DNA of 64,000 bases. Origin: a phage. The stretch is taken from sequence record OZ346189.1. The stretch is one strand, 5' to 3'. Below, piece by piece: positions 1 through 64,000 of the stretch. How positions within the stretch are numbered: position 1 is the stretch's first letter; the number at the start of each line of letters is the position of its first letter. The notes below the pieces were generated by a model. It saw only the letters and a list, made by a program, of their open reading frames with translations, had not been told where the DNA came from and made no database searches. The position numbers and the translations under genes were made by a program.

Positions 1-22
1 GCTGTCAAGAGAGGCAGAAACC

Positions 23-730
23 GTGACAACAATGTCACCTACTCCTAGCGGATTTATCAAGCTTACCAACAGAGAAAGATTCAATGAGGGCAGGGATGTT
101 GAGAAAGACTCAGAGTATCGCTTAAGAGCTTCCAGCACAAAACAGTTAACATCTAAGGCTACCCGTCCTGCAATCCTTAGCGCTGTAAGCGAGGTGAAAG
201 GTGTTGAGAAAGTGAGAGTGTTCTCCAACAACACCGATAAAACTGATGCTAAAGGTATACCTCCTTACAAGTTCCAAGTGGTTGTGTTTGGTGGTGCAAC
301 GGAGGACATTTGCCAGGCACTTTACCAAACTATAGCTTGTACGAACAGGACTTATGGTAATATTTTCTACGATGTCACTACATCTGACGGTCAAACTGAA
401 AGAATTTATTACTCCAAGGCAAATACCTACCGCCTAGATGTAAGAATTACCTACTCCGGTGCTGCGCTTTCTACAACCGAAAAAGATGCCATTGTAGAGG
501 CTCTTTTGCAGGTTGTTAACGGACTGGATGTTGCAGATACGTTGTATAATATCCAATTGGTAGGTGCTGCATCTGCTGCTGTGTCAATAGGTAGATTTAA
601 TAGACTGGTAATTCAAGTTAAACCAGTAGGGGCTTCTGATGAAGCTTACACTACAAACGATATTGTTGCGAACATGACCGAGGTGTTTGACCTCGACGAA
701 AGTAATATAACTTTCCAACAAACTATTTAA
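23..730 (+). CDS. virion structural protein of the tail/baseplate module, function unknown
   Basis: 235-aa ORF, GTG start at 23 after RBS gagaggcag; first gene of a co-directional block of tail genes; true start could lie upstream of the window. Confidence 0.5.
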   Translation: MTTMSPTPSGFIKLTNRERFNEGRDVEKDSEYRLRASSTKQLTSKATRPAILSAVSEVKGVEKVRVFSNNTDKTDAKGIPPYKFQVVVFGGATEDICQALYQTIACTNRTYGNIFYDVTTSDGQTERIYYSKANTYRLDVRITYSGAALSTTEKDAIVEALLQVVNGLDVADTLYNIQLVGAASAAVSIGRFNRLVIQVKPVGASDEAYTTNDIVANMTEVFDLDESNITFQQTI

Positions 731-741
731 GGCGGCGAGAT

Positions 742-1428
742 ATGGCAGAGATTAAGTCGGATGTTAACCACATCCACACTCTGCCAGATTTTGTTCAGGG
801 AGGTCTTGACTACCTACCTGGAGATTTTCTGGCTGAGAAGGTTAATTTAGTCACATTCTTAACCGTATACCTTAAAAGGTTGGAGGATGTTGATAAGATG
901 CTGGTAGGTTTGGCTGAAGGAAGATTGCTTAACAATGCCAGCGGAAGATACCTTGACGAAGTTGGTAATCAACTTGGTATTCTTAGGAATGGACTTTCAG
1001 ATGCTGATTTTCGTGCCACACTAATTATTCAGCAGGCCGCAGCATCAAGGGGCGGGACTCGCGAAGATGTCATCTCCACCTTGCGACAATTGTTCGGAAG
1101 AGACAATTTCGATACGTGGAAAGGAGACAACTTCAGGTTTGACATAAATATTAGAAAAACTTGCTTTGACATATTGCAGTCTATCGATCAGATCTTAGAT
1201 ATGCTACCATTGCCTTGTCATTTGCGTCTTACAGAATCGCAAGGGCAAGCTTTTGGTTTTGAAGGGGACTCTACAGCTCTGGGCTTCGGATCAGTGTGGG
1301 AAGAAAACCAATTCGGAGTTGGTGGGCTGGCTACTTTGCTATATGTTCCTGACGTAAGACCTGATTGGGACACCACAACCATTTATTGTGAAAGTATTAC
1401 AGTAAACGCAACTAGACAGGAGGGTTAA
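742..1428 (+). CDS. hypothetical structural protein
   Basis: 228-aa ORF, tightly packed with neighbours, RBS ggcggcgaga 6 nt upstream of ATG. Confidence 0.5.
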   Translation: MAEIKSDVNHIHTLPDFVQGGLDYLPGDFLAEKVNLVTFLTVYLKRLEDVDKMLVGLAEGRLLNNASGRYLDEVGNQLGILRNGLSDADFRATLIIQQAAASRGGTREDVISTLRQLFGRDNFDTWKGDNFRFDINIRKTCFDILQSIDQILDMLPLPCHLRLTESQGQAFGFEGDSTALGFGSVWEENQFGVGGLATLLYVPDVRPDWDTTTIYCESITVNATRQEG

Positions 1429-3500
1429 TGGCAACAGCTGTTTTTAAACCTTACCGTGATTACTCTACAATGGCTGCACAGTTTCATTACCGCACAGTTC
1501 AGGATACTGCCGTTCCTGGTAGAGATTATGATCATGTTGAGGGCGATGTAACTATCCCAGTTGGGGCAACCAGTATTGAGATCCCAGTGGAAATTGTTGA
1601 CAAATTACCCAACAGGTTGCCAAGAAGCTTCTTTATGGAGTTTTCATCAAAATCTCAAGGAGTGATGATTGGAACACAAAGGGCGAAATGTACAATAGTT
1701 TCAGATGAGAATCTTGACAGGATATCTTGGGATACTGTTGAGGAGAGAATGTTTCACCCAAGATATTGGGTTACAACCACTCAGCAGACTGAAAGTACCT
1801 GTATTGTTGCAGATAACAACTGTTGTATTAACCGTTTAGTGTCAAGAACATATGGAGGTATGGCTGGGTGCATTTGGGAAACAGTTGACAAGTATGACCA
1901 TTTCGGTATTGGGTTTGATGATCACTATGAGATGAGAAACACCAAGCTTTGGTTCAGAATGTCAATAACCAACGCCAGCAACTTCTCCACTCCTGAAAAG
2001 ATGATTATGACTGTAGACCTTGTTGATGGCACAATCATCTATGTTCCTTTAGCTCAATATGCTGTCAGCATCTCAGAGGATAAAAATGTTGCAGAAATTC
2101 ATATTGATTTTGAGGACTGCGTCGGGATGGACCAGAACAACAACATGATGGGTGTTGATCCTCGGCAGGTGAGAAGGATTTTAATACCACTTATGCCTAA
2201 AGACTGGGTAAGTAATAGCACAGATCCAAGAACGGAAAATGTAGAGTGTGAGTTGCGCCTAGATCTGCTTCAGCCAGACACAGGCTGGAAAATGATGCAA
2301 CTTAATAATATCCAGGTGAGAGAGCACGACGTTGGGATCTGCACCGCATATGACGATATGTGGAACGTGTCCCCTTTAAGGGTGTTGAACAATATCAAGC
2401 GTCTGGGCTATACCGGAACCATAAACCATTATGTTGGTATGAGTCATTATTATGACTACACATGGTCAGGAACCCAATGGTCTATAAACAGAACAGGAGC
2501 GCTAAACGCTGCAGCTTATAAATGGCATGATGATTTTATGTACAATGCCAAACGACATAACTTCGACGTTATGCAATCTGTAAGTTTTGAGCTTTTCAGC
2601 GATGCCTGCCCGTTGGAATGGACCCAAAGAGACTGGAACGATAACTACGCTAAAACAGGGTATACACCTTGTAGCTACCTCCTGTCTCCAACCATTGAAG
2701 AGGGTATGAATTTCCTTACTGCAGTATTTAAGAATTTTGCATCAGCCGCTATGAGAAACAACCTGCCAGTGATTATGCAGGTTGGTGAACCGTGGTGGTG
2801 GTACAATACCGATACTCGTAGACCTTGTATTTATGATTACCCTACAAAACAGGCGTTTTATGATGAGACAGGCGAGTATGCATTAGATATTGGGACTATT
2901 GACGATCCTAAAACTGGCGGTGTTTACGATAAGTATGTAGCATTTTGTCGTGGTAAGCTTGGCGCTCGTATTGCTGCTATTTCAAAGGCAATAAAGGCAC
3001 ACGCTGCATCAGCTCAGATGACAGCTCTGCTGTTTTTCCCAACCATTATGGAAACCGAGCTTACGCAAAAGCTTAACCTTGCTGACCAATATAAAAAGGA
3101 AGCAGGTGCTCTTGATTTCTTCTGCACCGAGTGCTACGATTGGGTGATGCAGGGAGGTATTGAAAAGGCAAAAGAGTCTGTAAACATACCTATCGTTAAG
3201 TTAGGTTGGCAACCGTCTGAAATACAATACCTTGCAGGGTTCGTTCCTAGTAAAGAGCTTGCTCCGGTATATGGTTACGACCCAACTAGGAATTACCAAG
3301 AATTTTTATGGAGATGTATTTGCGGAAACATGGCAACTATAGAGTATAGATACCCTGAGGTAAAACAGTATGTGTGGGCATACCCGCAAGTAATGTCTGA
3401 CAGCATCACTGTTACCGCTAGAGATTCTACCGTGCTTCATATGGGGCAGGTTGCTCTGAAAGGGTATGTAGAAGATGTTGTCCCGCCAGACTTCTCATAA
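1428..3500 (+). CDS. large tail/baseplate-associated protein
   Basis: 690-aa ORF; ATG overlaps the upstream stop (taATGg), typical translational coupling in late operons. Confidence 0.55.
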   Translation: MATAVFKPYRDYSTMAAQFHYRTVQDTAVPGRDYDHVEGDVTIPVGATSIEIPVEIVDKLPNRLPRSFFMEFSSKSQGVMIGTQRAKCTIVSDENLDRISWDTVEERMFHPRYWVTTTQQTESTCIVADNNCCINRLVSRTYGGMAGCIWETVDKYDHFGIGFDDHYEMRNTKLWFRMSITNASNFSTPEKMIMTVDLVDGTIIYVPLAQYAVSISEDKNVAEIHIDFEDCVGMDQNNNMMGVDPRQVRRILIPLMPKDWVSNSTDPRTENVECELRLDLLQPDTGWKMMQLNNIQVREHDVGICTAYDDMWNVSPLRVLNNIKRLGYTGTINHYVGMSHYYDYTWSGTQWSINRTGALNAAAYKWHDDFMYNAKRHNFDVMQSVSFELFSDACPLEWTQRDWNDNYAKTGYTPCSYLLSPTIEEGMNFLTAVFKNFASAAMRNNLPVIMQVGEPWWWYNTDTRRPCIYDYPTKQAFYDETGEYALDIGTIDDPKTGGVYDKYVAFCRGKLGARIAAISKAIKAHAASAQMTALLFFPTIMETELTQKLNLADQYKKEAGALDFFCTECYDWVMQGGIEKAKESVNIPIVKLGWQPSEIQYLAGFVPSKELAPVYGYDPTRNYQEFLWRCICGNMATIEYRYPEVKQYVWAYPQVMSDSITVTARDSTVLHMGQVALKGYVEDVVPPDFS

Positions 3501-3512
3501 TCAGGAGATAAA

Positions 3513-4553
3513 ATGTCAAAACCTAGTTTTCCATTAGAGATTTGGGCAGAGGAGGATCAGGTTCTGCCTAACACCCACAGACAGAACAGGCTACGCCCGA
3601 TTGATGATTTGTGGAGAAAAGGTTGGGATCTTGGTCAAAAGCCCTCATGTGAAGAACTTAACTATATTTTCAATATGCTCGGAACTTGGGCAAAATACAT
3701 TGCTGACGAGCAGATCCCCGCTCAAGAAGGCCGTTATCTGGTACGTGATAATAACTTGAGTGATCTTTTGAACATTCCTGTTGCCCGTAGAAACCTTGGG
3801 ATTATTACTAAGGAAGAGGCAGACGCCAGGTATGTAAAAGTTACAGGTGATACAATGACAGGCCCATTGGGTTTGCAACGTATCAACTTTAAAGCTGCAG
3901 AGTCAGATAAGGCTTGGATAGAGACAACTATTGGCCCAGATAAGACAACTCTCGACTTTGGGTTAAGTGATAATACCGGGTCGTTTGATGATGGTGGTAC
4001 ATCTACAGTGGATGCGTTCCGTTGGAGATTCCAGCCAACTCAGCCGGATATTAATCCAGAGTTCACTTTGATGTACCTTAACGCGATCACGGCTAACCGT
4101 GCGCTGTTGAAAGTGGTAGGCAATGTTGAAGTTGTCGATAACATGAGGTGCAATAACCTTACTATCAGCAATACAGCGACATTCACCAACTGTAATGTGG
4201 CTAGTCAGTTGACGGCTGGGTCAGTGTATGTTAATGGTGGTGCAAGTTGTGACAGTATGGTTGTAAGAAGCCAGCACTGTGTTGTCGGTAACAGAAATGT
4301 GGTTCGCTCTGTGAACGGAGTGACGGCTAACGGTAACGGTGATGTAACGATCACTATCCCGCAGACAGGTGTGCAAGACATCAGAATCGGTGCAAGACTT
4401 GTGGACGGAGTTTCTGAATCTCCAATCCGCAACGGCTACGTTGTCACAGGCTGGCATTTCGGTGACAAAAAAGAGATGCGTGGTTCAACCTACTGGGCAG
4501 GACCTTTACAAAAACTTGTAAATGGTCAATGGATCACTGTTAATTATGCATAG
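3513..4553 (+). CDS. tail fibre protein, cassette 1
   Basis: 346-aa ORF; N-terminus (PLEIWAEEDQVL) and C-terminus (QKLVNGQWITVNYA) are shared with the paralogue at 5565..6611, central region divergent. Confidence 0.6.
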   Translation: MSKPSFPLEIWAEEDQVLPNTHRQNRLRPIDDLWRKGWDLGQKPSCEELNYIFNMLGTWAKYIADEQIPAQEGRYLVRDNNLSDLLNIPVARRNLGIITKEEADARYVKVTGDTMTGPLGLQRINFKAAESDKAWIETTIGPDKTTLDFGLSDNTGSFDDGGTSTVDAFRWRFQPTQPDINPEFTLMYLNAITANRALLKVVGNVEVVDNMRCNNLTISNTATFTNCNVASQLTAGSVYVNGGASCDSMVVRSQHCVVGNRNVVRSVNGVTANGNGDVTITIPQTGVQDIRIGARLVDGVSESPIRNGYVVTGWHFGDKKEMRGSTYWAGPLQKLVNGQWITVNYA

Positions 4554-4567
4554 ATCGGAGGACTAGC

Positions 4568-5152
4568 ATGAAAATACTTCAAGAGTTTAAACTTTACCAA
4601 CCGGGATCTGGCGAATACCGCACCAACAAGGAAACCAAGGAGCTGACCCCTCAAGAGGTTGAGGATTACACAGCATACACTGGGTATTTTTTACGTAATG
4701 ATGATGGCGATTGGTATGTGCAGTCACGAACATTACGACAAGAAAATCCGGGGTGTATCTTCCTACTTGTTGACGAGAAGGGAATTCTTAAGACATCTAC
4801 AGAAGAACCTGATGCCTTATGGCCTGCTCCAGGTCTTCGTGTGGTTATCGCCAAAAAAGAAGAGGTACCAGAAAACATTATGCTTCACCACGACGCTTTG
4901 CGTTTAGTTGGTGATGAATTTGTCACAGACAATGAATTCTTTGTTCAACAGGCAGAGGGTGTCATAGAGACAGAACTTGCTTGGGCTACTGCTAGAATTG
5001 GTGCCTATCAAGACATGATTGACCTTGAATATGATCTTACTGATGACCAGAAACGTAACATCAGAGATTTGAAAATGTACAGGGTAAAACTTCTTGAAAT
5101 AGATACATCTAAAGCCCCTGACATTTTCTTCCCGGAGCGACCTACCCTCTAA
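4568..5152 (+). CDS. hypothetical protein, possible tail-fibre accessory/assembly factor
   Basis: 194-aa ORF immediately downstream of the tail-fibre gene, RBS ggaggact. Confidence 0.45.
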   Translation: MKILQEFKLYQPGSGEYRTNKETKELTPQEVEDYTAYTGYFLRNDDGDWYVQSRTLRQENPGCIFLLVDEKGILKTSTEEPDALWPAPGLRVVIAKKEEVPENIMLHHDALRLVGDEFVTDNEFFVQQAEGVIETELAWATARIGAYQDMIDLEYDLTDDQKRNIRDLKMYRVKLLEIDTSKAPDIFFPERPTL

Positions 5153-5163
5153 GAGGAGGTGTT

Positions 5164-5478
5164 GTGGAGTTGGATTTGGCGGCATTGTACGGTATCTGCA
5201 TGGGTACCGTTGTCCCGATCTGTGTATGGGCTTTCAACCAGTGGCACACCAAATGGAAAGGCATTTCCAAGAGGTTGGATGAGCTGGAGAAAGACCTCAT
5301 CTTAGTGAAAAACAGTATGGTTACAAAAGATAAACTTGATTCCGTTATCGAGACCCGGTTAAGTAAGCTAGAGGCCGATATTAACGACCTTAAGCAGGAT
5401 GTCAGGACAGATGTCTCCGGTATCCGAGCTGATGTACAAAAGATTTTGCACATGCTCGTAGAGCATAGTAAAAGGTAA
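5164..5478 (+). CDS. small membrane-anchored coiled-coil protein
   Basis: 104-aa ORF, GTG start after RBS gaggaggt; hydrophobic N-terminal segment followed by heptad-like charged region. Confidence 0.4.
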   Translation: MELDLAALYGICMGTVVPICVWAFNQWHTKWKGISKRLDELEKDLILVKNSMVTKDKLDSVIETRLSKLEADINDLKQDVRTDVSGIRADVQKILHMLVEHSKR

Positions 5479-5487
5479 ACAAAGGTC

Positions 5488-5520
5488 AGAACGGAAAGGA
5501 CTCCGTTCTTGCATTTTGTT
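5488..5520 (+). terminator. rho-independent terminator
   Basis: stem agaacgg/ccgttct followed by tgcattttgtt. Confidence 0.5.
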
Positions 5521-5564
5521 CCCTAAAGTGTTAAAATAGTCCTAAGGAATTTTCTCAGGAGAAC

Positions 5565-6611
5565 GTGATGACTAAACCAGTTATCCCTCTTGATATTTGG
5601 GCCAATCAGGATGTTGTGCTTGAAAATACGGGAGAGTTGAATAAGTCTCAACCAAAAAAAGAAGAGAGATTGAAAGGTTGGGATATGACACAAAGAGTGG
5701 CATGTGAAGTTGTTAACTTTGAACTTCACATGCTTTCTGCGTGGTTGAAGCATTTAACAGAAGATGTTGTCCCAGGATGGGATAATAGATTCTTAAGGGT
5801 CACTAATAATCTAGCAGACGTTCCAGACAAAGCTGCTGCACGTCAAGTTCTCAATGTATACTCACCTGAAGAAATGGACGATCTATATGTTGACAAGTCT
5901 GGAGACATAATGACTCAGACTCAAACTTTAGGTCTTCAAAGAATCGAGTTTGCATCTGCGTCAACAGACAGTGCGGCAATATATACCACCATAACTCCAG
6001 ACAAGACGACGATGGATTTCTGGATTATGGACAACATCGGTGGTGCTGACGGCACAGACCTTGATGATCCTTCTCACCAAATAGATGGGTTCCGTTGGAG
6101 ATTTCAACCTTCTGGTGGGCAGCCTGTGTTTTCAGCTATGAAGCTCAATGCTATAACTGCCAACCGTGCAAGACTGGCTATCCAAGGAAATCTTGAATGC
6201 AACGATGCAAAAAGTTCCTCTGCAAATGCCAATGCGGTCACGATACCAAGAGCCACTGTTAATGGACAACAATCCTGCGGAAGCGCTCAAATAGGTGGAA
6301 GAGTTGATTGTAACGATGAAACCGTCAGGGGCCAATATGCAACAGTTGGTGGAAGAAACGTGGTCCGCAGGGTAAATGGTAACGGCGCAGACAGTAGCGG
6401 TAACCTTACTATCCCTATGCCTAGCAGAGGGGTTGATGATGTAAGGATAGCAAACCGTTTTAAAACCACCTACAGAGAGTCAAGAGTCTACCCTGGACAT
6501 GTGATGTGCTCTGGTAACTACGCTTATAAACACCCTTATCAAGGTGATTACTGGACAGGTGCTATCCAAAAACTTGTAAATGGTCAATGGATCACTATAT
6601 CTTATGCTTAA
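5565..6611 (+). CDS. tail fibre protein, cassette 2 (paralogue of 3513..4553)
   Basis: 348-aa ORF; conserved N- and C-terminal ends with cassette 1; identical 30-nt DNA stretch at 6567..6596 and 4509..4538. Confidence 0.6.
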   Translation: MMTKPVIPLDIWANQDVVLENTGELNKSQPKKEERLKGWDMTQRVACEVVNFELHMLSAWLKHLTEDVVPGWDNRFLRVTNNLADVPDKAAARQVLNVYSPEEMDDLYVDKSGDIMTQTQTLGLQRIEFASASTDSAAIYTTITPDKTTMDFWIMDNIGGADGTDLDDPSHQIDGFRWRFQPSGGQPVFSAMKLNAITANRARLAIQGNLECNDAKSSSANANAVTIPRATVNGQQSCGSAQIGGRVDCNDETVRGQYATVGGRNVVRRVNGNGADSSGNLTIPMPSRGVDDVRIANRFKTTYRESRVYPGHVMCSGNYAYKHPYQGDYWTGAIQKLVNGQWITISYA

Positions 6612-6622
6612 AAAGAGGGTAA

Positions 6623-6889
6623 ATGAAACTAACTCAGTTTTTATGGGGACTGGTTGCGGCATCTGATGACCCTACGAAAGTGTCCCAAACTAAGCTATGG
6701 TCGAACATAGGCATGGCGGTGATGACTGGGGTGTTTATTCATATGGGGTATAATGATACGCTTCCTGAATGGTATGCGTGGATATACGCGCCTTCAGTAG
6801 CTTGCCCCCAGCTTATTAGCAAATTCATCTCGCTCCGGTGGGGTTGCCAGCACCCTGACCACGTTAAAAACGAAGAGCAAAAAGCTTAA
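6623..6889 (+). CDS. hypothetical protein
   Basis: 88-aa ORF with RBS agagggtaa. Confidence 0.4.
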   Translation: MKLTQFLWGLVAASDDPTKVSQTKLWSNIGMAVMTGVFIHMGYNDTLPEWYAWIYAPSVACPQLISKFISLRWGCQHPDHVKNEEQKA

Positions 6890-6898
6890 GGAGAAATC

Positions 6899-8644
6899 AT
6901 GGCGCAAGACATGACAAGCTTTGAGCAGGCGGTAGATCAAGTAATTGTTGATTCTGAACGTTTGCACCTGATTGTCAACGGTAACGCTGTGGATGAAGTT
7001 GTCGTAGAGGATGGGACCACCATCCCTACGGTACGAAAAGCCATGCTTGACACCCTTTATTTTAAAACGCCACCGATCCCTTGGGCGTATGGTGCATCCA
7101 CAACAGTTTTTAACCAGCTGTACGAGTTTAAAGGGGACACAGGCCCTCAGTGGTGGTACGCTCCCGCAGCATCAAAATCTAACCCGGTTAGAATGCCAGC
7201 AGATCCTTCACAATCTCCAAACTGGAGATTATATACCGATTCTGCAGTAATGGCAAAATACTACGCAAAACTTAACAGTCCGAGGTTCGAAGGTGACCCG
7301 CGAGTACCTACGCCTCCAATGGACGACAAATCCGAGTCTATAGCAAACACAGAGTTTGTTGTTGACTATGTGGATAGCATATTTGAAGCCATGGAGGGAA
7401 TGAAAGTTACTGTAGGGTCTTTGGTGGTAAAAGGTCTTACAGAACTTGCTAACACTATAGTTGGTGGCACACTCACCTTACATGGGCCTGTTAATGGAGC
7501 AGATTCTACTGCACGCTTCAGGAACCTAATCCTCACGGCAAATACTTCTACACTTACTTTTGCGTGGAGTGATCCTAAGCATGCAGACTGGAGAAGCACA
7601 GAGCTGCAACCTCATGAAGTGTCCACCCACAGGGTTATAGCTGACACTATAACTTCTGGGAAACCAGTGGCTAATAATAACGATGTGCATTTTGATGGTC
7701 TAGGTAATAACTTTTTTGACTACGTGTACATTCGTGGTAATGCCATGAAGGCAGCAACCGAACCGACATTGCAGGTAGATGGAACCACCAGGGTTAAGAA
7801 CCTTGAGGTGACAGGCACTGTTACAGGGATAACCTACTCTGTCGATGGCACCATGATTTACCCTAGCTATATTGAAAGCACGGGGGACGCATTAATAAAT
7901 GGTGATTTAGAAGTTGGCGGATCTGTAGTTATTCGAGGTACAGTCTCTATCCAAAACATAGCTCTGAATACCCTAAGAGTCAATGAGCGTGCAACTTTTG
8001 AAGGGGAAGGGCTTACAGCCAACAAAGGTGTAATTACCGAGCTGACAACCACTACTTTAACTGCAACAACTGCAAACTCTGAAAACTGCAACGTTACCAG
8101 AAACTTGCAGGTAAATGGAGATGTTAGTTTAAACGCAGCAGGGACGGGCACCACCTACCTTCACAACCTTGAAATATCCGGCACAGTGACTGGGTGGCTG
8201 CCAGACTTCTCTAATGTCAACTTTGTTTGTAATGGCATTAACTCCAGTGGCAAGATAACCACCTCTCAAGAAATTGAGGCGGGTAAAACCATTACTGCCC
8301 CTACTTTCCACGCAGGAAAGGTAGATTTTGATTTAGAGGAGGTTGACGCGTCCAGTGGGACATGGACACCTAACGGGCAGGCCAGTATGTATGTTGTCCA
8401 CGCGAAAGGGGATTTTACAATAGGACAATGGCCTGGTACATCAGCGGAAGATAAACCTTATCCATTCACTGCGGTTATCTATGTCATTCAGGATGCTGTA
8501 GGTCACAACGTGACTTTGCACGATAAGTATGCTATCCTGTCGGCAACGCCTGTTATTAATAACAAGGCTAATAGTGTTACCTTGCTGCAATTAACATATT
8601 GTGGTGTTGGTGATATCGTAGACGTAGTAATTGCACAACGTTAA
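6899..8644 (+). CDS. tail fibre / tail spike protein
   Basis: 581-aa ORF rich in T/G/N/V repeats typical of beta-structured fibre shafts; RBS aaggagaaatc. Confidence 0.55.
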   Translation: MAQDMTSFEQAVDQVIVDSERLHLIVNGNAVDEVVVEDGTTIPTVRKAMLDTLYFKTPPIPWAYGASTTVFNQLYEFKGDTGPQWWYAPAASKSNPVRMPADPSQSPNWRLYTDSAVMAKYYAKLNSPRFEGDPRVPTPPMDDKSESIANTEFVVDYVDSIFEAMEGMKVTVGSLVVKGLTELANTIVGGTLTLHGPVNGADSTARFRNLILTANTSTLTFAWSDPKHADWRSTELQPHEVSTHRVIADTITSGKPVANNNDVHFDGLGNNFFDYVYIRGNAMKAATEPTLQVDGTTRVKNLEVTGTVTGITYSVDGTMIYPSYIESTGDALINGDLEVGGSVVIRGTVSIQNIALNTLRVNERATFEGEGLTANKGVITELTTTTLTATTANSENCNVTRNLQVNGDVSLNAAGTGTTYLHNLEISGTVTGWLPDFSNVNFVCNGINSSGKITTSQEIEAGKTITAPTFHAGKVDFDLEEVDASSGTWTPNGQASMYVVHAKGDFTIGQWPGTSAEDKPYPFTAVIYVIQDAVGHNVTLHDKYAILSATPVINNKANSVTLLQLTYCGVGDIVDVVIAQR

Positions 8645-8654
8645 TATATATCTA

Positions 8655-8680
8655 ACCGCTCCTGACGGGGCGGTTTTCTT
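8655..8680 (+). terminator. rho-independent terminator
   Basis: stem aaccgc/gcggtt with ttttctt tail directly after the stop. Confidence 0.5.
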
Positions 8681-8694
8681 ATCTGGAGAACACA

Positions 8695-10749
8695 ATGCTT
8701 CCAATCCCTTTGCTAAAACTTGGTCGTCATTTCCTCGATAAGAGGGGTGGAATTAAGGAACTTGCTGTTCTGTCATACCCAATAGACAACAGTGATGGTA
8801 CAAGCAACACAGTATCCTATGTAAATAGCTTAGCTATACTTTTTGATGATGGTCAGCTTAATATTACTGGCTATAATAGGTTCGGAGAGTGTCGGACTGG
8901 AGATCTTGATACAATAAACTATCCTAATGAGGCAGCTTGGAACGTAGACCATGTTTGGAGAGCTGACCGTGCATTTGTAATCCGCACATTCGATAATAAA
9001 TTTTTCTATATTGGTTGCACAGCTGGTCTTATCGGATCGGAGGCAGCAGGTGGAAACGATGTTTGTGTCAGAGAGTGGACACCTTTGCCGGAACAGATCG
9101 TAACAGGGTTGCATTTGGACACCCATCCTGAGAGACTTGTTGAAGTAATGGGTGGCGTAAACAATACAGTGTGGGTAATTGCTGCACCAGAGGCTGATGG
9201 TATGCTTCACCTGTACGGCTCTGGCAATAATACTTACGGCTCTCTTCATGTTGACAAAAGTCAACACGCTACTCCAGTTAAGATCGGTGAAACATCTGAA
9301 AGTCCAGAGACAGGTCCTTGGAAAAATCCAAGAATTAATTGTGAAGTTCATGACAACTCGGTTATTTTTGGTGGTCCTAACGGATTCTGGATTGCAGGTT
9401 ACGATTTCTTAAGAAATAACAGCAAAAACACACTAGTTTATCCAGCCGAGCATGTGACTCTTGACCAGTTTAAAGGCATCCCGGTGGGCGAGACATGGAA
9501 AGGGTTCATGTGTGGACCTAATGGTGCAATTATAGCCACAGAAAGGATGCACAAACCTGATGACCAGCAGCTTGTTAACGTATTCTACGGGCAAGACGTC
9601 TGGGGAGATGACACATGGCGTTCCTTAAATATCACCTACACCCATGAGGTGATAATGGCTCGTGGATACGGCACAAGTGGCATTTTCTTCAATAATGGCA
9701 CTAAACAGTATCGTGGATTCTCTCGCAACTTGTGTAATGATATTGGTGCACAATCTGCAAACAATAGCCCTAGGGCTAATTTTATCCACTATCAGGCTCT
9801 TGCTACAGCTAAATATGTTGAGCAACGCCTGCCAGTTAGCTGGACAGAGAGTGTTTATTTCCAAGGCATCCACAGGGAAGGTTTCTTAGGAACCTTTACT
9901 GTTGTTAATGGCAAACTTTGGTGGTCAGGCATCCCAAGGGGGAGTTTTGCAGGATCTAACAACCTCTTTGGCGGCAGACTTAACAGCCAAGGGTTCACAG
10001 AGATTCCGGAGAATTGGTATAAAAATGTCCCGGTAGATAGCTGGGGTATCGAAGACATCTTTGATGTCAATGGTGTGAGCAATGTTAGCAACATTTACAT
10101 CGGAGATACTGTCAAGATGAAATTGAAACCTCAGCCGGAGGGTGCTACGTTCATTATTGACAAGATTGAGTTGGTAAATGCTGCAGGCACTGTTGTTACA
10201 GATGCAAACTATCAGTTCTCCACTAACTGGAACCATGGTGGTGCTAACGAAGTTGTGGTCACCCAGTATAACCGTAACATCAACAGACGTGGTTTGTATT
10301 CTATCAAGATCACCTACCATGACAAGCATGGCACTGGAAGAACCTATACGACAAGAACTTTGAACTGGAACACTATAGTTCCTGCGTACCCGTCCAACGG
10401 CAAGTGGCATACCGTTGGTAGAAACAAGCAGTTCCATGTTAACGATACTGTATACTTTGGGCTGAATGGGACCCAGCCTGCAGTAGAAGGGGATACATCG
10501 TATATGGTCAGACTCCACAGAATGGATGCTGGATCAGTCACTTATGATGTGACCCAAGAGATCTACGATCAAAGACGTGCCACGTATGACAATATTGTAA
10601 AAACACAAGCCTTGTGGGAGTTCAATCCTAATGGCAAGGGTGGTAAAATGTTGCAGGTTAATGAGCAGAACGGAACGTCGTTGACTGTTCACGAACACCC
10701 AGACCCTTGGCCTGATCCTGGAAACCTCACCCGGGAGCTCGTACACTGA
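8695..10749 (+). CDS. hypothetical structural protein
   Basis: 684-aa ORF in the late module, RBS tctggagaacacaATG. Confidence 0.5.
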   Translation: MLPIPLLKLGRHFLDKRGGIKELAVLSYPIDNSDGTSNTVSYVNSLAILFDDGQLNITGYNRFGECRTGDLDTINYPNEAAWNVDHVWRADRAFVIRTFDNKFFYIGCTAGLIGSEAAGGNDVCVREWTPLPEQIVTGLHLDTHPERLVEVMGGVNNTVWVIAAPEADGMLHLYGSGNNTYGSLHVDKSQHATPVKIGETSESPETGPWKNPRINCEVHDNSVIFGGPNGFWIAGYDFLRNNSKNTLVYPAEHVTLDQFKGIPVGETWKGFMCGPNGAIIATERMHKPDDQQLVNVFYGQDVWGDDTWRSLNITYTHEVIMARGYGTSGIFFNNGTKQYRGFSRNLCNDIGAQSANNSPRANFIHYQALATAKYVEQRLPVSWTESVYFQGIHREGFLGTFTVVNGKLWWSGIPRGSFAGSNNLFGGRLNSQGFTEIPENWYKNVPVDSWGIEDIFDVNGVSNVSNIYIGDTVKMKLKPQPEGATFIIDKIELVNAAGTVVTDANYQFSTNWNHGGANEVVVTQYNRNINRRGLYSIKITYHDKHGTGRTYTTRTLNWNTIVPAYPSNGKWHTVGRNKQFHVNDTVYFGLNGTQPAVEGDTSYMVRLHRMDAGSVTYDVTQEIYDQRRATYDNIVKTQALWEFNPNGKGGKMLQVNEQNGTSLTVHEHPDPWPDPGNLTRELVH

Positions 10750-10910
10750 AAATTGTCAGCCATGATGCAGGATATTTCGGAATACGCTGGGAAGCTACAG
10801 TAAGATATGTCGACGGGACAACAAACAACATAGGGATTACACTTGGCGGCACTAGTGAAGATAACTCGCTGAAAATTGCCTACACGCCCAGAGGTATCTC
10901 TATTGATAGT

Positions 10911-13900
10911 ATGGATGTTGTTCGCAATGGCTACGGCGATGTGAATGTCAAAGTTACTCTTGGCGAACATCTTGGTGGGGAAAGGATCATCATGTATGCC
11001 TTTGATCATGATCCACGCACCAATGGAACTTATGCAAATCAGGCATGGAGTTACCTGATAAATGCACCTGAGCCGAATACTAAAGAGTTCTACTATGGTA
11101 TGAAGCGAGATGTGTGCAAGAAAACAGGAACACATGACTGGATTGCTATCTGCGTTAAAGATGAGCGCACAGCTTGGGATGAGCCTGTTAACAGATGGTT
11201 CATAGGTATTCCTACCAGAAGTGATAAGTATGTCGCAGAATATATTGTATGCATGGGCGGTACCAACCTAAACATGTGTTGGAACGAAGATGTAAACAAA
11301 TACTCTGATTATGACTATATGAGGGATTACTCTTGTAATTTGTGGTTTAACCAAACTACAGGTTACCCTCCAAGACAGGCGAGAGTAAACCCTGCAATCT
11401 TCACAGACACGCAGGTTTTCTTGACAAAACAGGCCAACGAGGTTCAGACCTTCAAGAATAAATACGATCCTAACAAGTGGTTCTACAACTGTTACGGCGC
11501 ATTTTTCTGGGGACCTGGTGAGTTACCTGGTGGGGGATCTTGCTTGAATGAGGCAACTTACGCAAGTGACTACATCATGGGGCAGGTCAAGAAGTATAAG
11601 ATAATCCCCGGTCCTGAGACTTTGGGCAATGCCGTTGACCCTTATATCATCATGACTGCACTGAGATCAAACATGGATGGGACATCCATGTCCATGCAAA
11701 TTCCGGTAACAAGCGGATACAAACGTGTTGTGATGATCATTAAGTGCGACCTGATAGGTAAACAAGTTCTTGCAGAAAACGGGACATCCACACATCCTTT
11801 TGAGATCGCTCTGCACTATCAGTTTGCTGACTCACCTTTTGCAGGGGATAAGAGAATATCTGATACAGACGCACAGCGTTGTAAGAAAGTATTGTTGGGT
11901 GCAGGTTGGTGGTGGTATGAGTTTGATTTAACAGACAAATTCACCGACACGTCTAAAGTTGTAACAGGACTTCGTCTAGACCTTGGCGAGAACATGCACA
12001 AAGCTGTTTGTGATGGCACCTATGGTGACCCTACAATATACCTAAAATATGTTTCTTTTGAGCATCCGGAAGATGTTGTCTACGGTCCAAAACTGAGATT
12101 GTTTGGCAGCTGGATTGCAAAAGATAGGGTAGGCATGGGTAAGAAGGTAAGAGGGCTCTTGGTTGATGCAGGAACAGAAGACATGCTGGTTAATGCAGTG
12201 TGGCCTGAATTACCTGGGACTCAGTGGGACAACTCAGCCAAATCTATAAACTGGTTTAACATTCATAGGGCCATGTGGACCACTAACTGCTACTTGTGGA
12301 GAGAGCTTAACGATCAGGCCTTTGGATTCAGCGATGGTAGAAGGATGGCGATCATTTGCTGGACAACACTGCAAAGATGTTATGACCATGACTATGAGAT
12401 TGGGGGCAGGGCATGGAAAAATATCAGGGATAGAATCATAACCAATTTTGCAGACGACAACGGTGGTGGAGCACATAACTTTGGCACAAGCCGACTCATC
12501 CATTTGAACGGATCCTCAGCCTACAAGAAAGAAGGTTACTCTGGGTCTATGATCGAGTGGGGTCTGGTGAAAGATGCTCGCGTATTGATGGGCCAGCAAC
12601 TTGCTGCCGCAATAGGTCCCAGCGCAGTGCAGTCGGTTAAACCAGCGTGGTTCGATATTCCATTGTGGTCACCCGGAACACCGGGAACTGCTGCAATCAA
12701 CCCTACCACTGGGGATCTAGAAATCTCCTGGGAGGACTTGAAGCAGGTCGGTGGTTGGGACAAAACAGGGTACCAGGTTCAGTGGTGGAGAGCTGATGGA
12801 TCTTTAGCTGCTGATGAGTTTGTTAAGGACAATTTCTACACTATGTCCTCTGCAAAAGCACAGCAATTATTTGGTCAGGCAACTCCGTCAACGATCACCA
12901 TGTCTATGTGCTGTAAAGACAACAGGACTGGAGCTTTGGGGCCAAGGGTTGCTAAAGTTTTCTCAGGTATTAAATGGAATCTACCTGTCCAAAGTATTTC
13001 ATGGAAGCAAATAGGTGATAACAAGCTGCTGGTTACCCCTGCCTGTCAGTTCAACGCAACTCTTAACGTTGATCCTGCTGTTGCGGCAAACTCAGCTAAA
13101 GCTTCTGACTTCTCTGTGTCTAACACTGCTATGGCAGATGTGAGGAAGATTGACACACTGAACGCCAGAATTACCTGTAAAAACACTTATGGCACATTCC
13201 AAATCATCAACAACTTCACAGATGCTGATTCTAAGGTAGTAAGGACAGCAAGCCAGACTCTGAGTTTAGGGACTCTGGCCTATGCGGCCCTGATCACCGA
13301 ACAGTCGGCAACACTCCAAGGAGGCGGTGTAGGCAAGTCCATTGCAACACCTGTGTGGAAGCCAAATGAGTGGGTTGTGTTTGATTTGACTGTGGACTTC
13401 TCCAGCGATAATAACTGGACATGGGTAAGGAATTGTTTGTCACAATTGATGGGCGGTCCAAGCTCCGTTAGTGATAGTCACGACTCTACTGACCCGAGTG
13501 TGTTCCAGGTAGGTAAAACTCACCCAGAGACTGGAGAAACGTTGCCTGACAGGAAGTATGCGTTGGTTTGCATCTCTTACGGGAAGGCAGATGTCACATT
13601 CTCAGGGACACACACTTATAACGGAACTTACAACTTCTCAAGGAAGTATAGTCTCAAAGCAGGGAACATTATAGACGAGGTCGGTGTGCTGTATAATCCG
13701 GGCAACGGCATAGGGATTGTGGGCGGTAAACTGCAGATGCAGGAACCTTCTATCACCCCTTCCAACGTATCCGGGATTAGAAAGACTTGGGAAAGTAGTA
13801 ATACCAACATTGCAACAGTGGATGCCACCACAGGGCTGGTAACATTTAAAGCTACTGGGAATGTCACCATAAAGTTTGTAGTTAGAGATGATGCAGGCCG

Positions 13901-14321
13901 CAAAACGTCTTCAACATCGTTTACTGTCAGACAGATGGCACCTCAGTGGTTTATTTGGGAAGGAAATCCTCTTGACGGGGCTTACCCTAGACCTGCAGGA
14001 ACGTCCAATATGAGGGTCTTTACCGGTCCGGTCATGAACAATCCGACCACAACCACCAACCCTACATTTTTTGGTGCTTACATACCTGAAATTATTGGCC
14101 TACCAAGGAACCAGATACAACTGCTTTTCGGAGCAGGTGTTGATGGTCTAGCCACTTTTGGGTACAGTGACAACATTGATGCAGCCAGAAGCTCGGGTTG
14201 GATTGGATTTAAGTTTCAGTGGAACCCTGGTGGTAGAACATTAGGTGTTGCAAGCATAGGTGTTATGCTACCTGGTAACCAGCAATACCATCTCGAAGCT
14301 TATACAAACTTCCCTAGTTAA
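10911..14321 (+). CDS. large tail-associated protein with bacterial Ig-like (Big_2-type) domain
   Basis: 1136-aa ORF; segment VSGIRKTWESSNTNIATVDATTGLVTFKATGNVTIKFVV fits the Big_2 pattern; last gene before a strong terminator. Confidence 0.55.
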   Translation: MDVVRNGYGDVNVKVTLGEHLGGERIIMYAFDHDPRTNGTYANQAWSYLINAPEPNTKEFYYGMKRDVCKKTGTHDWIAICVKDERTAWDEPVNRWFIGIPTRSDKYVAEYIVCMGGTNLNMCWNEDVNKYSDYDYMRDYSCNLWFNQTTGYPPRQARVNPAIFTDTQVFLTKQANEVQTFKNKYDPNKWFYNCYGAFFWGPGELPGGGSCLNEATYASDYIMGQVKKYKIIPGPETLGNAVDPYIIMTALRSNMDGTSMSMQIPVTSGYKRVVMIIKCDLIGKQVLAENGTSTHPFEIALHYQFADSPFAGDKRISDTDAQRCKKVLLGAGWWWYEFDLTDKFTDTSKVVTGLRLDLGENMHKAVCDGTYGDPTIYLKYVSFEHPEDVVYGPKLRLFGSWIAKDRVGMGKKVRGLLVDAGTEDMLVNAVWPELPGTQWDNSAKSINWFNIHRAMWTTNCYLWRELNDQAFGFSDGRRMAIICWTTLQRCYDHDYEIGGRAWKNIRDRIITNFADDNGGGAHNFGTSRLIHLNGSSAYKKEGYSGSMIEWGLVKDARVLMGQQLAAAIGPSAVQSVKPAWFDIPLWSPGTPGTAAINPTTGDLEISWEDLKQVGGWDKTGYQVQWWRADGSLAADEFVKDNFYTMSSAKAQQLFGQATPSTITMSMCCKDNRTGALGPRVAKVFSGIKWNLPVQSISWKQIGDNKLLVTPACQFNATLNVDPAVAANSAKASDFSVSNTAMADVRKIDTLNARITCKNTYGTFQIINNFTDADSKVVRTASQTLSLGTLAYAALITEQSATLQGGGVGKSIATPVWKPNEWVVFDLTVDFSSDNNWTWVRNCLSQLMGGPSSVSDSHDSTDPSVFQVGKTHPETGETLPDRKYALVCISYGKADVTFSGTHTYNGTYNFSRKYSLKAGNIIDEVGVLYNPGNGIGIVGGKLQMQEPSITPSNVSGIRKTWESSNTNIATVDATTGLVTFKATGNVTIKFVVRDDAGRKTSSTSFTVRQMAPQWFIWEGNPLDGAYPRPAGTSNMRVFTGPVMNNPTTTTNPTFFGAYIPEIIGLPRNQIQLLFGAGVDGLATFGYSDNIDAARSSGWIGFKFQWNPGGRTLGVASIGVMLPGNQQYHLEAYTNFPS

Positions 14322-14329
14322 CAGGAGGC

Positions 14330-14367
14330 AAATAAAAAAGGGGCCAGACGGCCCCTTTCTTTTTATA
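14330..14367. terminator. bidirectional rho-independent terminator between convergent gene blocks
   Basis: aaataaaaaaggggccagacggcccctttctttttat: GC stem flanked by A-run and T-run. Confidence 0.65.
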
Positions 14368-14368
14368 A

Positions 14369-14569
14369 TTAGTAATATTCCCAACACGACCCATCTTCAG
14401 ACGGCTGGACACGCTTACCTTCATGATCGACATAGGTGTAACCACAGCCTTCACAGATAACAGGGGCCGCATAACCTTCCTTCCACTGGTCCTCTGTGAT
14501 CAGTCCTTTCAGATCTCCGCAGTCACGACCAAACAACTCTTCAGAACAATCTTTGCAAAAATCAGCCAT
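14369..14569 (-). CDS. small Cys-rich zinc-ribbon-like protein
   Basis: 66-aa ORF with CxxC...CxxC pairs (CKDC, CEGC). Confidence 0.45.
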   Translation of the reverse strand: MADFCKDCSEELFGRDCGDLKGLITEDQWKEGYAAPVICEGCGYTYVDHEGKRVQPSEDGSCWEYY

Positions 14570-14635
14570 CTCTATCAGTCTCCATATTTAACCAATCTAT
14601 ATTACATATTGCCGAAGAAACAGTATTTCATTTCA

Positions 14636-14854
14636 TCACAGATCTCCAACAACTTCCCAAATACCCCAGTGAGCATCTATATCCTTGATAAAGTATCTTT
14701 CTCCACGGTTTGTCCACACACCTATCCCAACTTTACCATCTATCCCATTGTATACATCTGCCTCATACTCTTTGCCCGGTGTAAAGTGTACACCCATCAT
14801 AAGGGCTGTTATTCCGTTAGGATTTTTAAATTTAACAAATTTTACTTTGCTCAT
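14636..14854 (-). CDS. hypothetical protein
   Basis: 72-aa ORF, co-directional and tightly spaced. Confidence 0.45.
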   Translation of the reverse strand: MSKVKFVKFKNPNGITALMMGVHFTPGKEYEADVYNGIDGKVGIGVWTNRGERYFIKDIDAHWGIWEVVGDL

Positions 14855-14855
14855 A

Positions 14856-15185
14856 TTACTTAATCCTTGCAGTTACAGTAGCGCTATACCCCATGTAGTT
14901 ATGAGACATAAAGAATGTAAGCCCTTTAAGTTCAGGATTCTTTCTAAGAAATCGTTTCAATTTTCGAATGCAATTAACACCATGATCATAGTTTGAGAAA
15001 TTAAATTTAATACCCTGCTCCATCATAGTGCACACTTCTTCATGGGTATGCCATTGTCTATCGTGGTCACAAAACCAGTAACCAATACCTTCTTTTTCTT
15101 GGATATGCAATCCCCAAAATACTTTATGCATTGGATATTTTGGTTTTCTACCATGATAATGTAGTTTAATATTCACATGTGCCAT
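14856..15185 (-). CDS. hypothetical protein
   Basis: 109-aa ORF; RBS ggagtaac upstream on minus strand; own promoter upstream. Confidence 0.5.
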   Translation of the reverse strand: MAHVNIKLHYHGRKPKYPMHKVFWGLHIQEKEGIGYWFCDHDRQWHTHEEVCTMMEQGIKFNFSNYDHGVNCIRKLKRFLRKNPELKGLTFFMSHNYMGYSATVTARIK

Positions 15186-15219
15186 TTTTTTGTTACTCCG
15201 TTCTGTATCTGTGATAATG

Positions 15220-15249
15220 AGAATAGCAAACTGGGGTGTGTGCTGTCAA
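15220..15249 (-). promoter_or_regulatory. sigma70-like promoter (minus strand)
   Basis: minus strand reads ttgaca-N18-tattct about 30 nt upstream of the 14856..15185 start. Confidence 0.4.
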
Positions 15250-15354
15250 CAACATTTTTAAGCGTTTTGGGGAAGTTTTTTGAAAGGTGGGTGTAATCCC
15301 AAGAGAGGGTGGAGTTATTGAAGGCACAGGCCTCTTTTGAGGCCTTAAAATCGA

Positions 15355-15735
15355 TTATGACACTTTGACGTAGCGCTCTGACAGAGCTGGAAAGCCAAAA
15401 GCAGTACCTACACTGCCGTACGCTATCCACCATTGAAGTTCATCGTGACACCATTTTCCGATCAGAAAGGTGCTTGGGTAGCGGGTCAGTATTTTGGCAT
15501 AAGCTTTAGGGTCTGCATCCTCTGGGATAATGATGCTTGGAACATCTTTGTTATGACCACAGCAGCAGTTTAGAGTTTTCAATCCTGCCGCCCATAGACT
15601 CATGATAGGCTTAGCCATGCACTTATCAAGGCACACACGTTTTTTGCCGTCTCGAAGTTTTTTAGGCACATCGACGATAACATTTGGATGCTTGGCACCT
15701 TTCACTTTCCAATTATAGGATTTACACTTGCACAT
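15355..15735 (-). CDS. Cys-rich protein, probable metal-binding
   Basis: 126-aa ORF with CKCK and NCCCGHN cysteine clusters. Confidence 0.5.
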   Translation of the reverse strand: MCKCKSYNWKVKGAKHPNVIVDVPKKLRDGKKRVCLDKCMAKPIMSLWAAGLKTLNCCCGHNKDVPSIIIPEDADPKAYAKILTRYPSTFLIGKWCHDELQWWIAYGSVGTAFGFPALSERYVKVS

Positions 15736-15765
15736 TTAATCAGTCTCCGTCTAGAAAGCAATACT

Positions 15766-15936
15766 TTACTTAAAATCTTTGTCACCTATTACGATTGCAC
15801 GAATCCACTCATTGTGATGTTCAATGGCGGTAAGGTGTAACATAATGCAGTGATTGTCATTACTAAACACGGTGCGGTAAGCTTTGGCAGCACCATGATA
15901 TAACTTCCACATCAGGTAATGATATCTTCGCCTCAT
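15766..15936 (-). CDS. small hypothetical protein (56 aa)
   Basis: ORF below the track cut-off, found by manual translation; RBS ggagtaaagag upstream. Confidence 0.3.
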   Translation of the reverse strand: MRRRYHYLMWKLYHGAAKAYRTVFSNDNHCIMLHLTAIEHHNEWIRAIVIGDKDFK

Positions 15937-15942
15937 GACTCT

Positions 15943-16413
15943 TTACTCCGGTTCAGGATCTGGGTAATCTTCAATAATAAAGGGCCATCCGTTCCGCTTA
16001 GCCTCAGACTTATACTCAATCTCCTTCATTGCAAACTCTAACTGATTCTTAGCCGGAATACATGCCGGAGAATCATCAATCCAGATATCTGGGTAGATAT
16101 CAAACTGCGCCAGATAGGCTGCCTTCTGAACACCACCAGTATAAAACACACCAACATCAAGCTCCTTGCGCCAATACTCAATGTCTACATTGTCTTGAGT
16201 AATGAATCGGAAAGTCACAAGGTAGACTGTCCACCCCTCCTTCTTCAGATCCCTGATCAGGCGGGAGAAGATGAAAGGGCTCGCATTAAACGTTCCATCA
16301 AAGTCAATGGCAATGATGTGCGTGCCGTGGCGAGTCTCATATGGATTGCTCGTGGTAAGATTGCTGTAATTAAAAGGGACTTCTTCCCCGCAGTAGCTGT
16401 AGTCCATATTCAC
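15943..16413 (-). CDS. HAD-superfamily phosphatase / nucleotidase-like protein
   Basis: 156-aa ORF with HAD motif I IAIDFDGT (DxDGT). Confidence 0.55.
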   Translation of the reverse strand: MNMDYSYCGEEVPFNYSNLTTSNPYETRHGTHIIAIDFDGTFNASPFIFSRLIRDLKKEGWTVYLVTFRFITQDNVDIEYWRKELDVGVFYTGGVQKAAYLAQFDIYPDIWIDDSPACIPAKNQLEFAMKEIEYKSEAKRNGWPFIIEDYPDPEPE

Positions 16414-16685
16414 ACCTTCTCGTTGATAAATTTACGGGCGGTTTGGTGAGTTGTTTCTGCTGTCTTCAGAATGATATTAATTTTATTGTCAAGATCATTC
16501 ATCTCAGCAGTTAATTCAGGGATTTCTCCAGCATGCATGGTGAAATCATACATAGACATGCCCAGAATCTCATTGATGCGACGGTTGCATTCTGCAGCAC
16601 GCTGGTTCATTTTCCAAGCTAACACCAAAGCCTCCTGCGTAGCCTCTAGTGCAAAATCTAATACGTCGGCCTCTTCTTTCGTCAT
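16410..16685 (-). CDS. hypothetical protein
   Basis: 91-aa ORF, overlapping stop/start with neighbours. Confidence 0.45.
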   Translation of the reverse strand: MTKEEADVLDFALEATQEALVLAWKMNQRAAECNRRINEILGMSMYDFTMHAGEIPELTAEMNDLDNKINIILKTAETTHQTARKFINEKV

Positions 16686-16742
16686 CTTAGTCTCTCCTGT
16701 TGTATTGTTGGTAGGTGTATGAATACCTTATAACTCACCTTT

Positions 16743-17309
16743 TTATTCAAACTGCAATAGTAAGTCCACCACCGCGCTAGGTCTGTCAACAAATTCCCCA
16801 GGTCCACATGCCCACAGAGGGTATCCGTCCACATACCGCCAAATCCAACCTGCAGTGTGGAGTTCGAGCAGGGCAGTACCGTCCTTACTGTCAACCACTC
16901 TTTCCCACAGTGTTGGGCAGCGAAGCTTGAGAATCGGATCACCTCCCTTATACCCGTCCATGTAGATACCCATTGCAAAGTTCAGCATCATCTTTTTGTG
17001 CACTGATCTCTTACTGAGGGTGCTCATCACTTCCTCTTTGTGAATGTTTGTAAGCTTCTCTTTGGCTACCCGCAGATCGTTGCAACCATTGTTCAGCAAA
17101 TCTTCCAGACACTTGATCCGGAGGTCGTGAATGTCTTTGTCGTGTACCGTTGGCACAGGGTCGTAGCGGTATAGCACTGTTGATACAAGGTTGCTCGGGT
17201 GTGGGTCTGACAACAACCCATAGCCCCAATACTCTTCTGTATCTGAAAGGACAAGGCACCCAATGTCTCTGTCAAGCTTTCCTGTGTTGTAAGCCACATT
17301 GACCGCCAT
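16743..17309 (-). CDS. hypothetical protein
   Basis: 188-aa ORF. Confidence 0.5.
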   Translation of the reverse strand: MAVNVAYNTGKLDRDIGCLVLSDTEEYWGYGLLSDPHPSNLVSTVLYRYDPVPTVHDKDIHDLRIKCLEDLLNNGCNDLRVAKEKLTNIHKEEVMSTLSKRSVHKKMMLNFAMGIYMDGYKGGDPILKLRCPTLWERVVDSKDGTALLELHTAGWIWRYVDGYPLWACGPGEFVDRPSAVVDLLLQFE

Positions 17310-17311
17310 GA

Positions 17312-17557
17312 CTATAGCTCCACTAGCAAAGTGCTTTCAAAGTGCCGTTCATGCAGACCGTTGTAAGGGACCACCTCCACAACGCCATCACGGACATATG
17401 GGGCCATCATGGTGGTATAATCTCCAAACGGGTTGGTATTGTCACTAACCACAACCACCTTCTGCCCTTCCTTGGCAGAGTGCCAAATAGATCTGCACTT
17501 CATCAGGTGTTCGAGAGCTCCAGGTAAAATTTTGTTACGTTCTTTACGGGTCTTCAT
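17312..17557 (-). CDS. hypothetical protein
   Basis: 81-aa ORF. Confidence 0.45.
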   Translation of the reverse strand: MKTRKERNKILPGALEHLMKCRSIWHSAKEGQKVVVVSDNTNPFGDYTTMMAPYVRDGVVEVVPYNGLHERHFESTLLVEL

Positions 17558-18003
17558 AACAGGTATAGCTCCTTATGAAAGTGATCTTTTAATTTCTCAC
17601 TGAGAAACTTCTTGATACCTTCCTCTAAAGTGTTTTCGATGTAGTCCAGCTTAACTGCTTCGATGGACATATCATAGATCGCCAGCTCTAAGCTGTCAAG
17701 TCCCATCATAGCATGAACCATAAGATTTTCATCTTCAGATACATTCAGGGGACTTCCTATAACATCTGGAGGCAGAATAGTTTCCCAATTATTCTGGGTG
17801 GTAGTTCTCCCTCCCTCTGCTTTACGGCGCAGTTCGAATGTGTTCTTAGTATAAAACACTTCATAAGAAACGATACGACTGTCGCTCTCATAATAAACGA
17901 AGTTCAGGTAGGAGCCTAGCCGCAGTCGGCAAACTTCCACCCCAAACCATTGTTTCTTATAAGAATTCAGGCTAATGCTGTCGCATTCACGTTTGCTCAA
18001 CAC
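17554..18003 (-). CDS. hypothetical protein
   Basis: 149-aa ORF, ATGA overlap with downstream gene. Confidence 0.5.
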   Translation of the reverse strand: MLSKRECDSISLNSYKKQWFGVEVCRLRLGSYLNFVYYESDSRIVSYEVFYTKNTFELRRKAEGGRTTTQNNWETILPPDVIGSPLNVSEDENLMVHAMMGLDSLELAIYDMSIEAVKLDYIENTLEEGIKKFLSEKLKDHFHKELYLL

Positions 18004-18019
18004 GGCTATCTCCTTTTTG

Positions 18020-18253
18020 TTAATCTTCGTAAATCAGGATTTCTGCTTTAGGTTTTCGTGCTTTCAGGTCCAGCTCTATCCAGTGCACCATAGCTGTTTC
18101 AAGAAAAACAGCTTGGATGCATCCGTCCTCAGCGTGCCCCACCAACATAACGAGATCTTCACCTTCGTCATCTGCATCACGAACATAAAGAATCTCTCCA
18201 GATTCGAAGTCTTTCACAACCTGATTGCTAGATAATTTTCGAATTTTTGCCAT
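18020..18253 (-). CDS. hypothetical protein
   Basis: 77-aa ORF. Confidence 0.45.
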   Translation of the reverse strand: MAKIRKLSSNQVVKDFESGEILYVRDADDEGEDLVMLVGHAEDGCIQAVFLETAMVHWIELDLKARKPKAEILIYED

Positions 18254-18254
18254 A

Positions 18255-18518
18255 TCAGAAACCCTCTAAAAAGCTCTTGTAGAAAACAATCTCAGTATCC
18301 ACACCAGTCACAATCTTGTCGTTCCTGATTTCATCGGTAAGATAGGTGTCAAAACGCAGAACCTGTGTGGTGTTGTCACACATCCACTCAGCTGTGACCA
18401 TTGCGAAAATCTTAGCATCTTCATTATCTGGTGTGAATGTTACCACCTCACCGCACTTAAACTTTTCGATAGGCTGAGTGTTAGCTTTCGGTTCTGCGAT
18501 AGTGATTTTTGTGGTCAT
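18255..18518 (-). CDS. hypothetical protein
   Basis: 87-aa ORF. Confidence 0.45.
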   Translation of the reverse strand: MTTKITIAEPKANTQPIEKFKCGEVVTFTPDNEDAKIFAMVTAEWMCDNTTQVLRFDTYLTDEIRNDKIVTGVDTEIVFYKSFLEGF

Positions 18519-18784
18519 TATTCTTCCTCCATAGTTTCACCAAATACTTCGATACGAGCATCGAGCTCGGTTGCTTTCAGCTCCCCAACAAAATATTTTA
18601 GTTCTTTCTCGTCCAGATCGTAAGCCCACACACAAGAAGAACATGCAGATTTCACAATCAGCAGCGTAGATACACGACCTGACTCTGTGATCATGCTCAC
18701 AATGGTTCCCACAGGGAACGTGTTGATAGCTTTTTTAACTGGGCGTTCAGCTTTAATTACTACCTCTGTTGCCATAAATAACAT
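18518..18784 (-). CDS. hypothetical protein
   Basis: 88-aa ORF. Confidence 0.45.
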   Translation of the reverse strand: MLFMATEVVIKAERPVKKAINTFPVGTIVSMITESGRVSTLLIVKSACSSCVWAYDLDEKELKYFVGELKATELDARIEVFGETMEEE

Positions 18785-18790
18785 CCTCTC

Positions 18791-20251
18791 TTACTTAGCG
18801 TACTCGATTAATTCCACAGTTTTACCAAAGCTAGGGATATAATTTTTATTATACCCTTCGGTTAGAACCCATAAAGTATCGTACTTTTTCCACTTGTTGT
18901 CAACAGCCTTTTGTTCAAAGTTATGCTCAAAGTATAGGTCGGTCAGGACGATGACATCTTTTGCATTTGGTATGTTGGCATCCAGATACTCGAACACGCA
19001 AGCAGCTGTTGTTCCCCATGTTGAGTGGACCTCATAGTTGATCATTTCGTCTATGTTGCCGCGAGTGTATACTTTAACCTCTCCAACCTCAGTTGACCAA
19101 CAGAACATTGTAACCTTAAATTCTTTATACAGATTGCACAATCCGGTGATTTCATTGAACATTTTCTTTAAAGTTCTTTGAGAGATCGAGCCAGAAACGT
19201 CTAAAGCCACCACAATATCTATAGTGTTTTCCGGATTACGACCAGGAACAATAACGTGCTGGTTCTTGTTTATAGCTCCGACTTTTCGCATTGTGCTGGT
19301 CAAAGACCCAGATCGGCGACCAGGTTTTCTGTAGGTCAGTTCGGCCTTTCTTTTAGACAACATACGCTGCTTGATGATGTCTATATAATTGATTACAGGC
19401 TTACCTCTATTCTTGACAAACTCACGAACCGCCTCAGGGCAACGACCTCCGGAAGCTTGCATTGCTGCCTCAAGCATGTCACCAGAGTCCTGCATGGCCT
19501 GATCTTTATCAGATTGGCTGATTACTGGTTGCGGCTGATCATACCCCATAGCCTTTCCAAGATCATCACTAGTACCACCGTTCCCACTCATGTGATCATC
19601 GGTTTGTCGTTTATCTCCTTGGGAGTTCTCGCCTTTACCGTTCTTACTTTTACCGCTATTCTTATCTCTTTGTTTATCAAGAACTGCATAGACGTTCTCA
19701 GCAATCCATCCATGAAACTTCATGTCGCAGTAGCAACTAGCTAAGAAGCCAAAAGGCTTACCTTTTACGAACTCAGTGCTTTTCCCCTTCGGGAAGAAAA
19801 CACAAGGAGGCTTGCTAAAGTCAACCACAAGACCTGTGTTGATAACGTGATCACAAGCAATATTGAACAGTTCCGGCTCAAAGCTTTTACCACGGACCAG
19901 ATGATCACAGATAATGTGCCCCACCTCATGTGACAGAAGAAAGGCCACCTCTTTCACAGATTTTGGGGAATAGAAAACCTCAGCCATCTCAAACTGCTTG
20001 TCAGTCAGAGATGATTTAAGAATGGTTTTACGCTCATCTGCCAACCCCATAATGAACTCAGGGCTGTAGTAGATGCGTTTATGGTCTGTTGCCATAGTGG
20101 AGCACCATGTGTGGTTTTCTACGAACTGCAACCCTGACAACAGTGTGCCATAAAACGGCAGCTTTTCAAGAAGGTACATGCGAGCGGCCTGCAGCATTCG
20201 CAAGGCATCATCTTTTTGTGCGGTAATGATTTCTGAACTTCTGCTATCCAT
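18791..20251 (-). CDS. metallopeptidase-like (HExxH) / von Willebrand factor A domain protein, MoxR-partner type
   Basis: HEVGHIICDH zinc-peptidase motif and VVALDVSGS MIDAS-like (DxSxS) motif; track start TTG at 20272 lies inside a GC hairpin, ATG at 20251 (MDSRSS...) preferred. Confidence 0.6.
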   Translation of the reverse strand: MDSRSSEIITAQKDDALRMLQAARMYLLEKLPFYGTLLSGLQFVENHTWCSTMATDHKRIYYSPEFIMGLADERKTILKSSLTDKQFEMAEVFYSPKSVKEVAFLLSHEVGHIICDHLVRGKSFEPELFNIACDHVINTGLVVDFSKPPCVFFPKGKSTEFVKGKPFGFLASCYCDMKFHGWIAENVYAVLDKQRDKNSGKSKNGKGENSQGDKRQTDDHMSGNGGTSDDLGKAMGYDQPQPVISQSDKDQAMQDSGDMLEAAMQASGGRCPEAVREFVKNRGKPVINYIDIIKQRMLSKRKAELTYRKPGRRSGSLTSTMRKVGAINKNQHVIVPGRNPENTIDIVVALDVSGSISQRTLKKMFNEITGLCNLYKEFKVTMFCWSTEVGEVKVYTRGNIDEMINYEVHSTWGTTAACVFEYLDANIPNAKDVIVLTDLYFEHNFEQKAVDNKWKKYDTLWVLTEGYNKNYIPSFGKTVELIEYAK

Positions 20252-20260
20252 TAAAACTCC

Positions 20261-20281
20261 AGAAGGGGCCAATGGCCCCTG
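20261..20281 (-). terminator. GC hairpin between 20285..21337 and the vWA gene (terminator or attenuator)
   Basis: aggggccattggcccct on the minus strand followed by tctggagtttta. Confidence 0.4.
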
Positions 20282-20284
20282 TCA

Positions 20285-21337
20285 TTATTTAACGTGCTTG
20301 AAAATACCAGCCAACTCGGTCATTGTCATGCGAGTGGTCTTCATAAGGTCTGTCATAGCCTTTTCCATGATTGGAGATACTACCATGAAGTTACCTTTGG
20401 TGAAACCTTTGTTCCAGTCGGTAACTAATAGTGGTTTAAGTCCGGCCCCGAGACGCTCACCAGTTAAAGCACAACATTTTCGAATGTATGTGCTCTTAAA
20501 CTGGCTGAAGGACAGATCAACTTTCATACCTGCATCGTAGAACGTCTGGCAATAGAAAGTGTAAGCTTTGGCAATCTCAACATCGTCAGGCAGTGCAGGA
20601 ACCTCTTCTGTAAGCTCTTCTTCGACCCCTTGAGGCTCTTTTTCCTCTTCGTAAGCCTGTTGCGTCATCTCTTCAATCTCCTCTACTACAGGCTCGTTTA
20701 CAATGTCAGAAATGTGCTTGTTGGCTCCACGATTAGCCATGAAGTTTTTAAAATCCTGCATTGGTGACATATCTTCTTCCTCTTCGTCAAAAAGTGCTAG
20801 TTTATCTTCTTCTGTCCCATATTGCAAGATGAAATCTTCAAAAGTATAATCACCTTTCAATTTCTCCATACGCTCTTCGCTCAGGTGAAGCATCATCTGC
20901 TGGACAATTTTTCGATCAGTTTTGTCTTTTATCAATATTGCAGTCTTTTTATCTACCAGACAGTCTTTCAGAGCGTTGCACCTCAACCCTACCACACAAC
21001 AATTGTCAATTGCGTAAGGACCTTCATCATCTATCCGCTCCAGAGATGGGTAGAAAGGATTCCCCAGCCCGTTTTCATCTGTGTGCATGTCAAAAGGTAT
21101 AAGGGTATAGTCGCATACTCCATCTCCTAAAAGTTTTTTACCAAATAGGAGGTATTCTTCCCATGACAGGTCGAACTCTATATCTCGTTTCCGTGCGTTA
21201 TTCTGTTTGCGTCTATATTTTTTGAGCAAGCGCTCTAACTCTTCTGGTGTATAATATTTTTCAAGATTCATGAGTCGTCTCTCGTGCTCTGTAAGTGAAG
21301 AAATCGTATCAATTGTCTCAACAGATGTCAACATCAA
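20285..21337 (-). CDS. hypothetical protein
   Basis: 350-aa ORF, first gene of the leftward block. Confidence 0.5.
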   Translation of the reverse strand: MMLTSVETIDTISSLTEHERRLMNLEKYYTPEELERLLKKYRRKQNNARKRDIEFDLSWEEYLLFGKKLLGDGVCDYTLIPFDMHTDENGLGNPFYPSLERIDDEGPYAIDNCCVVGLRCNALKDCLVDKKTAILIKDKTDRKIVQQMMLHLSEERMEKLKGDYTFEDFILQYGTEEDKLALFDEEEEDMSPMQDFKNFMANRGANKHISDIVNEPVVEEIEEMTQQAYEEEKEPQGVEEELTEEVPALPDDVEIAKAYTFYCQTFYDAGMKVDLSFSQFKSTYIRKCCALTGERLGAGLKPLLVTDWNKGFTKGNFMVVSPIMEKAMTDLMKTTRMTMTELAGIFKHVK

Positions 21338-21344
21338 AAACGTG

Positions 21345-21373
21345 TTGACTTTACTCTAACTCTACAATATAGT
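21345..21373 (+). promoter_or_regulatory. sigma70-like promoter
   Basis: ttgact-N17-tatagt about 40 nt upstream of 21414. Confidence 0.5.
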
Positions 21374-21413
21374 GCACCCATTCGAAAGAAAACTAACATA
21401 GGAGCACTTACTT

Positions 21414-22313
21414 ATGGCAAATCTTAACAGTTTTAGTACGCGGTGGAAACAGGACATAACAACCAATCTTTCAGCTGGGGACATCCTTTCTGCAATTTAC
21501 GAGGCTTTAGATGATAAAGCTACTTCAAAAGCGGTTTGTACCAACCCGCTAATTCCTGTAGTGATGAAGGTTATTGAGCGTAGATTGGTATCTGGGTCTG
21601 ATAAGTGGACATATTTAGATAATGAAGGACACACCTATTCCAATGGGTACGTCGATATAAAAGTAGAATACGCGGTATCATACCGCCGGAGCGGTTCTGT
21701 AACTTTCAACTTCTCTGGAGGTTTTCGATCTCTGGCTACCTCACCTTTTGTTTCCTCAGAGGAGAAGTATGAGCTGCCATTTCTTTGGATGATGGCTAAC
21801 GCGACAGGAAAAACCCCCGTTAGCATCCGAGTAAAATACAACTACAACGGATCTAGTAAGATCTATGCCGAAAGTGTCTCAGCAAGTTTTTATTTTGTGA
21901 TGGGAGATGGAATCCTCAAACATATAAAGATGTGCGATATGCATGATGTTATAAATGAAGTGACTGATAAGAATGTTCTAGTGAAAGACCTCAACAATTT
22001 TTATACACCCGGAGACTATTACGTCAGCCGTCCACTGTGCATCTTTAATGCCGCACACCCTCTAGGTGAGTATTTGATCGCCAATAGCGATATTGCCAAT
22101 AACCGATTCGAGGTAGCAAGAGTTCAGAATGAGGTATTGACATCTTGCAAGAGTGGTGATAAGTTTACCGAAGAAGAGATGAGTGTTTTAGAAATGATGG
22201 GATATAAGTGTAGCCTTTGGGTAGATGAGGTGTTTAATGATTGCATCTATGGACAGGATATTTACCCATTAAAGAAGTATACTGATACAAGTTTAATTTA
22301 TGCGAGGGTTTGA
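21414..22313 (+). CDS. hypothetical protein
   Basis: 299-aa ORF, RBS aggagcac. Confidence 0.5.
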   Translation: MANLNSFSTRWKQDITTNLSAGDILSAIYEALDDKATSKAVCTNPLIPVVMKVIERRLVSGSDKWTYLDNEGHTYSNGYVDIKVEYAVSYRRSGSVTFNFSGGFRSLATSPFVSSEEKYELPFLWMMANATGKTPVSIRVKYNYNGSSKIYAESVSASFYFVMGDGILKHIKMCDMHDVINEVTDKNVLVKDLNNFYTPGDYYVSRPLCIFNAAHPLGEYLIANSDIANNRFEVARVQNEVLTSCKSGDKFTEEEMSVLEMMGYKCSLWVDEVFNDCIYGQDIYPLKKYTDTSLIYARV

Positions 22314-22588
22314 CTACGATGAAGTCGTGTGGTAATGTATATTACGTCGGTGAACATGTTCAGGCAGACAGTGTGTGGAAATCTATTAAGTCCACCACTG
22401 ACGATGCCTTTCTGAGTGGACTATGTTTCCCCAATCCGGGAGACATCCTCCCTCATCCTGGAGATTTTGTTGTCAACAAGATGGACGGTTATACCGTGTG
22501 CCTGATGGTTGAAAAAATCTTTTTAGACACTAGACACAATCACCGTCTTGTGTTAAAATTTCAAGAATGTAAAATGACAATTGCCTAA
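22310..22588 (+). CDS. hypothetical protein
   Basis: 92-aa ORF overlapping the upstream stop. Confidence 0.4.
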   Translation: MTTMKSCGNVYYVGEHVQADSVWKSIKSTTDDAFLSGLCFPNPGDILPHPGDFVVNKMDGYTVCLMVEKIFLDTRHNHRLVLKFQECKMTIA

Positions 22589-22601
22589 GGAGACCTTACC
22601 G

Positions 22602-22958
22602 ATGTCTAAAGTTACTTATCGTGCAGCTATTTACTGCAATGAACACCCAATTAACAATGATGGTCACTGCCTTTTTAAAGAAAATCAGTTGGGATGTATT
22701 GTCCTCCCTGATGAAGGGAAAGGTTATCTGATTGCATTGACAGGGTTTGAACCTGAAGCTCTGGAAGCCAATCTGGACTACCTGGTAGAAGAGGGTGCTG
22801 CAGACCTGGTTGCCAATGGCTTCTCCATAAGCCTTGACGAAGTGGAGCGCTTCATGGGCAATTACCGTGTAGTGCGTGAGTTTACTATCGAGGTGGAAAC
22901 TCCAGAGTGGGGTAGCCATGAAACTAATGCCGAAGAAAAAGAAGAGGAGGTAGAATAA
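22602..22958 (+). CDS. hypothetical acidic protein
   Basis: track ORF 22581..22958; ATG at 22602 sits behind RBS taaggaga and is preferred. Confidence 0.45.
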   Translation: MSKVTYRAAIYCNEHPINNDGHCLFKENQLGCIVLPDEGKGYLIALTGFEPEALEANLDYLVEEGAADLVANGFSISLDEVERFMGNYRVVREFTIEVETPEWGSHETNAEEKEEEVE

Positions 22959-23215
22959 TGAAAGTGCAGATCTTGACTAATGCCGAGAAGATGTTTATTA
23001 AAGATACACCTTTTGAAGCTGGTGAGCTCCAGTTCATTTATTTTGTTGACTTAGATAAGGTGTTCCCTGCACTGAATCTTGGTCTGGATGAAGTTCCTCA
23101 TAAGGTTTTGTGCCAAGTTGTTCGTGCATTAGCGGCAGATGGGGAGTTCCACACCCTTGAAGATGTCCAGACCTACGGGTATCTTGAACTACAACGAGAA
23201 GAAGAGGTGGACTGA
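22958..23215 (+). CDS. hypothetical protein
   Basis: 85-aa ORF, ATGA-type overlap with upstream gene. Confidence 0.45.
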   Translation: MKVQILTNAEKMFIKDTPFEAGELQFIYFVDLDKVFPALNLGLDEVPHKVLCQVVRALAADGEFHTLEDVQTYGYLELQREEEVD

Positions 23216-23217
23216 TA

Positions 23218-23598
23218 ATGGCCCGGTGGAAGACAACAGTTGACCTTCATGATCAGTGGTTAGGACGCATCACTGAAGACGGGAAGCTAGTGGAGTGGGA
23301 CAATAAGCATGTTAGCGAGTTGGCAAGTATTGTGGCTGGCAAGTTACGCTCCAAGTTCCCTGAACAACTGGATCCTGATAGTTCAAAGTTCGATCCTGAG
23401 TTGGAGGATGTTGTATACTACTTCGACACCGTTGATGACTACGACGCGTGGTTTGCAGCACGGGAGCTTTACCCACAAGGCTCTGCTATGCGTCAGATGG
23501 AAGAAGATTATCCTCCGTGTGAGCAATTCAATAGTGCAATGACTTGCCTCTATGATTGGGCAGATAAGAACCTTGTCTGGATTCGGACTGCATTTTAG
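23218..23598 (+). CDS. hypothetical protein
   Basis: 126-aa ORF. Confidence 0.45.
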   Translation: MARWKTTVDLHDQWLGRITEDGKLVEWDNKHVSELASIVAGKLRSKFPEQLDPDSSKFDPELEDVVYYFDTVDDYDAWFAARELYPQGSAMRQMEEDYPPCEQFNSAMTCLYDWADKNLVWIRTAF

Positions 23599-23642
23599 TG
23601 GGCAGGAATGGCGGCAAGGATGCTGCTTAAGGAGTAGTAGAG

Positions 23643-23912
23643 ATGTTATACCAGCAATATGAACTTCGTGCAGAAAAAGAGTTAAATTTTGACAAAGATA
23701 TTCACAGATATTATTATGGGAAAGTTAGAGGGCAAGCAAGAAAGTGTACTCCAACACTCTTTTATGCCAGCAGACGACTAGCGCCAGAAGAGGCAACAGC
23801 AGAAAGGGTTGCGTACAACTGGAGAGTCACGTATGATATTGACAGATCCGATGTGATATCTGTTTTGGAAAACTTTGAAAACACTTACACACAAGTAGAG
23901 GACTTTTACTAA
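23643..23912 (+). CDS. hypothetical protein
   Basis: 89-aa ORF, RBS aaggagtagtagag. Confidence 0.45.
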   Translation: MLYQQYELRAEKELNFDKDIHRYYYGKVRGQARKCTPTLFYASRRLAPEEATAERVAYNWRVTYDIDRSDVISVLENFENTYTQVEDFY

Positions 23913-25096
23913 TGTCAAGAAACGTATTCGAAAGTGGTCAAATCACTGTCCGTGAGTTGCCAGCTATTATTCAGTTTGCCCAACGTCATAGCCGATCTGT
24001 CCTAATTTTGGGACCAATGGGTGTGGGTAAAAGCCAGGTGATGAAGCAGATCGCTGATAATATGTTCGGTGAGCGAGATGACAACCTTGTTGACGTGCGA
24101 CTGTCAGATAAAGATCCTGCCGACTTATCTGGGCTACCTATCCCTGTAGAGGCGGATGGAACTACACGTACAGTGTTTGCAATTCCAGAATTTTGGCCTG
24201 CGGATCCTGACTGGAGCGGAATTATCTTTCTGGATGAGCTCACTCATGCAGATAACTACCTGCAAAAGGTTGCAATGCAAATTATGCTTGACCACAAGTG
24301 CGGTACCTATGCATTCCCTAAGGGTTCTGTTTTTGTGGCTGCTGGTAACCGTTCTACAGATGGTGCGGTTCTTTCGGCGCTCGAAGCCCCTCTGGCTAAC
24401 CGTTTTATCATTGTAGAGGTTACAAGCAATGCAGAGGTGTTTATTGAGGACTACGCATTCCTTAATGGGGTGCACTCCTCTGTAATTGGATATCTGAAAA
24501 GAGTTCCATCAGCTATCGATAATTATGAGGCCATGGCTGAGATTAATTGTCCATCTTTTGCCACACCGCGATCTTGGGTTGCTGCATCTGATATCTTGCA
24601 CGATTTTGACAGCGGTATTATTTCTGACGCTATGGCCCGTGTTCTTCTGCAAGGTGCTATTGGTCACACTGCAGCGGTAGAGATCTGGACATACCACACC
24701 AAGAAACGCAATTTACCTGAAATCGGTCGGATTATGGCAGGTGGTTGCAAAGAATACGTAGGTCCTAAGCAGCCAGACATTTTGTGGATTCTTGGATCTG
24801 AAGGTTGTATCGCTATTCGTAATATGATGGAAAATGCAAGTATCTCAGACGAAGATCTTGTCAGCTGCGTGGCAAACTTCCTCGATTTCCTTTGGGAAAA
24901 CTTCAAGGACGAGAACCGAGATTTTGTATTCTCAGTCTTTATGGCGATGATGAAACCTAATGCCTTAGGAAATGCCTTGCTTATCGGCAAAGGGCGTGAC
25001 AAGATTGTTGCTCAGCTGATCAAAGCATACCCAAACCTGATGAAGATTGTAAAAGAGTTTGGTGAAGAGTTTAGCGCCATTTTGGCTAAAGCTTAA
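23912..25096 (+). CDS. AAA+ ATPase, MoxR-like
   Basis: Walker A LILGPMGVGKS, Walker B IIFLDELTHA, sensor-1-like VAAGN. Confidence 0.7.
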   Translation: MSRNVFESGQITVRELPAIIQFAQRHSRSVLILGPMGVGKSQVMKQIADNMFGERDDNLVDVRLSDKDPADLSGLPIPVEADGTTRTVFAIPEFWPADPDWSGIIFLDELTHADNYLQKVAMQIMLDHKCGTYAFPKGSVFVAAGNRSTDGAVLSALEAPLANRFIIVEVTSNAEVFIEDYAFLNGVHSSVIGYLKRVPSAIDNYEAMAEINCPSFATPRSWVAASDILHDFDSGIISDAMARVLLQGAIGHTAAVEIWTYHTKKRNLPEIGRIMAGGCKEYVGPKQPDILWILGSEGCIAIRNMMENASISDEDLVSCVANFLDFLWENFKDENRDFVFSVFMAMMKPNALGNALLIGKGRDKIVAQLIKAYPNLMKIVKEFGEEFSAILAKA

Positions 25097-25105
25097 GGGG
25101 GTTGT

Positions 25106-25486
25106 ATGGCTAAAGTAGGTAAGCGGGGAAACTACCTGGTGGTATTGACCGAGGAGCCGGAGAAGGAGTACGAATGCAGCTCCACTTGCGTGATCGATAT
25201 CCGAGAAAAAGATGTAGATGAAATCTGGTTTAAAATATTAGACGCTTGCGACAGCAGTGATTATTTCTTCATCTATGTCAACGATAAGGCTGGATTCTTC
25301 CATGACGACGGAGAGTTGCCGTATGAAATCTATGAACTTGTAGAGGCTTGCCATCGTGGAGATGCGGAGTTGTTTGGCTTACGGCTGAAAAGCGGTAAAT
25401 TCTTCTATCAAGATGAGTGCATGAATCTTCATAACTTTGTAGAGGGAACTTGCAACGATGGAGAGATTTTGGCACACTACGATTAA
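25106..25486 (+). CDS. hypothetical acidic protein
   Basis: 126-aa ORF, RBS aagggggttgt. Confidence 0.45.
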   Translation: MAKVGKRGNYLVVLTEEPEKEYECSSTCVIDIREKDVDEIWFKILDACDSSDYFFIYVNDKAGFFHDDGELPYEIYELVEACHRGDAELFGLRLKSGKFFYQDECMNLHNFVEGTCNDGEILAHYD

Positions 25487-25496
25487 TTTCTAATAC

Positions 25497-25525
25497 CACC
25501 CCGCTTCGGCGGGGATTTTCTATTT
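25497..25525 (+). terminator. rho-independent terminator
   Basis: ccccgcttcggcgggg stem-loop followed by attttctattt. Confidence 0.55.
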
Positions 25526-25534
25526 GGAGTTATT

Positions 25535-26035
25535 GTGAAAATTAAGATCTTTGCTATTATTTTGAGCGCATTTTTATCGCTGCCTGTTGTTGCAGCACCA
25601 AAACAAAAAGTATATCATACTTGCAAGCCCTCAGATACTAAGGAAAACATTTTGGCATGTAATATCTACAGGGAGGCTAGAGGGGATGGCACGATGGGTA
25701 TGCTGGCATCAGGGTTTGCCACACTAAACAGGAAATCTCACCCCAAATACCCAGACACTATAAGAAAGATTGTCTACCAACCTAACCAGTTTTCGTGGAC
25801 AAACCACGGCAAAACTTTTAAGGTGACAGAAAAAGATTCATGGGATCACGCTAAAAGTCTTGCAAAGATGCTTCTAAAGGTCTATAATAACAACCATGTT
25901 GCATACATGGCTATGGACATAACAGGTGGAGCAACACACTACCATACAACCAAAGTACGACCGAAATGGGCAAAAAAGATGCAGAGGACAGCTCAATTCG
26001 GGAGTCATATCTACTACAAGGAGCGCAATAAATGA
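25535..26035 (+). CDS. secreted cell-wall hydrolase, SleB/CwlJ-like (candidate endolysin)
   Basis: N-terminal signal peptide (MKIKIFAIILSAFLSLPVVAAP) and NIYREARGDG motif of the SleB hydrolase family. Confidence 0.55.
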   Translation: MKIKIFAIILSAFLSLPVVAAPKQKVYHTCKPSDTKENILACNIYREARGDGTMGMLASGFATLNRKSHPKYPDTIRKIVYQPNQFSWTNHGKTFKVTEKDSWDHAKSLAKMLLKVYNNNHVAYMAMDITGGATHYHTTKVRPKWAKKMQRTAQFGSHIYYKERNK

Positions 26036-28014
26036 TTGTAAACAGTAATGAAACTAAAGCAGTACTAACCGGAAATATGGAGGTCACCAGGGGCTCAATT
26101 TCTCTGAACAAAGAGACTTTTGGGCTAATCATTAAAGGGATTTACGAAGATAAGGTGCTGGCAAGCTGCCGTGAACCAATCTTCAATGCTGTGGACTCCC
26201 ATGTTGAGTCTGGACGGGGTGATGTACCGATCATCATTCACTCTCCTACAGACCTTGAACCATACTTCTTTGTGCAGGACGTTGGATTGGGCATGTCGGA
26301 AGAGATGGTCCGCAACACTTTCATGAACCTCGGGGAGTCAACCAAGCGCAACAGCAACGCTCTGGTAGGTAATAAAGGTGTAGGTTCAAAGGCCCCGTTC
26401 AGCATGGTGGACACTTTCGATGTGATCAGTGTGCACAACGGTGTTGAAAGCACATATCTGTTGTTCTTGGATCAGGGTATCCCAAACGTTACCAAGATCC
26501 GCGAGCGAAAGACTGAAGAGCACAACGGGGTAAAAGTTCAGTTCCATGTTAAGAAAGAGCATGTTCTGAAATATCGCACTGCTATTGCGTCATGCCTACG
26601 CTATGCAAAGTTTCCGTTTACCGTTACCGACCCTATGACCAGTAAGATGCTGGAAGGTGACAAGGTTGAGGCGCAGTATCGCTACGAGAAAGATGGTTGG
26701 AAAATGACTATCCTGAAAGGTTATACCAGCTCTGATGAGAGCCGTGTGGTGATGGGACACCAACCTTACCGCTCTAAGTTTCTGGAAACATTGACAGACT
26801 ACCCTGCAATCTGTGTAGAGATCCCTATCGGGGATTGCAATATTAACCCTGGGCGCGAATGGACCATAGAGGGGCACGACGATGGTGGATTCCAGGATCG
26901 CCTGGAGGCCTTTGTCAAAGAAGGTATACGTCTTCGTGGGGCAGAAGTTGTTGCGGAATTGGAGACAGCAAAAACATCCTCAGAAGCACGTGAGATGATG
27001 AAGAACAGTGGAGTGTTCGGACACATCTTCGGCAAAAACTTTATGTGGAACCGTTGGGAAGAAACAGGGCTTGGCGACTTAGGCGATTGTGAAATTTTCG
27101 CTGGCGGCTTAAATAAAGGCCGCATAGGCTATGCTCGTTACGGAAAGTCGGAGTTCTTACGAGGTGTATACCTTGTATTTAACGACGGAGACGGCAAATA
27201 TAACCGAAATAAGTGTAACTACTTAAGCGAGATCACCGGACGCAACGTTTTCTATTGCCGTAACACGGATCTGATGGAAGAGTTTAAAGAAGCGGCACAC
27301 CACCCGTTCTTTGCAGATACGGTCAAATTGTTATCAGAGCTCCCTCGCCGTCCTGTAAAGAAAGGTGAAACAAAAACTCACTATGAGCCAGGGTATTGGG
27401 TTAAAAAACTTGAGAAAGATGGTTACTTCCGTCGTGAGCGTATTACTAAGGCAGAGTTCAAGAAGATTAAGCACTGCATTCCTTATGAGGGTGATATCCA
27501 ACGTGGAAGTTGTTGGCTGGGACAGCTAAGTAACATCTACCAGCAAAATTATGACCGTGTGCGTGCGGCACTCCAGATTCCTGAAGGGGAAGATCTGTAC
27601 CTGGTATCAGAATCTCGTCTGCTTTGGACTGATCCTGATTGCCAGTATGTTACAGAGAAAAATGTGGAACATTTGTTGAAAGAGGACGCCTGGAAATTCT
27701 TACTGACTCGCGCAGCAAATGAAACTTCATATGACAGCCTGTATAGACAATTAGGGAAAATTATCCCCATGCAAGATTTTGGAAATTATCGGCCACATTT
27801 CCACAAGTGGGAAGGTAACACCGCGTGGAAGCACAGTGAGCTAAATCATCGTGCCAAAATCTTAATCGCCAACCGAGTCAAGTGCGGGAAGGCCTATATT
27901 GCAAGATTGGAAAAGAAATATCCACTTTTGAAGCATGTGGGCTTGAAATATTGGGACACTCCTGCTATGATTGAATACCGTGAACTGATCGACGCAAAGA
28001 ATAACACCAAATAA
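26032..28014 (+). CDS. rIIA: rIIA-like protein with N-terminal GHKL-type ATPase fold
   Basis: N-box-like EPIFNAVDSH, G1-like FVQDVGLGMS and G2-like GNKGVGSKAPF...TFDVISVHNG, collinear with T4 rIIA motifs as recalled from memory; followed by an rIIB-like gene. Confidence 0.65.
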   Translation: MIVNSNETKAVLTGNMEVTRGSISLNKETFGLIIKGIYEDKVLASCREPIFNAVDSHVESGRGDVPIIIHSPTDLEPYFFVQDVGLGMSEEMVRNTFMNLGESTKRNSNALVGNKGVGSKAPFSMVDTFDVISVHNGVESTYLLFLDQGIPNVTKIRERKTEEHNGVKVQFHVKKEHVLKYRTAIASCLRYAKFPFTVTDPMTSKMLEGDKVEAQYRYEKDGWKMTILKGYTSSDESRVVMGHQPYRSKFLETLTDYPAICVEIPIGDCNINPGREWTIEGHDDGGFQDRLEAFVKEGIRLRGAEVVAELETAKTSSEAREMMKNSGVFGHIFGKNFMWNRWEETGLGDLGDCEIFAGGLNKGRIGYARYGKSEFLRGVYLVFNDGDGKYNRNKCNYLSEITGRNVFYCRNTDLMEEFKEAAHHPFFADTVKLLSELPRRPVKKGETKTHYEPGYWVKKLEKDGYFRRERITKAEFKKIKHCIPYEGDIQRGSCWLGQLSNIYQQNYDRVRAALQIPEGEDLYLVSESRLLWTDPDCQYVTEKNVEHLLKEDAWKFLLTRAANETSYDSLYRQLGKIIPMQDFGNYRPHFHKWEGNTAWKHSELNHRAKILIANRVKCGKAYIARLEKKYPLLKHVGLKYWDTPAMIEYRELIDAKNNTK

Positions 28015-28024
28015 GGAGACAGCT

Positions 28025-29230
28025 ATGATTTTCATCTACGAACATTTCAAAACTCGTAAAGAAGCACGCGACCGCCGTGCAGAACTTGAGAAGAAGGGTT
28101 TCACATGTGCTATTGAGAAAGGTACTACAACATGGACACTGGCAGTAGGTGCCCCAGAGCTGTTTGATCCTGACCGAGACAGTGTCTGCTATACCCGTGA
28201 GGATTTTGAAACCCGCGAAGAGGCCCGTTTATTCCGCTACGGACTGGAAGACAACGGTAAGTACGCCATGATCTTAGATTCAGGTGAAGGTTCCGTTAAA
28301 CGTTGGGGCGTGGTATACCCACTGTGTGTTGTTCACGGTGTGGGGGTCACTGGGGTAGCAATCAAGTCAGAAGAACCTTTAGTAGAAGTCAAAGATCCGG
28401 TGCTGGAAGTGGTGAGCAGTGTGTCTCAGCAACAGTCTCGAAGCATCGAGCCTTTGGTAGTTATTTGCGGGGAACTCCTCCAAATCACCTGCAACGAAGG
28501 CATTTTTGAAATTCGCCGCAGCGAAAGTGAGGAAGTTTACCAGAAAGTCTTCGACCATATTTCTGTTCAGGAATATGATGAGGCAATTGGTGAAATCCTT
28601 GTCTGGCTGGAACGCAAGAATGAGTTCACCACACTTGCAGACAACCTGATCATGAAAGATGGTAAGCTCTACTACTACGGTGTAGAGATGCGATCCACCA
28701 TTGCAAAGAAAATTGAGGAAGATTATGTAGATGGAACACTGGACGACCGATATGTTAAATTCCTTGTCCGTCTGCTACGCAACCCGTCTGCAAAATCTGT
28801 GAACATGCTCTACGATTTCATGCAGGCTAATGACATCCAGGTTGCAGAAGATGGTCGAATCATTTGCTATAAGGGGGTTCAGTTTAACGGGAGCAGGTGG
28901 GTGGATTGGCACAGCGGTAAAGTTCCACAATACCAGGGTGCTTTTGTGTCCATGCCTCGTAACTTTGTAGAAGATGATCCGGAAGCTGCGTGTTCTTATG
29001 GCCTGCACTGCGCCAGCAAAGAGTATGCAGCGGGCTATGGCACTGTAATGATGGTTATGGTTGACCCTGCGGATGTGGTTAGTGTGCCATACCAACACAA
29101 CAGTGCTAAGTGCCGTGCATGCCGCTACGAAATCGTAGCAGCACCGGAATCACGCAAAGATGGCGATCCGATTGAATACGTAGTTGACCGTGATGGTAAC
29201 ATCATCGACATTATCTACGAGGAGGCGTAA
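28025..29230 (+). CDS. rIIB: rIIB-like protein
   Basis: C-terminal CSYGLHCASKEY ... VDPADVVSVP ... AKCRACRYEIV matches the recalled T4 rIIB C-terminal signature; synteny with rIIA. Confidence 0.6.
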   Translation: MIFIYEHFKTRKEARDRRAELEKKGFTCAIEKGTTTWTLAVGAPELFDPDRDSVCYTREDFETREEARLFRYGLEDNGKYAMILDSGEGSVKRWGVVYPLCVVHGVGVTGVAIKSEEPLVEVKDPVLEVVSSVSQQQSRSIEPLVVICGELLQITCNEGIFEIRRSESEEVYQKVFDHISVQEYDEAIGEILVWLERKNEFTTLADNLIMKDGKLYYYGVEMRSTIAKKIEEDYVDGTLDDRYVKFLVRLLRNPSAKSVNMLYDFMQANDIQVAEDGRIICYKGVQFNGSRWVDWHSGKVPQYQGAFVSMPRNFVEDDPEAACSYGLHCASKEYAAGYGTVMMVMVDPADVVSVPYQHNSAKCRACRYEIVAAPESRKDGDPIEYVVDRDGNIIDIIYEEA

Positions 29231-30600
29231 TGGAAAAAGGGCAGTATGACGTAGGCACAGATGCTGCCCTCATTGCAATCATGAGTGGTGAGAATGTCTT
29301 CGTTTCAGGACCTGCAGGTTGTGGGAAGACGTATCTCATCAACATGATCCAGTCAATGTATGGAGACTCTTGCATAACGGTTGCCCCGACAGGGGTAGCC
29401 GCTTTAAACGTTAATGGAGCAACAGCACACCGAACATTCGATCTTGCAGCAGGTGTGAGCATGGAGTCGGACTGGACCGCAATAAGGGCAAAAACAGCAA
29501 AGCCTTTGAAAAGCAAGGCATTTACCATCCTAATTATCGATGAAATCTCTATGATCCGTGCTGATAAGTTTATAGAGATGGATAGGAAACTCCGCTTCCT
29601 TCGAAAAAATGACAAACCTTTCGGAGGCATACAGGTCATATTGTTTGGCGATTTTTACCAGGCACCTCCTGTTGTCTCTTCTATGGAGAAGGAAGCCTAC
29701 TTCAACTTCTACCATACGGACCTGTGTTGCTACACCGAATCTTGGAAAGAGCTTGACCTCCACAACATAGCCCTAATAGATCAGTTCCGACAGGAGTCTA
29801 TTCGATTTGCCACAATGCTCAACTGTGTTCGTGAGGGTCGTCGCATAAAAGAGGTTGTAGCAGAACTTAATGCTCGCTGTTACAAAGGTGGTGTACCAAC
29901 AGATGCTCTCACAATTTGCGCCACCAACAAACAAGCAGAGGAAGTAAACAGAAGGTTCTATGATGCCATCAACGCCCCAGAGAAGGTATACACTGGTGAA
30001 ATGAAGGGTAAGTTTCCCTCCACCCTGCCAGTTGAGCAGGAGATGAAGTTGAAAATTGGCATGAAAGTTATGATAACCGCCAACGATGTTGACCCGACGC
30101 ACAAAGTACCTTATTATGTTAACGGAACACGTGCCACAATTGTTAAATTTAAGAACAAGGCGGTGGTGGTAGAGCTTGAAGATGGAACACAGGTTGACAT
30201 AGAGCAGAGGTTGTGGGAGAATAACGAGTATAAGCCCTCTCAGAGATACAACATTGCAGAAAGGAAGATGGAGAAGTTTATAGAGAGGGTAGTGATTGGG
30301 TCATACAAGCAACTTCCTCTGAAATCTGGGTACGCCGTAACATCTCATAAAAGTCAAGGACTTACGCTAGATTGTTACAACCTAGACCTTGGAAAGAACG
30401 GAGCTTTCTCTCCTGGGATGACGTATGTCGCTTTGAGTAGAGTTAAGACAATACAAGGAATAAACTTGTTGCGTCCCCTAAGAGAAGTTGACATTATTGT
30501 TGACCCGCGAGTAGTAGAGTTTTACAATACAACATTCCCTGACTTAGACAAAATTGTCAGGAAAGATTTTGAAACCAGAGCAGAAGAGGGGGACGTATGA
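29230..30600 (+). CDS. SF1B DNA helicase, Dda/Pif1/RecD-like
   Basis: Walker A GPAGCGKT, Walker B ILIIDEIS, motif ILFGDFYQAPPV, motif VTSHKSQG. Confidence 0.75.
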   Translation: MEKGQYDVGTDAALIAIMSGENVFVSGPAGCGKTYLINMIQSMYGDSCITVAPTGVAALNVNGATAHRTFDLAAGVSMESDWTAIRAKTAKPLKSKAFTILIIDEISMIRADKFIEMDRKLRFLRKNDKPFGGIQVILFGDFYQAPPVVSSMEKEAYFNFYHTDLCCYTESWKELDLHNIALIDQFRQESIRFATMLNCVREGRRIKEVVAELNARCYKGGVPTDALTICATNKQAEEVNRRFYDAINAPEKVYTGEMKGKFPSTLPVEQEMKLKIGMKVMITANDVDPTHKVPYYVNGTRATIVKFKNKAVVVELEDGTQVDIEQRLWENNEYKPSQRYNIAERKMEKFIERVVIGSYKQLPLKSGYAVTSHKSQGLTLDCYNLDLGKNGAFSPGMTYVALSRVKTIQGINLLRPLREVDIIVDPRVVEFYNTTFPDLDKIVRKDFETRAEEGDV

Positions 30601-30938
30601 GTTTGTGGAGAAATATCGTTAACTACGTGTGTGGCAATCCGACTCCTGAAGAGAAGGATGTTGTGATTCACGATTTTACTAAAAGATCTCGTGAAAAAGA
30701 TTTACTGCTAACAAAGGTGACCGATAAAGATCCTGCAGTAGGGGACTGGGCAGGTTTTGCGTTTACATCGGACAAATACACCTTTAACAAAGGTGACTAC
30801 CTTGTTGTGGATTTTAACGAAGACATTGAGGGTGCTGAACCTTACTATCAAACCCTTATTGTTGCAGGGTGTGTTAATCTCTCTGCAGGTATGCACAGTT
30901 TGATTCTTTTTGAGCTTGACTCTGAAGACCTTGAGTAG
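30597..30938 (+). CDS. hypothetical protein
   Basis: 113-aa ORF overlapping the helicase stop. Confidence 0.4.
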   Translation: MSLWRNIVNYVCGNPTPEEKDVVIHDFTKRSREKDLLLTKVTDKDPAVGDWAGFAFTSDKYTFNKGDYLVVDFNEDIEGAEPYYQTLIVAGCVNLSAGMHSLILFELDSEDLE

Positions 30939-30999
30939 TAAGATGTGAGTATAAAGGGGAGGCACTCCTCCCCACAAAAACTAAGGAGAGCACCAAACG

Positions 31000-32325
31000 A
31001 TGAGTAAAACCAAATTAGAACTAACCTGGATAGGTAAAAACGAGCGCAAAAAGTTAGAGCCGCACATTTTGTTAGAAGATTCTAGCAAGTCTTACCACAG
31101 CCAGAAAGTGACCGAAAACGATATTTTTGATAATAAACTGATTTTTGGAGATAACTTATTAGCATTGAAGGCGCTAGAGCAAGAGTATGCAGGCAAAGTG
31201 AAGTGTGTTTACATAGACCCACCATTCAATACTGGAAGGGCTTTTGAGCACTACGATGATAGCCTTGAGCATTCCATTTGGCTGGGCTTAATGAGGGATA
31301 GGTTAGAAATAATTCGTAATCTTCTAAGTGATGATGGGGTAATATTCGTTCACTTAGATGATTGCGAAATGGCGTATTTAAAAGTTTTGATGGACGAGAT
31401 TTTTGGTCGTGCAAATCAGTTAAATACCATATCGATGACCACAAATTCCCCTTCGGGATTTAAGGCAACAGGAGCCACAGTTTTCTCCACAGCAAACTTT
31501 TTGCTTGTATATGCAAAAGATCGCACCCAGAAACCGCTTAACAAAATCTATATACCTAAAGGGTATGATACAGGATATAACAAATACCTATTAAACCCGG
31601 ATGACCATTATAAAAATTGGACGTGGTGCGGTATTGCCGATGCGTTTGCAAAGGCCAATGGCTATAAAGATGCAAAAGAGGCCAAGAAAAAACTGCCTGA
31701 TACATTCGATGATGAATTAGCACAATTCGCAATTGATAATGCAGAACGTGTATTTCAATCTGTTGCAATCGGCGGTGGTGCTAAAATAAAGAGAAAAGAA
31801 ACTATCGAGAAGTCAAAGAAAGATAGGGATAAGGTTTATGTACATCCAAATGAAGATGTTGAAGGATTTTATATCGTAAATGGTAGGCAAATGGTCTTTT
31901 ACTCCAACAGGCTTTTGGAAATTGACGGTGATATGCAACCTGCGGAACTAATAACTGATGTTTGGACAGACATTAGTTGGAATGGAATAGCAAATGAAGG
32001 CGGCGTTAGTTTCAAAAATGGGAAAAAACCAGAAGCGCTTTTGAAGCGAATTTTCGAAATGTGTACGCGAGAAGGCGATTTGGTATTGGATTCATTCGGT
32101 GGTTCGGGAACTACTGCTGCTGTAGCTCACAAGATGAAAAGACGTTGGATCTCAATCGAGCTAGGTGATCATTGTCATACCCATATTATTCCGCGCTTGG
32201 AAAAAGTGATCGATGGTGAAGATCAAGGTGGTATTTCTAAGTCTGTAAACTGGGAAGGTGGTGGTGGCTTCCGCTATTACAAACTTACCCCGACCTTAAT
32301 TGCGAAAGATAAGTCTGACCAATAA
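31000..32325 (+). CDS. DNA amino-methyltransferase (N6-adenine or N4-cytosine), beta-class
   Basis: catalytic motif IV VYIDPPFNTG precedes AdoMet motif I LDSFGGSGTT (order IV then I). Confidence 0.75.
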   Translation: MSKTKLELTWIGKNERKKLEPHILLEDSSKSYHSQKVTENDIFDNKLIFGDNLLALKALEQEYAGKVKCVYIDPPFNTGRAFEHYDDSLEHSIWLGLMRDRLEIIRNLLSDDGVIFVHLDDCEMAYLKVLMDEIFGRANQLNTISMTTNSPSGFKATGATVFSTANFLLVYAKDRTQKPLNKIYIPKGYDTGYNKYLLNPDDHYKNWTWCGIADAFAKANGYKDAKEAKKKLPDTFDDELAQFAIDNAERVFQSVAIGGGAKIKRKETIEKSKKDRDKVYVHPNEDVEGFYIVNGRQMVFYSNRLLEIDGDMQPAELITDVWTDISWNGIANEGGVSFKNGKKPEALLKRIFEMCTREGDLVLDSFGGSGTTAAVAHKMKRRWISIELGDHCHTHIIPRLEKVIDGEDQGGISKSVNWEGGGGFRYYKLTPTLIAKDKSDQ

Positions 32326-32339
32326 AGAGTACAATCAAA

Positions 32340-32644
32340 TGATGAAACGTTATAAACCATACACTTTTGAAATCGATTTCGAACTTGACGATATGTTCAC
32401 TGTGGAAGCTCAGGCAGTTGTCCAGTTGCCAGACCCAGAGTGCCGTGATTCTGATGTTGACTATTACGGATTTAGACAAATTACCGATGTGCATGTTTAC
32501 CACAACGGTGAAGAGGTGGACTTCCACCAACTGCCAAACGATTTGCGACACTCAATTTACAAACGTGCAGCCCGTGAACTAGAGTCCTATCTGGATGCAG
32601 CGACGACAGCAGCTGCATTTGCTGAAGAAGTGGGAGGTTTCTGA
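32340..32644 (+). CDS. hypothetical protein
   Basis: track ORF 32300..32644 overlaps the MTase; internal ATG at 32340 preferred. Confidence 0.4.
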
Positions 32645-33039
32645 TGATTACAGGTGTGAAGGTTATCCAATACCACTTAACCAAATTGGAAGATGCTGAA
32701 AAAGAGCTTGCAGAAGTTCTGAATAGTGGATATACTTTGCTATCATGCGCCTGCTCAGACACCTACGCTGTGTGGACACTTATCCGGAAGGAGGAGCCTG
32801 CAGGGATCTTGGTGCCAAACCCTAAGATTATCAGTGAAGTGGATGACTGCTCTCAGGACGGCCTGTCAGAAGGCTGGGAAGTATGGGAAGGTGGTGAAAA
32901 CCCTGCACCAGGTAAGTGGGTAAAATACAAACTACGTAGCGGTGCACAGCACGCTGGATACTCTGATAACCTGGACTGGAGTCATTCTTCACCGGAATCA
33001 TTGGTAAGTGCATATGATATCGTTGCTTTTCAGGAATAA
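32644..33039 (+). CDS. hypothetical protein
   Basis: 131-aa ORF. Confidence 0.45.
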   Translation: MITGVKVIQYHLTKLEDAEKELAEVLNSGYTLLSCACSDTYAVWTLIRKEEPAGILVPNPKIISEVDDCSQDGLSEGWEVWEGGENPAPGKWVKYKLRSGAQHAGYSDNLDWSHSSPESLVSAYDIVAFQE

Positions 33040-33051
33040 GGAGAGAGTGTT

Positions 33052-33534
33052 ATGTCAGATTTTATGTGGAAAGTAGGTTATGCCTCTCCTGAAATGTGCG
33101 AGGCTTGCTTTGTAAAAATAGGCCGCGAGGATATTGACAAAGTGATCTTTAAGTTTCGTGATGTATCTGTGATCGGCAACCGAGTGCTTAAGCACTTAAA
33201 GAATCTGAAGCTCACCAAAAAGAAGTTCTTCGGACTTTTCGAAGAGAAAGTTGATGCTTGGACCCATTGCATTCAGGAAGCTAAATCTCACTACAGTGCT
33301 ATCGTTACCCCAGAACGGGTAGCCAAGATGGAAGGATTCATCAACAGCACAGAGTTTGAGTGCCTAAAGGCTGCCCTTAATAGTTATCCAAAGTGCCTCA
33401 AACACCTTGACAAGTATGTAGAAAAGGATGGGGAAATGTACCTAACCCTGGACGCATATTATGAGATGCAAGAAATTTTAAATTTAGATTTGACATTGGT
33501 ATCCACCGAGTATACAATAGGTATCCGGGTTTAA
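33052..33534 (+). CDS. hypothetical protein
   Basis: 160-aa ORF, RBS aaggagagagtgtt. Confidence 0.45.
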   Translation: MSDFMWKVGYASPEMCEACFVKIGREDIDKVIFKFRDVSVIGNRVLKHLKNLKLTKKKFFGLFEEKVDAWTHCIQEAKSHYSAIVTPERVAKMEGFINSTEFECLKAALNSYPKCLKHLDKYVEKDGEMYLTLDAYYEMQEILNLDLTLVSTEYTIGIRV

Positions 33535-33540
33535 CACTAG

Positions 33541-33567
33541 GCCCTGCCCGAAAGGGTGGGGCTTTTT
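33541..33567 (+). terminator. rho-independent terminator (copy 1 of a repeated hairpin)
   Basis: gccctgcccgaaagggtggggc followed by ttttt; identical hairpin at 44924..44945. Confidence 0.55.
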
Positions 33568-33585
33568 GCATTAGGAGACAGCAAA

Positions 33586-34350
33586 TTGAAATTCATCTAC
33601 AAAGAACACTACCACAAAGGTGTTGTGTGGAGTCTATTTGACGGGTCTGGTGGTGCAGTTATTGACTGGGCAAAAGCTGGGTACCTGTGCCTGTGCTTTA
33701 ATGCAGAAGGTGCTGACCACGGCAGTTATGCAGAGGTGATAACCGATCATCCTAACATTCACTATGTGGATTATTGGATTGACCCATGGTTCCCTCAGGA
33801 AACTTTTTGCATGTATCCAGCTCCAGACTTTATTCTTGCATTTCCTCCGTGCACGCATTTAGCGGTATCAGGTGCTGCACATTTTAAGAAAAAGCTGGCT
33901 AAGGATCCTTTGATCCAAATTAATGCTGTAAAGGATGCTCGGGTTGCGGAAGAGTTGGGAGAGATTTACGATTGCCCGTGGCATGTAGAGAATCCTGTAG
34001 GGGTTATGTCCACACTGTGGCGAAAACCTGATTACCGTTTTCATCCTTCGGATTATGGTGGGTATTTACCGGAGGATGATGTAAACCCCTGGTTTCCTGA
34101 ATTTATAGCTCCACGTGATGCCTACCCAAAAATAACTTGCGGCTGGATAGGCAATGGATTTATAATCCCGGCCACAAAACCTGTCCCGCAAATAGTTGAC
34201 GCGGTTAGCGGGTATTCCATGCAACACGCCAAGCTGGGTGGAAAGAGTGCAAGAACGAAGATGATCCGAAGCCTCACGCCACGTGGCTGGGCAAAAGCCG
34301 TATTCTTAGCAAACGAGCCTGTAGTAAGGAGCAGAATTAATGGGAAGTAA
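33586..34350 (+). CDS. small DNA (cytosine-5)-methyltransferase-like protein, atypical catalytic motif
   Basis: motif I LFDGSGG, motif IV PPCT (Cys kept, Gln replaced by Thr), motif VI VENPVG; track start GTG 33556 lies in the terminator hairpin, TTG 33586 behind RBS aggaga preferred. Confidence 0.55.
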   Translation: MKFIYKEHYHKGVVWSLFDGSGGAVIDWAKAGYLCLCFNAEGADHGSYAEVITDHPNIHYVDYWIDPWFPQETFCMYPAPDFILAFPPCTHLAVSGAAHFKKKLAKDPLIQINAVKDARVAEELGEIYDCPWHVENPVGVMSTLWRKPDYRFHPSDYGGYLPEDDVNPWFPEFIAPRDAYPKITCGWIGNGFIIPATKPVPQIVDAVSGYSMQHAKLGGKSARTKMIRSLTPRGWAKAVFLANEPVVRSRINGK

Positions 34351-36418
34351 ATTTATGGCATCTGCATACAACCGTTTCGGTGAGCCAAACCCGAAAGCAA
34401 TTAAGTATAAAAGTGGGGGAAGTGTGAAACGAGACTATCGTGATGAAAAAGAGGTTGAAACTGTAGAGACTGTTTTAGAAAATACTAAAATCGTCCCTGT
34501 CCCACAACAAAATATCGGTCTGATGGCTGCACAATATTTTGGTGTGCGATCAGCATTGTCCCAAGAAGACGGTGTGACAGTCACTGCAACATATTTCCCA
34601 TATTACGACCGATACGGAAATCTGTCCGGTTTCAAAAAGCGTGACTGGACTATTCCTAAAGAACAAAGGGGCCACTTCTCCGTTGTTGGCATAGTAAAGG
34701 CCAACTCCCAGATGTTTGGTCAAAAGCTGTGTGCATCTTCCAACAACCGTAAGCAGATTAACGTTTGTGAGGGAGAAGGTGATGTTATTGCAGCATGGCA
34801 GGCTGCATATCAGATACAAGTAAAAGGGATTCTCACCAACGCTAAAGCCCCGGCAAAGGTGAAGCAGTGGGCTAAAGAGGTCCAGGACGGGATCGACGCA
34901 GTTATCAACGGTGGTGATCTGGCAGGAAAACCCTGCCTGCCTTTTGTTGGAATTAACTGTGGATGTGCAAACGCAGTAGATACTTTTGCAAACAATGAGA
35001 AGTTTATCCGTAGCTATGGAACAGTTGTGCTGGCAATGGATAACGATGCAGCTAACGAGGTAGAGAAGCAAAAACACGTCATTAAAGGTGTTGAGGCCAC
35101 GCACAATATCGCAGCATTTTTGATGGCTGATAACGTTTACCACGTAGAATACCCTGGTGAAGTAAATGACCCTGACGGGGTAAAAGATATCCGTGACATG
35201 CTGAAGGCTAAAAAGCTGGAAGATATTGTCAACATGTTCCGGCACCCTGTTAAATATGTGCCTGATGCTGTGTCGGATTTAGAAGACTTCTCTATCGAGT
35301 CTTTGCGGAAAAAGACTTCCAACGGGGTAGATATCAGCGCAGAGTTCCCAAAACTGCAAAAAATGCTAAAAGGCTTGCACAAAGGGACACTCGTAATGCT
35401 TACAGGGCCATCAGGGGGCGGTAAAACAACTGTAGCTAAAAAACTGGAACATTGTATTGCAAGATACCTAATGGACCCGACATGCCCGAAGGCTGATGAC
35501 TATGAAGAGGATGATCGTCTATGTATGATCCATCTTGAGGAGGACCCAGAGGAAGCAATTAACTCCTTGTATGCAAACCAGTTAGGGTTTGATGTTAAAG
35601 AGTTTGTTGAAGATCCTAGCCAGTTTTTAACTGATCAAGAACACGCAGAGATTCACCAATCATGGGCAAAAGCTGGAAAAATCAAAGTGTTCAAACATTT
35701 CGGATCTATTCCGGTGGACGAGTTGATTACCAAGCTTAAGCAAATGGTTTGCCTGTACCATTGCCGTTATATTGTGCTGGATCACCTATCCATGGTAATT
35801 TCAGGGCTTAATGTTAAGGATGAGCGAAAAGAACTGGACATGGCTATGACTCAGCTGGCTGCGTTTTGTAAGCAGTTTAACGTGTTTATCTTGGTGATCG
35901 CTCACCTCAAACGTACAGAGATTGTGCCTCCTAAGGACAAGGATGGTAACCCGTTACCTTTCTGGTATCCTGTGCGAAAAGAGAATTTGCGAGGATCGGC
36001 GGGGCTTGAACAGTTGAGTTGGGTAGTCATAGGTGTCGAGGCCGAAGAAATGGTGGATCGTTCTCGTGGACGTGTCCGTCTGGTAGGTCTTAAAAACCGT
36101 CCAGCAAAAACTCTAGGTATTGCTGACACTTTGGTTATGGACCCGCACACAGGTAAGTTCCATGATGCCAGTAATTGGTACTGGGACAAAGAAATGCAAA
36201 TGTTTACAGACGGAGAAGGTGGGGAGGTTGTTTGGAGACCTCAGGCTATGTTTGAGGATCAGGAGCATGCAGTTGTAGAAACACCTATGGGCAAGGTTGT
36301 GGCTGATAAGGTTGTAACTCCTACTGTTAAGCCTGTTGACACGCAGGAAGACCTCCAGTACGATGATCCATCCTCTGACCCGGTCCCTGGTTTTGAGGAT
36401 GATGAAACGCCTTTTTAA
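34340..36418 (+). CDS. bifunctional DNA primase-helicase (T7 gp4-like)
   Basis: N-terminal Toprim-like EGEGDVIAAW and LAMDNDAANE; C-terminal helicase Walker A GPSGGGKTT and IVLDHLSMV. Confidence 0.8.
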   Translation: MGSKFMASAYNRFGEPNPKAIKYKSGGSVKRDYRDEKEVETVETVLENTKIVPVPQQNIGLMAAQYFGVRSALSQEDGVTVTATYFPYYDRYGNLSGFKKRDWTIPKEQRGHFSVVGIVKANSQMFGQKLCASSNNRKQINVCEGEGDVIAAWQAAYQIQVKGILTNAKAPAKVKQWAKEVQDGIDAVINGGDLAGKPCLPFVGINCGCANAVDTFANNEKFIRSYGTVVLAMDNDAANEVEKQKHVIKGVEATHNIAAFLMADNVYHVEYPGEVNDPDGVKDIRDMLKAKKLEDIVNMFRHPVKYVPDAVSDLEDFSIESLRKKTSNGVDISAEFPKLQKMLKGLHKGTLVMLTGPSGGGKTTVAKKLEHCIARYLMDPTCPKADDYEEDDRLCMIHLEEDPEEAINSLYANQLGFDVKEFVEDPSQFLTDQEHAEIHQSWAKAGKIKVFKHFGSIPVDELITKLKQMVCLYHCRYIVLDHLSMVISGLNVKDERKELDMAMTQLAAFCKQFNVFILVIAHLKRTEIVPPKDKDGNPLPFWYPVRKENLRGSAGLEQLSWVVIGVEAEEMVDRSRGRVRLVGLKNRPAKTLGIADTLVMDPHTGKFHDASNWYWDKEMQMFTDGEGGEVVWRPQAMFEDQEHAVVETPMGKVVADKVVTPTVKPVDTQEDLQYDDPSSDPVPGFEDDETPF

Positions 36419-36480
36419 TGTTTAACAAAGAGTGGGAGGGGTAGTACAACCGCCTCCCCTTTAAGGAGAACGTTTATACT

Positions 36481-39400
36481 ATGAGTATGTGGAATTTTGA
36501 CTTTGAGGCCTCAGGTCTTCTGGACGAGGAAGATCTTTACTACCATTGTGGCCTGTTTAAAGAGTTGAATAAAAATAATTTTATGTTGTTTTTGCCTATC
36601 AATGATAGATCTCATTACAGTGAAGAGGAGGTTGAAAAAGCAAAACAATTTATGCTGGCAAAGCAAGATATCTATCCTAGCTGCTCTGTCCGTATTGCGG
36701 ATTTCAGCCAGCTTGAATGGTGGTTAACCGGGAACTCCGATTGGTCACCCACATCATTAAGTTGTCACAACTGTTTTAGTTATGACTTTATCTTGATGGA
36801 GAAGCTGTCTGGTATTCATTTTGATATGTTCCGTGATCCCAAGTGTATGGGGACAATCAATAATCATCAGGTGAACCTGTTCGACACTCTGCCAATGAGT
36901 CGTATACTATGGCCCGACAGACCGTTACCTAAAGGATGCCCTGATTCTGTATACAATCCTGTTACAAAACGTATGCAGCAGGTAGGTCCTCATGGCCTAA
37001 TGGCGTGGGGGTACGCTTTAGGAAACCAGAAGGTTAAAATTGATGACTGGAGAAATTTACCTCTGTGGAAGTATGTTGATCGTGTATTCGAGGACGTTAT
37101 CATCCAGGAGCTGCTCTGGAAAGAGCTGGTAGCGGAATCAAAAGGTGTATTCTACGGCAAATCTGACATGCAGAACTTTATGTACGATCCAGCCAAAGAG
37201 AAGCCGAAAGGGTTCAAGAAGATTACCTGGAAGAATGCATTACGCCGAGGCATGCTGCAGCACTTCCTGATGGAGCTGCAGGCCCGTCAGGGTGTATACT
37301 TCGACATAGATGGAGCTATTGCTTTACGTGACCGTTGCGATGCGTGGATGAAAGAAATCGCTGATCGTGTTGAACCACAACTACCTTTAAAAGAGCTGTC
37401 AATGTCTCAGCGGCCCAAGTTCCCTGAAAAGCCGTTTAACCAAGACGGGACAATCTCTAATAATGGTTGGAAATGGTTAAAAGATAAGCTTGGCTATCCT
37501 GTAGACATGAGTGCTTTAGAGTTCAAAGCCCCGCCTAAGCGAGCATTTACCTCTACAGGAGATGTCAGCAAGATGGGGATAAAATGGTGTGAAGAGATGG
37601 GCTGCAAAGACCCCGATAAGATGGCTGATTTCTTGAGAGGCTATATTAAGGGCACCTCCACACCACAACCCTTACCTAAAGAGCTGATGGATCAGGCAAT
37701 AAGTGATCTGCAGCAGAAGCGAATGCCTGACTGCAAGATACCTATGAAAATCAGCAATCAGGACGACATCAAGCGATACCTAATCAGTGCTGGTTGGCTC
37801 CCAACAATGTGGAGAACTAAAGATGTAACTAAAGACAGCAAGAAGAAAGCTTTACCTGATGCAGATGTTGATGCACGAGTATATGCATATATGGACGAGC
37901 TTTTGGAGTCAGAGTATTGTGACCTAATTATCAACTTCTGGAACAAAACTGATGCTAAGTTCCAGACAACCGTGCACAAGTTCCGAAGCTTTCCTAACTC
38001 CGAAAGGATTAAAAAGGAAGTATTCGGGAAAATACGTAGAAAAGCCAGGGCACTTATTACTTCTCCGCAACTGAAAGATACGTTTGGACACCTATGCCCA
38101 AATCTTGAAAAATTGAACGGAGAGATGGCTAAAGATATCGTCTTGTGGTTATCATTGCGAAACCGCAGATCGGTCCTTGATCCAATCAAGGAGGATAAGG
38201 TTGATACTGGTCTTCTTAATCACCCACGTTTGAAGATTGACCATAAGCTTCCTGCTAAAAGCTCTGGATTAACAAACACTTCCAGACAGAAACACAGTAT
38301 TTGTGCAAACATGCCTAAACCATCTCCTAAAGTGGTTATGGGTAAAGAGATGCGTAGTCTGTGGGGTGTTCCTCCGGGATACTTTGAGATCGGTATTGAC
38401 GGGTCCAACTTAGAGCAGCTTATCGGGGCTTGGGGTGCCTTTGAGTTCGACAACGGCCTGTATTATGATGTTGTAAGTAATGGCGATGCACACTGTTATT
38501 CAGGAGATACACAAATTCTCACGGAGAAAGGGTGGGTGAGGTTTGAAGATCTTGATCCGGGAACACAAGTGTTCCAGTACGATCACAACACCTCGTCAAT
38601 GAACCTTGTTACTCCATTAAATTACGTTAAGCGTAGTTATTGTGGGGATATGTATCATTTCCACAACAGTAGTGTGGATTTTATGGTTACAGATCAACAC
38701 AGGATGCTGACTGTGGATCACAGAAGCAATAAATTGTTTGAAGATTTGGCAAAAGACCTGAAAGCAGGTAAAGGGTCTAATTCAGGAAGAAGGTTTATCC
38801 ATGCGGCAGAGTTTTATGGGAATACAACCTTATCTCCTGCCCAGGTTAATTTGCTTATTGCTATTCACGATGATGGGCACTTGCATACAAATAAGGACGG
38901 CAGCATCGTGTGCAGGATTCAGGTCGGAAAGGGAAGAAAAGTTGCAACGCTTTTAGATACTTTTTCTGCTCTAAGCCTTAGTTATGTAGAGCAGAGCGGG
39001 AAAACCACAAAAGGGGGCTTACTGGCGAGAAGGTTCCAATTCCACGTTCCGTCCTGGGTATTTGAGTTTTTGGACAACAATAAGGATTTCACCTATAACC
39101 TGATGAACCTTGATAAAGAATCTAAAAACCTGTTTATAGCTTCTTTATCTAACTGGGACGGGTGGGTATCTTCCGAAGGTGGAAAGGTTGCTTACTACTC
39201 CCAGGCCGAGTGCAGGAAGAAATCTGTAGAGGTGGTGTCTGCGCTGGCTACTCAGTGTGGTTTACGGAATAATACGGTGGCGATTCACAAAAAAGGTCGT
39301 GCCGTGCAGCACAGAATCACAATTGGTAGCAAACAGAGAGCAGGGTTGCTGACACTATCTAAAGAGTCTGTCGAGGTGAGCGGTTCTTTGGTTTATTGCG

Positions 39401-40503
39401 TTACCGTCCCTTCTGGAGCAATCATTGTGAGAAGGAATGGTAAAGTGGCAGTGTGCGGTAACTGTAATAACGCCAAAGCTTACTCTTCTGTAGCAGGCAA
39501 GGAGATTTCCCGTAACGATGGTAAACCTATCACGTATGGGGTTATGTATGGGGCACAAAAAGATAAAGTTGCAGATATGCTGGACATCTCCCCAGAGTTG
39601 GGACAAAGGGTAATCGATGCACTCTGGGATGCCAACCCAGGTCTTAAGGGGCGCAAAGAGGATCTGGAGAAATTCTGGGAAGCAACAGGTAAGAAGTTTA
39701 TCTACTCTTTTGATGGTCATGCTATCTGGACCCGATCTAAACACTCTTTACTTAATGCATACCAACAAAATGGCGGTGCATCGTTGTGTGACTTAGTTGG
39801 AATACTCATGCACCACCAGATGGTGAAGCGTGGGTGGTACGATGAAGGTGTTCGTCGTATTATTTATTACCATAAATAACATTGTGGCTTCATAGAGTAA
39901 TCTATGTCGAATAACCTCTTTAACTGCGGGAAGCCTAAACCTTATGGCAAGGTAATCCGCAACGAAGCGCTCAAAAGAGCGAACGCTCAGAGGCCATTCC
40001 GAAAGGAAGTAGACCAGCAAGTGCGGTCGAAATGGGAGGATTCCTGTGGTTGCTTATCATAGGAATATGAGATGGTCCGATCCTACGTGAAAACGTATGG
40101 CTATGCACGTAATGGTGCGGGGTAGCTTAACGACCTACCTGAACTATTGGATGAGTACCAACTTCAAGTGCCTGACACACCGAAGTATAAGACTGTGTAC
40201 ACCTTCGACACAATTGAAGAACTGGAAGCATTTAAGGCAGAGCAGGAAGCCAAACTTCATGTGTTCGACGGTCATAAGTACAAAAAGGCACGCAAGGATG
40301 AGGACGGAAACGAAGTGGTTGACAGAGACGGAAACACGGTGTACGATCCTATCCTGAACGATGACGGAAAGCTTGAACTTATCTGGAGCCCTGTGGGTGA
40401 AATGGTGGTACATTGCTTCTGGCAAGCTTCTAAAATGATGGGAGTCCCGTTCCAGATCACAGGTGAATACTTGTGTGGTCGTAATTGGGGTAATTGTCAC
40501 TAA
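36481..40503 (+). CDS. DNA polymerase, family A (T7-like), interrupted by an intein and a putative group I intron; exons 36481..39873 and 40150..40503
   Basis: Exo motif FDFEASGL; motif A region GIDGSNLEQL...NGDAH; post-intein AKAYSSVAG...ITYGVMYGA; exon 1 ends ...IIYYH; exon 2 starts DEYQLQV and ends RNWGNCH, like the T7 PNWAICH terminus. Confidence 0.75.
38494..39462 (+). mobile_element. intein (323 aa) with LAGLIDADG-type homing endonuclease domain, in the polymerase motif A region
   Basis: in-frame insertion between NGDAH and CNNAKAY; starts CYSGDTQIL, ends VAVCGN with +1 Cys; internal LLIAIHDDGHL and FIASLSNWDGW motifs. Confidence 0.65.
39874..40149 (+). ncRNA. putative ORF-less group I intron splitting the polymerase HDE motif C
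   Basis: exon 1 ends in U (39873), element ends in G (40149); intron GUGG (nt 11-14) pairs with exon CCAU (P1, U-G at splice site) and intron CAUU (nt 7-10) pairs with exon-2 GAUG (P10); in-frame stops exclude an intein. Confidence 0.55.
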
Positions 40504-40552
40504 TGTAAACTATCAACACATGGAAGTGTTGTTGAGCAAAGAGGAGACTTTT

Positions 40553-40837
40553 ATGGTAGTAGAACCAACAAAAACATTTACATCCATGACTATCCCTGTT
40601 ATTATGCAGGTGGAGTGTGTTCAGGTATCTCAAGTGTGGCCTGGCACCAAAATCCCAACAGGGCCTGATTTCTTTCAGGTTGGGAAAGTGTACAATGTCT
40701 GGAAGGCACCAGATTGTTACCCTTTCATTAAAGATGACCGTGGGATGCTGTGGTATCTTGGAAATGACTTGACACTGCACCTTGGGAATGCTATTATTGC
40801 AGTATTCAGACTTAACAAGAAGGAGACCGATCAATGA
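40553..40837 (+). CDS. small protein, paralogue family 2
   Basis: track ORF 40463..40837 overlaps pol exon 2; ATG 40553 behind RBS agaggaga preferred; motif FFQVGKVYNV...GMLWYLGND. Confidence 0.45.
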   Translation: MVVEPTKTFTSMTIPVIMQVECVQVSQVWPGTKIPTGPDFFQVGKVYNVWKAPDCYPFIKDDRGMLWYLGNDLTLHLGNAIIAVFRLNKKETDQ

Positions 40838-41061
40838 CGACTTTGGTTAAAGCCACCTTTGTAGAAGAAAAGATGACAGACATGTCATTCTTTAAAGAAG
40901 GAAAGACCTACGAGGTTTATTCCGATAAAGCTCGTGCAAACAAAATGATTAAAGACGAGGAAGGGGTTGACTGGTATATCTCTCACCTGGCAAACGGTGA
41001 GTATCATATCTACGGAACCACTTTGCTTGCCAAGTTTGTAGTTGTTGAAGAGGACCTATGA
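40834..41061 (+). CDS. small protein, paralogue family 2
   Basis: 75 aa; FFKEGKTYEVYSD...GVDWYISHLANG resembles neighbours. Confidence 0.45.
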   Translation: MTTLVKATFVEEKMTDMSFFKEGKTYEVYSDKARANKMIKDEEGVDWYISHLANGEYHIYGTTLLAKFVVVEEDL

Positions 41062-41252
41062 AAGTAAAGTATCTTGCTGAAGGTATGAATAGGTATTTTA
41101 CCCTTGGTGAAGAATATTGGCCCTTTACAAACAACGGCGATGTCTACGTGAAAGATAATTTCGGCACGCCGTGGTTTCTGCACTCTAATGGGCTGGGATA
41201 CTCCATTTACTGCGGTGCAGTGAACAACACAACTCTTGCAGAGTTCGTTTAG
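41058..41252 (+). CDS. small protein, paralogue family 2
   Basis: 64 aa; FTLGEEYWPF...GTPWFLHSNG. Confidence 0.4.
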   Translation: MKVKYLAEGMNRYFTLGEEYWPFTNNGDVYVKDNFGTPWFLHSNGLGYSIYCGAVNNTTLAEFV

Positions 41253-41262
41253 AGGAGGTAGG

Positions 41263-41634
41263 ATGTTAGTAAAAGGTACCCACACAGTCAAACAACGTAT
41301 TGAAGTTGAGATTGATGATTGTGAGCTGAAGCATATTTTACGGTCATGCTCCAACGTTTTGCTCCTTAGTATTCTTCAGGAGCGAGCGGAGAACGAGTTC
41401 TTAAATGCATTGGCAGGCCGTCCCGGTGACTTCTGTGTGCGTAAGCGTGGTGACAACAAGTCGTGGTTGTGGGAGATCGATGCCGACTGGGATTACCACA
41501 AAAATGAGGGTATAGATGAGCCTATTCGTGAACTGACGGACAAAGAGATTCAGATGTACAATGAAGTTTGTCATTGGGCAACACGCCAACAAATTTACCT
41601 AGACCCTGTGTGGCTGATTGAAAATAGTCGTTGA
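41263..41634 (+). CDS. hypothetical protein
   Basis: ATG 41263 behind RBS gaggaggt (track ORF starts at 41236). Confidence 0.45.
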   Translation: MLVKGTHTVKQRIEVEIDDCELKHILRSCSNVLLLSILQERAENEFLNALAGRPGDFCVRKRGDNKSWLWEIDADWDYHKNEGIDEPIRELTDKEIQMYNEVCHWATRQQIYLDPVWLIENSR

Positions 41635-41659
41635 CAAGAAGTAAGGTTAGATGTAAGAT
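41631..41659 (+). promoter_or_regulatory. sigma70-like promoter
   Basis: ttgaca-N17-taagat upstream of 41711. Confidence 0.45.
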
Positions 41660-41710
41660 ACTCCTCACAAACAGAGTATTGATTGTTAAATAATTAAGGA
41701 GACCTCTAAG

Positions 41711-41965
41711 ATGAAAATCATGTTGAAACCAGAATGCGTTGCAAACGACCGAGCTTTTAAAGATTGCACACTTGGCGCTACTTATGAAGCAGAGTTTTGT
41801 GAGAACCCTTTGGTAAAAGCCCTTTTGGAAGAAGGGGCCCCTCTATCACAAGAAGAGCTTGATGAGCTGGAAAACTCAGCACAGTGCCTTACCTTTAAAG
41901 ATGATGAAGGAGACTCTGTCTGGTGCACTGTTAACGAAGTAGTTTTTGTAAAAACTGAACATTAA
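41711..41965 (+). CDS. small acidic protein, paralogue of 42029..42289
   Basis: 84 aa; DRAFKDCTLGATYEA...DDEGDSVWCTVNEVVFV. Confidence 0.45.
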   Translation: MKIMLKPECVANDRAFKDCTLGATYEAEFCENPLVKALLEEGAPLSQEELDELENSAQCLTFKDDEGDSVWCTVNEVVFVKTEH

Positions 41966-41968
41966 TAC

Positions 41969-42006
41969 TTGACAACAGCGATAGGACCTAATACAATGGT
42001 CCTATC
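41969..42006 (+). promoter_or_regulatory. sigma70-like promoter with hairpin overlapping the -10 box
   Basis: ttgaca-N17-tacaat; inverted repeat ataggacc/ggtcctat spans the -10 region. Confidence 0.45.
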
Positions 42007-42028
42007 AAAACGAAAGGGGACCACAGCA

Positions 42029-42289
42029 ATGACCAAACAATATCAACGAATTAAAGCCAAGGTTAAGCCAGACTATCTAGAGAAGGACTCTGCTTTTCGG
42101 GACTGCACAGCTGACAAAGTTTACACAGGGGCCGTCCTGTTGAACGATAAACTTGAAGTAGATGTGCTGGGTAAAGAGGCCGTTATCGAGGATGACAACG
42201 GTGACTGTGTTTTCTGCACCACACGAGAGCTAGAAGTCTTAGAATATTTCGGTGAAATCTTCAACTCCTTAGACGACGAGGAAGCGTGA
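42029..42289 (+). CDS. small acidic protein, paralogue of 41711..41965
   Basis: ATG 42029 behind RBS aaagggga, downstream of the promoter at 41969; DSAFRDCTADKVYTG...DDNGDCVFCTTRELEVL. Confidence 0.4.
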   Translation: MTKQYQRIKAKVKPDYLEKDSAFRDCTADKVYTGAVLLNDKLEVDVLGKEAVIEDDNGDCVFCTTRELEVLEYFGEIFNSLDDEEA

Positions 42290-42678
42290 TGAAAAATATT
42301 TGGGATATCGATATCTTTGAAGCCTCTAAGCTTGACGGTGCTGATGGAGTGATTATGGTGTCTGATGGCAAGGCAACACTAACTTCCGGAGATATCATCT
42401 ATGCCTTGGACGAGCTGGCGCTTCTGAAATCTACCGGTAACACTTTGGAGGAGCGTCTTCAAGGATTCGCTTTCAAAGAAGGTACAAATACAGCCATGAT
42501 GTGCACCACACGGACAGTTCAGGTTGGTAACGGTGTCTATATGATTATTGCTGTGTGTCCTAAATTCAGCAACGTCAACAAAGATGATGCTGACGCGGTC
42601 AACGATGTGGTTGTTCTCTTCGTGGGTGACGCTATGGCAGATCTGATGAATGCAGGAGAAGCAGCAAATGAAGACTGA
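42286..42678 (+). CDS. hypothetical protein
   Basis: 130-aa ORF, ATGA overlap. Confidence 0.45.
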   Translation: MMKNIWDIDIFEASKLDGADGVIMVSDGKATLTSGDIIYALDELALLKSTGNTLEERLQGFAFKEGTNTAMMCTTRTVQVGNGVYMIIAVCPKFSNVNKDDADAVNDVVVLFVGDAMADLMNAGEAANED

Positions 42679-42970
42679 AAACATCACCCCAGCAGGGTTC
42701 TTAAAAGTATACCGTGAACTGCTATATACTACAGAGGACAGTGTTCTAGAGTATCCAGAATATCTTTTGCTGTATAAGTATCTGCAGGAGGCTGGTGAAA
42801 ATCTGCCAGTTAGTGCAGAAGGTGGTCCAAACTGGATATACAGCGCATGGAGAAAGGTTGACATTCTCCCAGACCCAGGTAAAGATATGGTAGTTTGGCA
42901 GCTTATCAACAACATCGGGATTCCAATCTTTGATGAAGCTGTTAAAATCTATTTTGAACTTGACGATTAA
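42668..42970 (+). CDS. hypothetical protein
   Basis: ATG 42668 behind RBS caggagaag (track ORF starts at 42650). Confidence 0.4.
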   Translation: MKTENITPAGFLKVYRELLYTTEDSVLEYPEYLLLYKYLQEAGENLPVSAEGGPNWIYSAWRKVDILPDPGKDMVVWQLINNIGIPIFDEAVKIYFELDD

Positions 42971-42987
42971 TATCAGGAGACCTTAAG

Positions 42988-43233
42988 ATGACTGAAGCAG
43001 TTGCTCGCGCAGGACAGAAAGTACGTTGTGTTGAAGTAGGTTTTGGTGGCAAAGGGTGTCAAAACTTGACTCAAGGCAAGGAATATGCTGTTATCTCTGG
43101 TGGTGGCGACGAAAGTATTGTGTTCGAGGGCCACATCCTGGATGCTGAAAACTTTGAAATCTTTGACGACGATGGGGATCCGATCACCTGCCTGCTGGAC
43201 GGGAATTGGGGAACTTTCGAAGTGATTGGCTAA
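42988..43233 (+). CDS. small protein, paralogue family 2
   Basis: 81 aa; LTQGKEYAVISGGGDESIVFEGHILD. Confidence 0.45.
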   Translation: MTEAVARAGQKVRCVEVGFGGKGCQNLTQGKEYAVISGGGDESIVFEGHILDAENFEIFDDDGDPITCLLDGNWGTFEVIG

Positions 43234-43316
43234 CAAATACCTATTGTAATTTACAGAAGGGGATGCTAAAATAGTGTCTCCTTCTATGTTGTTCAAATAA
43301 AATCGGAGATTCCATA

Positions 43317-43685
43317 ATGGAACAAATGAACGATCAAGAGTCGGTTGCGATGAACGAGCAAGAACAACCTCAAGAATTTTTCTTAGGGTTAAGTAAAGAT
43401 CAAGTGTCTCTTTTGCTAGTGCTTTCTTCTTTCATGGGAAGACTTCAGGAGCTCACACAACAACCGGAGGCTGAACAATTATTTCAGGCTCTGCGTGAAG
43501 AAGAAAAATATCGTCGTTTGGACTATGCCTTAGGTTGGGTAGCTCAACAACGAGATATGCTGATGGCCCTCTCTGGGACCACAAGTTTTGCAATGGGCCT
43601 GTTGGCTCAAGTTCAGGACAAATTAATTCAAGCAGGGTTTGCACACACGGCAAACACTAACGAAGAACAAGGAGACAAAGAATGA
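43317..43685 (+). CDS. hypothetical protein
   Basis: 122-aa ORF, RBS ggagattcc. Confidence 0.45.
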   Translation: MEQMNDQESVAMNEQEQPQEFFLGLSKDQVSLLLVLSSFMGRLQELTQQPEAEQLFQALREEEKYRRLDYALGWVAQQRDMLMALSGTTSFAMGLLAQVQDKLIQAGFAHTANTNEEQGDKE

Positions 43686-44908
43686 GCGTTATTCAACAAT
43701 TCGCTAACCCGATGAATCCGCGTGAAACTGTTTTACTGGCTCACGGCATGATTAAACGCGTCAGCATCAAGCCTATCAAAGGTGCTGATCCTACAACAGG
43801 TATTAAAACCACTGTGTGGCAAGGTAAGAAAATTGAATCCAGCCACACCATCTCTTTACTGATTTCTGAACTGGATTCCTCTGATAACCTACTTCAAGGT
43901 GGTGAAGAAGTTTGGATCAGTATGGGCGATAAGCTGCTTAAACCGGGTCATCAAGACTCTGTCTCTGTTAAAATTGATGACAAGTGGGAAACCGTAACGC
44001 CAGGATGGATCGTAAATATCCCTTTGAAGGCAAACGAGCATAACGGTAAGACCTACTACAAAGGCTCACTGGCTAAGATGGTTAAGCTGGGTGCAGGAGA
44101 GGCTCCAGCAGCGACTCAGCAGCAAAAACAGCAACAAGGTGCACAATCACAAGGCCAGAAGCAGAAACCTCAGCAGAATGCCAATCAGGACGTTTTACGC
44201 ATCTATGGTGATGTGACTCAGATTGTTGGCAACGTGGTTACTGTAAATGACCACAAGATTGGCGAAGGTGCTATGGTTGTAACTGATGAGCAGCTTAAAG
44301 ACCTGGTGGTAGGTGGTCGTGTTGCAGCCATTGTTGACAAAGACACTGGAAACATTATCAGTGGTTTCAAGGCCTATCCTCCTAAGGCAGAGAACGGCAC
44401 TCAAGGCTCCGGTGGCAAGCGTAAATCCTCTTACGACCCTATCGGTGTGGAAACGGGGCATAGCATCAATGCGTTGCAGATCATCCTGGATCGCGGGTTT
44501 AAGGTAGACGACCCACTGGGCGTGGCTAAAACACTGCACGTAGTCACCATTGAGCTTAAGAAAGAGTATGCTCAAGCCACCAACCGAACTGAAGATGAAG
44601 TAGGTGCCAGTGTCGGTAATGCGGTGTTGAACGCTTGTCGCCGTATTGACAAGAAAACGAAAGTTGATGATTTTGCAGCGGCAATTACTGCAGAAGCAAA
44701 AGATGTCTTGACTAATCTGGCTGAGCCGTTGTACGATTGGATCAAGAACGGTGCTGGGTCAACTGACCATCAAGAACCTCAGGCTGCCAAACAGGAAGCA
44801 GCTCCACAGCAAAACACTGTAGACGCTCCTCCTGTAAATGATGGGGAAGATGACCCGATGGATCAGAATCCAGCACAGTACGCCTTTGATGATGACATCC
44901 CTTTTTAA
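43682..44908 (+). CDS. putative ssDNA-binding protein with host-SSB-like acidic C-terminal tip
   Basis: 408 aa; Gln-rich linker; C-terminus ends AFDDDIPF, identical in its last six residues to the E. coli SSB tail. Confidence 0.45.
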   Translation: MSVIQQFANPMNPRETVLLAHGMIKRVSIKPIKGADPTTGIKTTVWQGKKIESSHTISLLISELDSSDNLLQGGEEVWISMGDKLLKPGHQDSVSVKIDDKWETVTPGWIVNIPLKANEHNGKTYYKGSLAKMVKLGAGEAPAATQQQKQQQGAQSQGQKQKPQQNANQDVLRIYGDVTQIVGNVVTVNDHKIGEGAMVVTDEQLKDLVVGGRVAAIVDKDTGNIISGFKAYPPKAENGTQGSGGKRKSSYDPIGVETGHSINALQIILDRGFKVDDPLGVAKTLHVVTIELKKEYAQATNRTEDEVGASVGNAVLNACRRIDKKTKVDDFAAAITAEAKDVLTNLAEPLYDWIKNGAGSTDHQEPQAAKQEAAPQQNTVDAPPVNDGEDDPMDQNPAQYAFDDDIPF

Positions 44909-44923
44909 CAATTAGTTAACATA

Positions 44924-44952
44924 GCCCTGCCCGAAAGGGTGGGGCATTTTTG
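44924..44952 (+). terminator. rho-independent terminator (copy 2 of the repeated hairpin)
   Basis: gccctgcccgaaagggtggggc followed by atttttg. Confidence 0.55.
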
Positions 44953-44970
44953 TATAAGGAGATCTGAAAA

Positions 44971-45387
44971 ATGACATTAGAAGATATCATTGTTAAACCT
45001 GAGAACTATGACCAATACAACCTGTCAACTCAATCTGTAGACCTTGGATGCGCCACAGTTAGTGCGTGGCTGGTTAATGGAAAAGAGCTGGACAAGTGCT
45101 TAGAAGCTCACATGTCTGTTAACAAGTTTCTGGATGAAAATACTCACTGGCTTGAGGGTGCTGGAGTATATGCTTCATGGTTGGAGAGCATGGGCTTTGA
45201 CTATCAATCTGATGAAGGGTGGTGGAGCTATCTGGCTATCTGTCCAGAAACACTGCAATGCTTCATGAAATACTCTGAAGATCTTGAGTACCGAGCGGTG
45301 GTTGATAGTGCTATTGCCCGTTATAGCCGTAAACCTTTTTCCCATGACATTAAAACTGTGGAAGAATTTGTTGAAGTTTTCTGTTGA
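44971..45387 (+). CDS. hypothetical protein
   Basis: 138-aa ORF, RBS aaggagatc. Confidence 0.45.
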   Translation: MTLEDIIVKPENYDQYNLSTQSVDLGCATVSAWLVNGKELDKCLEAHMSVNKFLDENTHWLEGAGVYASWLESMGFDYQSDEGWWSYLAICPETLQCFMKYSEDLEYRAVVDSAIARYSRKPFSHDIKTVEEFVEVFC

Positions 45388-45412
45388 CACAGGTTGAAAG
45401 GTGTGCAATTAT
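45384..45412 (+). promoter_or_regulatory. sigma70-like promoter
   Basis: ttgaca-N17-aattat overlapping the stop of 44971..45387. Confidence 0.4.
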
Positions 45413-45483
45413 AACTTCATAAAACGGGAGGACGCGATGAACGAAGAAAACTGGGATGTATAACTAACAGGAGACCACTGCCC

Positions 45484-45681
45484 ATGATTTATCGAATCCG
45501 TGTAAGAGAAGATGCACCAGGCTGTTACTTTGACTGGCGTGGGTGGTGGTTTCTCCACCCAATGGATGGACTCACAGATAGAATGCTGGATGCTGCCCTT
45601 TATACAGATACCGACATAGAATATAATCTCTATCTGAAGGACGGTATAGATAACGGTCTATTTGAAGCAATTCCTGTGTAA
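45484..45681 (+). CDS. hypothetical protein
   Basis: 65-aa ORF, RBS caggagacc. Confidence 0.4.
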   Translation: MIYRIRVREDAPGCYFDWRGWWFLHPMDGLTDRMLDAALYTDTDIEYNLYLKDGIDNGLFEAIPV

Positions 45682-45749
45682 GAGACTGTGATAGCCATGT
45701 TTTATGATCTTCCTGTAGCACCACCACCTGTTGAACCTGGAGAACTAAG

Positions 45750-46169
45750 ATGATCTATGAAATGCCAAAACTGATTCGTGACGATGCCCAAAACCACACC
45801 ATTATTATGGGTAAACGCATGAATATCCTTTGCCGTAACGATTTCTGTGGTGTAGAATACGTTGCAGACTACTTCGGTGAGAATGGTAAACACCCTGTTC
45901 AGTTCTTCCTTGACCATGAGGATAACATTATCTGGGAGTTTGAAACTGAAGATATCCGCAACCTCTTCATCTTCCTCGGTGTCAAGGTTAAGGCCAATTT
46001 CGCGGAAGGTGAGTGCGACGATTGTGGATTTTATGAGGTGACAGACTTCTATCTCCCGAGTGGCAAGAACATTTACTATGAGAGTCACTTCGGAAACACC
46101 AACATGCCTCAAAGCTGGGAAGAATTTTTCAGTATCGTAGAAGAGGAGCTGGCATACCGTGATTATTGA
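45750..46169 (+). CDS. hypothetical protein
   Basis: 139-aa ORF. Confidence 0.45.
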   Translation: MIYEMPKLIRDDAQNHTIIMGKRMNILCRNDFCGVEYVADYFGENGKHPVQFFLDHEDNIIWEFETEDIRNLFIFLGVKVKANFAEGECDDCGFYEVTDFYLPSGKNIYYESHFGNTNMPQSWEEFFSIVEEELAYRDY

Positions 46170-46617
46170 TACTGTAAAGGGAGATTTAATCTCCCTTTTT
46201 AAGAGCGGTGCTGGTCACCTAATCCACGGTTGTAACTGCTTCCACACAATGGGTAAGGGCATAGCAAAACAGATTGCCCGTGAGTTTCCTCAAGCATTGT
46301 CAGCCGACAAAGAGACCAGACACGGTTGCCTAAGTAAACTGGGTGCGTTCTCCCGATGGGAGCACTTATCTCCGAGAGGTATTGTCTACGGAATCAATCT
46401 GTATACTCAGTTCTACCCAGGGCCTAATGCTGAATATTTCTCAATCCTGAAAGGCTTTGAGCTAGTCAATGAGGTATTCGAGGGATCGACTTTACCATTC
46501 TACATCCCTAAGATCGGATGCGGCATAGGCGGTTTGAAGTGGGAGCACGTAGAGGACGTTATTAACCTCGCCACTTTTGATATAGATATTATCGTGGTGG
46601 AGTACAAAGAGTGTTGA
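46159..46617 (+). CDS. macro-domain protein (ADP-ribose binding/processing)
   Basis: GDL...AGHLIHGCNCFHTMGKGIAKQI fits the macro-domain pattern GDI...DAIVNAAN...GGGV.GAI; later IPKIGCGIGG fits the second glycine-rich motif. Confidence 0.5.
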   Translation: MIIDTVKGDLISLFKSGAGHLIHGCNCFHTMGKGIAKQIAREFPQALSADKETRHGCLSKLGAFSRWEHLSPRGIVYGINLYTQFYPGPNAEYFSILKGFELVNEVFEGSTLPFYIPKIGCGIGGLKWEHVEDVINLATFDIDIIVVEYKEC

Positions 46618-46642
46618 CAGCTGACTTTTGAGATGGTATAGT
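46614..46642 (+). promoter_or_regulatory. sigma70-like promoter
   Basis: ttgaca-N17-tatagt upstream of 46674. Confidence 0.5.
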
Positions 46643-46673
46643 CACCACAACGATTGAGAGAGGGAGCACCACT

Positions 46674-46874
46674 ATGGAGACTAAAATCTTAATTCTGGCT
46701 GTGATAGATACGACCGAAGGGGCCGTGTTCGAATCTGCAGGAGGGTATTTCTACCTGCCCTACGGAAAAATAACTTCCGAACCGAGTAAAGATTCAATCC
46801 TTAAAGTGTTCCCTTGTGCTTTCTGGCTGGAGATTCTGGTAGAAGATTGCAGAGGATTGGGGAGAGAATTATGA
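46674..46874 (+). CDS. hypothetical protein
   Basis: 66-aa ORF, RBS gagagagggag. Confidence 0.4.
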   Translation: METKILILAVIDTTEGAVFESAGGYFYLPYGKITSEPSKDSILKVFPCAFWLEILVEDCRGLGREL

Positions 46875-47065
46875 GAAACAAGAAAGAGCTTTACTCTGGC
46901 GAGTGGATCAACGATCAACAGGTCGGAGAGGTAACCTGCTTCCGGTGTTTTACTCGGTACAATCTTAAAACTGCACCAAAAAGTGTTCCAAAGACTGACG
47001 GTTATTACATAAAAGAACCTCATTGCCCAAAATGTAAATGCCGATTGTACTGGAGCAATCTATAA
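46871..47065 (+). CDS. zinc-ribbon protein
   Basis: ATG 46871 behind RBS ggggagag; CFRCF...CPKCKC cysteine pairs. Confidence 0.4.
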   Translation: MRNKKELYSGEWINDQQVGEVTCFRCFTRYNLKTAPKSVPKTDGYYIKEPHCPKCKCRLYWSNL

Positions 47066-47069
47066 GAGG

Positions 47070-47098
47070 TTGACATCTGAAAACTGCAGTGTATAGTA
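47070..47098 (+). promoter_or_regulatory. sigma70-like promoter
   Basis: ttgaca-N17-tatagt upstream of 47129. Confidence 0.5.
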
Positions 47099-47128
47099 TA
47101 CACATAAACTAACAGAGAGCGATGTATT

Positions 47129-47320
47129 ATGGTAATTTTTAACCGGGATGGTATCATAGTTAGACAGCACCCGTTCCTTGAATACTATCAAATTGAGCAA
47201 TGGTGCTACGGGGATTGCAGTCACTCCTATGGGCAAAGTTGGGGATATCGTACAGTTTTTGAATCAACAGACCTTGACAAAGTAAGACAGAAAGTTTTAG
47301 AACTTATTAACAACAAGTGA
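47129..47320 (+). CDS. hypothetical protein
   Basis: 63-aa ORF. Confidence 0.35.
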   Translation: MVIFNRDGIIVRQHPFLEYYQIEQWCYGDCSHSYGQSWGYRTVFESTDLDKVRQKVLELINNK

Positions 47321-47329
47321 GTATGATAT

Positions 47330-47662
47330 ATGGTAACATTAGAAAGACGTAAAGCTATCGCCGCCACACTGGCAGACATCTTTTGGGATTGCAACTTAAA
47401 AGATACCAGAAATTGTGGCGCATCTGTAGATGTATTATTCCCACGGCCCACCATTGTTGCAATGGGAAACCTGTTAAACGTAGTGTACGGAGCATGGGAC
47501 AAAGAAGGTGGATTCTATATCTGGCAACCTGACTACAGAGCCTGGAAAGAGGTAAGGGGTGCGGTTGACTTTGGGCCTGCAAGTGCTAAGATGGATGGCT
47601 GGGAAATTTATGTTGGAAACGACATGAAGCTGAAAGGCGAGATTGTTTACTGGTTACCTTAA
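47330..47662 (+). CDS. hypothetical protein
   Basis: 110-aa ORF. Confidence 0.4.
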   Translation: MVTLERRKAIAATLADIFWDCNLKDTRNCGASVDVLFPRPTIVAMGNLLNVVYGAWDKEGGFYIWQPDYRAWKEVRGAVDFGPASAKMDGWEIYVGNDMKLKGEIVYWLP

Positions 47663-47682
47663 GAGAATGCAGGAGATAAAGT

Positions 47683-47928
47683 ATGAACAAAGGGTGGACA
47701 TTTGTAGACGGCGTTGAAAACATGCCTCTAGGAAAGTATATTGTAGCCATGGCAGATGAGAATGGCAAGGTTGATTTCGGAGCTTGCGAGGTTGTTCTTG
47801 CAGGATCTGGTGACTATGCTCACAAAACTGGGATAATTAACGGTCATTTCTACTTTGATTACAACCCTGTTGTGGCGTATATGGCTATGCCAGAGTTCGA
47901 GCTCCCAAAGGAGGGTGCGGATGTTTAA
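47683..47928 (+). CDS. small protein, paralogue family 2
   Basis: 81 aa; MPLGKYIVAMADENGKVDFG; RBS caggagata. Confidence 0.45.
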   Translation: MNKGWTFVDGVENMPLGKYIVAMADENGKVDFGACEVVLAGSGDYAHKTGIINGHFYFDYNPVVAYMAMPEFELPKEGADV

Positions 47929-48118
47929 GCTTAAATCTGCATGGAACATCGCTGTGGGGGACGAGATCCGCATCCCAGGTGGAAAGACCATTATGAAGAT
48001 ATCTCGTATCGAGTACGAAGGTGATCGTGTATTTCATATCTTTGCAGAAGATGGTCGAGAAATTTATATACAGGCAGGCTCTCACATCTATATTCGTAAG
48101 AAAGGGGACGACAAATGA
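47924..48118 (+). CDS. small protein
   Basis: ATG 47924 behind RBS ggagggtg (track ORF starts at 47855). Confidence 0.4.
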   Translation, partial: FKLKSAWNIAVGDEIRIPGGKTIMKISRIEYEGDRVFHIFAEDGREIYIQAGSHIYIRKKGDDK

Positions 48119-48444
48119 CAGAGATCATCATTTCAACTGCAGGGTATGTGTTCCTGACAATCATTGCACTGACCATTTTGGTGGTGGTATATGGAATTGT
48201 TATTCTCCCTATTCTTGAGACAATTAGTTTGTGTCGGTGTTGGAGAAAGGCTTACGGTCCACAGCCGTGGAAGGACTGGCCCCACCTGGTGCACATAGCG
48301 TTCTCTTATGCTTATGATCACGCCAGCAGTGCATGCATAACCGGGTATCACGCCCACAACTGGAGCTGGGAAGGGTTGAGGAAATGGAATGTTACAAAGA
48401 CCATACCTCTGCGCATGTACAAACCTAAAAACAAAGACAGCTGA
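48115..48444 (+). CDS. small membrane protein
   Basis: 109 aa with hydrophobic N-terminal helix (YVFLTIIALTILVVVYGIVILPIL). Confidence 0.45.
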   Translation: MTEIIISTAGYVFLTIIALTILVVVYGIVILPILETISLCRCWRKAYGPQPWKDWPHLVHIAFSYAYDHASSACITGYHAHNWSWEGLRKWNVTKTIPLRMYKPKNKDS

Positions 48445-48473
48445 TACTTGAAAATCCCTGGCATATCAAGTGT

Positions 48474-48510
48474 AAGGAGGATTTCTAAAATGGATTTCCT
48501 CCTTTTGATA
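48474..48510 (+). terminator. terminator-like hairpin
   Basis: aaggagg / cctcctt inverted repeat followed by ttgatattt. Confidence 0.35.
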
Positions 48511-49047
48511 TTTCACCGGGCCAGATATTTTAAAATTCTTAGAAAATCAGAAAATGGATCGAAAACTAAAATGGATTTTTCAAGACAGGCACGATAAGAT
48601 GTGCTGCTCATTCTATCGTTCGCACCGTACTTTAAGTCACTATTCCAGATTTTTCCGCACATACTCTCACCCTTCTACCAGAACTTTCCCAGCTTACCTC
48701 TGACCTTTTATAACAATAAGTCCATTATTATCAGAAAGTTTCGGCACATCTCTTTCGGTACTCGATCTGTTTTTCATTTCAAAGACCTGATTTTCTGAAA
48801 ATTTTTCTCGATAAATTTCTTAGTACTCGATCTGTTTTTCGTTTTCTGAATCGGATTTTCTGGAAATCGTTCCAGCCCTCGACCTGAAATTTTTGGGGAC
48901 GAAATCGATTTTTCGTTTTCAGAAATGGATTTTTAAAATTTCTATATGGGAATATTTTATGGGATACTGTTTTATAGGAAATTGTTACGGAGGGTAATTA
49001 GCATGCTAATTAAATTTATTAAATGCGAGGAGTTCTCATTTAGAATT

Positions 49048-49066
49048 TTGAATGATAATCATTCTC
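49048..49066. promoter_or_regulatory. Fur-box-like palindrome 1
   Basis: ttgAATGATAATCATTcTC: 12-nt core ATGATAATCATT identical to the Fur consensus GATAATGATAATCATTATC core, about 15/19 overall. Confidence 0.35.
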
Positions 49067-49140
49067 GTTTGCAGAATAACGGGCAGGCCCGGTGATTGTC
49101 TCCCGGCCCCTGTTGCCCCGGCTTGTTATTATAGTATCAC
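49049..49140. repeat. direct repeat unit R1
   Basis: aatgataat..ttctcgtttgcag...tgattgtctccc shared with R2. Confidence 0.4.
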
Positions 49141-49178
49141 ACAGGACAAAGAAAGCAAGGATTTTTTGCATAAATTTT

Positions 49179-49280
49179 TAAATGATAATGATAACCGTTC
49201 TCATTTTATGCAGCGCCCATCCCCGGTGGTTGTCTCCCCCGTCACCGGTGCCTGCCGTCCTTTCGATAGGTATATTGTGC
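49179..49280. repeat. direct repeat unit R2
   Basis: aatgataatgataaccgttctcattttatgcag...ggttgtctccc, imperfect copy of R1. Confidence 0.4.
49184..49202. promoter_or_regulatory. Fur-box-like palindrome 2
   Basis: GATAATGATAAcCgTTcTC: about 16/19 to the Fur consensus. Confidence 0.35.
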
Positions 49281-49640
49281 CACCTGGCGGGGCCGCTGTC
49301 AACACTTCTTCAAAAATTTTTTCTAACATAATGCACCAACCGCTGCAACCTGGCGGGGCCAGCCTGGCAGGACCTGACTGACCAGGTAGGAGAGAGTGAA
49401 AACTTGCAAACCTGGTAGGCCTATGCTACAGGGCAGGTAACAATTGAAGAGGAGGTACAAAAATGAAAAGTAATATAATCCCCTGGAAAATGTAGCGATC
49501 AACGCCGCTGAAGTTATCACCCTGGTTGAAAAGGCTATGGCGGGAGCGTTGGAACATAAAGAAGAGTACGAAAAATGATGGTTAACCTGGCAGGGGCGGC
49601 GGCTGGAGAATTCTTCCCAAAAAATAATTCTAACTAATGG

Positions 49641-49668
49641 TTGACAGCTCGGAGAGTTCTGTTATTCT
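49641..49668 (+). promoter_or_regulatory. sigma70-like promoter
   Basis: ttgaca-N16-tattct about 55 nt upstream of 49722. Confidence 0.5.
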
Positions 49669-49721
49669 TATCCTCGCAAGGTGAACAACACCACACTAAT
49701 TAACAGAGAGGATAAAAAATC

Positions 49722-49919
49722 ATGAACGCCTACGGAATTAAAGTACGTCGCAACACTCACCAGGCCGTCACCGATCAAATGGTTTGCCAGGTGGACGTAA
49801 CCATCAACAACGGGCAAGGCCTTTATAAATTCCGTCGCGGTCAGAGCTATACCCGGCAACAGCTTAATCGTTGCGCCCTGACAAAAGGCCAGATCAACCA
49901 CTGGTTTAATAAAAAATAA
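49722..49919 (+). CDS. small basic protein
   Basis: 65 aa, RBS agagaggat. Confidence 0.45.
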   Translation: MNAYGIKVRRNTHQAVTDQMVCQVDVTINNGQGLYKFRRGQSYTRQQLNRCALTKGQINHWFNKK

Positions 49920-49922
49920 GTA

Positions 49923-49951
49923 TTGACATATAGTCTGACACCAAATACACT
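49923..49951 (+). promoter_or_regulatory. sigma70-like promoter
   Basis: ttgaca-N17-tacact. Confidence 0.5.
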
Positions 49952-49983
49952 AAAAGCACAAAAGACACTAAGAGGATAAAATC

Positions 49984-50382
49984 ATGAAAACCACTACCTT
50001 TAATTTTGATAATGCGGACTTTTCTTTTTCTGATGTCAAGAACTGCCGCCGGGATCGTGGATTTTACAAGGCTTATAATCTGGTGGGCCTGGACGATGAC
50101 AATAATTTGCACGAAGTAGCTGAGATCCGGTATTATGCCGCCGCCAGCGGGAACACTCAATACTGCGTTTTTTGGATTCACGACAACAAGAACAATAAGT
50201 ACGGTTATACTGGCGGGAAGGCGAGCGGTCACGGTTACGATAAAGCTAATGCAGCACTTGAGAGCGCATTAAATGCTATGGGGATCACTGCCAACGGCTG
50301 GATCTATGAAGAAGAGTTTTTGTCGGCACTTGCTGACCACCTGGGCTATAAAAAGCACATTGTAACATGCGCCCACGAATAA
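49984..50382 (+). CDS. hypothetical protein
   Basis: 132 aa, RBS taagaggat. Confidence 0.5.
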   Translation: MKTTTFNFDNADFSFSDVKNCRRDRGFYKAYNLVGLDDDNNLHEVAEIRYYAAASGNTQYCVFWIHDNKNNKYGYTGGKASGHGYDKANAALESALNAMGITANGWIYEEEFLSALADHLGYKKHIVTCAHE

Positions 50383-50388
50383 AAATTG

Positions 50389-50445
50389 TTGACACGCTGC
50401 AAAATTCAAGTAAACTAGTCACAAAAGGCGGGAATGTTTCCCGCC
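50389..50445 (+). promoter_or_regulatory. sigma70-like promoter plus 5'-terminal stem-loop
   Basis: ttgaca-N16-taaact, then hairpin ggcgggaatgtttcccgcc (50427..50445) at the predicted transcript 5' end. Confidence 0.5.
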
Positions 50446-50464
50446 AACACAAAGGAAAAAGATC

Positions 50465-50869
50465 ATGAATAAGAACGTACGCCGCATCATGAACGAACTG
50501 GCAAACGATGAAAAAATTATTGACATGCATTTGATCAACATTTGCCGCCGTTGTGTAACATATAACAACCGCGCCGCAAAAGCGCGTGAGATGAACGCAA
50601 AAGGCACCTTAAAGCCATTCCAGGTGGTGGTAAAGGCCATTAAAGATGTAGCTAATACGGCAAACCAGGTACAGGGGAACACCAACGAGAGTACCAATAT
50701 TGATCCGGCTTACATCATGAAACGGATCCGGACCTGCAAGAACAAAGAGCAAGTGTATAATGTCATAGACTGGTTGGATTCTATGGGCGATGTGGTGTAC
50801 AATAGATTCTCGGCAGCTATTGAGATCCAGCTTGACAGGTTAGACGGTAAAGTACTTAAAACTTACTAA
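50465..50869 (+). CDS. hypothetical protein
   Basis: 134 aa, RBS aaaggaaaaag. Confidence 0.5.
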   Translation: MNKNVRRIMNELANDEKIIDMHLINICRRCVTYNNRAAKAREMNAKGTLKPFQVVVKAIKDVANTANQVQGNTNESTNIDPAYIMKRIRTCKNKEQVYNVIDWLDSMGDVVYNRFSAAIEIQLDRLDGKVLKTY

Positions 50870-50918
50870 ATTTATTTTTAGATGGCCTTGACTCCAGGGC
50901 CATCAATAAAGTAAATTA
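50870..50918. repeat. conserved intergenic hairpin element, copy 1
   Basis: atttatttttagatggccttgactccagggccatcaataaagtaaatt; copies at 51491 and 55228. Confidence 0.6.
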
Positions 50919-50949
50919 ATCTCAGCTAAGCGAAAAAGGGGGCTTTAAG

Positions 50950-51069
50950 ATGAGCACTACACGCCAATACACAAAGGTAACTATTATCGCCTGCGTTGTC
51001 GGTTACATCCTGGCGCAAATGTTAATGAGTAGCGCTAACAGTTTTGCAAAATTTTTCTTAAATTTTTAA
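50950..51069 (+). CDS. small hydrophobic peptide (39 aa)
   Basis: below track cut-off; RBS aaaaggggg; TIIACVVGYILAQMLM hydrophobic core. Confidence 0.35.
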   Translation: MSTTRQYTKVTIIACVVGYILAQMLMSSANSFAKFFLNF

Positions 51070-51097
51070 TTGACAAGCTAACTTAGATTGATATACT
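51070..51097 (+). promoter_or_regulatory. sigma70-like promoter
   Basis: ttgaca-N16-tatact, then weak hairpin cgggaaaacttccc. Confidence 0.5.
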
Positions 51098-51148
51098 TAA
51101 ACACGTAAACGGGAAAACTTCCCAGAACACACAAAAGGAGAAAACACC

Positions 51149-51490
51149 ATGACTACTATGACCGCCGCAGAAAAAGCTATTCAGATCGCCGCACTGAAAA
51201 AACAGATCGCAGACCTTGAGAACAAGATCGATAACTTTGAAATCGACGAGGACAAGTACGACGAAAACTATGATGAATGGTTAGACGAGATCTACGGCGA
51301 AATTATGATCGGAAACATTTCTTTTCTTCCGTCGCGTATCCTCAAGGAGCTAGATCCTATCACTTACCGCTGCGGATTTAGCGACTACATCGACAGCCTG
51401 GATATTGAGGACGATGAAGAATACCAGGAATTACAGACAGAGTTAGAAGAAGCAAAAGAAGAGCTTGCAGAACTGGAAGAAAACGAGTAA
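51149..51490 (+). CDS. acidic coiled-coil protein
   Basis: 113 aa, very acidic (DEDKYDENYDEW, EDDEEYQELQTELEEAKEELAELEE). Confidence 0.5.
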   Translation: MTTMTAAEKAIQIAALKKQIADLENKIDNFEIDEDKYDENYDEWLDEIYGEIMIGNISFLPSRILKELDPITYRCGFSDYIDSLDIEDDEEYQELQTELEEAKEELAELEENE

Positions 51491-51537
51491 GATTATTTTT
51501 AGATGGCCTTGACTCCAGGGCCATCAATAAAGTAAAC
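51491..51537. repeat. conserved intergenic hairpin element, copy 2
   Basis: gattatttttagatggccttgactccagggccatcaataaagtaaac. Confidence 0.6.
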
Positions 51538-51579
51538 TTTATACTGTTAACACTGAACTAATGCATAGGAGTTAAAACC

Positions 51580-51825
51580 ATGGCAGCACTAATCACCAAA
51601 TATTATGCCCCTACCAACACCAAAAGCGCCCGTATCATGGTAAAAGGCTTCGGACGTAAAAAGGTGTACACCTGGGATTATGCCTTAGACACGGAAGACA
51701 ACTACACCAACGCGATGACCGATTTTATTAATGATCTGAACACGCGGATCTTGACAAATTATAAAATTACCGATATTGCCTATATAGGGGAAGGCGGGAT
51801 CTGTTTTGTCGGTATCGTCAAATAA
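51580..51825 (+). CDS. hypothetical protein
   Basis: 81 aa, RBS taggagtta. Confidence 0.45.
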   Translation: MAALITKYYAPTNTKSARIMVKGFGRKKVYTWDYALDTEDNYTNAMTDFINDLNTRILTNYKITDIAYIGEGGICFVGIVK

Positions 51826-51837
51826 GCTGTTTTTTCG

Positions 51838-51875
51838 GTGGTCCTGGTAGCAGGGCCATCTATAAAGATAGTTTA
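51838..51875. repeat. degenerate copy of the intergenic hairpin element
   Basis: ggtggtcctggtagcagggccatctataaagatagttt shares the 3' half cagggccatc.ataaag. Confidence 0.4.
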
Positions 51876-51899
51876 TCAATACAATGAAAGGAGAAAGTA

Positions 51900-52254
51900 C
51901 ATGATCAGCGGGGCAAGTTTTATTATTGGCGCTATTGCTACGGCTTTAATTGTAAACAAGATCCAATCTAAAAACGAAAAAGATAGCAACGCCCTTACAG
52001 AATACCCGTTTTGGGTATTCAACGACAATGAAGACTATATTATCAAGTACAAGAATGAGAAGGGCGACCAGGTAACACCGCGACCGATCCCGGCTTACAA
52101 GATGCAAGAAACACTATACCGCCTAAAGGCTGGAGGCGCAAAAATCGTAGACTTTTGGGGATACGATCACACAGATCAGGAAGTTATAAAGCGCCGTATC
52201 CGGGCTATTCAGGCCAATATTGAAGTTAGCAAGGGGGGAATATATGAAGATTAA
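51900..52254 (+). CDS. membrane-anchored protein
   Basis: ATG 51900 behind RBS gaaaggagaaag; N-terminal hydrophobic helix ASFIIGAIATALIV. Confidence 0.45.
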
Positions 52255-52441
52255 TTTTGAGAAGATTGTAAAGCGATCTCATGCTTCCGAAGAGCTGCCG
52301 GAACGCCGCCAGCGCAACAATAAACTGAATAAGCCAAAAAGATTTGGGAAGATCTGGCGGAATCATTATGATCGCAAATTACCGGGCCTGCTTTTGGAAC
52401 GTGAACGACAGGCGGAACGATACCGCCACAAAGGCAAATAA
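52244..52441 (+). CDS. small basic protein
   Basis: ATG 52244 behind RBS aagggggga; Arg/Lys-rich. Confidence 0.4.
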   Translation: MKINFEKIVKRSHASEELPERRQRNNKLNKPKRFGKIWRNHYDRKLPGLLLERERQAERYRHKGK

Positions 52442-52622
52442 CAACCAACGCCCCGCCATTGTGCGGGGCTTTTTATTTCTATCCTACGAATAGCGCCCCC
52501 GGTTGGCCCTGTAAGCGCCAAAAAGGCCCCACCTATGCAATCGCCCCCCTTTAACCTGAAAACATCGCTTAGGGCCGTTTTATGGCGTTAAAAATATCAT
52601 TGATAGTGATTTTATTTAAAGC

Positions 52623-52654
52623 TTGACATCTTAAACAGGTTAGCTATACTAACC
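52623..52654 (+). promoter_or_regulatory. sigma70-like promoter with inverted repeat across the -10 box
   Basis: ttgaca-N17-tatact; ggttag/ctaacc flank the -10. Confidence 0.5.
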
Positions 52655-52682
52655 ACATCAAAGAGAGAAAGGAGTAAACGCC

Positions 52683-52943
52683 ATGCGTAAATTAAAAAAT
52701 TTTGATAAAGTTGATGTTGTCCTGAATAATTTTTACTACTGCAACAACAAGGCCATTTGGTGGCGTGATAGTTCCACCGATAAAGTCAAGGCGCGCTTTC
52801 TCCAGGGGCACTGGCAAGGCCGTCCAGTGATTAAAATCATGGGGCAATTGGTAGCGTTTAAAAATTGCCGCCGTGTTGATGACGTTGAGGAGATTTTAAA
52901 CATTTTGCGCCACAATAATTTAAAAAATAGTGTTGACAAGTAA
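52683..52943 (+). CDS. hypothetical protein
   Basis: 86 aa, RBS aaaggagtaaacgcc. Confidence 0.45.
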   Translation: MRKLKNFDKVDVVLNNFYYCNNKAIWWRDSSTDKVKARFLQGHWQGRPVIKIMGQLVAFKNCRRVDDVEEILNILRHNNLKNSVDK

Positions 52944-52989
52944 ATCTCAATAAGTATAATTAAACACACAGGCGGGAAAACTTCCCGCC
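52933..52989 (+). promoter_or_regulatory. sigma70-like promoter plus 5'-terminal stem-loop
   Basis: ttgaca-N16-tataat, then hairpin ggcgggaaaacttcccgcc (52971..52989). Confidence 0.55.
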
Positions 52990-53017
52990 ACTAACAAAGA
53001 AAACAGGAGAAAATATC

Positions 53018-53641
53018 ATGACCACCGTTAACATTACCACAGGTTACAATTTAGCTTTCGACGTGCTGACCGACGAACAAAAAGAAAAAGCCGTTGAAAT
53101 GGTCCGCGAAAGAGAAGAACACAGCGGGGATAACTTTTTTGCAGAAAGTGTAATTGAAGACTATAAAGAATATATCTTTCCAGAGTATGGCCTTGAAGAT
53201 ACCGAAGTACATTGGTCCGGCTTTTGGTGCCAGGGCGACGGCGCATCAATCAGTGCGGAAAACGTGGATTTAGAAAAATTCTTGCGTAAAGTCAAGTCTC
53301 TGACTAAATTCCGCTCAATTCGTCACTTGTTCGGCACAATGCACGATGGCGAGCTATCCGCAAGTGTTGAGCGCGATCCATATAGCCGTTATAGTCACGA
53401 AAACACTGTAAGCGGGTACATCGATACTACATGGCTAGACCTGACCGCCAAACAAGAAAACAAAGTGGAAGACCTGGAAGAACTGATCACCGAGACGGTA
53501 CGGGAGCTATCCCGCAAGGTTTACGTAGACCTGGAGGAGGCCTATCTAGAACAGTTCACCGCAGAAAACCTGATCGGCCTTATCGAGGCCAATGATTGGC
53601 GGTTTGATGTCGATGAATATGGTGAGATGACTTTTTCATAA
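53018..53641 (+). CDS. hypothetical protein
   Basis: 207 aa, RBS acaggagaaaat. Confidence 0.5.
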   Translation: MTTVNITTGYNLAFDVLTDEQKEKAVEMVREREEHSGDNFFAESVIEDYKEYIFPEYGLEDTEVHWSGFWCQGDGASISAENVDLEKFLRKVKSLTKFRSIRHLFGTMHDGELSASVERDPYSRYSHENTVSGYIDTTWLDLTAKQENKVEDLEELITETVRELSRKVYVDLEEAYLEQFTAENLIGLIEANDWRFDVDEYGEMTFS

Positions 53642-53649
53642 ATAAAGTG

Positions 53650-53707
53650 TTGCAATAGCCTAAAAACCTGCTATATTAAAACTCAAGGGGGCAAGACGTT
53701 TGCCCCC
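53650..53707 (+). promoter_or_regulatory. sigma70-like promoter plus 5'-terminal stem-loop
   Basis: ttgcaa-N17-tatatt, then hairpin gggggcaagacgtttgccccc (53687..53707). Confidence 0.5.
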
Positions 53708-53731
53708 ACACAAAACAAAGAGGAAAACATC

Positions 53732-54112
53732 ATGAAAAACACTACTAAAGCTATTGACACTGTTATGTTTAACCTGGTTACATTCCGTGAAGATATGAAA
53801 GATCTTCCACGTGAAACAGTGTGCGATCACATTGAAAACTATCGCAAACTAATCAAAGAGTTGCCTTTAAAACGTGACCAGTATGCGGCTAACGCTATGC
53901 TTAACGCCATGATCAAAAAGATGATTCAGTGTGATTTAACTCTGGCCTATGATTATGCAGGTGGTCGTTTTGCAGTATACAATCAGCCCGTGCCTGGTAT
54001 GAGCACCACCGAAGAATTGCACGCGTTAAATCTGAAACAAGATGTATGGGATAACATGCCCCGCGTGGTGGTGTGGGCAGAAAGCGGAAAGATTTACGGC
54101 GATAATTTTTAA
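53732..54112 (+). CDS. hypothetical protein
   Basis: 126 aa, RBS aagaggaaaac. Confidence 0.5.
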   Translation: MKNTTKAIDTVMFNLVTFREDMKDLPRETVCDHIENYRKLIKELPLKRDQYAANAMLNAMIKKMIQCDLTLAYDYAGGRFAVYNQPVPGMSTTEELHALNLKQDVWDNMPRVVVWAESGKIYGDNF

Positions 54113-54176
54113 TCAGGTAACAGGCGGCATATTTGCCGCCTTATTGTTAAACAGAACTGCAAAAGAGGTACATAGA

Positions 54177-54548
54177 ATGGAATTTATTATTTTGGCTGTA
54201 GTAGTTGCCTTGTTCAACGCCTGGATCGCTGGCAAGATAGGTAGATCCGCTTTTCTATGGTTTGTTATATCTATTTTCCTGGGAGTGGTTGCAACTATTG
54301 TATTGGTTATCCTTGCAATTGTTGACAAGGGCGATAATAGAAAGGGTAAAGTGTTTTCCGACCTGTATGACGCACAAACGTTTGTCAACGCCTATTATAG
54401 TGATCTTCCAGTCTCCCTACGCTGCAGCCTGGCACAACAGGTTTTTGATGAGGCTAAAACCAGAGACCAAGCCCATGAGATATGTTTAACTGAAGCGGAT
54501 CGCCTATTTGAGAGGAATAGAAAATATGTGGACCAGCCGTTTAAATAA
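54177..54548 (+). CDS. two-helix membrane protein
   Basis: ATG 54177 behind RBS aagaggtaca; IILAVVVALFNAWIAG and FLWFVISIFLGVVATIVLVILAIV hydrophobic segments. Confidence 0.45.
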   Translation: MEFIILAVVVALFNAWIAGKIGRSAFLWFVISIFLGVVATIVLVILAIVDKGDNRKGKVFSDLYDAQTFVNAYYSDLPVSLRCSLAQQVFDEAKTRDQAHEICLTEADRLFERNRKYVDQPFK

Positions 54549-54747
54549 CGCCACGTTAATTAATCCCTTTAGTGAAGATTTGAAGCCAGCCGCCTGGCGT
54601 GACGGATTCAATAACGAACGCTTTATTTTCAGGCCTGATCTTGAGGAATTTTATAACAATGGATCGAACAACAGCGGAGATAATTTTTCTTGTGGTGTGC
54701 GTGGTGATAGGACTCCTGGGGGCCATTGTAAACCACGTCACTACTAA
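54526..54747 (+). CDS. hypothetical protein (alternative: 41-aa membrane peptide at 54659..54784 in another frame)
   Basis: ATG 54526 behind RBS gagagga; the overlapping frame encodes a hydrophobic peptide, so assignment is uncertain. Confidence 0.3.
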   Translation: MWTSRLNNATLINPFSEDLKPAAWRDGFNNERFIFRPDLEEFYNNGSNNSGDNFSCGVRGDRTPGGHCKPRHY

Positions 54748-55026
54748 CAGGAGGGAAGGGGGAGACGATGACAACCAAGGATAAGCCATGCGCTGATAAG
54801 GTGCGCCGTGTTATGGTATGGCTTGAGATTATCGCCCTTGAAATATTGTTAGGCGTAGGGATGTACTTTATCGCTGTAAGTAACTAAGAGCGGCCCCCGA
54901 TCATGGGGGCCTATCTTTTTAAAAAATTTTTCTTCCGGGGTGTTGCAATCCGGTCCGGAATGTGGATAATAACAATCAACGGGGAGCTAATCCCCACCAC
55001 CACAAAAACCAGAAAGGAGAAACAAA

Positions 55027-55227
55027 ATGAGCAACAATATCCGCGTTATTAACTTCAAAAAAGAAGAAAAAATTGCCGTGCTGATTGACGGTCAAGAAAT
55101 CTTCAAGGGCGACTATGAAGATCATCAAACGGCGATTAGTATCACTCGCGTGATTGGTTATCATAATTTCTACCCCCAAGGCGCTGAGGCAGCAGTTAAA
55201 CGAATCAAAGAGATTGTAGGCCTGTAA
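55027..55227 (+). CDS. hypothetical protein
   Basis: 66 aa, RBS aaaggagaaac. Confidence 0.45.
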   Translation: MSNNIRVINFKKEEKIAVLIDGQEIFKGDYEDHQTAISITRVIGYHNFYPQGAEAAVKRIKEIVGL

Positions 55228-55277
55228 AATTTATTTTTAGATGGCCTTGACTTCAGGGCCATCGATAAAGTAAATTT
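55228..55277. repeat. conserved intergenic hairpin element, copy 3
   Basis: aatttatttttagatggccttgacttcagggccatcgataaagtaaattt. Confidence 0.6.
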
Positions 55278-55320
55278 AAACCCTGTTAAAATACCACGCA
55301 GTTAACAAGGAGTGATAGAC

Positions 55321-55620
55321 ATGTTTATCCAGGCTAATAATCTTTATTTCTTTGATGGTCAGATCGTAGATGGTGTGGAAGTGGAGATCACCGGGTGCCC
55401 TGGCGGTCAGGCTATGACTTTTCGGAATAATGCCTTTGATGATTCTCATATCGTTATGAGAATGGAAGTTACGAAGCTGGACGACAAGAAAACACTTATT
55501 GACTATTCTGTGAAAGATCATCCAGACTACCGCATGATCCATGGTGATTTGTGCATTGTTGACCGTGACAAGGTGGGCGGCATTGTGATCGCTATTGTGA
55601 ACGATGTTTTCTCAAACTAA
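55321..55620 (+). CDS. hypothetical protein
   Basis: ATG 55321 behind RBS aaggagtga. Confidence 0.45.
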   Translation: MFIQANNLYFFDGQIVDGVEVEITGCPGGQAMTFRNNAFDDSHIVMRMEVTKLDDKKTLIDYSVKDHPDYRMIHGDLCIVDRDKVGGIVIAIVNDVFSN

Positions 55621-55637
55621 TTTCAGCAGGCGATTTT

Positions 55638-55988
55638 ATGAAAGTCAAACTATATTACCTTAATGAGCTTAACCCCCTTGCCCAGGTCCGCGCCCTAGCT
55701 AATACCTTGATTTGTGAGAAATCTGTATATTGTGTTGAGCTTAACGCCATGCGTGAACGTCTCAAAGGTGGTTACTTTGACATCCATGCTGCAATCAACG
55801 GCCTGAATATGGAATTTATACGCTTACGTAACAGCCGCCGGAATCTGGCAAGAATGGAACAAGATCCGGCCCACCTTCGTAAGCTGGTTATTGAAAATCA
55901 TCTGATGTTTAATGCCGAGGGTGATTATTACCATTTTCACCGCAAACGCTGGTACCGTGGCGGCAATACAGGCAAGAATGCAAAATAA
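55638..55988 (+). CDS. hypothetical basic protein
   Basis: 116-aa ORF. Confidence 0.45.
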   Translation: MKVKLYYLNELNPLAQVRALANTLICEKSVYCVELNAMRERLKGGYFDIHAAINGLNMEFIRLRNSRRNLARMEQDPAHLRKLVIENHLMFNAEGDYYHFHRKRWYRGGNTGKNAK

Positions 55989-56019
55989 GGCCCCTAGCAG
56001 GGCCTGCAGCAATATAATC

Positions 56020-56055
56020 ACATAAAGGCCATGCGGTTGCATGGCCTTTATTATT
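56020..56055 (+). terminator. rho-independent terminator
   Basis: aaaggccatgcggttgcatggcctttattatttt. Confidence 0.6.
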
Positions 56056-56190
56056 TTGGCGTTACAACGGCATACGGGGCGCTTAAAAAATTTTTAAAGA
56101 AGTACTTGCATCATTCCCGACAATATGGATAATAAGAGTTGTCGAGGGGGAGGCCCCCAATCGTTGACCAGATAGATAGGAGTTAAAATC

Positions 56191-56475
56191 ATGGCTATTG
56201 TTACCGCTGGCGATGTAGTAGAAATGGAAGCAAAATACTTAAAAGCGGGTATGCACATCCTACGGAATGATCAAGAGTTATTATTAACGATGGTTGACTA
56301 TAATCACGGCCAGGATTATCCAAGCATCGACTACTTTTTTGAGTATGTTGATGAAGAGTTGAAAGAGGATGAGGCCTATTGCGGTGAGTTCTGCAACTTC
56401 TTTTGTCCTGATGAGGTTGTAAAGGTTATTTATCAACCTGGCGTAGCTTTCCCGCTGCACGCTATCAATAAATAA
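56191..56475 (+). CDS. hypothetical acidic protein
   Basis: 94 aa, RBS taggagtta; preceded by hairpin gggggaggccccc. Confidence 0.45.
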   Translation: MAIVTAGDVVEMEAKYLKAGMHILRNDQELLLTMVDYNHGQDYPSIDYFFEYVDEELKEDEAYCGEFCNFFCPDEVVKVIYQPGVAFPLHAINK

Positions 56476-56530
56476 ACCTGGCGGGGCCGAAAAGGCCCCC
56501 AATTATGAAAATAAAGAGAGGCAAATCATC

Positions 56531-56764
56531 ATGATGGAACAAATTAAACGCGCCGAGGCTATTAATGGCAACGTGATCTATTTTGTCAGCAAAAACGAAA
56601 AAGGCGTACCATATGCGGCAGTAATAGTACAACCTGACGGCGATTATTGGTTTACTGTGTACGGCGCTTATTCTTTTGGGCGTCCAGTGCATGATAAAAT
56701 TTTGAAAGTAGCGAACCCTACCGGGAAGAATATCACAGCAGAAAAATTTTTTGAAAATAGTTGA
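56531..56764 (+). CDS. hypothetical protein
   Basis: 77-aa ORF, RBS agagaggcaaatc. Confidence 0.45.
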   Translation: MMEQIKRAEAINGNVIYFVSKNEKGVPYAAVIVQPDGDYWFTVYGAYSFGRPVHDKILKVANPTGKNITAEKFFENS

Positions 56765-56789
56765 CATGACCATATAAGACTGTAATATA
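56761..56789 (+). promoter_or_regulatory. sigma70-like promoter
   Basis: ttgaca-N17-taatat, then weak hairpin gggggcaactaacccc. Confidence 0.5.
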
Positions 56790-56839
56790 TAAATCAAAGG
56801 GGGCAACTAACCCCACCAACTACAAAGAGGATAAAAATC

Positions 56840-57019
56840 ATGGCTATTATTGCAAAGACTGAGATCGTAGGCTTAGATTCTATTCTCCTCGCATATGAGG
56901 AAGCTATAGAAATGTATGTGGTTTCCTATGGTGAGTATATCCGTGAATATAAATCTATTGATCTGGCTTTTGAATGTTATATCCGCCAGGTTAATAAAGC
57001 GTACGATGATTATCGTTAA
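56840..57019 (+). CDS. small protein (59 aa)
   Basis: below track cut-off; RBS aagaggataaaaatc. Confidence 0.4.
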   Translation: MAIIAKTEIVGLDSILLAYEEAIEMYVVSYGEYIREYKSIDLAFECYIRQVNKAYDDYR

Positions 57020-57025
57020 AATAGT

Positions 57026-57082
57026 TTGACAACAGCCATCTTACAAAGCATAATACATAAGGCGGTGGAATGGTCCGCCACC
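57026..57082 (+). promoter_or_regulatory. sigma70-like promoter plus 5'-terminal stem-loop
   Basis: ttgaca-N17-cataat, then hairpin ggcggtggaatggtccgccacc (57061..57082). Confidence 0.5.
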
Positions 57083-57106
57083 TGGAACAAAGAAGAGGTA
57101 AACACC

Positions 57107-57352
57107 ATGAAAAGCAATAAAGGTTATAACGGTTACAAAAACAAAACTCATTGGAATGTAAGCCTTTGGATTAATAACGATGAGTCATTGTACCGGTTGG
57201 CCCAAGGCTTTATTAACGCCAATGCTAATCGTAATGATGCGGCGCGGGATATGATGCTTTTTCTGGAGCTAACCGGACAAGATAAGACCCCGGACGGCTT
57301 CAAGTACAGCACTACGGCGATCCGTGCCGCGATGGTTGGAATGAAACACTAA
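57107..57352 (+). CDS. hypothetical protein
   Basis: ATG 57107 behind RBS gaagaggtaaac (track ORF starts at 57026, upstream of the promoter). Confidence 0.45.
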   Translation: MKSNKGYNGYKNKTHWNVSLWINNDESLYRLAQGFINANANRNDAARDMMLFLELTGQDKTPDGFKYSTTAIRAAMVGMKH

Positions 57353-57429
57353 AAGCACATAGCTGCCTTACCCTGGGGCTGTGGTAGCGGCCCCATGAAT
57401 AAGGTTACTAACAGAAGAGAATAAACACC

Positions 57430-57534
57430 ATGAAACAGAAATTAATCGATGCAGTGATCTTGGTTATTGCCCTGGGTATTGGCCTGATTGCAACCATGTC
57501 TAATATGATCTTGTCTTCCAACGGTATCGGGTGA
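57430..57534 (+). CDS. small hydrophobic peptide (34 aa)
   Basis: below track cut-off; AVILVIALGIGLIATM single helix. Confidence 0.3.
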   Translation: MKQKLIDAVILVIALGIGLIATMSNMILSSNGIG

Positions 57535-57543
57535 GGTTGGCAA

Positions 57544-57759
57544 ATGATCACTAACAAAACAGGCAAAACGGAATTTTTACGCAACTTACAGATCGGCAAG
57601 CCTGAGATCTGGTACTGCACTAAAACACCACGTGACGAAATGAAAGACTTCACCGCCACGCTGCAACGGGTAAAGATATCTATCACGCAGAAAAAGGCCT
57701 TACTAGTGGTGGAAGGGGAGATCCCCCAAACCGTTGTTATAGTTGAGCGTACAGCATAG
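57544..57759 (+). CDS. hypothetical protein
   Basis: 71-aa ORF. Confidence 0.4.
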   Translation: MITNKTGKTEFLRNLQIGKPEIWYCTKTPRDEMKDFTATLQRVKISITQKKALLVVEGEIPQTVVIVERTA

Positions 57760-57850
57760 TTTAATTTATACAGATACCTGAAAATTAACCAACAAAGCAT
57801 AAACAGGCGGTTACCGCCGCCTTAAACGTAGCAGAAAGAGGATAGACACA

Positions 57851-58135
57851 ATGAAAAAGATGATCGCAGTGGTTACCCTGGTTGTTGGACTTAATGCGCC
57901 TGTAATGGCTAAAGAGCTGGCAAAAGAGGTTAATCTAACGGATATTCATGCCGTCAATCAAATCGGGGTTACTTATCGCTTATGCCTTGCCGCTAAAACT
58001 TTTAAGGACGGCACAACAGAGTACTACGGATTCGAGGGTATCCGGTGCGGTGAGCTTGCTCGCGACCTTAAGGAAGATCCAGACCTGGAGGATCTGCCCA
58101 TAACCGTGAACGGAAAAACTTACGTGAACCGTTAA
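57851..58135 (+). CDS. small secreted/periplasmic protein
   Basis: 94 aa with signal-peptide-like N-terminus MKKMIAVVTLVVGLNAPVMA; RBS agaaagaggatag. Confidence 0.45.
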   Translation: MKKMIAVVTLVVGLNAPVMAKELAKEVNLTDIHAVNQIGVTYRLCLAAKTFKDGTTEYYGFEGIRCGELARDLKEDPDLEDLPITVNGKTYVNR

Positions 58136-58138
58136 CCA

Positions 58139-58273
58139 TGAGAAAGATAATTATTACCATGGGGATCGTGGCGGCAATGTTGGCGATCTTTCCCTTTATG
58201 GTTAGGTATGTGCTGATTAATGTTGTCCTGGTAGTCAGCGATCTGGTGTTATATATTAACTCATTGTTTTAGG
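58139..58273 (+). CDS. small hydrophobic peptide (44 aa)
   Basis: below track cut-off; two hydrophobic stretches. Confidence 0.3.
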
Positions 58274-58469
58274 CGCGATAATGACAGCGGAAGAAGTTAA
58301 AAAAAGTACTGGCGGTACTGCGTTATCATAATCATTGCAAGGTGAAGAATGATCCTGATTATCTTGATTCATCCCTTGAAGAGGATACACTACAAGCCAT
58401 AAGCAACATGCAAGAATTGCTTAAGCGTATGACAGAGAAAAACCGACCGGACTACATAGGGGGTAAAAT

Positions 58470-58781
58470 ATGATCGCTATTACGCCAACCGTTTTAGATT
58501 GGTATCGGCAACGCATAGCGCCTCCGCTGGCTATCTTCAAAGATGCGGAAGCAAAACAACGCCGGATCTCAATACATGAGATCATCAACCTTAACGCTGG
58601 AGGCACACCATACCGCCCAGGACCTGGCCGTGAGATGGACAATACATTGGCGATCCTGAAGATACGCCGTAAACGGTCCTCCCTTACGCTGGATTCATTA
58701 CACACAATGCAGTCCCCGTTCCAGGTGACTGGGAAACGGATCGCCAGGTCCTGGACAAAGGCCAATGACCGGACCGTATAA
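58470..58781 (+). CDS. hypothetical protein
   Basis: 103-aa ORF, RBS gggggtaaaat. Confidence 0.45.
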   Translation: MIAITPTVLDWYRQRIAPPLAIFKDAEAKQRRISIHEIINLNAGGTPYRPGPGREMDNTLAILKIRRKRSSLTLDSLHTMQSPFQVTGKRIARSWTKANDRTV

Positions 58782-58999
58782 ATAAAAAGTGTTTTGGTAC
58801 TGATTTTGGGGTTGACTTGTTCGGCCCCTTTTGCTATTCTTATTAAACGGGCGGCACTTGGGAACAGGGGGAGACAATCACCAGGCCTGCCTGTCATATA
58901 AGAACTATAAAAACCGTTGACATCTGCCAGGGGGTGGGGTAACATTTATCTTGAAGGGGCAAAGGTGCCCACACAACAACCAGAAGAGAGGAAAACACT

Positions 59000-59272
59000 A
59001 TGTCAAGCTGGATTAATCAAGAAGTCGAATCACGTTTTAATGCTATTTGGGATCTCATCGAAAAAGAAGACGGCACATCAAGCCCCTACCTCAACAATTT
59101 GGAATTCCATTTTGTGGAAGCGATGAACGCAGAACATGATCACGAAGGTGGTGCGGACGAGTTCGCTAAAGGGTATGGCTTCAACAATGCCAACGAAATG
59201 ATCGAGGCGGTTGTACTCCAGGCTGAGGAAGATTATCAATTAAAAACGCTTGAATTCTGCCGCCGTAAGTAA
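59000..59272 (+). CDS. hypothetical acidic protein
   Basis: 90 aa, RBS agagaggaaaac, promoter-like ttgaca at 58917. Confidence 0.45.
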   Translation: MSSWINQEVESRFNAIWDLIEKEDGTSSPYLNNLEFHFVEAMNAEHDHEGGADEFAKGYGFNNANEMIEAVVLQAEEDYQLKTLEFCRRK

Positions 59273-59332
59273 TAAGATAATGACACGGGCCGGGAGGCCC
59301 ACTAATCAGAACCACACAAAGAGGTAAACATC

Positions 59333-59596
59333 ATGAAACGTCTTGATCAGCTTAAACTAGTTCAGTACATGGCCTACAAAGTTCTTGAAGTCCAAAAAGG
59401 TAGCAAAAAAGAGGTTTGCGAGAAAGCATATAAGATCTTTACCCGTAAAAAAGATGATTGGATGTTACGCCAGACCAAAAAAGCCGATATCCTGGGATAC
59501 CTGGAAGAAGAGATCCGACTTGAAGAACAAGAAGAGATCCGCCGTAGTGAGGCAGATTATCAGGCAGCTTGGGAAAACTGGATGAGCAACAAATAA
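59333..59596 (+). CDS. hypothetical protein
   Basis: 87 aa, RBS aagaggtaaac. Confidence 0.45.
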   Translation: MKRLDQLKLVQYMAYKVLEVQKGSKKEVCEKAYKIFTRKKDDWMLRQTKKADILGYLEEEIRLEEQEEIRRSEADYQAAWENWMSNK

Positions 59597-59662
59597 TACA
59601 ACAAGTTACATGGTCAGGGGCAATAAAGCCCCTTGATCACATAAAAATTATGCTATCCCTGG

Positions 59663-59691
59663 TTGACAGGGATCGGCAGTTTTGCTATATT
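59663..59691 (+). promoter_or_regulatory. sigma70-like promoter
   Basis: ttgaca-N17-tatatt with inverted repeat ccctg/caggg around the -35. Confidence 0.5.
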
Positions 59692-59740
59692 CTTTTTTGA
59701 AGGGAAGTTGTAAGAAAATTAACTAAGAGGTAAAAACACC

Positions 59741-60160
59741 ATGAACATTAAATCTAATAATCCGGCATATAGCTTTGATAACGCTTTTTGTCACGGTCCG
59801 GCGGCGAAAGGATTCGAAATCGATGGTAAACTAATTATTGTCAATGTTGACGGGGAAGAGGTTGCAGTATATCCGGTGGCAGACGTAAAAAGCCGTTTAC
59901 AATGCCGCATGGATGTTACCGCCTATCAGCTTGATCCGGTCCGCATAGTTGCCCTGGTCCTGGAAGAAGAAATTAAAGCCATGCACCATAGCAACAGATT
60001 TATTGGTGACGCGCAGGATAATATGAAAGTATGCCGCCATAAAGTTAATGAAGTGCTTAAAGAGTACGGCTATAAAGATCTTATGATCAAACGTGAGGAA
60101 AAATTCCGCTACCGTAACGACCTGGCAAATCGGATTTTTGAAATATACGAATCATTATAA
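59741..60160 (+). CDS. hypothetical protein
   Basis: 139 aa, RBS aagaggtaaaaac. Confidence 0.5.
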   Translation: MNIKSNNPAYSFDNAFCHGPAAKGFEIDGKLIIVNVDGEEVAVYPVADVKSRLQCRMDVTAYQLDPVRIVALVLEEEIKAMHHSNRFIGDAQDNMKVCRHKVNEVLKEYGYKDLMIKREEKFRYRNDLANRIFEIYESL

Positions 60161-60180
60161 TTTTTTAACTGAATTATCAA

Positions 60181-60204
60181 GGGGCTTAGGCCCCTTTCTT
60201 TTTG
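60181..60204 (+). terminator. rho-independent terminator closing the rightward small-gene array
   Basis: ggggcttaggcccc followed by tttctttttg. Confidence 0.6.
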
Positions 60205-60589
60205 TCTGCTCTTCCTCCTACCACAAACGGCCCAGCCTGGCAAGTGGAATAATTGACTAGCCATCAATCCCACACACTGTACAAATATACATGGAAAATA
60301 ACTATTGCATAATTTTTCATTGTGTGGTAGCAGGTCCATTTTTACCCGTTTTCTCTCTCAAAATTGCACGTAATGCCGCTATTGCACAAAATTTAACCTG
60401 ATGCACATCTTCAATATCTTGTCAACAACTAAAAATCTTTATAAGTCATACACTTACACACTCACAAAAGCGTGTTCTACGTGAAAAATCGAGTATAACT
60501 ATAGCCGCCAGATCTCAGAATTTACAAAGGCCATCATTAAAGCTTCAGTAAAATCAGTCATTCCTCACCTCTTGTTAGTCACTATACTA

Positions 60590-60853
60590 TCATTTATCCT
60601 TGTCGTCAAGAACTTTTTTAAATCTTTCAGGGATATCTCCCGTTCTTAGATAGTTCATGACCTCGCAAGGTTCCCACTTGAATTTCTTACAGAGCAGGGC
60701 GGCTGAGATTGTTTCATTGCGAAAAGAAAGGATATTAATATCCCACTCTGAGAACCCCAACTTCCGAAGGGTAGCTACAGAAATCCTCACCGCAACCCAG
60801 CAGCAAAAACATGCAACAAACGCCACTGCTACAACCCACATCAGGATGTTCAT
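60590..60853 (-). CDS. small membrane protein
   Basis: 87 aa with N-terminal hydrophobic helix ILMWVVAVAFVACFCCWVAV. Confidence 0.45.
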   Translation of the reverse strand: MNILMWVVAVAFVACFCCWVAVRISVATLRKLGFSEWDINILSFRNETISAALLCKKFKWEPCEVMNYLRTGDIPERFKKVLDDKDK

Positions 60854-60942
60854 ATAAGCACCTTACTGAAATACAAGACACAGTGTTAAGGTTACTGACC
60901 AGCAAATAATTAACAGTGCCGTTGCAACCTTGGCAAGATTTA

Positions 60943-61230
60943 TCATAGTGCCTCTAAGATTTCATATCCTTCGGGTCGGAATACAAGCCACTCCGTGGCT
61001 CCGTTTGGTCGATACGCTTTATACAGAACAACCTGGTCTCGGCACATGCACATGGCTACATAGTTTTCATCCACACCTGCAGCCTGCATTGCATCTTCTT
61101 CTCCGGCAACTGCTTTGCTTACAACTTCCTTGGTAGGCAGGTGTGCGATCAGCTCGTCACCATCATTAATTCCAAAATGGCTGAGTTCGCCGTTGGTATC
61201 TTTAATCTTAATCTTAACCAGATCTTTCAT
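60943..61230 (-). CDS. small acidic protein, paralogue family 1
   Basis: 95 aa; MKDLVKIKIK N-terminus, C-terminus PEGYEILEAL. Confidence 0.45.
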   Translation of the reverse strand: MKDLVKIKIKDTNGELSHFGINDGDELIAHLPTKEVVSKAVAGEEDAMQAAGVDENYVAMCMCRDQVVLYKAYRPNGATEWLVFRPEGYEILEAL

Positions 61231-61559
61231 TAGTCTTCCCCCAGGTTCAAAGGTCCTAAGATTTCATATGCCAGATTAGAAGTTACAAGAGGGTCTTCTG
61301 CGTCTTTAGTATTATACCACCCGTGAATAACCAGAGTCCCACTTTGTTTCATGTCCAACTGGAACTCTTCTGCCGTTTCCTCATCCAGCTCCAAGATTTC
61401 CATAAGGTATTTGATGTTAGGGAGGTATGCAGCTGTTACAGTCCCCTCTACCAGACCTTCAGGCCAACCTACATCTGGATGACAAGTAGGAACCAGATTG
61501 GTCAGCTTAATGGTGTACGCTTTTTCTGCACGAGCCTTCAGTAACGGGTCAATCTTCAT
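61230..61559 (-). CDS. small acidic protein, paralogue family 1
   Basis: 109 aa; translationally coupled with neighbours. Confidence 0.45.
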   Translation of the reverse strand: MKIDPLLKARAEKAYTIKLTNLVPTCHPDVGWPEGLVEGTVTAAYLPNIKYLMEILELDEETAEEFQLDMKQSGTLVIHGWYNTKDAEDPLVTSNLAYEILGPLNLGED

Positions 61560-61909
61560 TATTCGTCCTCCTCTTCGGTACCTGCTTCCAGTAATAAGTT
61601 AAGAATATCTTCTGCACAAGGCTCATAGAACTCTTGGCCTTCATTATCGATGATTTTGTAGTCATCTCCGCGAATAATCAGAGGATCACTCTCAAAATTA
61701 TCGAGACCTTTAACAACGACAACACGATCGATTGCCATCATTGTAAGAACTTTATCGACATCTTCCTCTGCTACACCATACTGCAGCAGAATGTCTTTGG
61801 TAGGAGGAACAGCATCCACCACAACACCGTTACCAAAACCTTCCGGTAAGTTAGCTAAAATATCTTCCGGAACCACACTAACATCAAAACCAGTAATTTC
61901 TACTTTCAT
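61559..61909 (-). CDS. small acidic protein, paralogue family 1
   Basis: 116 aa; MKVEITGF start, acidic tail TEEEDE. Confidence 0.45.
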   Translation of the reverse strand: MKVEITGFDVSVVPEDILANLPEGFGNGVVVDAVPPTKDILLQYGVAEEDVDKVLTMMAIDRVVVVKGLDNFESDPLIIRGDDYKIIDNEGQEFYEPCAEDILNLLLEAGTEEEDE

Positions 61910-62170
61910 TTACAGCACCTCTTCGTCAACTACTTCATAAAAATGGCCTGGGATTGCAATAGCGTTCTCACCTTCACCTACAAACACAGTTCCGTCAAGA
62001 ATCAACATCATAAGAGTTTCTGGAATATCCTCTTCCTGAACGTTGCCAAAACCTTTAATCAGCTCGTAGGTTGGAAGATTTACCTCTAAGATGTCACCAT
62101 CTTTAGAGCGGAAATCAACACCATCCTGAATCTCTGCCATTTCAAGGTTTTTCAGTTTAATCTTCATCAA
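61910..62170 (-). CDS. small acidic protein, paralogue family 1
   Basis: 86 aa; MMKIKL start, C-terminus HFYEVVDEEVL. Confidence 0.45.
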   Translation of the reverse strand: MMKIKLKNLEMAEIQDGVDFRSKDGDILEVNLPTYELIKGFGNVQEEDIPETLMMLILDGTVFVGEGENAIAIPGHFYEVVDEEVL

Positions 62171-62246
62171 TCAGTCTCCCGTCTTGTTAAGATGAAGGTA
62201 TTATTTCACACAGGGTTGGCGTTGTCAACACCTGTGTGCAAGAAAA

Positions 62247-62642
62247 TTACTGAAACAGTGCGGATAAATTACCTTCTGGTGGGAACTTATCTGCCAAAAA
62301 CGGTGTTAGCACAGTAGCCTTCTGAAGATCTGGGGTCCACTCGTTGTTCAGAACATCCCAGTAGTACGCAATGTTGCTGTGTGGGTGCCGCATTACGAAC
62401 TTTTTCCCTTCGTAGTCATCTGAAACCTCTACAGAAGAAATAACAACAGAATCTTCAAGGGTTTCTTCATAGAAAGATCCACCTTCAAATTTCCAACGAG
62501 ATGCAAGAGCTCCTGCCTTGAACGCTGCAGATAACGGACTGTCTGCAAGAACATACATTTCTTGCACTCTGTCGCTGCGATCTTTGCTTCTTACGTTGTA
62601 TACAGTATCTGAGCTATACTCAACACGGTATAGGCTTACCAT
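62247..62642 (-). CDS. hypothetical protein
   Basis: 131-aa ORF. Confidence 0.45.
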   Translation of the reverse strand: MVSLYRVEYSSDTVYNVRSKDRSDRVQEMYVLADSPLSAAFKAGALASRWKFEGGSFYEETLEDSVVISSVEVSDDYEGKKFVMRHPHSNIAYYWDVLNNEWTPDLQKATVLTPFLADKFPPEGNLSALFQ

Positions 62643-63001
62643 TACCGCACCTCCTCAATAACTTCCACATCTGAGCCCACCACAAATGCAAAAGGACAGG
62701 TTTCATGAAAGACATCCGGATCGCCGCCAAGCTTGCTAACAATCTCTCCACCACTAATAAACACAAGCTCACCGATATTCATCAGATTGCTGAAATAGTA
62801 CCCATAATGATTAAAGAATGCAGCAGGGTCAGGTAGACTAGTAGCCTCAAGCACTACATCAGTTGAGGTTACTTTCTTATCATAACCTCTCGCCTTTTGA
62901 GATGCAAGATCTGCAGAATCCTCAGGCGACCGGAGATGCACAGGAATTGTTTCACCAATAAAGCGTACTTTCATATTATCACCCAACAACCATAGCTTCA
63001 A
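62642..63001 (-). CDS. small acidic protein, paralogue family 1
   Basis: 119 aa; C-terminus VGSDVEVIEEVR. Confidence 0.45.
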   Translation of the reverse strand: MKLWLLGDNMKVRFIGETIPVHLRSPEDSADLASQKARGYDKKVTSTDVVLEATSLPDPAAFFNHYGYYFSNLMNIGELVFISGGEIVSKLGGDPDVFHETCPFAFVVGSDVEVIEEVR

Positions 63002-63242
63002 AAGGGGTCATGAACGAATAAACGGCATCATCATCTGCTTCAGGGAATGCTCCCAAAGACTTCATGTCTGAGCCCTTGACAAATACAAGGTTTTGATCAA
63101 AAGCTTCTTGAGGATCAATCCGATACATATTTCGTAGAATATCGCCTACCTCCTCATCAAGAGGTGAGTATGCTGTGCACGTTTTTCCGATCAAGCTTTG
63201 AGAATCAGGGTATCCACCTGAAGTTTTAAAATAAACAATCAT
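62979..63242 (-). CDS. small acidic protein
   Basis: 87-aa ORF. Confidence 0.4.
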   Translation of the reverse strand: MIVYFKTSGGYPDSQSLIGKTCTAYSPLDEEVGDILRNMYRIDPQEAFDQNLVFVKGSDMKSLGAFPEADDDAVYSFMTPFEAMVVG

Positions 63243-63333
63243 ATAGTATCACCTCTGGTAAGAGATTGGGATTCCTTTCCCACAAATAATTACAAACCTT
63301 CCTTATCGAGGAAGTATGCTAATCCAAGCAGGA

Positions 63334-63603
63334 TTATTCCTCTACAATCTCATACACATCCGGAGTTACAATCAACTCTTCTCCGTTACCCGGTGCAACA
63401 AACACCACCATGCCTTCAGGTGTGTGCTTTTTAGCCATCTCGATAACATCTTCTCGCAGAGCTGGCTCCATCAGATCAAAACCTTCACCCAGGGCATCAC
63501 GAACCACCTTCATATAGTCAACTGGTTGTGCTTCGACAATCATACCTTCAACCAGTCCACAGTTTTTGTCTGCCAGCTCAGTTTTGAATAATTTAATTTT
63601 CAT
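63334..63603 (-). CDS. small acidic protein, paralogue family 1
   Basis: 89 aa; MKIKLFK start, C-terminus TPDVYEIVEE. Confidence 0.45.
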   Translation of the reverse strand: MKIKLFKTELADKNCGLVEGMIVEAQPVDYMKVVRDALGEGFDLMEPALREDVIEMAKKHTPEGMVVFVAPGNGEELIVTPDVYEIVEE

Positions 63604-63740
63604 TTAGAGGTCTCCTCAATTATTTGATATTAATAGCCGTAACCTAACACATTAACTACAACTGCGATTGCAAACATAATTTCAAAGCATGCAATCTCTA
63701 CATTTGGAACTAATTTCTTGATCACACCCATTGTAGCACC

Positions 63741-63992
63741 TCATTCTCTAAAGTCAATCTTTACTTTGCCTTTCCCCTTACCTTTCTTTCCACCGCATTT
63801 AGCCAGTTGACGTGCTGCAACATCTACCATACGGTCAGTTGCCTCGTAAGCATCACTGCCTTTAGCTTTGGCAATAACTTCTTTTCCAGAATTGTCAAAA
63901 ATGAACGCCATAACTTCCTGGTGATCATTTTCAACTTTTACACTCACACGTGCATAGTTGGCAGAGGGATGCAAACGCTCCAGCTTAGACAT
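63741..63992 (-). CDS. small basic protein with Gly/Lys-rich tail
   Basis: 83 aa; C-terminus GGKKGKGKGKVKIDFRE. Confidence 0.4.
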   Translation of the reverse strand: MSKLERLHPSANYARVSVKVENDHQEVMAFIFDNSGKEVIAKAKGSDAYEATDRMVDVAARQLAKCGGKKGKGKGKVKIDFRE

Positions 63993-64000
63993 TTTGTGGG

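Follow-up and report, generated by a model that had tools for sequence, protein, structure and literature searches.

Why should a phage protein of 408 residues end in exactly the same residues as SSB, the E. coli protein that binds single-stranded DNA? The window analysed here, a stretch of 64,000 nucleotides from sequence record OZ346189.1, derives from an rV5-like myophage of E. coli, a Vequintavirus; phage therapy and biocontrol make wide use of large rV5-like phages. The protein is encoded at 43682-44908 on the plus (+) strand, as are all other window features described below. The region around its gene shares 99% identity with that of Bas56 AlexBoehm, and about a hundred other records match it at more than 95%. 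Window positions 43000-45500 also match 16 unannotated GenBank records named 'Campylobacter phage' (MG0656xx) in the phage database, four of which were shown at about 97.6% identity across the whole query; the host labels of these records look doubtful. Nearly all GenBank records examined annotate the gene as 'hypothetical', and a few recent ones name the SSB-like protein or a shorter homologue SSB.

The gene and the predicted domains of its product

The open reading frame comprises 408 codons followed by TAA. It ends ...PAQYAFDDDIPF before the stop codon, the last residues of the encoded protein being ...QYAFDDDIPF. An intrinsic-terminator-like hairpin with a 9-bp G+C-rich stem and a T-run (44924-44945, or 44924-44955 as the whole feature) closes the transcription unit. 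Given a stop codon followed by a strong hairpin and T-run, the tip is a genuine free C-terminus in this genome. At the other end, the start ATG overlaps the stop codon of the upstream gene (ATGA), with GGAG about 8 nt 5' of the start. This upstream gene (43317-43685) is translationally coupled to the SSB-like gene and encodes a 122-aa protein of PHROG 7310 with an acidic, Gln-rich N-terminus. It is the immediate neighbour of the SSB-like gene in 13 of 13 three-domain loci, down to 21% identity, and its product is possibly a partner subunit of the SSB-like protein. One GenBank record also labels the 122-aa protein 'putative SSB'. Just 5' of the two-gene unit, a promoter-like site (43244-43285), for which the evidence is weak, overlaps a terminator-like hairpin. 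Three genes downstream of the SSB-like gene, a 152-aa protein (46159-46617) matches the Macro domain partially (E 1.6e-6, above the Pfam cutoff) and is annotated as a 'putative macro domain-containing protein' in JLBYU08.

Sequence searches place the SSB-like protein in PHROG 4477, an unannotated family that it matches across residues 1-408 (E 3e-173). It returned zero matches in Pfam at E values up to 1 and none among PDB sequences. The NCBIfam 'ssb' model (TIGR00621) aligns with the tail alone, scoring 11.7 bits against a cutoff of 53.95, and does not match the N-terminal 140 residues searched by themselves. An AlphaFold2 model built from a 25-sequence alignment contains three confident domains separated by disordered linkers and followed by a disordered tail. 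Structure prediction of the N-terminal domain, the check that the original prediction had proposed, gave an OB-fold: residues 1-140 (43682-44101) are all-beta and are predicted to form a five-stranded beta-barrel, superimposable on known SSB-type OB-folds, that is putatively ssDNA-binding. A Foldseek search of BFVD returned marginal matches (E 0.014-0.045) to proteins labelled DUF2815 or 'phage ssDNA-binding domain'.

Residues 141-170 (44102-44191) form a disordered linker (13 Q in 30 residues, pLDDT below 50) that leads to a small second beta-domain at residues 171-232 (44192-44377), which resembles a minimal OB-fold with the strand order beta1-3/short helix/beta4-5 in the AlphaFold2 model. 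A family-specific four-helix bundle follows at residues 252-355 (44435-44746). The remainder is a disordered acidic tail of variable sequence (residues 356-401; 44747-44884) that ends in the tip FDDDIPF (residues 402-408; 44885-44905). Residues 356-408 together carry a net charge of -11, and pLDDT is below 50 across residues 359-408. The Gln-rich low-complexity segment that had been likened to the disordered linker of SSB is real and predicted to be disordered, but it sits between folded domains; the counterpart of the SSB linker is the separate disordered tail at residues 356-408 that precedes the tip.

In its overall plan the protein resembles E. coli SSB and the canonical families PF00436 and TIGR00621, sharing an N-terminal OB-fold, a disordered low-complexity region and identical last seven residues, the very C-terminus being a D-D-D-[IL]-P-F motif preceded by a disordered linker. 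It differs in that its OB domain has no detectable sequence similarity to PF00436 or TIGR00621, and in its length of 408 residues, the OB-fold and the tail being separated by two additional folded domains.

Conservation of the tip and the replication neighbourhood

The original prediction had equated the last six residues, DDDIPF, with the tip of E. coli SSB. Comparison with an SSB reference sequence verified against PDB 1eqq/4mz9 bears this out and extends the identity to seven residues, FDDDIPF (SSB residues 172-178). Acidic endings closed by PF occur in 2 of the 163 window ORFs of at least 60 aa, and chance is ruled out as the source of the shared tip.

A word-indexed homologue search yielded 56 clusters, and an exhaustive profile search yielded 249 representatives at the 50% level. 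Family members are carried mainly by large rV5-, PVP-SE1-, phi92- and phAPEC8-like myophages. Most are 250-300 aa long and consist of an OB-fold, helical bundle and tail; the middle beta-domain is an accessory that 32 of the 113 aligned members have. Conservation is highest at G22 and G108 of the OB-fold, at D252, G255, G259, H260, N263, G308 and G312 of the bundle, and at the tip. Calculated from 112 non-redundant family members, information content at the final six positions is 5.0, 4.4, 2.3, 2.1, 2.1 and 2.1 bits, compared with 0.3-0.6 bits at tail positions -11 to -30; from these values the tip is under strong selection. The proteins end in P-F or P-W in 112 of 132 full-length representatives, and in 10 more the motif lies just inside the end. 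In thirteen of the collected proteins the last 9-13 residues match those of E. coli SSB, for example EPPMDFDDDIPF. Judged from such alignments, the tip in enterobacterial phages tracks the host tail well past a generic acidic-plus-aromatic ending. A suitable annotation for PHROG 4477 and its shorter two-domain relatives is now 'SSB-like, OB-fold, host-type C-terminal tip'.

A replication block lies about 4 kb upstream of the SSB-like gene and encodes a PIF1-like helicase, a DnaB-type primase/helicase (34340-36418) and a Pol I-type DNA polymerase (36481-40503). In a sample of 20 related viral contigs fetched with a 10-kb flank, the SSB-like gene is downstream of, and co-oriented with, the polymerase and primase/helicase genes wherever both fall inside the flank. 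The same gene order also recurs at distant loci of 30-37% identity. The complete genome of the closest phage encodes a helicase, primase/helicase, polymerase, DnaQ-like exonuclease, 5'-exonuclease, ligase and EndoVII. Neither an SSB nor a recombinase was found in its annotation, and E. coli SSB gave zero matches against all of its ORFs in an unfiltered phmmer search. With no other SSB in this genome, the SSB-like protein is the sole SSB candidate.

The polymerase gene is interrupted near its 3' end by a group I catalytic intron at 39864-40099 (Rfam RF00028, full-length model, 64.7 bits, E 4e-14), and exon 2 probably extends to 40503; the Bas56 record gives its polymerase as two joined pieces that enclose a homing endonuclease. 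Within the ORF at 36481-39879, residues 664-1000 (approximately 38470-39480) match only the inserted part of otherwise unrelated intein-bearing PHROGs (PhoH, ribonucleotide reductase and thymidylate synthase) and, weakly, Pfam Hint_2. On these matches the segment is probably an intein.

Proposed function and its alternatives

We propose, with a probability of roughly 0.7, that the SSB-like protein is the phage's own replicative ssDNA-binding protein, a member of a non-canonical family whose DNA binding is putative. The proposal draws on the sequence, the predicted folds, the family-wide conservation of the tip, the synteny with replication genes and the lack of another SSB, which together support the ssDNA-binding role that the original prediction had put first. 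As a system, the protein is one version of an OB-fold SSB that bears an acidic docking tail, and it is probably a core replication protein. The N-terminal OB-fold would coat ssDNA at phage replication forks, perhaps assisted by the small second beta-domain, and the conserved four-helix bundle would serve self-assembly or partner contact. The flexible acidic tail would display the host-identical tip, which should fit pockets made for the SSB tip. Candidate owners of such pockets are host proteins (exonuclease I/SbcB, RecQ, PriA, RecO and others), the phage replisome, or both. The extended identity to the host tail and a connection to exonuclease I (ExoI) speak for host partners, and a T7-like pattern hints at phage partners; the two readings are mutually compatible. 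A phage SSB with the exact host tip offers a compact model of how a virus connects to, or competes for, the SSB repair and replication network of its host.

The connection to ExoI comes from work on an orthologue, Bas52_0087 (QXV84166.1) of Escherichia phage RudolfGeigy, which is identical to the window protein at 405 of 408 residues and has the same length, tip and position; the nucleotide sequences are 97.8% identical, and the three substitutions between the proteins, K369T, G388E and A401S, all fall in the tail. Sanchez-Nieto et al. (bioRxiv, 30 April 2026; 10.64898/2026.04.29.721553) isolated mutants of Bas52 that escape DRT10 (UG17), a reverse-transcriptase/SLATT (RT-SLATT) defence system. 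Both escape mutants carry substitutions in Bas52_0087, D252V and Y351C, and extra wild-type Bas52_0087 during infection strengthened restriction by DRT10 (10.64898/2026.04.29.721553). Bas52_0087 by itself is non-toxic, leaving host viability unaffected, and does not trigger DRT10 (10.64898/2026.04.29.721553). Host SbcB (ExoI) dampens DRT10, and the authors proposed that Bas52_0087 competes with or displaces SbcB (10.64898/2026.04.29.721553). At least one bacterial defence system, DRT10, depends on the SSB-like protein to detect infection, as seen with Bas52.

The same preprint reads Bas52_0087 as SSB-like, with OB-folds, a disordered C-terminus and an FDDDIPF tip (10.64898/2026.04.29.721553). 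The same conclusion having been published for a 99%-identical orthologue, the finding is therefore already known. New here are the size and architecture of the family, the helical bundle that holds the escape sites, the quantified conservation of the tip, the replication synteny, the lack of another SSB, the tail of the primase/helicase and the endonuclease insertion at the tip. The two accounts differ over the escape sites. The preprint describes two OB-folds and places the sites at a 'putative oligomerization interface' (10.64898/2026.04.29.721553), whereas our model puts them in a separate four-helix bundle, predicted with very high confidence, in which conservation across the family is greatest. 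The window protein has both D252 and Y351; in the predicted model D252 opens helix 1 and Y351 lies close to where helix 4 ends; from the topology of the up-down-up-down bundle, the two residues would be at the same end.

The T7 replisome offers a precedent for a tip directed at phage partners. As a probable phage SSB with an OB-fold and an acidic tail ending in Phe, the window protein resembles T7 gp2.5, and as in T7 it accompanies a fused primase/helicase with a similar tail and a Pol I-type polymerase. The acidic, Phe-ended tail is common to the SSB-like protein (...AFDDDIPF) and the primase/helicase (...GFEDDETPF; 36392-36415). The tip might therefore be mainly an internal docking tag, by which both proteins dock on the phage polymerase and whose identity to the host tip reflects ancestry or convergence without any hijacking of the host. 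This alternative is compatible with a phage SSB, differing solely in the target of the tip, and we regard it as a tentative but serious possibility. In relatives at 72% identity the primase/helicase ends FPEDEDCPF, and across the whole Bas56 genome acidic endings closed by PF are confined, among real genes, to the SSB-like protein and the primase/helicase. The window polymerase also matches 'DNA polymerase I' PHROGs, and in T7 the polymerase is bound both by the acidic tail of gp2.5, whose C-terminal Phe is essential, and by a DTDF peptide that stands for the tail of gp4 (PMC12339929). Against a mainly internal role, many family members match host SSB across 9-13 terminal residues, beyond what a generic acidic-aromatic ending would need, more distant primase/helicases end ...Y without the D-D-D-I-P-F pattern, and the genetic tie of the Bas52 orthologue to an ExoI-controlled system points to the host interactome. 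The likeness to T7 has its limits too: the SSB-like protein has no Pfam sequence match to gp2.5-like families and has an extra helical domain, and in T7 the tails are not copies of the host's SSB tip.

An OB-fold joined to a helical domain could also belong to what is primarily a recombination protein, either a single-strand annealing protein or a RecO-like mediator, which would suit a phage lacking a recognisable recombinase. This is unlikely. Structural matches to RecO span only about 70-90 residues, corresponding to the OB-fold; the helical domain is unlike that of RecO and, searched alone, returns generic bundles with RecO not among the matches. The annealase families of Pfam and PHROGs likewise give no sequence match to the SSB-like protein. 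RecO binds the SSB tip and does not carry one. The original prediction had also raised a decoy, which would need no ssDNA binding and would soak up host proteins that recognise the SSB tip (such as ExoI, RecQ and PriA), disabling repair or defence. The identity of the tip to that of host SSB and the proposed competition with or displacement of SbcB (10.64898/2026.04.29.721553) speak for such a role. We nevertheless consider it quite improbable, as a decoy would need neither a conserved OB-fold nor a fixed place in the replication module, there is no second SSB in the phage, a buried tip is common among relatives, and the harmlessness of Bas52_0087 alone to host viability argues against strong sequestration of the essential SSB interactome.

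An endonuclease cassette at the tip

In 11 of the 56 homologue clusters the protein continues for 15 residues past IPF (APVGLQYGKSRIHAL and variants), and the same extension occurs in no fewer than 6 of the 20 nearest phage records. In phage SophiaRose (L002, 2406-3049) the extension is caused by a cassette of about 640 bp encoding a 207-aa ORF annotated as 'endonuclease VII', which has no match in Pfam. The cassette sits exactly after the codon of the tip Phe (corresponding to 44903-44908 in the window) and replaces the stop codon, so that the tip becomes internal; its flanks, terminator included, are collinear with the window. It is a free-standing homing-endonuclease cassette, found at this point of the gene in many relatives, and it is not a group I intron. 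Similar extensions are found in divergent lineages, with PVP-SE1 (L016) carrying the extended form.

In complexes with the SSB tip, the free carboxylate of the terminal Phe forms part of what is recognised. The viability of phages with an extended tip argues that either a free tip is not strictly essential or the extension has a role of its own. Phages with and without the cassette constitute a ready-made natural experiment on tip function.

These insertions can be combined with the other observations into a more speculative scenario, unlikely as a whole. The host SSB tip would be a shared address label on the SSB-like protein and primase/helicase, plugging the replisome together in the manner of T7 and vying with the SSB of the host for exonuclease I and further enzymes that bind the tip. 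The four-helix bundle, which holds the conserved D/G/H/N positions and the two DRT10-escape sites, would be a new assembly or signalling module read by defence systems, and homing insertions at the tip codons would create tip-masked variants with altered host interactions or immune visibility.

A D-to-C change (FCDDIPF) occurs next to the cassette insertion. The Bas56 orthologue (L001, 12683-13909; positions 74150-75376 of the record) ends ...YDFCDDIPF with the cassette absent, and this variant may be the footprint of past homing or co-conversion.

Follow-up and report, generated by a model that had tools for sequence, protein, structure and literature searches.

A stand-alone Gln-type macrodomain protein of a Vequintavirus, homologous to T4 Tk.4 and probably directed against DarT2

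Gene organization around the macrodomain gene

The window analyzed here is the whole stretch of 64,000 nucleotides of phage DNA from record OZ346189.1, and all positions refer to it. The phage belongs to the Vequintavirinae, genus Vequintavirus, the rV5-like E. coli myoviruses. The Escherichia phage MaxTheCat (BASEL Bas57) is 98.6% identical over 3 kb around the gene of interest, and 119 phage records match this 3-kb stretch at 80% identity or more. The gene and its surroundings contain the following features.

44924..44945, + strand: strong intrinsic-terminator-like hairpin (9 pairs, then a T-run), closing the preceding unit (a 408-aa gene ending in DDDIPF)
45384..45412, + strand: TTGACA-17-AATTAT, a sigma-70-like promoter motif whose -10 is extended by TG; by motif match only, it is the candidate promoter for the unit of three genes that the macro gene closes
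45484..45681, + strand: 65-aa ORF in PHROG 9903, a family of unknown function; the macro transcription unit probably begins with it
45750..46169, + strand: 139-aa ORF (PHROG 8157, unknown function; cysteines at 28, 33, 89, and 92), with an 11-nt overlap with the macro start
46143..46148, + strand: GAGGAG, Shine-Dalgarno or ribosome-binding site 10 nt upstream of the macro GTG, read from the sequence
46159..46617, + strand: stand-alone 152-aa macrodomain CDS, orthologue of bas57_0089 and homologue of T4 Tk.4/AdfM; the end includes the TGA stop
46614..46642, + strand: near-consensus sigma-70-like promoter motif TTGACA-17-TATAGT (11/12, with TG), the -35 of which overlaps the macro stop codon

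An earlier sequence-only reading of this DNA had placed a 152-aa ORF with a GTG start at 46159..46617 on the + strand, and the ORF list contains exactly this frame. The macro signatures named there are all present in the translation, namely G8-D9-L10, HLIHGCNCFHTMGKGIAKQI (residues 20-39), and IPKIGCGIGG (residues 116-125). The GTG start is credible because the N-terminus of the window protein aligns with that of T4 Tk.4 from residue 1 (MIIDTVKGD versus MIVKYIKGD); starting at the next in-frame methionine (M31) would lose the first strand and the Asn26 motif. The matches to Pfam Macro and PHROG 335, the many phage homologues, and the dN/dS value, which is approximately 0.26 against the orthologue of O157 typing phage 4 (only about 16 differences), indicate that the frame is a true gene rather than one open by chance.

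The protein is identical to that encoded by bas57_0089 of MaxTheCat, which is annotated as "hypothetical protein" and shows one synonymous difference at the DNA level. The gene is kept in 116 of the 119 close Vequintavirus records, and orthologues in other records are annotated as "macro domain protein", "phosphatase", or "O-acetyl-ADP-ribose deacetylase". The possibility of a prophage or host gene was rejected, as a megablast search of 5,426 complete E. coli genomes did not retrieve it.

The macro gene lies downstream of a replication module (a PIF1-like helicase, a DNA methylase, a DnaB-like helicase, and a 1,132-aa ORF), within a run of small + strand ORFs; those downstream of it encode 63-110 aa, and all ten of the scanned neighbors belong to PHROG families without known function. 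At its GTG, the macro gene overlaps the preceding 139-aa ORF at its stop codon (GTGATTATTGA), and because of this 11-nt overlap the two genes are probably co-transcribed and translationally coupled. A Pfam search with the 139-aa ORF gave no match. We also considered this ORF as a conserved partner of the macro gene and rejected the idea, since its homologues outside Vequintavirus are found only in Krischvirus, beside dam and with no adjacent macro gene.

The terminator-like hairpin at 44924..44945 is followed by the promoter motif at 45384..45412, and no terminator-like site was found on the + strand between this motif and position 46617. The likely transcription unit as read from these signals therefore consists of the ORF at 45484..45681, the ORF at 45750..46169, and the macro gene, and the motif at 46614..46642 probably starts the next unit of small genes. 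Sigma-70-like promoter motifs are enriched in the 39.8-56 kb region, where 56 were observed, nearly all of them on the + strand, against 29.6 ± 6.1 in shuffled sequences. Judging from these motifs, the macro gene is probably transcribed early by the host RNA polymerase from sigma-70-type promoters.

Macrodomain fold and class

The sequence-only reading had assigned the protein to the macro domains and had pointed to a profile search and a structural comparison as checks, and both bore the assignment out. The protein matches Pfam Macro (PF01661) with 28.5 bits, above the gathering cut-off of 22 (E 1.6e-6), and a precomputed PF01661 match exists for 64 of 120 homologues. It matches PHROG 335 with an E value of 2.9e-60. 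A tblastn search of 50,697 phage records returned homologues in 2,727 of them, including the T4-like gene beside vs annotated as Tk.4.

An AlphaFold model built from the single sequence was discarded (pLDDT 30.7), and the prediction was rerun with a 64-sequence alignment, giving a pLDDT of 96.4 and a pTM of 0.91. The predicted model has the macro fold, i.e., a three-layer alpha/beta/alpha arrangement with a central mixed sheet, and superposes on solved macrodomains. Foldseek against the PDB gave TARG1, Poa1p, DarG, BT1257, and SCO6735 as the top matches (E 1e-9 to 1e-6, TM 0.7-0.85), and a profile search of the PDB sequences returned the same top set. The nearest structures are thus TARG1, DarG, Poa1p, and SCO6735/BT1257, and not MacroD, PARG, or the viral X-domains. 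On the basis of the sequence and the predicted model, the window protein belongs to the TARG1/ALC1-like macrodomain class. The PHROG 335 label "phosphatase", carried by thousands of phage genomes, probably misleads.

Active-site residues

The predicted ADP-ribose-binding elements are located as follows.

46225..46266, + strand: first predicted ADP-ribose-binding loop, residues 23-36 (HGCNCFHTMGKGIA), with the invariant Asn26 (codon 46234-46236), Gly34, and Ala36
46396..46410, + strand: NLYTQ, residues 80-84; Gln84 (codon 46408-46410) stands at the position of the catalytic lysine of TARG1 (K84) and DarG (K80)
46507..46536, + strand: second, predicted diphosphate-binding glycine-rich loop PKIGCGIGGL, residues 117-126; G120 and G122 correspond to G126 and G128 of SCO6735

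The glycine-rich loops (G32-x-G34 and G120-x-G122-x-G124-G125) are conserved, and ADP-ribose binding is predicted. Among 118 homologues, Asn26 is present in all and Gln84 in 116. For the active site, we aligned the window protein with T4 Tk.4, one bacterial homologue, SCO6735, BT1257, TARG1, Mycobacterium tuberculosis DarG, and PhiKZ gp104. Asn26 is common to all of the aligned proteins except TARG1, which has serine, and aligns with Asn27 of SCO6735, the asparagine of DarG, and Asn23 of gp104. Gln84, in the motif L-Y-T-Q, is common to T4 Tk.4, the bacterial homologue, SCO6735, and BT1257, whereas TARG1 (ITK84), DarG (FPTK80), and PhiKZ gp104 (FPTK) possess a catalytic lysine instead. The Asn26/Gln84 pair aligns with the Asn27/Gln85 pair of SCO6735, and the window protein is accordingly of the Gln type.

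Relationship to the phage proteins named AdfM

The closest protein with a known phenotype is T4 Tk.4 (NC_000866), which shares 40% identity with the window protein over the full length (152/155 residues, E 8e-42). In a transposon screen of T4 on a host carrying DarTG2, tk.4 alone gave a significant hit (HIDEN-SEQ preprint, 10.1101/2025.11.20.689424). A clean tk.4 knockout rendered T4 sensitive to DarTG2, with restriction in M9 glucose at 30 °C or at sub-MIC chloramphenicol, and the protein was named AdfM, for anti-DarT factor macrodomain; the enzymatic removal of ADP-ribose by Tk.4 was inferred by the authors from the genetic evidence (10.1101/2025.11.20.689424). Both Tk.4 and the window protein are stand-alone macrodomains of about 150 aa from lytic E. 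coli myoviruses, encoded in blocks of small non-essential genes, and they have in common the motifs HGCNCFHTMG, NLYTQ, and P-x-IG-x-GIG, including Asn26 and Gln84. They differ in lineage (Straboviridae versus Vequintavirinae) and in gene neighborhood, which consists of tk.3 and vs in T4 and of ORFs in PHROG families of unknown function in the window. There are also residue differences: Tk.4 has serine in place of Lys33 of the window protein, and lysine and glycine in place of Gly124-Gly125. The anti-DarTG2 role is genetically proven for Tk.4, whereas we infer that of the window protein from homology.

The name AdfM was given independently by Morgan et al. to gp104 of PhiKZ, which strips ADP-ribose off a DarT2-modified oligonucleotide in vitro, is impaired by the N23A substitution, and rescues E. 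coli from DarT2 (PMC13309987). For gp104, therefore, activity on DarT2-modified DNA is proven. Like the window protein, it is a stand-alone phage macrodomain of the TARG1/DarG class with the conserved asparagine (N23 versus N26) and the glycine loops. The two proteins are, however, only 20% identical (pairwise E 7e-5), and gp104 has the lysine of the DarG-type FPTK motif, not glutamine. In addition, gp104 is imported into the phage nucleus. To our knowledge, vequintaviruses do not build such a nucleus. Comparison of the sequences indicates that the two proteins named AdfM are members of different subfamilies with different catalytic residues, a point that is only modestly new, and the two subfamilies are probably of different origin.

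Comparison with cellular macrodomains

The DarG model was the only PADLOC model matched by the window protein, with 51.1 bits at positions 3-141 of 329; the same model scores 132.9 bits with PhiKZ gp104 and 36 bits with T4 Tk.4. The best NCBIfam match was the DarG equivalog NF048014, with 48.5 bits (cut-off 250) and coverage of positions 2-143 of 338 only. DarG of DarTG2 (PDB 5M3I, 5M31, and 7OMU) has about 340 aa, carries a DarT-binding domain at its C-terminus, uses Lys80, and is encoded beside darT. In the window protein, the C-terminal DarT-binding domain is absent, as its 152 aa comprise the macrodomain alone; no DarT gene lies beside the macro gene, the neighbors being PHROG families without known function; and the lysine of the F-P-T-K motif (K80 in Taq DarG) is absent, with Gln84 of L-Y-T-Q aligning there. 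From the model scores and these three differences, the identification of the protein as a DarG was rejected.

The nearest characterized Gln-type enzyme is SCO6735, in which Gln85 takes the lysine position and the Q85A variant is inactive (Hlousek-Kasun et al., PMC9411070). Asn27 locks Gln85, the N27S variant is almost inactive, and G128E lowers the activity. SCO6735 takes off the ADP-ribose that DarT places on thymidine, and it protects E. coli against DarT (PMC9411070). The counterparts of Gln85, Asn27, and G128 in the window protein are Q84, N26, and G122. Streptomyces coelicolor SCO6735 (PDB 5E3B) and Bacteroides BT1257 (2FG1/2AFC), which are cellular and not viral, share 26-27% identity with the window protein by sequence alignment and 23-24% by structural alignment. 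In both, the "mobile loop" after the glutamine is 5-6 residues longer and carries Lys89, which has no equivalent in the window protein; furthermore, Val25 of SCO6735 is replaced by Gly24. SCO6735 has a basic surface (pI 9.69), whereas the window protein is mildly acidic (pI 6.05), and the SCO6735-like combination of an extended basic mobile loop and an electropositive DNA groove was not found in it. The acidity is no argument against a DNA substrate: T4 Tk.4 has a pI of 5.91, and that of PhiKZ gp104, an enzyme with activity on DNA, is lower still at 5.05.

Human TARG1/OARD1 (PDB 4J5R) and yeast Poa1p (6LFQ) are the top Foldseek matches (E about 1e-9, TM 0.71-0.85). The loop after the catalytic position of TARG1 has the same length as that of the window protein. 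The catalytic dyad of TARG1, Lys84/Asp125, is replaced by Gln84/Gly125, and TARG1 has serine for Asn26. Poa1p has in common with the window protein, besides the fold, an H-x-C-N-C motif around its His23/Ser30, while the middle of Poa1p is not alignable by sequence. Poa1p is an ADP-ribose-1''-phosphate phosphatase, which acts on a soluble metabolite.

Proposed function

We consider it rather likely that the window protein is an early-expressed thymidine-ADP-ribose glycohydrolase of the Tk.4/AdfM type with a Gln/Asn active site, which frees the phage DNA of DarT2 adducts in E. coli carrying DarTG2. The sequence-only reading had proposed reversal of DarT-type DNA ADP-ribosylation as a counter-defence, and this proposal gains support from the T4 Tk.4 homology and the Asn26/Gln84 pair; what we infer for this phage is the substrate, expression early in infection, and a role in counter-defence. 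According to the proposed mechanism, the host DarT2 would put ADP-ribose on thymidine N3 wherever single-stranded phage DNA has TNTC motifs, and replication would be blocked. The two glycine-rich loops of the macro enzyme (residues 23-36 and residues 117-126) would hold the ADP-ribose, and cleavage of the ribose-thymine bond by the enzyme would leave free ADP-ribose and replicable DNA. In the scheme predicted from SCO6735, Asn26 would hold Gln84, and Gln84 would bring the distal ribose into place for a reaction mediated by water; the lysine-based scheme of DarG and TARG1 would not apply to the window protein.

We counted in favor of the glycohydrolase the homology to T4 Tk.4, the activity of gp104, the Asn26/Gln84 pair, the matches to the DarG models, the retention of the gene among the close records, the dN/dS value, and the promoter enrichment. 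The host, E. coli, is the same as for T4 and the DarTG2 system of those studies, which was also counted in favor. On the other side, we counted the fold match to Poa1p, which is equally good, yet Poa1p is an ADP-ribose-1''-phosphatase; the lack of the long basic mobile loop of SCO6735, together with the mildly acidic pI; the nature of the T4 evidence, which is genetic and comes from a preprint; and the absence of a DarT link in the bacterial members of the subfamily. The promiscuity of the TARG1 class was counted against as well, since both SCO6735 and TARG1 accept RNA with uracil-linked ADP-ribose and protein adducts as further substrates (PMC9411070, PMC13036486). Our literature search found no DarTG test on Vequintavirinae or Bas57, and no reported result on a DarTG2 host for the transposon library of Bas54, another member of Vequintavirinae. 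Phage macrodomains erasing DarT2 marks were already described in 2025-2026, and the gene in the window extends that known work.

The promiscuity of the class raises the possibility that the protein erases ADP-ribose from a broad range of targets and works in vivo mainly, not on DarT2-modified DNA, but on ADP-ribosylated RNA (uracil) or protein (Glu/Asp), modified by host transferases or by one encoded by the phage. This overlaps with the anti-DarT2 glycohydrolase and does not exclude it. SCO6735, the nearest characterized Gln-type enzyme, and TARG1 remove both uracil-linked and protein-linked ADP-ribose (PMC13036486, PMC9411070). Moreover, the bacterial stand-alone members are found among housekeeping genes without a nearby DarT, suggesting a general repair role. 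Against such a main target, we know of no uracil-targeting ADP-ribosyltransferase defence in E. coli. CmdT modifies adenine, and its modification is described as irreversible (PMC13036486), and the T4 homologue already has a DarTG2-specific phenotype (10.1101/2025.11.20.689424). As for a transferase encoded by the phage, none is annotated in Vequintavirus BP9, which has only a sirtuin beside RNA ligase 1, about 50 kb away; this is weak evidence, given a sparsely annotated record with a seemingly chimeric 3' end. Overall, we judge RNA or protein to be an unlikely main target.

We find it somewhat less likely still that the protein hydrolyzes small molecules, as an ADP-ribose-1''-phosphate phosphatase or O-acetyl-ADP-ribose deacetylase that clears by-products of NAD-dependent RNA repair or ADP-ribose metabolites made by defence systems. 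The database names of the family suggest such an activity, although they reflect motif transfer and not assays; the fold match and the HxCNC motif in common with Poa1p point in the same direction. The module of sirtuin and RNA ligase 1 elsewhere in Vequintavirus genomes would also fit, as would a prediction made in general terms by Iyer et al. (2022), but the V5-type sirtuin/ligase neighborhood is uncoupled from Macro (Iyer et al. 2022), and here about 50 kb separates it from the macro gene. T4, in turn, has Tk.4 and lacks the sirtuin module, and the only phenotype detected for Tk.4 was on DarTG2 (10.1101/2025.11.20.689424). The invariant Asn/Gln pair, furthermore, is the pair needed for cleavage of thymidine-ADP-ribose (PMC9411070). 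Finally, a non-catalytic binder of ADP-ribose, i.e., a sponge or sensor that sequesters immune signals (e.g., His-ADPR of Thoeris, or gcADPR) or inhibits DarT by binding, seems highly improbable to us. Macro domains can be pure binders, the macro domain of Thoeris II ThsA binds His-ADPR, and SCO6735, DarG, and TARG1 keep inhibiting DarT in vitro through interaction even after their catalysis is abolished (PMC9411070). A preprint on macrodomains in Thoeris/CBASS was considered as a precedent for a phage enzyme and set aside, as it concerns the host effector ThsA.

Bacterial relatives and origin

A scan for the pattern HG[CA]NC..MG in one genome per bacterial species found 507 loci with relatives at 37-45% identity, approximately as close to the window protein as T4 Tk.4 is. 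Eighty of the bacterial loci were fetched, and in 66 of them the relative is a stand-alone ORF 140-180 aa long. The genes nearby are lineage-specific housekeeping genes (SecA, ArgC, RpoC, EF-G, and ribosomal proteins), and no family occurs in more than seven loci. DarT was not found among the 25 commonest of the 81 Pfam families represented in 104 immediate neighbors. The interpretation of the bacterial relatives as orphaned or linked DarG antitoxins was therefore rejected: they are mostly stand-alone ORFs with varied neighbors, and the 25 commonest families include no DarT. In these bacterial loci the Gln-type subfamily thus shows no linkage to a toxin; describing it as an "orphan antitoxin" probably gets its history wrong, and, because the bacterial members are not linked to DarT, the ancestral role of the Gln-type fold may be different from an anti-DarT role.

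A possible scenario, which we offer tentatively, is that AdfM has two separate origins. The PhiKZ type would be a truncated Lys-type DarG, while the proteins of T4 (Tk.4) and Vequintavirus would derive from the Gln-type subfamily that is stand-alone in more than 500 bacterial genomes, the phages having borrowed a general cellular nucleic-acid de-ADP-ribosylase. If this is true, no antitoxin was captured, and the enzyme may counter several ADP-ribosylating defences and not only DarTG2, acting on thymidine in DNA, uracil in RNA, and perhaps proteins. Because glutamine replaces lysine in the active site, work on DarG inhibitors or on the DarG mechanism is not simply transferable to the phage Gln-type enzymes.

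The present analysis provides a testable function for a gene that the annotation of about 120 sequenced phages of the rV5-like group, whose members are used in phage therapy and biocontrol, calls "hypothetical protein". It predicts that rV5-like phages would be naturally resistant to DarTG2, and that the loss of one small gene would expose their sensitivity.

Predicted early transcription and the neighbours of the macro gene

At window positions 39800-56000, 56 near-consensus sigma-70 promoter motifs were found, almost all of them on the + strand, against 29.6 ± 6.1 expected from shuffled sequence. The motifs are densely spaced and sited between small genes, and one of them is perfect:

40769, 41969, 46614, 47070, 51070 and 52623, + strand: examples of near-consensus sigma-70 motifs
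52933, + strand: sigma-70 motif matching at 12/12 positions

This arrangement suggests that the host RNA polymerase transcribes the region early, as many short units. Two genes within it lie upstream of the macro gene:

43682-44908, + strand: 408-aa protein, PHROG 4477, unknown function
45750-46169, + strand: 139-aa ORF, PHROG 8157, unknown function

Located two genes upstream of the macro gene, the 408-aa gene is followed by a strong terminator-like hairpin (44924-44945). The protein has no Pfam match; its middle region is rich in Gln and Pro, and its C-terminal end reads ...YAFDDDIPF. The C-terminus of E. coli SSB has the same acidic tip. The protein could be the single-strand DNA-binding protein of the phage or, alternatively, an SSB-tail mimic by which host partners of SSB are either recruited or titrated.

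The 139-aa ORF overlaps the start of the macro gene by 11 nt and likewise gave no Pfam match. It possesses cysteines at positions 28, 33, 89, and 92 (CxxxxC...CxxC) and is possibly zinc-binding. Its identity to most other Vequintaviruses is only ~73%, whereas that of the macro gene is 91-99%, indicating that the ORF evolves faster than the macro gene. In Krischvirus, distant homologues of this ORF adjoin dam.

Other genes of the window

Two further genes lie upstream of the promoter-rich region or at its edge:

23912-25096, + strand: 394-aa AAA ATPase, whose counterpart in phage BP9 is annotated as 'MoxR-like ATPase'
36481-39879, + strand: 1,132-aa ORF, placed after the DnaB-like helicase gene

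The rIIA and rIIB genes (26032-29230) are located just downstream of the ATPase gene. In the related phage Bas54, the MoxR ATPase bas54_0063 is reported to be required against the predicted defence system DS-28 (HIDEN-SEQ preprint, 10.1101/2025.11.20.689424). The 1,132-aa ORF showed a weak Hint-domain match at residues 672-706, whose score of 20.1 bits falls short of the cut-off; the ORF may encode a replication protein split by an intein.

Related modules and records in other viruses

Vequintaviruses also carry a sirtuin gene, which adjoins genes for RNA ligase 1 and a kinase, with a tRNA cluster close by. The module lies outside the window, ~50 kb from the macro gene:

PP488543.1 (phage BP9) 56168-58220, corresponding to 6168-8220 of the extracted stretch L005: sirtuin ('NAD-dependent deacetylase'), RNA ligase 1 and kinase

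An NAD-dependent RNA-repair role was predicted for this module by Iyer et al. 2022.

The BP9 record itself ends (~124.9-138.3 kb, stretch L006) in lambda-like and IS genes foreign to a Vequintavirus (integrase, ea22, exodeoxyribonuclease VIII, InsA, and replication proteins), and PP488543.1 looks like a chimeric assembly. Among the phage records matching the 3-kb stretch around the macro gene, 16 unannotated 'Campylobacter phage' records (e.g. MG065644 and MG065690) state Campylobacter jejuni as the host. They are 93-94% identical to the E. coli Vequintavirus of the window, and their host assignment looks doubtful.

The top viral structural match to the window macrodomain in BFVD was A0A481YV05 (TM 0.93, 39% identity), a Marseillevirus protein of 302 aa named 'SNF2 subfamily protein', in which the match covers the macrodomain part. 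The same Gln-type macrodomain is thus present in giant viruses of eukaryotes as well, where it is fused to a second domain.

Follow-up and report, generated by a model that had tools for sequence, protein, structure and literature searches.

The untranslated injection stop signal (iss) of phage T5, or Repeat Region 3, is annotated at 9140-10149, that is, at 7.5-8.3% of the genome, and lies within a 10.2-kb terminal repeat. It comprises ~1 kb of conserved DNA, is dense in repeats and palindromes, is conserved beyond its neighbouring genes and borders a small early-gene block with strong sigma70 promoters. A halt of DNA transfer has been demonstrated in T5 only, where the first-step shear point was placed 'in DRE2', at ~9618 of AY587007 (bioRxiv 10.1101/866236), and daunorubicin arrests a T5-like phage after first-step transfer (bioRxiv 10.64898/2026.01.13.699316). 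Iteron-type and transcription-activated replication origins (lambda ori, plasmid iteron origins and the T7 primary origin) have phased repeats, with known iteron units of ~20 bp, that adjoin AT-rich bendable DNA, and at the T7 primary origin two tandem promoters read into such AT-rich DNA. In Fur-repressed promoters, such as that of Escherichia coli fhuA, the core promoter is overlapped by a 19-bp palindromic Fur box, here defined as an inverted repeat with 9-nt arms (AATGAnAAT / ATTnTCATT) and one central base (classical GATAATGATAATCATTATC). The only phage-borne Fur boxes in the literature searched belong to prophage cargo such as sitABCD (PMC6969025), and we found no reports of them in virulent phages, in T5 iss or in the region described below.

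Here, we have analyzed positions 48445-49721 of a 64,000-nt stretch of phage DNA (OZ346189.1; the window), which derives from a Vequintavirus, an rV5-like myophage of E. coli. On the basis of sequence features, we suggest with moderate confidence that this region is a conserved, gene-free and Fur-gated promoter hub that lies where the terminal block of early genes has its inner boundary and, as part of the same judgement and by analogy, that it may be the Vequintavirinae counterpart of T5 iss in position and design.

Position, conservation and coding capacity

The studied region was matched by 122 phage records with 87-95% identity. Among 13 relatives, its core (48765-49264) was gap-free and had conservation of 0.93-0.99, on average slightly higher than that of the flanking genes. 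The core element could be detected by BLAST in 265 records, from Vequintavirinae, Phapecoctavirus and one Aeromonas Plateaulakevirus, and the hub architecture recurred throughout the Vequintavirinae genera examined. G+C content in 200-nt windows was ~32-40% in the 5' half, 50-56% in the repeat modules and ~46% thereafter, in agreement with the first-pass annotation of an AT-rich 5' half and a GC-richer 3' half.

The same annotation had considered the region non-coding, and coding tests of 13 candidate ORFs in 13 relatives led to the same view: the candidates were intact in only 0-7 of the 13 relatives, codon-position bias was absent, and all 13 were rejected as genes. The ORF at 49040-49171 (- strand) was open in 13 of 13, but its codon-position bias was nil (5/4/3) and it had no ribosome-binding site; in addition, a promoter lies within it, and other genera have not kept its start. 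The flanking genes showed a strong third-position bias (20/11/49, 4/6/15 and 8/4/48), and the sole scorable one was intact in all 13. It should be noted that the GenBank 'hypothetical proteins' annotated across the region disagree between records. The proposal that the region separates two differently organised gene blocks is weakly true, both flanks being composed of small + strand early-type genes with sigma70-like promoters.

Two relatives have mapped physical ends. In Gotham, whose 459-bp terminal repeat begins the genome at position 1, the region occupies 10690-11924 of 137,025 bp, and in HdK5 it occupies 11144-12196 of 139,328 bp, with a 458-bp terminal repeat. The hub thus lies at 7.8-8.7% and 8.0-8.75% of these genomes, respectively, as counted from the mapped physical end. 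A packaging site, which had been offered as an alternative function, is excluded because the mapped termini of relatives are ~10.7 kb away: in Gotham and HdK5 the region lies 10.7-11.9 kb inside the genome, 10.7-11.1 kb from the ends, and it does not coincide with physical ends or a terminal repeat. A search of the window for the Gotham terminal repeat gave no match and revealed a synteny break instead.

Organization of the region

Read along the + strand, the region comprises, in order, a probable terminator, short repeats and a skewed spacer, three iterons, a palindrome, two ~135-bp Fur modules, a CCTGG-rich stretch and a promoter for the early gene next downstream. The individual features are as follows.

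48458..48524, + strand: compound hairpin that immediately follows the final upstream gene; inner stem AAGGAGGA/TCCTCCTT with a U-rich tract behind it
48488..48576, + strand: short repeats; AAATGGAT at 48488, 48552 and 48569, GATATTT at 48507 and 48524
48590..48750, no strand: variable spacer, C-rich on the + strand; conservation 0.83-0.88, lowest in the 5' half
48758..48960, + strand: three iterons, with starts (48758, 48823 and 48897) that are 65 and 74 bp apart
48996..49011, no strand: AATTAGCATGCTAATT, a perfect palindrome of 16 bp that separates the iterons from the Fur modules
49022..49040, no strand: box 1a, AATGCGAGGAGTTCTCATT, a weak Fur-like match that differs from the 19-mer at 4 positions; other genera have full boxes at the equivalent position
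49048..49077, + strand: predicted sigma70-type promoter P(+); TTGAAT, 18-nt spacer filled by box 1b, CAGAAT; predicted start ~49084
49051..49069, no strand: putative Fur box 1b, AATGATAATCATTCTCGTT; 1 mismatch to AATGAKAATnATTMTCATT
49090..49102, no strand: 13-mer CGGTGATTGTCTC, invariant and repeated as CGGTGGTTGTCTC at 49224-49236
49131..49158, - strand: predicted sigma70-type promoter P(-)1; TTGCTT, 16-nt spacer, TGnTACTAT; predicted start ~49124
49181..49205, no strand: putative Fur box 2, made up of two overlapping matches, AATGATAATGATAACCGTT with 3 mismatches and AATGATAACCGTTCTCATT with 2 (49187-49205)
49274..49302, - strand: predicted promoter P(-)2; TTGACA, 17-nt spacer, CACAAT, extended TG; score 10/12
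49283..49620, no strand: CCTGG-rich stretch with 7 CCTGG; variable and indel-rich among relatives
49641..49668, + strand: sigma70 promoter of the early gene next downstream (49722-49919); TTGACA, 16-nt spacer, TATTCT, extended TG

The hairpin, whose RNA fold reaches -27 kcal/mol (z = -3.4), is probably a terminator for the upstream + strand genes; conservation of the block 48465-48564 was 0.96 in 13 genomes. The four reported copies of aaatggat could all be identified (AAATGGAT at 48488, 48552, 48569 and 48923), with none elsewhere in the 64-kb window, against an expected mean of 0.07 in first-order Markov simulations of the region. Analogous runs of GATATTT and AAATNGA were present upstream of the iterons in FENT2, ABPH49 and Av-05. 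In the spacer that follows, C is enriched on the + strand, which amounts to a G skew of +0.42 in the direction leading inward from the terminus.

Each iteron contains a CTCGATC-NN-TTTTTC core and an A-tract/T-tract junction within surroundings of 32-36% G+C, so that a direct-repeat array adjoins an AT-rich segment at 48758-48960. The cores were near-invariant in 13 genomes, and exactly three iterons (~65-75 bp) with similar spacing could be identified in eight further Vequintavirinae phages. The short motifs noticed at first belong to this three-copy family of 47-65-nt repeats (48758, 48823 and 48897): CTCGATCTGTTTTTC does occur twice (48761 and 48826), as does tttcgttttc (TTTCGTTTTC at 48837 and 48911), whereas ggattttctg has one exact copy (GGATTTTCTG at 48853) and a second (48787) that reads tGATTTTCTG and is one base off. 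The annotated iterons are mostly real, except that the CCTGG motifs fall in the least conserved, indel-rich part of the region. CCTGG occurs 8 times on the + strand, 7 of them within 49283-49586, the density of CCWGG being 22.8 per kb in 49270-49620 versus 2.1 per kb window-wide. The stretch is partly deleted in Murica, naswa and slur16, and the idea that it represents decayed small leftward genes of other genera was unsupported by tblastn.

Repeat modules and Fur boxes

The two direct repeats, previously described as ~90 bp long, are real but shorter and diverged: 49051-49104 and 49187-49238 are identical at 41 of 49 aligned bases, with a local alignment score of 36 versus 15.0 +/- 2.3 for shuffles. 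Their offset of 134-136 bp defines two ~135-bp modules, each of which has a near-consensus Fur box, the 13-mer and a conserved leftward sigma70 promoter, and module 1 has in addition a rightward promoter with the Fur box inside its spacer. A convincing rightward promoter was not found in module 2. Covariation read by hand in the 13-mer block was dropped because RNAalifold gave no consensus structure for 18 diverse copies.

Comparison across phages gave the 19-bp palindrome AATGAGAATCATTCTCATT as the Fur-box consensus, and the sole variant of box 1b among 13 genomes was at the degenerate centre base. Of box 1b, 16 nt were identical (16 of 16) to the Fur box of the E. coli K-12 fhuA promoter, an identity found by direct reading of that promoter because it is too short for BLAST; a BLAST search of 49020-49270 against E. 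coli genomes returned no matches. Matches to the pattern AATGAKAATCATTMTCATT were found in over 120 bacterial genomes that span many phyla, with each of the four K/M variants represented. Among ten genes beside the phage-type variant, seven coded for metal or iron uptake, siderophore or solute-binding proteins (three TonB-dependent receptors and one each of an FTR1 iron permease, a lysine/ornithine N-monooxygenase, a ZnuA-type binding protein and SBP_bac_8). On the basis of the fhuA identity, the occurrence of the palindrome in many phyla and these gene neighbours, the palindromes in both modules appear to be binding sites of host Fur. Another Fur-like match in the window, at 58137-58161, where a small ORF begins, is probably due to chance.

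Predicted promoters and proposed regulation

The hexamers of P(+) are mediocre (8/12) and invariant in 13 genomes, and TTGAAT-18-CAGAAT/TAGAAT was also found in LNA4, FENT2, ABPH49, PVP-SE1, PcCB7V, Hena1 and Av-05. Box 1b overlaps the -35/-10 region of this predicted promoter. P(-)1, whose hexamers were read directly from the sequence and then compared in 13 genomes, faces P(+) at a distance of ~40 bp. In nine other phages, a leftward promoter scoring 8-10/12 was located 58-64 nt past the Fur box, with hexamers kept and spacers diverged; under the null, a score >=9 anywhere in 150 nt arises at a rate of 0.18. In P(-)2, the -35 hexamer was invariant across 13 genomes and the -10 variants retained A2 and T6. 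The promoter at 49641..49668 corresponds to P195B in the rV5 annotation. A third leftward candidate, GAGACA-18-TATTCT, which shares its -10 with P(+), has a score of 8/12, equal to the null mean, and is retained as no more than an idea. No Vequintavirinae transcriptome was found in the literature searched.

The conserved promoters on both strands, together with the host Fur boxes, support the earlier suggestion of a regulatory centre. In the proposed mechanism, iron-loaded host Fur would occupy the boxes, shut P(+) by occlusion and also lie in the path of leftward transcripts that head for the iterons. The choice between the opposed promoters would therefore depend on the iron status of the host. 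It should be noted that the Fur boxes lie ~50-70 nt downstream of the predicted leftward starts, a placement that does not match classical repression. Fur binding in vivo, promoter activity, the start sites and effects on transcription, replication or entry are what we infer from these features. The overlap of a 19-bp palindromic Fur box with a core promoter resembles fhuA; however, the hub box belongs to a virulent phage, is followed by no iron-related gene, is duplicated and is combined with opposed promoters and iterons.

Comparison with T5 iss

By analogy, the hub resembles T5 iss more closely than any proven replication origin. Its position in relatives (7.8-8.75%) is similar to that of T5 iss, and both are ~1 kb of untranslated DNA that is repeat- and palindrome-dense, is conserved beyond neighbouring genes and borders a small early-gene block with strong sigma70 promoters. 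We identified five Fur-type boxes of the same palindrome in T5 iss (9552-9709 of NC_005859), of which two have 0-1 mismatch; after this array come a palindrome, DRD iterons that contain CGAAAAATTTTT and a stretch with a G skew of +0.63. When followed inward from the terminus, the hub has the same order (Fur array, palindrome, iterons and G-skewed stretch), and the A-tract/T-tract junctions of its iterons parallel the A5T5 junction of those in T5. On the other hand, T5 iss is part of the 10.2-kb terminal repeat, whereas the hub relatives have a repeat of 458-459 bp that is 10.2 kb distant; T5 iss contains paired DnaA boxes (IRD'-spacer-IRC') and a LexA box, neither of which is present in the hub, where IHF boxes are also absent except for one weak IHF-like match; and T5 has nine DRD iterons, in contrast with three of different sequence. 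Alignable similarity is restricted to the Fur boxes, and the parallel is thus based on position, the order of feature types and the Fur boxes rather than on alignable sequence. No A1/A2/dmp-like protein was found among the 10 neighbouring proteins compared (the block has ~25 further small genes), whose matches were limited to a phosphatase and to PHROGs without a known function.

Alternative explanations

The first-pass annotation had favoured a replication origin, in which an initiator from the phage or the host would recognise the iterons and the A-tract AT-rich DNA would unwind, while the tandem leftward promoters would activate or prime replication, as in the T7 primary origin or the R-loop origins of T4 and ColE1, with Fur modulating firing. 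The three iterons with their conserved spacing in eight further subfamily phages, the low G+C content with A/T-tract junctions and the two conserved predicted promoters that point into the array, as at the T7 primary origin, are consistent with such a function, as are the G-rich predicted early transcripts, the T7-gp4-like primase-helicase of the phage and the failure of skew analysis to place the origin in rV5 (PMC3606486). The repeat core GATCTGTTTTTC also resembles the oriC 13-mer, the consensus of which is GATCTnTTnTTTT. However, the hub units of 65-75 bp are much longer than known iterons, no DnaA box within one mismatch was found in 48301-49900, and no initiator-like gene was present among the ten neighbours checked. 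GC skew showed no lasting change, the cumulative skew rising on both sides with a local dip only; in rV5, skew changes track the direction of transcription (PMC3606486). The literature searched contained nothing relevant on the origin of rV5 or PVP-SE1. The look-alike T5 iss is stated not to be the origin of T5, which maps near the genome centre (bioRxiv 10.1101/866236). We regard an origin as doubtful. The face-to-face predicted promoters, whose ~40-nt overlap holds the invariant 13-mer, might instead produce small non-coding RNAs that act on messages of the host or the phage, the rightward one being repressed by Fur and the leftward ones antisense to it. Folding of the leftward transcript is moderately good in its 5' part (z = -2.3), but the fold of the rightward RNA is no better than shuffles (z = 0.3), no intrinsic terminator was found after P(+) or the leftward starts, Rfam gave no matches for the window region and nine related loci, and the 18 diverse copies, as noted, yielded no consensus structure. 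We consider this possibility improbable.

A role of the boxes as a Fur decoy, with replicating genomes titrating Fur and derepressing host iron uptake, would fit the one to four tandem high-quality boxes per genome found in many phages. Nevertheless, only 2-3 good boxes are present in the window phage, compared with the thousands of Fur molecules in an E. coli cell, and their fixed placement inside a promoter spacer argues for local control. Titration seems very improbable. Another possibility is an entry checkpoint of the T5 iss type, in which entry would begin with the terminal ~10.7 kb, where ~35 small early genes have sigma70 promoters of their own, and transfer would pause at the hub, bound host proteins (Fur in the hub; DnaA plus Fur in T5) aiding the stop or the restart. 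The shared position, untranslated size class and feature order agree with this idea, and by our estimate, which assumes a record offset of ~+80 bp, the T5 shear point falls in or beside the T5 Fur array. In addition, sensitivity to daunorubicin is common to Vequintavirinae and T5-like phages (bioRxiv 10.64898/2026.01.13.699316). However, two-step or stepwise entry of Vequintavirinae has not been reported in the literature searched, and the long terminal repeat, the paired DnaA boxes and, among the ten neighbours, A1/A2 homologues are all missing; a checkpoint of this type appears unlikely for the hub. The broader proposal that the DNA-entry checkpoints of phages have Fur-box arrays as a common building block, so far unrecognised, must be considered rather speculative.

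Implications for Vequintavirinae and T5

Virulent rV5-like phages are widely used as candidates for therapy and biocontrol. The retention of high-quality Fur sites by the subfamily and T5 in their most conserved non-coding DNA implies that these phages may read host iron status, which would matter in the iron-poor gut and at infection sites. The link to T5 also offers a handle on a question from the 1980s, namely the composition of the T5 injection stop signal. If Fur-box arrays were indeed such a building block, the hub would be a functional counterpart of this signal, and Fur and host iron status would help to pause or release DNA transfer at ~8% of both genomes or, alternatively, Fur would time the switch from the terminal early genes to the remaining genome.

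Conservation and coding potential

The region at 48445-49721 of this rV5-like Escherichia coli phage matched 122 phage records at 87-95% identity, nearly all of them from Vequintavirus (rV5-like E. coli myophages). Campylobacter names on 16 GenBank records that are ~90% identical to the E. coli Vequintavirus region (MG0656xx; phages A142, C12, D1 and others) suggest mislabelled hosts or contaminants. The neighboring genes on either side are all small and on the + strand, are mostly annotated as hypothetical, and many have predicted sigma70 promoters. Within the region, GenBank annotations disagree from record to record in both ORFs and strands.

The first-pass annotation had considered this region to be non-coding, and an alignment of the window with 12 relatives (13 genomes in all) agreed with this. 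Variable sites in the flanking genes were biased to the third codon position (20/11/49, 4/6/15 and 8/4/48) and the single scorable flanking gene was intact in all 13 genomes. Candidate ORFs within the region, 13 in number, lacked any codon-position bias and, with one exception, were intact in 0-7 of the 13 genomes. The exceptional ORF (49040-49171, minus strand, 43 codons) was open in 13/13 genomes and placed in the most conserved DNA, but its codon-position counts (5/4/3) were unbiased, it lacks a ribosome-binding site and it spans a predicted promoter; in PVP-SE1, a similar peptide frame starts from a different, non-conserved ATG. It was rejected as a gene and taken as a by-product of DNA-level conservation.

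Conservation within the genus, based on the same alignment
48465-48564, conserved
48565-48764, variable
48765-49264, conservation 0.93-0.99 with zero gaps, mean slightly higher than that of flanking genes
49265-49714 (CCTGG part), variable with many indels

In a blastn search, 48740-49130 matched 265 records. Seunavirus, Mydovirus, Certrevirus, Henunavirus, Avunavirus, Phapecoctavirus and an Aeromonas Plateaulakevirus matched this query at the nucleotide level solely through 49015-49129.

Fur-type boxes and predicted opposed promoters

In related phages, a 19-bp palindrome (consensus AATGAGAATCATTCTCATT) makes up the element and is present once or in up to four tandem copies. A scan with AATGAKAATCATTMTCATT, which sampled one genome per bacterial species, revealed at least 120 loci in Bacillota, Beta- and Gammaproteobacteria, cyanobacteria and others, and all four variants were present among the matches listed (TA 48, GA 32, TC 25 and GC 16, the last being the phage type). 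Ten genes adjoining the phage-type variant included three TonB-dependent receptors and one each of FTR1 iron permease, lysine/ornithine N-monooxygenase, ZnuA-type binding protein and SBP_bac_8 solute-binding protein. The fhuA promoter of E. coli K-12 (...TATAATAATCATTCTCGTTTAC...), which is repressed by Fur, has 16 consecutive bases identical to window 49054-49069. Judged by its sequence, the palindrome is a Fur box.

Predicted Fur boxes and promoters in the region
49022-49040, weak Fur-like box, 4 mismatches
49051-49069, Fur box 1b, 1 mismatch
49181-49199, Fur box overlapping the next, 3 mismatches
49187-49205, Fur box, 2 mismatches
49048-49077, + strand, promoter P(+), TTGAAT-18-CAGAAT
49158 to 49131, - strand, promoter P(-)1, TTGCTT-16-TGnTACTAT
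49302 to 49274, - strand, promoter P(-)2 in module 2, TTGACA-17-CACAAT

Box 1b occupies the spacer of P(+), and its sole change in 13 genomes is at the degenerate center base. P(+) itself is invariant within the genus and recurs elsewhere in the subfamily, in seven other phages. A leftward promoter is predicted ~60 nt beyond P(+)/box 1b at a conserved position; in nine other phages it lies 58-64 nt past the Fur box with scores of 8-10/12 (a score of at least 9 anywhere in 150 nt has a null rate of 0.18), and the hexamers were kept while the spacers diverged. With predicted starts near 49084 (+) and 49124 (-), face-to-face transcription would overlap by ~40 bp, a segment containing the invariant 13-mer CGGTGATTGTCTC.

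Several side observations concern related elements. A ~90-nt block (ACCGGCGATCCACCTTCCGACCTGGCACCCGCGCCCGGTACGTTAGCCCCGCC...) lies downstream of the Fur module at 3160-3260 of contig L006 and likewise in L005, L007, L008, L012, L019 and L021; it is conserved in Seunavirus, Mydovirus and Henunavirus, absent from Vequintavirus and without an Rfam match, and a second conserved promoter appears to drive its leftward transcription. IMG/VR contigs L014/L042, L020, L025 and L041 each carry 2-4 tandem near-perfect Fur boxes: L014 has two strong tandem promoters, each with a Fur box a few bases downstream, and L020 has three identical 30-bp units ahead of consensus promoters. Extra module copies (Fur-like box, CAGAAT, AGCGGGCAcc, CGGTGA) were found several kb off the main hub in Mydovirus-like contigs (L038 4973-5050; L019 4326-4400; L029 ~2439, minus strand).

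Iterons and other repeats

The iterated motifs noticed at first pass are genuine and occur far above chance: AAATGGAT has four copies, which are all those in 64 kb, and CTCGATCTGTTTTTC and TTTCGTTTTC have two each; GGATTTTCTG has a single exact copy, its other copy being off by one base. Three 47-65-nt repeats (iterons), starting at 48758, 48823 and 48897, contain the short AT-rich motifs. The two reported ~90-bp direct repeats are real (alignment score 36 vs 15 +/- 2.3 for shuffles), but their core is 52-54 nt (49051-49104 vs 49187-49238, 41/49 identical) and sits inside modules spaced by ~135 bp. The richness in CCTGG was borne out, with eight copies on the + strand and a CCWGG density of 22.8 per kb (49270-49620) vs 2.1 per kb overall.

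Eight other phages have exactly three repeats, of ~62-67 nt, at this position upstream of their Fur modules, with spacings of 76/67 (LNA4, FENT2), 68/65 (ABPH49), 75/67 (PVP-SE1, Av-05), 74/67 (Ro1), 78/63 (PcCB7V) and 76/69 (Hena1), and 65/74 in the window. Common to the units is CTCGATC-NN-TTTTTC ... ATCGTATTT ... GAAAAAATTTTT. Repeats at the Phapecoctavirus locus differ from these iterons, and none were detected at the Aeromonas phage locus.

Genome position and comparison with T5

Two relatives have mapped ends: in Gotham, packaging starts at a fixed point and the terminal repeats measure 459 bp (PMC7471380), and HdK5 has 458-bp redundancies (PMC6563267). The region lies on their minus strand at 10.7-11.9 kb and 11.1-12.2 kb, respectively (7.8-8.75% of the genome), and every gene from it to the left end points toward that end. 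The packaging site proposed as an alternative at first pass is contradicted by this internal position. In the window, synteny breaks at 60521-60527: 60173-60521 matches Gotham 1144-1491, and the sequence from 60527 shows 100% identity to phage AlexBoehm, its counterpart in relatives lying ~3.3 kb from their right end. Because of this break, and as no match to the Gotham terminal repeat exists in the window, ~4 kb around the relatives' physical terminus is absent or different here. The relatives' ends fall at the convergent junction equivalent to 60340-60590, where the block of early genes on the + strand gives way to minus-strand genes (60590-61559).

The injection stop signal (iss) of phage T5 is ~1 kb, untranslated and repeat-dense (9140-10149 of 121,750 bp, 7.5-8.3%, close to the 7.8-8.75% of the hub). 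A 2020 comparative paper describes it as conserved better than nearby genes, with paired DnaA boxes, two 66-bp DRE and nine DRD repeats, and mentions neither Fur nor LexA (bioRxiv 10.1101/866236). Our scan of NC_005859 identified five Fur-type palindromes of the hub type in tandem at 9552-9709, a segment conserved in 542 T5-like records, and at 9411 a perfect match to the LexA box (CTGTATAAATATACAG).

Fur-type boxes in the T5 iss
9552, 2 mismatches
9587, 3 mismatches
9610, 4 mismatches
9656, AATGAGAATCATTATCATT, 0 mismatches
9691, 1 mismatch

Going inward from the left end, the order in T5 is Fur array, palindrome, iterons with CGAAAAATTTTT and G-skewed stretch (+0.63); in the hub it is Fur modules (49270-49020), palindrome (48996-49011), iterons that have A/T-tract junctions (48960-48758) and G-skewed stretch (+0.42). 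Unlike T5, the hub lacks a long terminal repeat and DnaA or LexA boxes, and alignable similarity is limited to the Fur-type boxes. No A1/A2/dmp-like proteins were found among ten of its neighbors. Two unrelated IMG/VR contigs with perfect Fur-type palindromes have a mix of host-factor sites resembling the T5 iss: two Fur boxes ringed by six DnaA boxes within one mismatch, three of them exact (L017 1219-1363), and two exact DnaA boxes between two Fur boxes (L031 11924-12275).

Possible functions

The most interesting reading is an iss-like checkpoint for DNA entry, suggested by analogy with T5 in position and architecture; we regard it as rather improbable. A replication origin, as proposed at first pass, would fit the iterons, the AT-rich DNA and the promoters directed into the iterons, but neither DnaA boxes nor a skew signal were found, ten neighboring genes included no recognizable initiator, and the closest look-alike in T5 was reported not to be the T5 origin (bioRxiv 10.1101/866236); it is unlikely, if a little less so. 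The origin of rV5 could not be placed by skew analysis (PMC3606486). That the hub encodes small RNAs is quite doubtful, and neither a conserved RNA structure nor an Rfam family was found at the promoter overlap and its 13-mer. A decoy for Fur seems very improbable. These readings and the Fur-gated hub below are compatible with each other and not mutually exclusive.

Both promoters under Fur control and the T5 iss have been described before. The only Fur box of a phage mentioned in the searched literature lies upstream of a prophage sit operon, and Fur boxes were not found described there inside the T5 iss or as the conserved center of a virulent-phage subfamily's main non-coding region. Here, at the inner edge of the block of terminal early genes, genome comparison reveals a conserved non-coding hub that combines three phased iterons with predicted sites for host Fur and with opposed promoters of the sigma70 type. 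Our preferred reading, to which we give an even chance, is that its core function is that of a Fur-gated promoter hub, in which Fur-Fe would occlude P(+) and would stand in the path of leftward transcripts.

Follow-up and report, generated by a model that had tools for sequence, protein, structure and literature searches.

Fur boxes are textbook elements of bacterial chromosomes and, to our knowledge, are known on phage DNA only upstream of cargo genes that prophages carry, stx1 and sitABCD among them. In the case of stx1, carried by phage H-19B, a host Fur operator stands on phage DNA. Lytic phages tied to a nutrient-sensing regulator of the host are known among the cyanophages, where host PhoB controls phosphate genes of the phage through Pho boxes. 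The Fur box of sitABCD has been described on lambdoid prophages (PMC6969025). Here we analysed two Fur-box-like palindromes in a 64-kb window (the whole stretch of 64,000 nucleotides that was analysed) from a strictly virulent coliphage. They resemble the stx1 and sitABCD boxes of temperate phages as putative host-type Fur operators on phage DNA, and the cyanophage Pho boxes as a possible tie between a lytic phage and nutrient sensing by its host. However, the temperate-phage boxes precede a lysogenic-conversion gene that serves the host and the Pho boxes control identifiable auxiliary metabolic genes, whereas the window has no cargo gene and no evident regulated gene product, its boxes lying within the phage's own control region, conserved across at least nine genera. 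Prophage toxin promoters, which the original prediction of these sites had named as a precedent, represent a different situation, since the present boxes stand in the gene-free control region of a strictly virulent phage and not in front of a cargo gene. Our search of the literature found no prior report of Fur boxes in lytic-phage control regions; what is new is a known type of element in a new setting, the control region of strictly lytic phages.

Palindromes are also described in the injection-stop (iss) region of T5-like phages, where they occur together with DRD repeats; the part of bioRxiv 10.1101/866236 that treats this region proposes DnaA boxes and leaves the palindromes unexplained, and no mention of Fur, or of ferric iron, as a regulator was found in that part of the text. 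For the rV5-like phages, the gap that holds our boxes corresponds on the rV5 genome map to a box labelled 'non-coding', with no function assigned (PMC3606486).

Palindromic boxes in a conserved non-coding gap

The window is from a Vequintavirus, an rV5-like lytic coliphage; the genus comprises rV5-like lytic E. coli myoviruses with genomes of about 137 kb. The region 48400-49720 was matched in 122 phage records at 80-95% identity, nearly all of them Vequintavirus, and more than 100 Vequintavirus genomes share the ORF-poor gap (Table 1) at 91-94% identity. A 321-bp query that took in both box-bearing copies (49020-49340) was covered to at least 80% in 113 phage records. To the right of the gap small genes are each preceded by a strong sigma-70 promoter (TTGACA at 49641, 49923 and 50389). 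The repeat ACCTGGCRGGGC is found 17 times in the window, where 5.1 matches would be expected, and the cluster to the right of the second unit accounts for 5 of them.

Table 1. Features in and around the gap, with window coordinates; the two candidate promoters at 49048..49077 and 49128..49158 were read from the sequence
Feature	Position	Strand	Description
ORF-poor gap	48445..49721		1.28 kb, between rightward small genes (ORF list)
Iteron-like direct repeats	48482..48933	+	three 47-50-nt units at 48748, 48813 and 48887, and a recurring GGATTT(T) motif
Degenerate relic box	49021..49041		AAATGCGAGGAGTTCTCATTT; lies upstream of box 1 at a distance of exactly 29 bp; agrees with the consensus palindrome at 16 of 21 positions
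Candidate rightward sigma-70 promoter	49048..49077	+	TTGAAT (49048-49053), 18-bp spacer, CAGAAT (49072-49077)
Fur box 1 (predicted)	49050..49070		21-bp palindrome GAATGATAATCATTCTCGTTT; originally predicted 19-mer at 49048-49066
GC-rich segment, copy 1	49078..49127		conserved core CGGTGATTGTCTCC at 49090-49103
Candidate leftward promoter, unit 1	49128..49158	-	TTGCTT (49158-49153), 19-bp spacer, TATAAT (49133-49128)
Fur box 2 (predicted)	49180..49206		TAATGATAACCGTTCTCATTT at 49186-49206 and overlapping register 49180-49200; originally predicted 19-mer at 49184-49202
GC-rich segment, copy 2	49207..49273		core CGGTGGTTGTCTCC at 49224-49237
Leftward sigma-70 promoter, unit 2 (predicted)	49274..49302	-	TTGACA-17-CACAAT with TG extension
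Cluster of five ACCTGGCRGGGC repeats	49282..49596	+	right of unit 2

On re-reading of the window, the two sites had exactly the coordinates and sequences first given for them. The site at 49048-49066, TTGAATGATAATCATTCTC, agrees with the Fur consensus GATAATGATAATCATTATC at 15 of 19 positions; that at 49184-49202, GATAATGATAACCGTTCTC, agrees at 16 of 19, as had been claimed, and is the best match in the window. These were the top loci when both strands of the 64 kb were scanned against GATAATGATAATCATTATC, a site in a coding region (58140) tying with box 1 at 15/19. In 200 first-order Markov simulations of the window the expected number of matches of 15/19 or better was 0.32, against 4 observed, and that of matches of 16/19 or better was 0.025, against 1 observed.

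The unit of this family of sites is a 21-bp palindrome with the consensus RAATGAKAATCATTCTCRTTT, which holds a 7-1-7 core, TGAKAAT-C-ATTCTCR, with the dyad symmetry characteristic of a Fur operator. Variants of the half-sites (GATAAT opposite GCGAAT) are not compensatory and pairing is lost, which argues that the palindrome is a DNA site for a dimeric protein and not an RNA hairpin. One extra GATAAT hexamer in copy 2 creates two overlapping registers 6 bp apart. Box 2 is conserved in phage WalterGehring as GATAATGATAATCGTTCTC, and the relic upstream of box 1 does not reach 9 bits on the E. coli Fur matrix described below.

Beyond Vequintavirus, distant blastn matches were confined to the segment of box and core (49022-49120), at ~72-88% identity, the surrounding DNA being unalignable. 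The genera matched were Phapecoctavirus, Seunavirus, Mydovirus, Certrevirus, Henunavirus, Avunavirus and the Aeromonas phage genus Plateaulakevirus. The palindrome is kept in the same non-coding gap across at least nine phage genera, with hosts in Escherichia, Salmonella, Klebsiella, Enterobacter, Cronobacter, Pectobacterium, Erwinia and Aeromonas, and at all 12 related loci taken for comparison the element lies within the syntenic gene-poor gap. Repeat blocks comparable to the iteron-like ones of the window stand to the left of the boxes in other genera as well. The palindromes form arrays of one to four copies, neighbours being 29 bp apart in 15 of 17 cases; the window itself has two boxes and one relic, while SSE121, Hena1 and Av-05 have one box each. 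In all of these relatives the boxes reach 14-20 bits when scored with the E. coli Fur matrix. In an alignment of 12 sequences from 9 genera the invariant columns comprise the box, a TTG just before it (usually GTTGAAT) and a GAAT three bases after it (usually GCAGAAT), with further invariant blocks to the right, GGCA and then CGGTG.TTGT.

Likeness to bacterial Fur operators and the probable binder

Scoring with a position-weight matrix, which the original prediction had named as a check, placed both sites within or above the range of the E. coli training sites. The matrix was built on 11 classical intergenic regions of MG1655 under Fur control (fhuA, fepA-fes, fepD-entS, fepB-entC, cirA, ryhB, fiu, fhuE, exbB, fecI and tonB), each contributing its best site; promoter regions were used because published Fur ChIP-exo tables give peak coordinates without site sequences. 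Training sites scored 10.4-19.7 bits (8.2-17.0 bits when left out one at a time), and the phage sites scored 20.1 bits (49184), 16.1 bits (49048) and 15.5 bits (49054), box 2 exceeding every training site. The next-best matches in the window, at 14.7 and 13.6 bits, both lie inside ORFs. Each of the two boxes scores in two registers 6 bp apart. The phage boxes belong to the sequence class of the E. coli boxes of fhuA, fecI, ryhB and fepA-fes, with 15-16/19 to the consensus, scores within or above the range of the validated sites and the 6-bp shift of registers. They differ in their setting, a gene-free region of a strictly virulent phage that has no iron-related gene downstream of the boxes, in forming arrays at a fixed 29-bp period in the relatives, and in being closer to perfect palindromes than most host Fur sites.

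The E. coli fhuA promoter holds ATAATAATCATTCTCGTTTAC, in which 17 of 18 bases are identical to box 1, and the core of box 2 is identical to the E. coli fecI Fur site at 15 of 16 positions. The fhuA region was compared directly because short matches cannot become significant in a collection of 5,426 genomes. An 81-nt query against these 5,426 E. coli genomes returned one insignificant match, and derivation of the sequence from the host was rejected.

In bacterial genomes totalling 596 Gb (one genome per species, 185,579 species) we counted 107 exact copies of the 21-mer, where ~0.3 would be expected by chance. The 149 ORFs starting next to these copies are enriched for iron and metal families: 12 matched ZnuA-type binding proteins, 11 iron-type solute-binding proteins, 8 TonB Plug domains, 7 the FUR family, 6 ECF sigma factors, 4 siderophore oxygenases, 3 FeoA, 2 FeoB, 3 ferritin and 3 rubrerythrin. 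Since the perfect palindrome adjoins iron and metal genes in bacteria, it appears to be a Fur-family operator. The matrix scores, the identity to fhuA and fecI, the bacterial context and the scores of the boxes in the relatives together lend strong in silico support to the Fur-box reading with which the locus was first presented, namely that the boxes are Fur-family operators by sequence, and we consider it highly probable that Fur binds them.

In viral contigs (2.9 million) the perfect palindrome was found 121 times, in 118 stretches with 77 distinct flank contexts, 75 of which lie outside long ORFs. Most of the 61 ORFs adjoining these palindromes had no match, and a few were of phage type (SprT-like proteins, proteases, sigma factors, a Tad2-like domain and phage families of unknown function); none belonged to an iron-uptake family, the opposite of the bacterial context. 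One GC-rich contig with two boxes (L106) had no match among isolated phages. The largest viral cluster, with 16 members, is that of the T5-like phages, in which an untranslated region of the terminal repeat carries 4-9 boxes within ~600 bp, at 13-22 bits and with spacings of 29, 35 and 23 bp. Like the gap of the window, the T5-like iss region is untranslated and highly conserved, belongs to a virulent coliphage and carries the same 21-bp palindrome; unlike it, the iss region belongs to an unrelated phage family and its boxes lie in a terminal repeat.

As to the protein that would occupy the boxes, tblastn with E. coli Fur found no homologue in records of Vequintavirinae or Stephanstirmvirinae (the query is 99.3% identical to a Salmonella-derived fragment, which supports its sequence). 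A phage-encoded Fur was rejected, the search having matched 34 phage records, none of them rV5-like. A regulator gene conserved beside the boxes was rejected too: the small ORFs that run leftward next to the element belong, depending on the genus, to three unrelated families and are absent from the window. Because no Fur homologue was found in the rV5-like records searched and no conserved regulator gene stands next to the boxes, the binder is probably a host factor. The least probable of the alternatives we weighed is that the boxes serve as operators for some dimeric DNA-binding protein that the phage encodes and that is unrelated to Fur, their likeness to Fur boxes being coincidental. Palindrome arrays of fixed period do resemble phage repressor operators, and the phage consensus favours GAGAAT where the textbook Fur consensus has GATAAT. 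However, the GAGAAT/ATTCTC half-site, the usual variant in the phages, is common in real E. coli Fur sites, being present in those of ryhB, fecI, fepB-entC, fhuE, exbB and fhuA, and across bacterial phyla the identical palindrome stands beside genes for iron and metal handling, autoregulated genes of the fur family among them. Nor is there a conserved candidate gene nearby, and the motif is common to unrelated families, the rV5-like and T5-like phages. The T5-like copies, moreover, are in first-step-transfer DNA, which acts before phage proteins exist (bioRxiv 10.1101/866236).

Architecture of the two units

A ~90-bp direct repeat had been described as starting at each box. The repeat is real, but it is shorter and looser than this: its well-conserved part measures ~55-57 nt, from the box through TGTCTCCC (49048-49104 and 49184-49238), and weaker similarity continues for ~40-50 nt further, to about 49140 and 49290. 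The offset between the copies is 136 bp at the box and 134 bp at the core CCCGGTGRTTGTCTCCC, a difference of 2 nt, and their pairwise alignment has several indels and a mean column identity of 75%. The core CGGTGNTTGTCTCC occurs exactly twice in the window. The idea of two related units held up well, each box heading a GC-rich segment of ~85 bp that ends on the right at a candidate leftward promoter of the sigma-70 type. Copy 2 is a duplicate of unit 1 that is specific to Vequintavirus, with a stronger, double-register putative Fur site.

Box 1 occupies the -35 hexamer and the spacer of the candidate rightward promoter TTGAAT-18-CAGAAT, a layout that, if the promoter is active, would resemble that of classical Fur-repressed promoters, in which the box overlaps the -35 element and spacer. 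The promoter matches the consensus at only 8 of 12 positions, which is why it is absent from the list of our promoter scan. In the cross-genus alignment, (G)TTGAAT and nAGAAT blocks stand at fixed spacing around the last box, with a few relatives lacking the key A of the -10 hexamer (CGGAAT in L253, GCGAAC in an Aeromonas phage). The GTTGA of the box-1 promoter matches part of TGTTGAC, the -35 element of the Certrevirus early-promoter consensus (PMC7344957). Copy 2 showed no convincing rightward -10 at its box, and a plausible rightward promoter exists at box 1 only.

On the opposite strand, the candidate promoter of unit 1 has better-spaced equivalents at the same place in other genera (TTGCAA-17-TATATT and TTGATC-16-TATTAT). 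The leftward promoter of unit 2 matches the consensus at 10 of 12 positions plus the TG and is the joint-best promoter-like match in 47800-50600. The candidate leftward promoter of unit 1 faces the box-1 promoter from ~50 bp further right, across the GC-rich segment of ~85 bp. We infer promoter activity, and any output downstream of it, from these motifs.

The original prediction also raised the possibility of small RNAs; on this reading each box-headed repeat would encode a short structured RNA acting in trans. We think this very unlikely. Promoter-like hexamers do flank both units, rV5-like phages do express non-coding RNA from intergenic DNA (pseudo-ToxI of phage TE is an example), and other genera hold at the position of copy 2 an element of ~100 nt that folds like a terminated small RNA. 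Against this, Rfam searches at E values up to 1 found no family in the window region or at seven related loci, and RNAalifold of 15 sequences from across the genera, on both strands, predicted 3-4 pairs at about -1 kcal/mol, with no conserved structure or covariation. Folds of single sequences, again on both strands, differed from shuffled ones by z scores of -2.2 to +1.3, most near 0, and no terminator-like site was found within 49040-49300. With no Rfam match, no conserved structure, no fold more stable than shuffled sequence, no terminator within the units and no plausible rightward promoter at box 2, the reading as two small RNAs is unsupported. A protein-coding role was rejected too: ORFs are annotated in some records at 49052-49381 (+) and 49040-49171 (-), but the cross-genus alignments carry indels of 1 and 2 nt and the frame is not conserved. 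The GC-rich core is kept across genera as blocks of sequence, while its pairing is not conserved.

A related core, CGGTGTTTATCTCCGG, is found in Pseudomonas phage PAK_P4, a distantly related virulent phage, in a syntenic gap of 1 kb without Fur boxes; the best 21-mer of PAK_P4 has 5 mismatches to the palindrome, and one site reaches 11 bits or more in its 93 kb. The gap has analogous iteron-like repeats, and in it repeats, GC-rich core and early promoters follow one another in the order seen in the window; RNA-seq annotation of PAK_P4 places a leftward RNA (as16) with its promoter there. As the core exists in this phage without a Fur box, its role would be independent of Fur, and the lineage that infects enterobacteria and Aeromonas seems to have added the Fur boxes.

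Possible iron-dependent control, Fur titration or origin function

The best reading of the locus, resting on its sequence and comparisons, is that the boxes are operators for host Fur that give iron-dependent control or else titrate Fur. In the first form the boxes would switch transcription across the control region according to iron, a model that we hold about as probable as its negation. With iron present, Fur-Fe2+ on the boxes would shut the weak, early-type rightward promoter and would probably also block polymerases arriving from the right. With iron absent the boxes would be cleared and both promoters freed, so that the rightward promoter would fire into the GC-rich segment of ~85 bp and meet the leftward promoter head-on, changing convergent transcription over this segment. 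At copy 2 a double-register Fur site would face the strong leftward promoter TTGACA-17-CACAAT. The output would be something in the region tied to host iron, most likely transcription of the early or origin region, which is suggested as the target because the iteron-like repeats adjoin. Several observations tell against such a promoter switch: the rightward promoter is weak, unlisted by the promoter scan and, in a few relatives, without the key A of its -10; copy 2 has no convincing rightward -10; the segment between the convergent promoters has no RNA structure by RNAalifold or by comparison with shuffles; the GC-rich core exists in PAK_P4 without a Fur box; and arrays of up to four boxes upstream of a promoter exceed what simple repression would require.

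Titration of Fur is the chief rival model. The boxes would then have no role in cis but would draw Fur away from the operators of the host as the genome, with 2-4 sites that are stronger than most of those of the host, replicates to hundreds of copies, turning on host iron uptake and the RyhB iron-sparing response and so supplying iron-dependent enzymes of the phage, such as ribonucleotide reductases. We regard this as possible but improbable. It would suit the scores of the phage sites, which are at or above those of the best host sites, and the arrays, most members of which have no associated -10; similar arrays occur in T5-like phages and in the 77 viral contexts, of which 75 fall outside long ORFs and none adjoins iron genes. 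A single Fur box on a multicopy plasmid is reported (Stojiljkovic, Baumler and Hantke, 1994) to suffice for derepression of fhuF-lacZ in the classical Fur titration assay. However, several genera (those of SSE121, Hena1 and Av-05) hold one box and would make poor sponges, and a decoy would not need the last box to fit so exactly, and in so conserved a manner, between hexamers that resemble a -35 and a -10. PAK_P4 switches on siderophore and haem-uptake genes of its host during infection (PMC5563952), as a sponge would do, but it has no Fur box itself, so that its effect on host iron genes must work in another way, and as a precedent it does not carry over.

The neighbourhood of the boxes also suggests an alternative in which they are an architectural part of a replication origin, or of a transcription unit that activates one, with Fur recruited from the host either to shape the DNA or to control origin-opening transcription. 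IHF, Fis and DnaA serve as host factors at other origins. The gap combines iteron-like repeats, AT-rich stretches and flanking promoters, and clustered direct repeats beside AT-rich DNA in a conserved non-coding region, the hallmark of an iteron origin, are found in the DNA directly to the left of the boxes, not in the boxes themselves. The 29-bp period corresponds to 2.76 helical turns and would wind bound dimers around the helix. The replication origin of rV5 was not located, skew analysis having failed to place it (PMC3606486), and PAK_P4 keeps the order of repeats, GC-rich core and early promoters, with the leftward RNA as16 in the gap. On the other hand, GC skew has a local dip at the gap and no switch, and the layout persists in PAK_P4 although Fur boxes are absent there, so Fur is no intrinsic part of it. 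We consider an origin function of the boxes distinctly unlikely.

Returning to host Fur as the preferred binder, the recurrence of the palindrome tentatively suggests that several unrelated virulent lineages, among them rV5-like myoviruses (at least nine genera), T5-like siphoviruses and dozens of lineages of uncultured viruses, carry host Fur operators of near-perfect sequence, set in arrays within control regions that lack genes, either to sense the iron status of the host or to deprive its chromosome of Fur; we put this forward as a minority possibility. If it is true, Fur would be a general host factor in lytic phage development, and the long-unexplained palindromes of the T5 injection-stop region could be accounted for. 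The phages concerned (rV5-like and phAPEC8-like) are widely isolated for therapy, and iron is the most tightly withheld nutrient in the gut and in infected tissue, where therapy phages should work. If Fur binds the boxes, a function would be given to the region that the rV5 paper labelled 'non-coding', phage development or host takeover would be linked to iron, and therapeutic efficacy could be affected.

The perfect palindrome in viral contigs and T5-like phages

We sought the perfect form of the Fur-box-like palindrome, AAATGAGAAT[C/G]ATTCTCATTT, in viral contigs (loci L015-L134 and L291 onwards), and found that 77 distinct viral contexts carry it. In 75 of these it lies outside long ORFs, and in 21 it is accompanied by additional boxes within 250 bp. 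The viral palindromes adjoin small phage genes, not iron genes. The bacterial count was just 107 across all representative genomes (596 Gb). Palindrome loci were also identified in the T5-like phages chee24, DT57C/DT571-2 and VSe12, where the individual palindromes score 13-22 bits with the E. coli Fur matrix (built from 11 classical Fur promoters) and are spaced by 29, 35 and 23 bp. The published description (bioRxiv 10.1101/866236) lists these T5-like sites as palindromes, without explanation, together with DRD repeats.

Within the window, three further Fur-like 19-mers lie within ORFs or at an ORF start and are probably chance matches.

Coordinates of the features discussed
Feature	Sequence or locus	Coordinates	Remarks
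Fur-like 19-mer	window	58140-58158	14.7 bits
Fur-like 19-mer	window	55920-55938	13.6 bits
Fur-like 19-mer	window	58345-58363	12.3 bits
T5-like palindrome locus	L032	3158-3675	
T5-like palindrome locus	L295	6368-6983	
T5-like palindrome locus	L326	1125-1752	
T5-like palindrome locus	L309	3481-4050	
PAK_P4 gap	KC862300 (L288/L289)	55069-56056	syntenic, 1 kb, non-coding
~100-nt element	L003	1647-1754	
~100-nt element	L007	1672-1779	
~100-nt element	L011	1645-1752	equivalents at other loci
Interrupted small gene	window	49464-49577	
ACCTGGCRGGGC cluster	window	49282-49596	5 copies
ACCTGGCRGGGC	window	56436, 56476	2 copies
Iteron-like repeats	window	48482-48933	

Equivalent regions of PAK_P4 and other genera

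The corresponding gap of the distantly related virulent Pseudomonas phage PAK_P4 contains a GC-rich core, CGGTGTTTATCTCCGG at 55877, which resembles that of the window, and a leftward RNA, as16, annotated from RNA-seq. PAK_P4 carries no Fur box, despite which it strongly induces host iron-uptake genes (PMC5563952).

In other genera, the place of the window's repeat copy 2 is occupied by a conserved element of ~100 nt (CTACCGGCGATCCACC...GCCCCGCCTTTTCGCCGTGGGGTGGCGTTTCCTCTTCT) that is not present in the window. It is preceded by a TTGCAA-17-TACAAA promoter, and the fold of its + strand consists of two hairpins that include G-U pairs, along with a tail rich in U. The element, for which Rfam returned no match, is a candidate phage small RNA.

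Other features of the control region

In the window, a single-base difference (CCCC vs CCCCC) disrupts a small gene that has a strong ribosome-binding site, leaving a 10-codon ORF; the counterpart of this gene in phage WalterGehring, bas51_0105, encodes 59 aa.

The ACCTGGCRGGGC cluster lies to the right of unit 2, the second repeat copy, and the two additional copies are at another gene boundary. A total of 17 occurrences were observed in the window vs 5.1 expected, and ACCTGGCRGGGC may serve as a regulatory motif specific to the phage.

Iteron-like repeats occupy the whole left half of the window's gap, comprising three units of 47-50 nt, spaced 65 and 74 bp, among which a GGATTT(T) motif recurs; the equivalent place in PAK_P4 holds four copies of GGRACYGGRCAGATTTTT. 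This iteron-like region may be an origin of replication.
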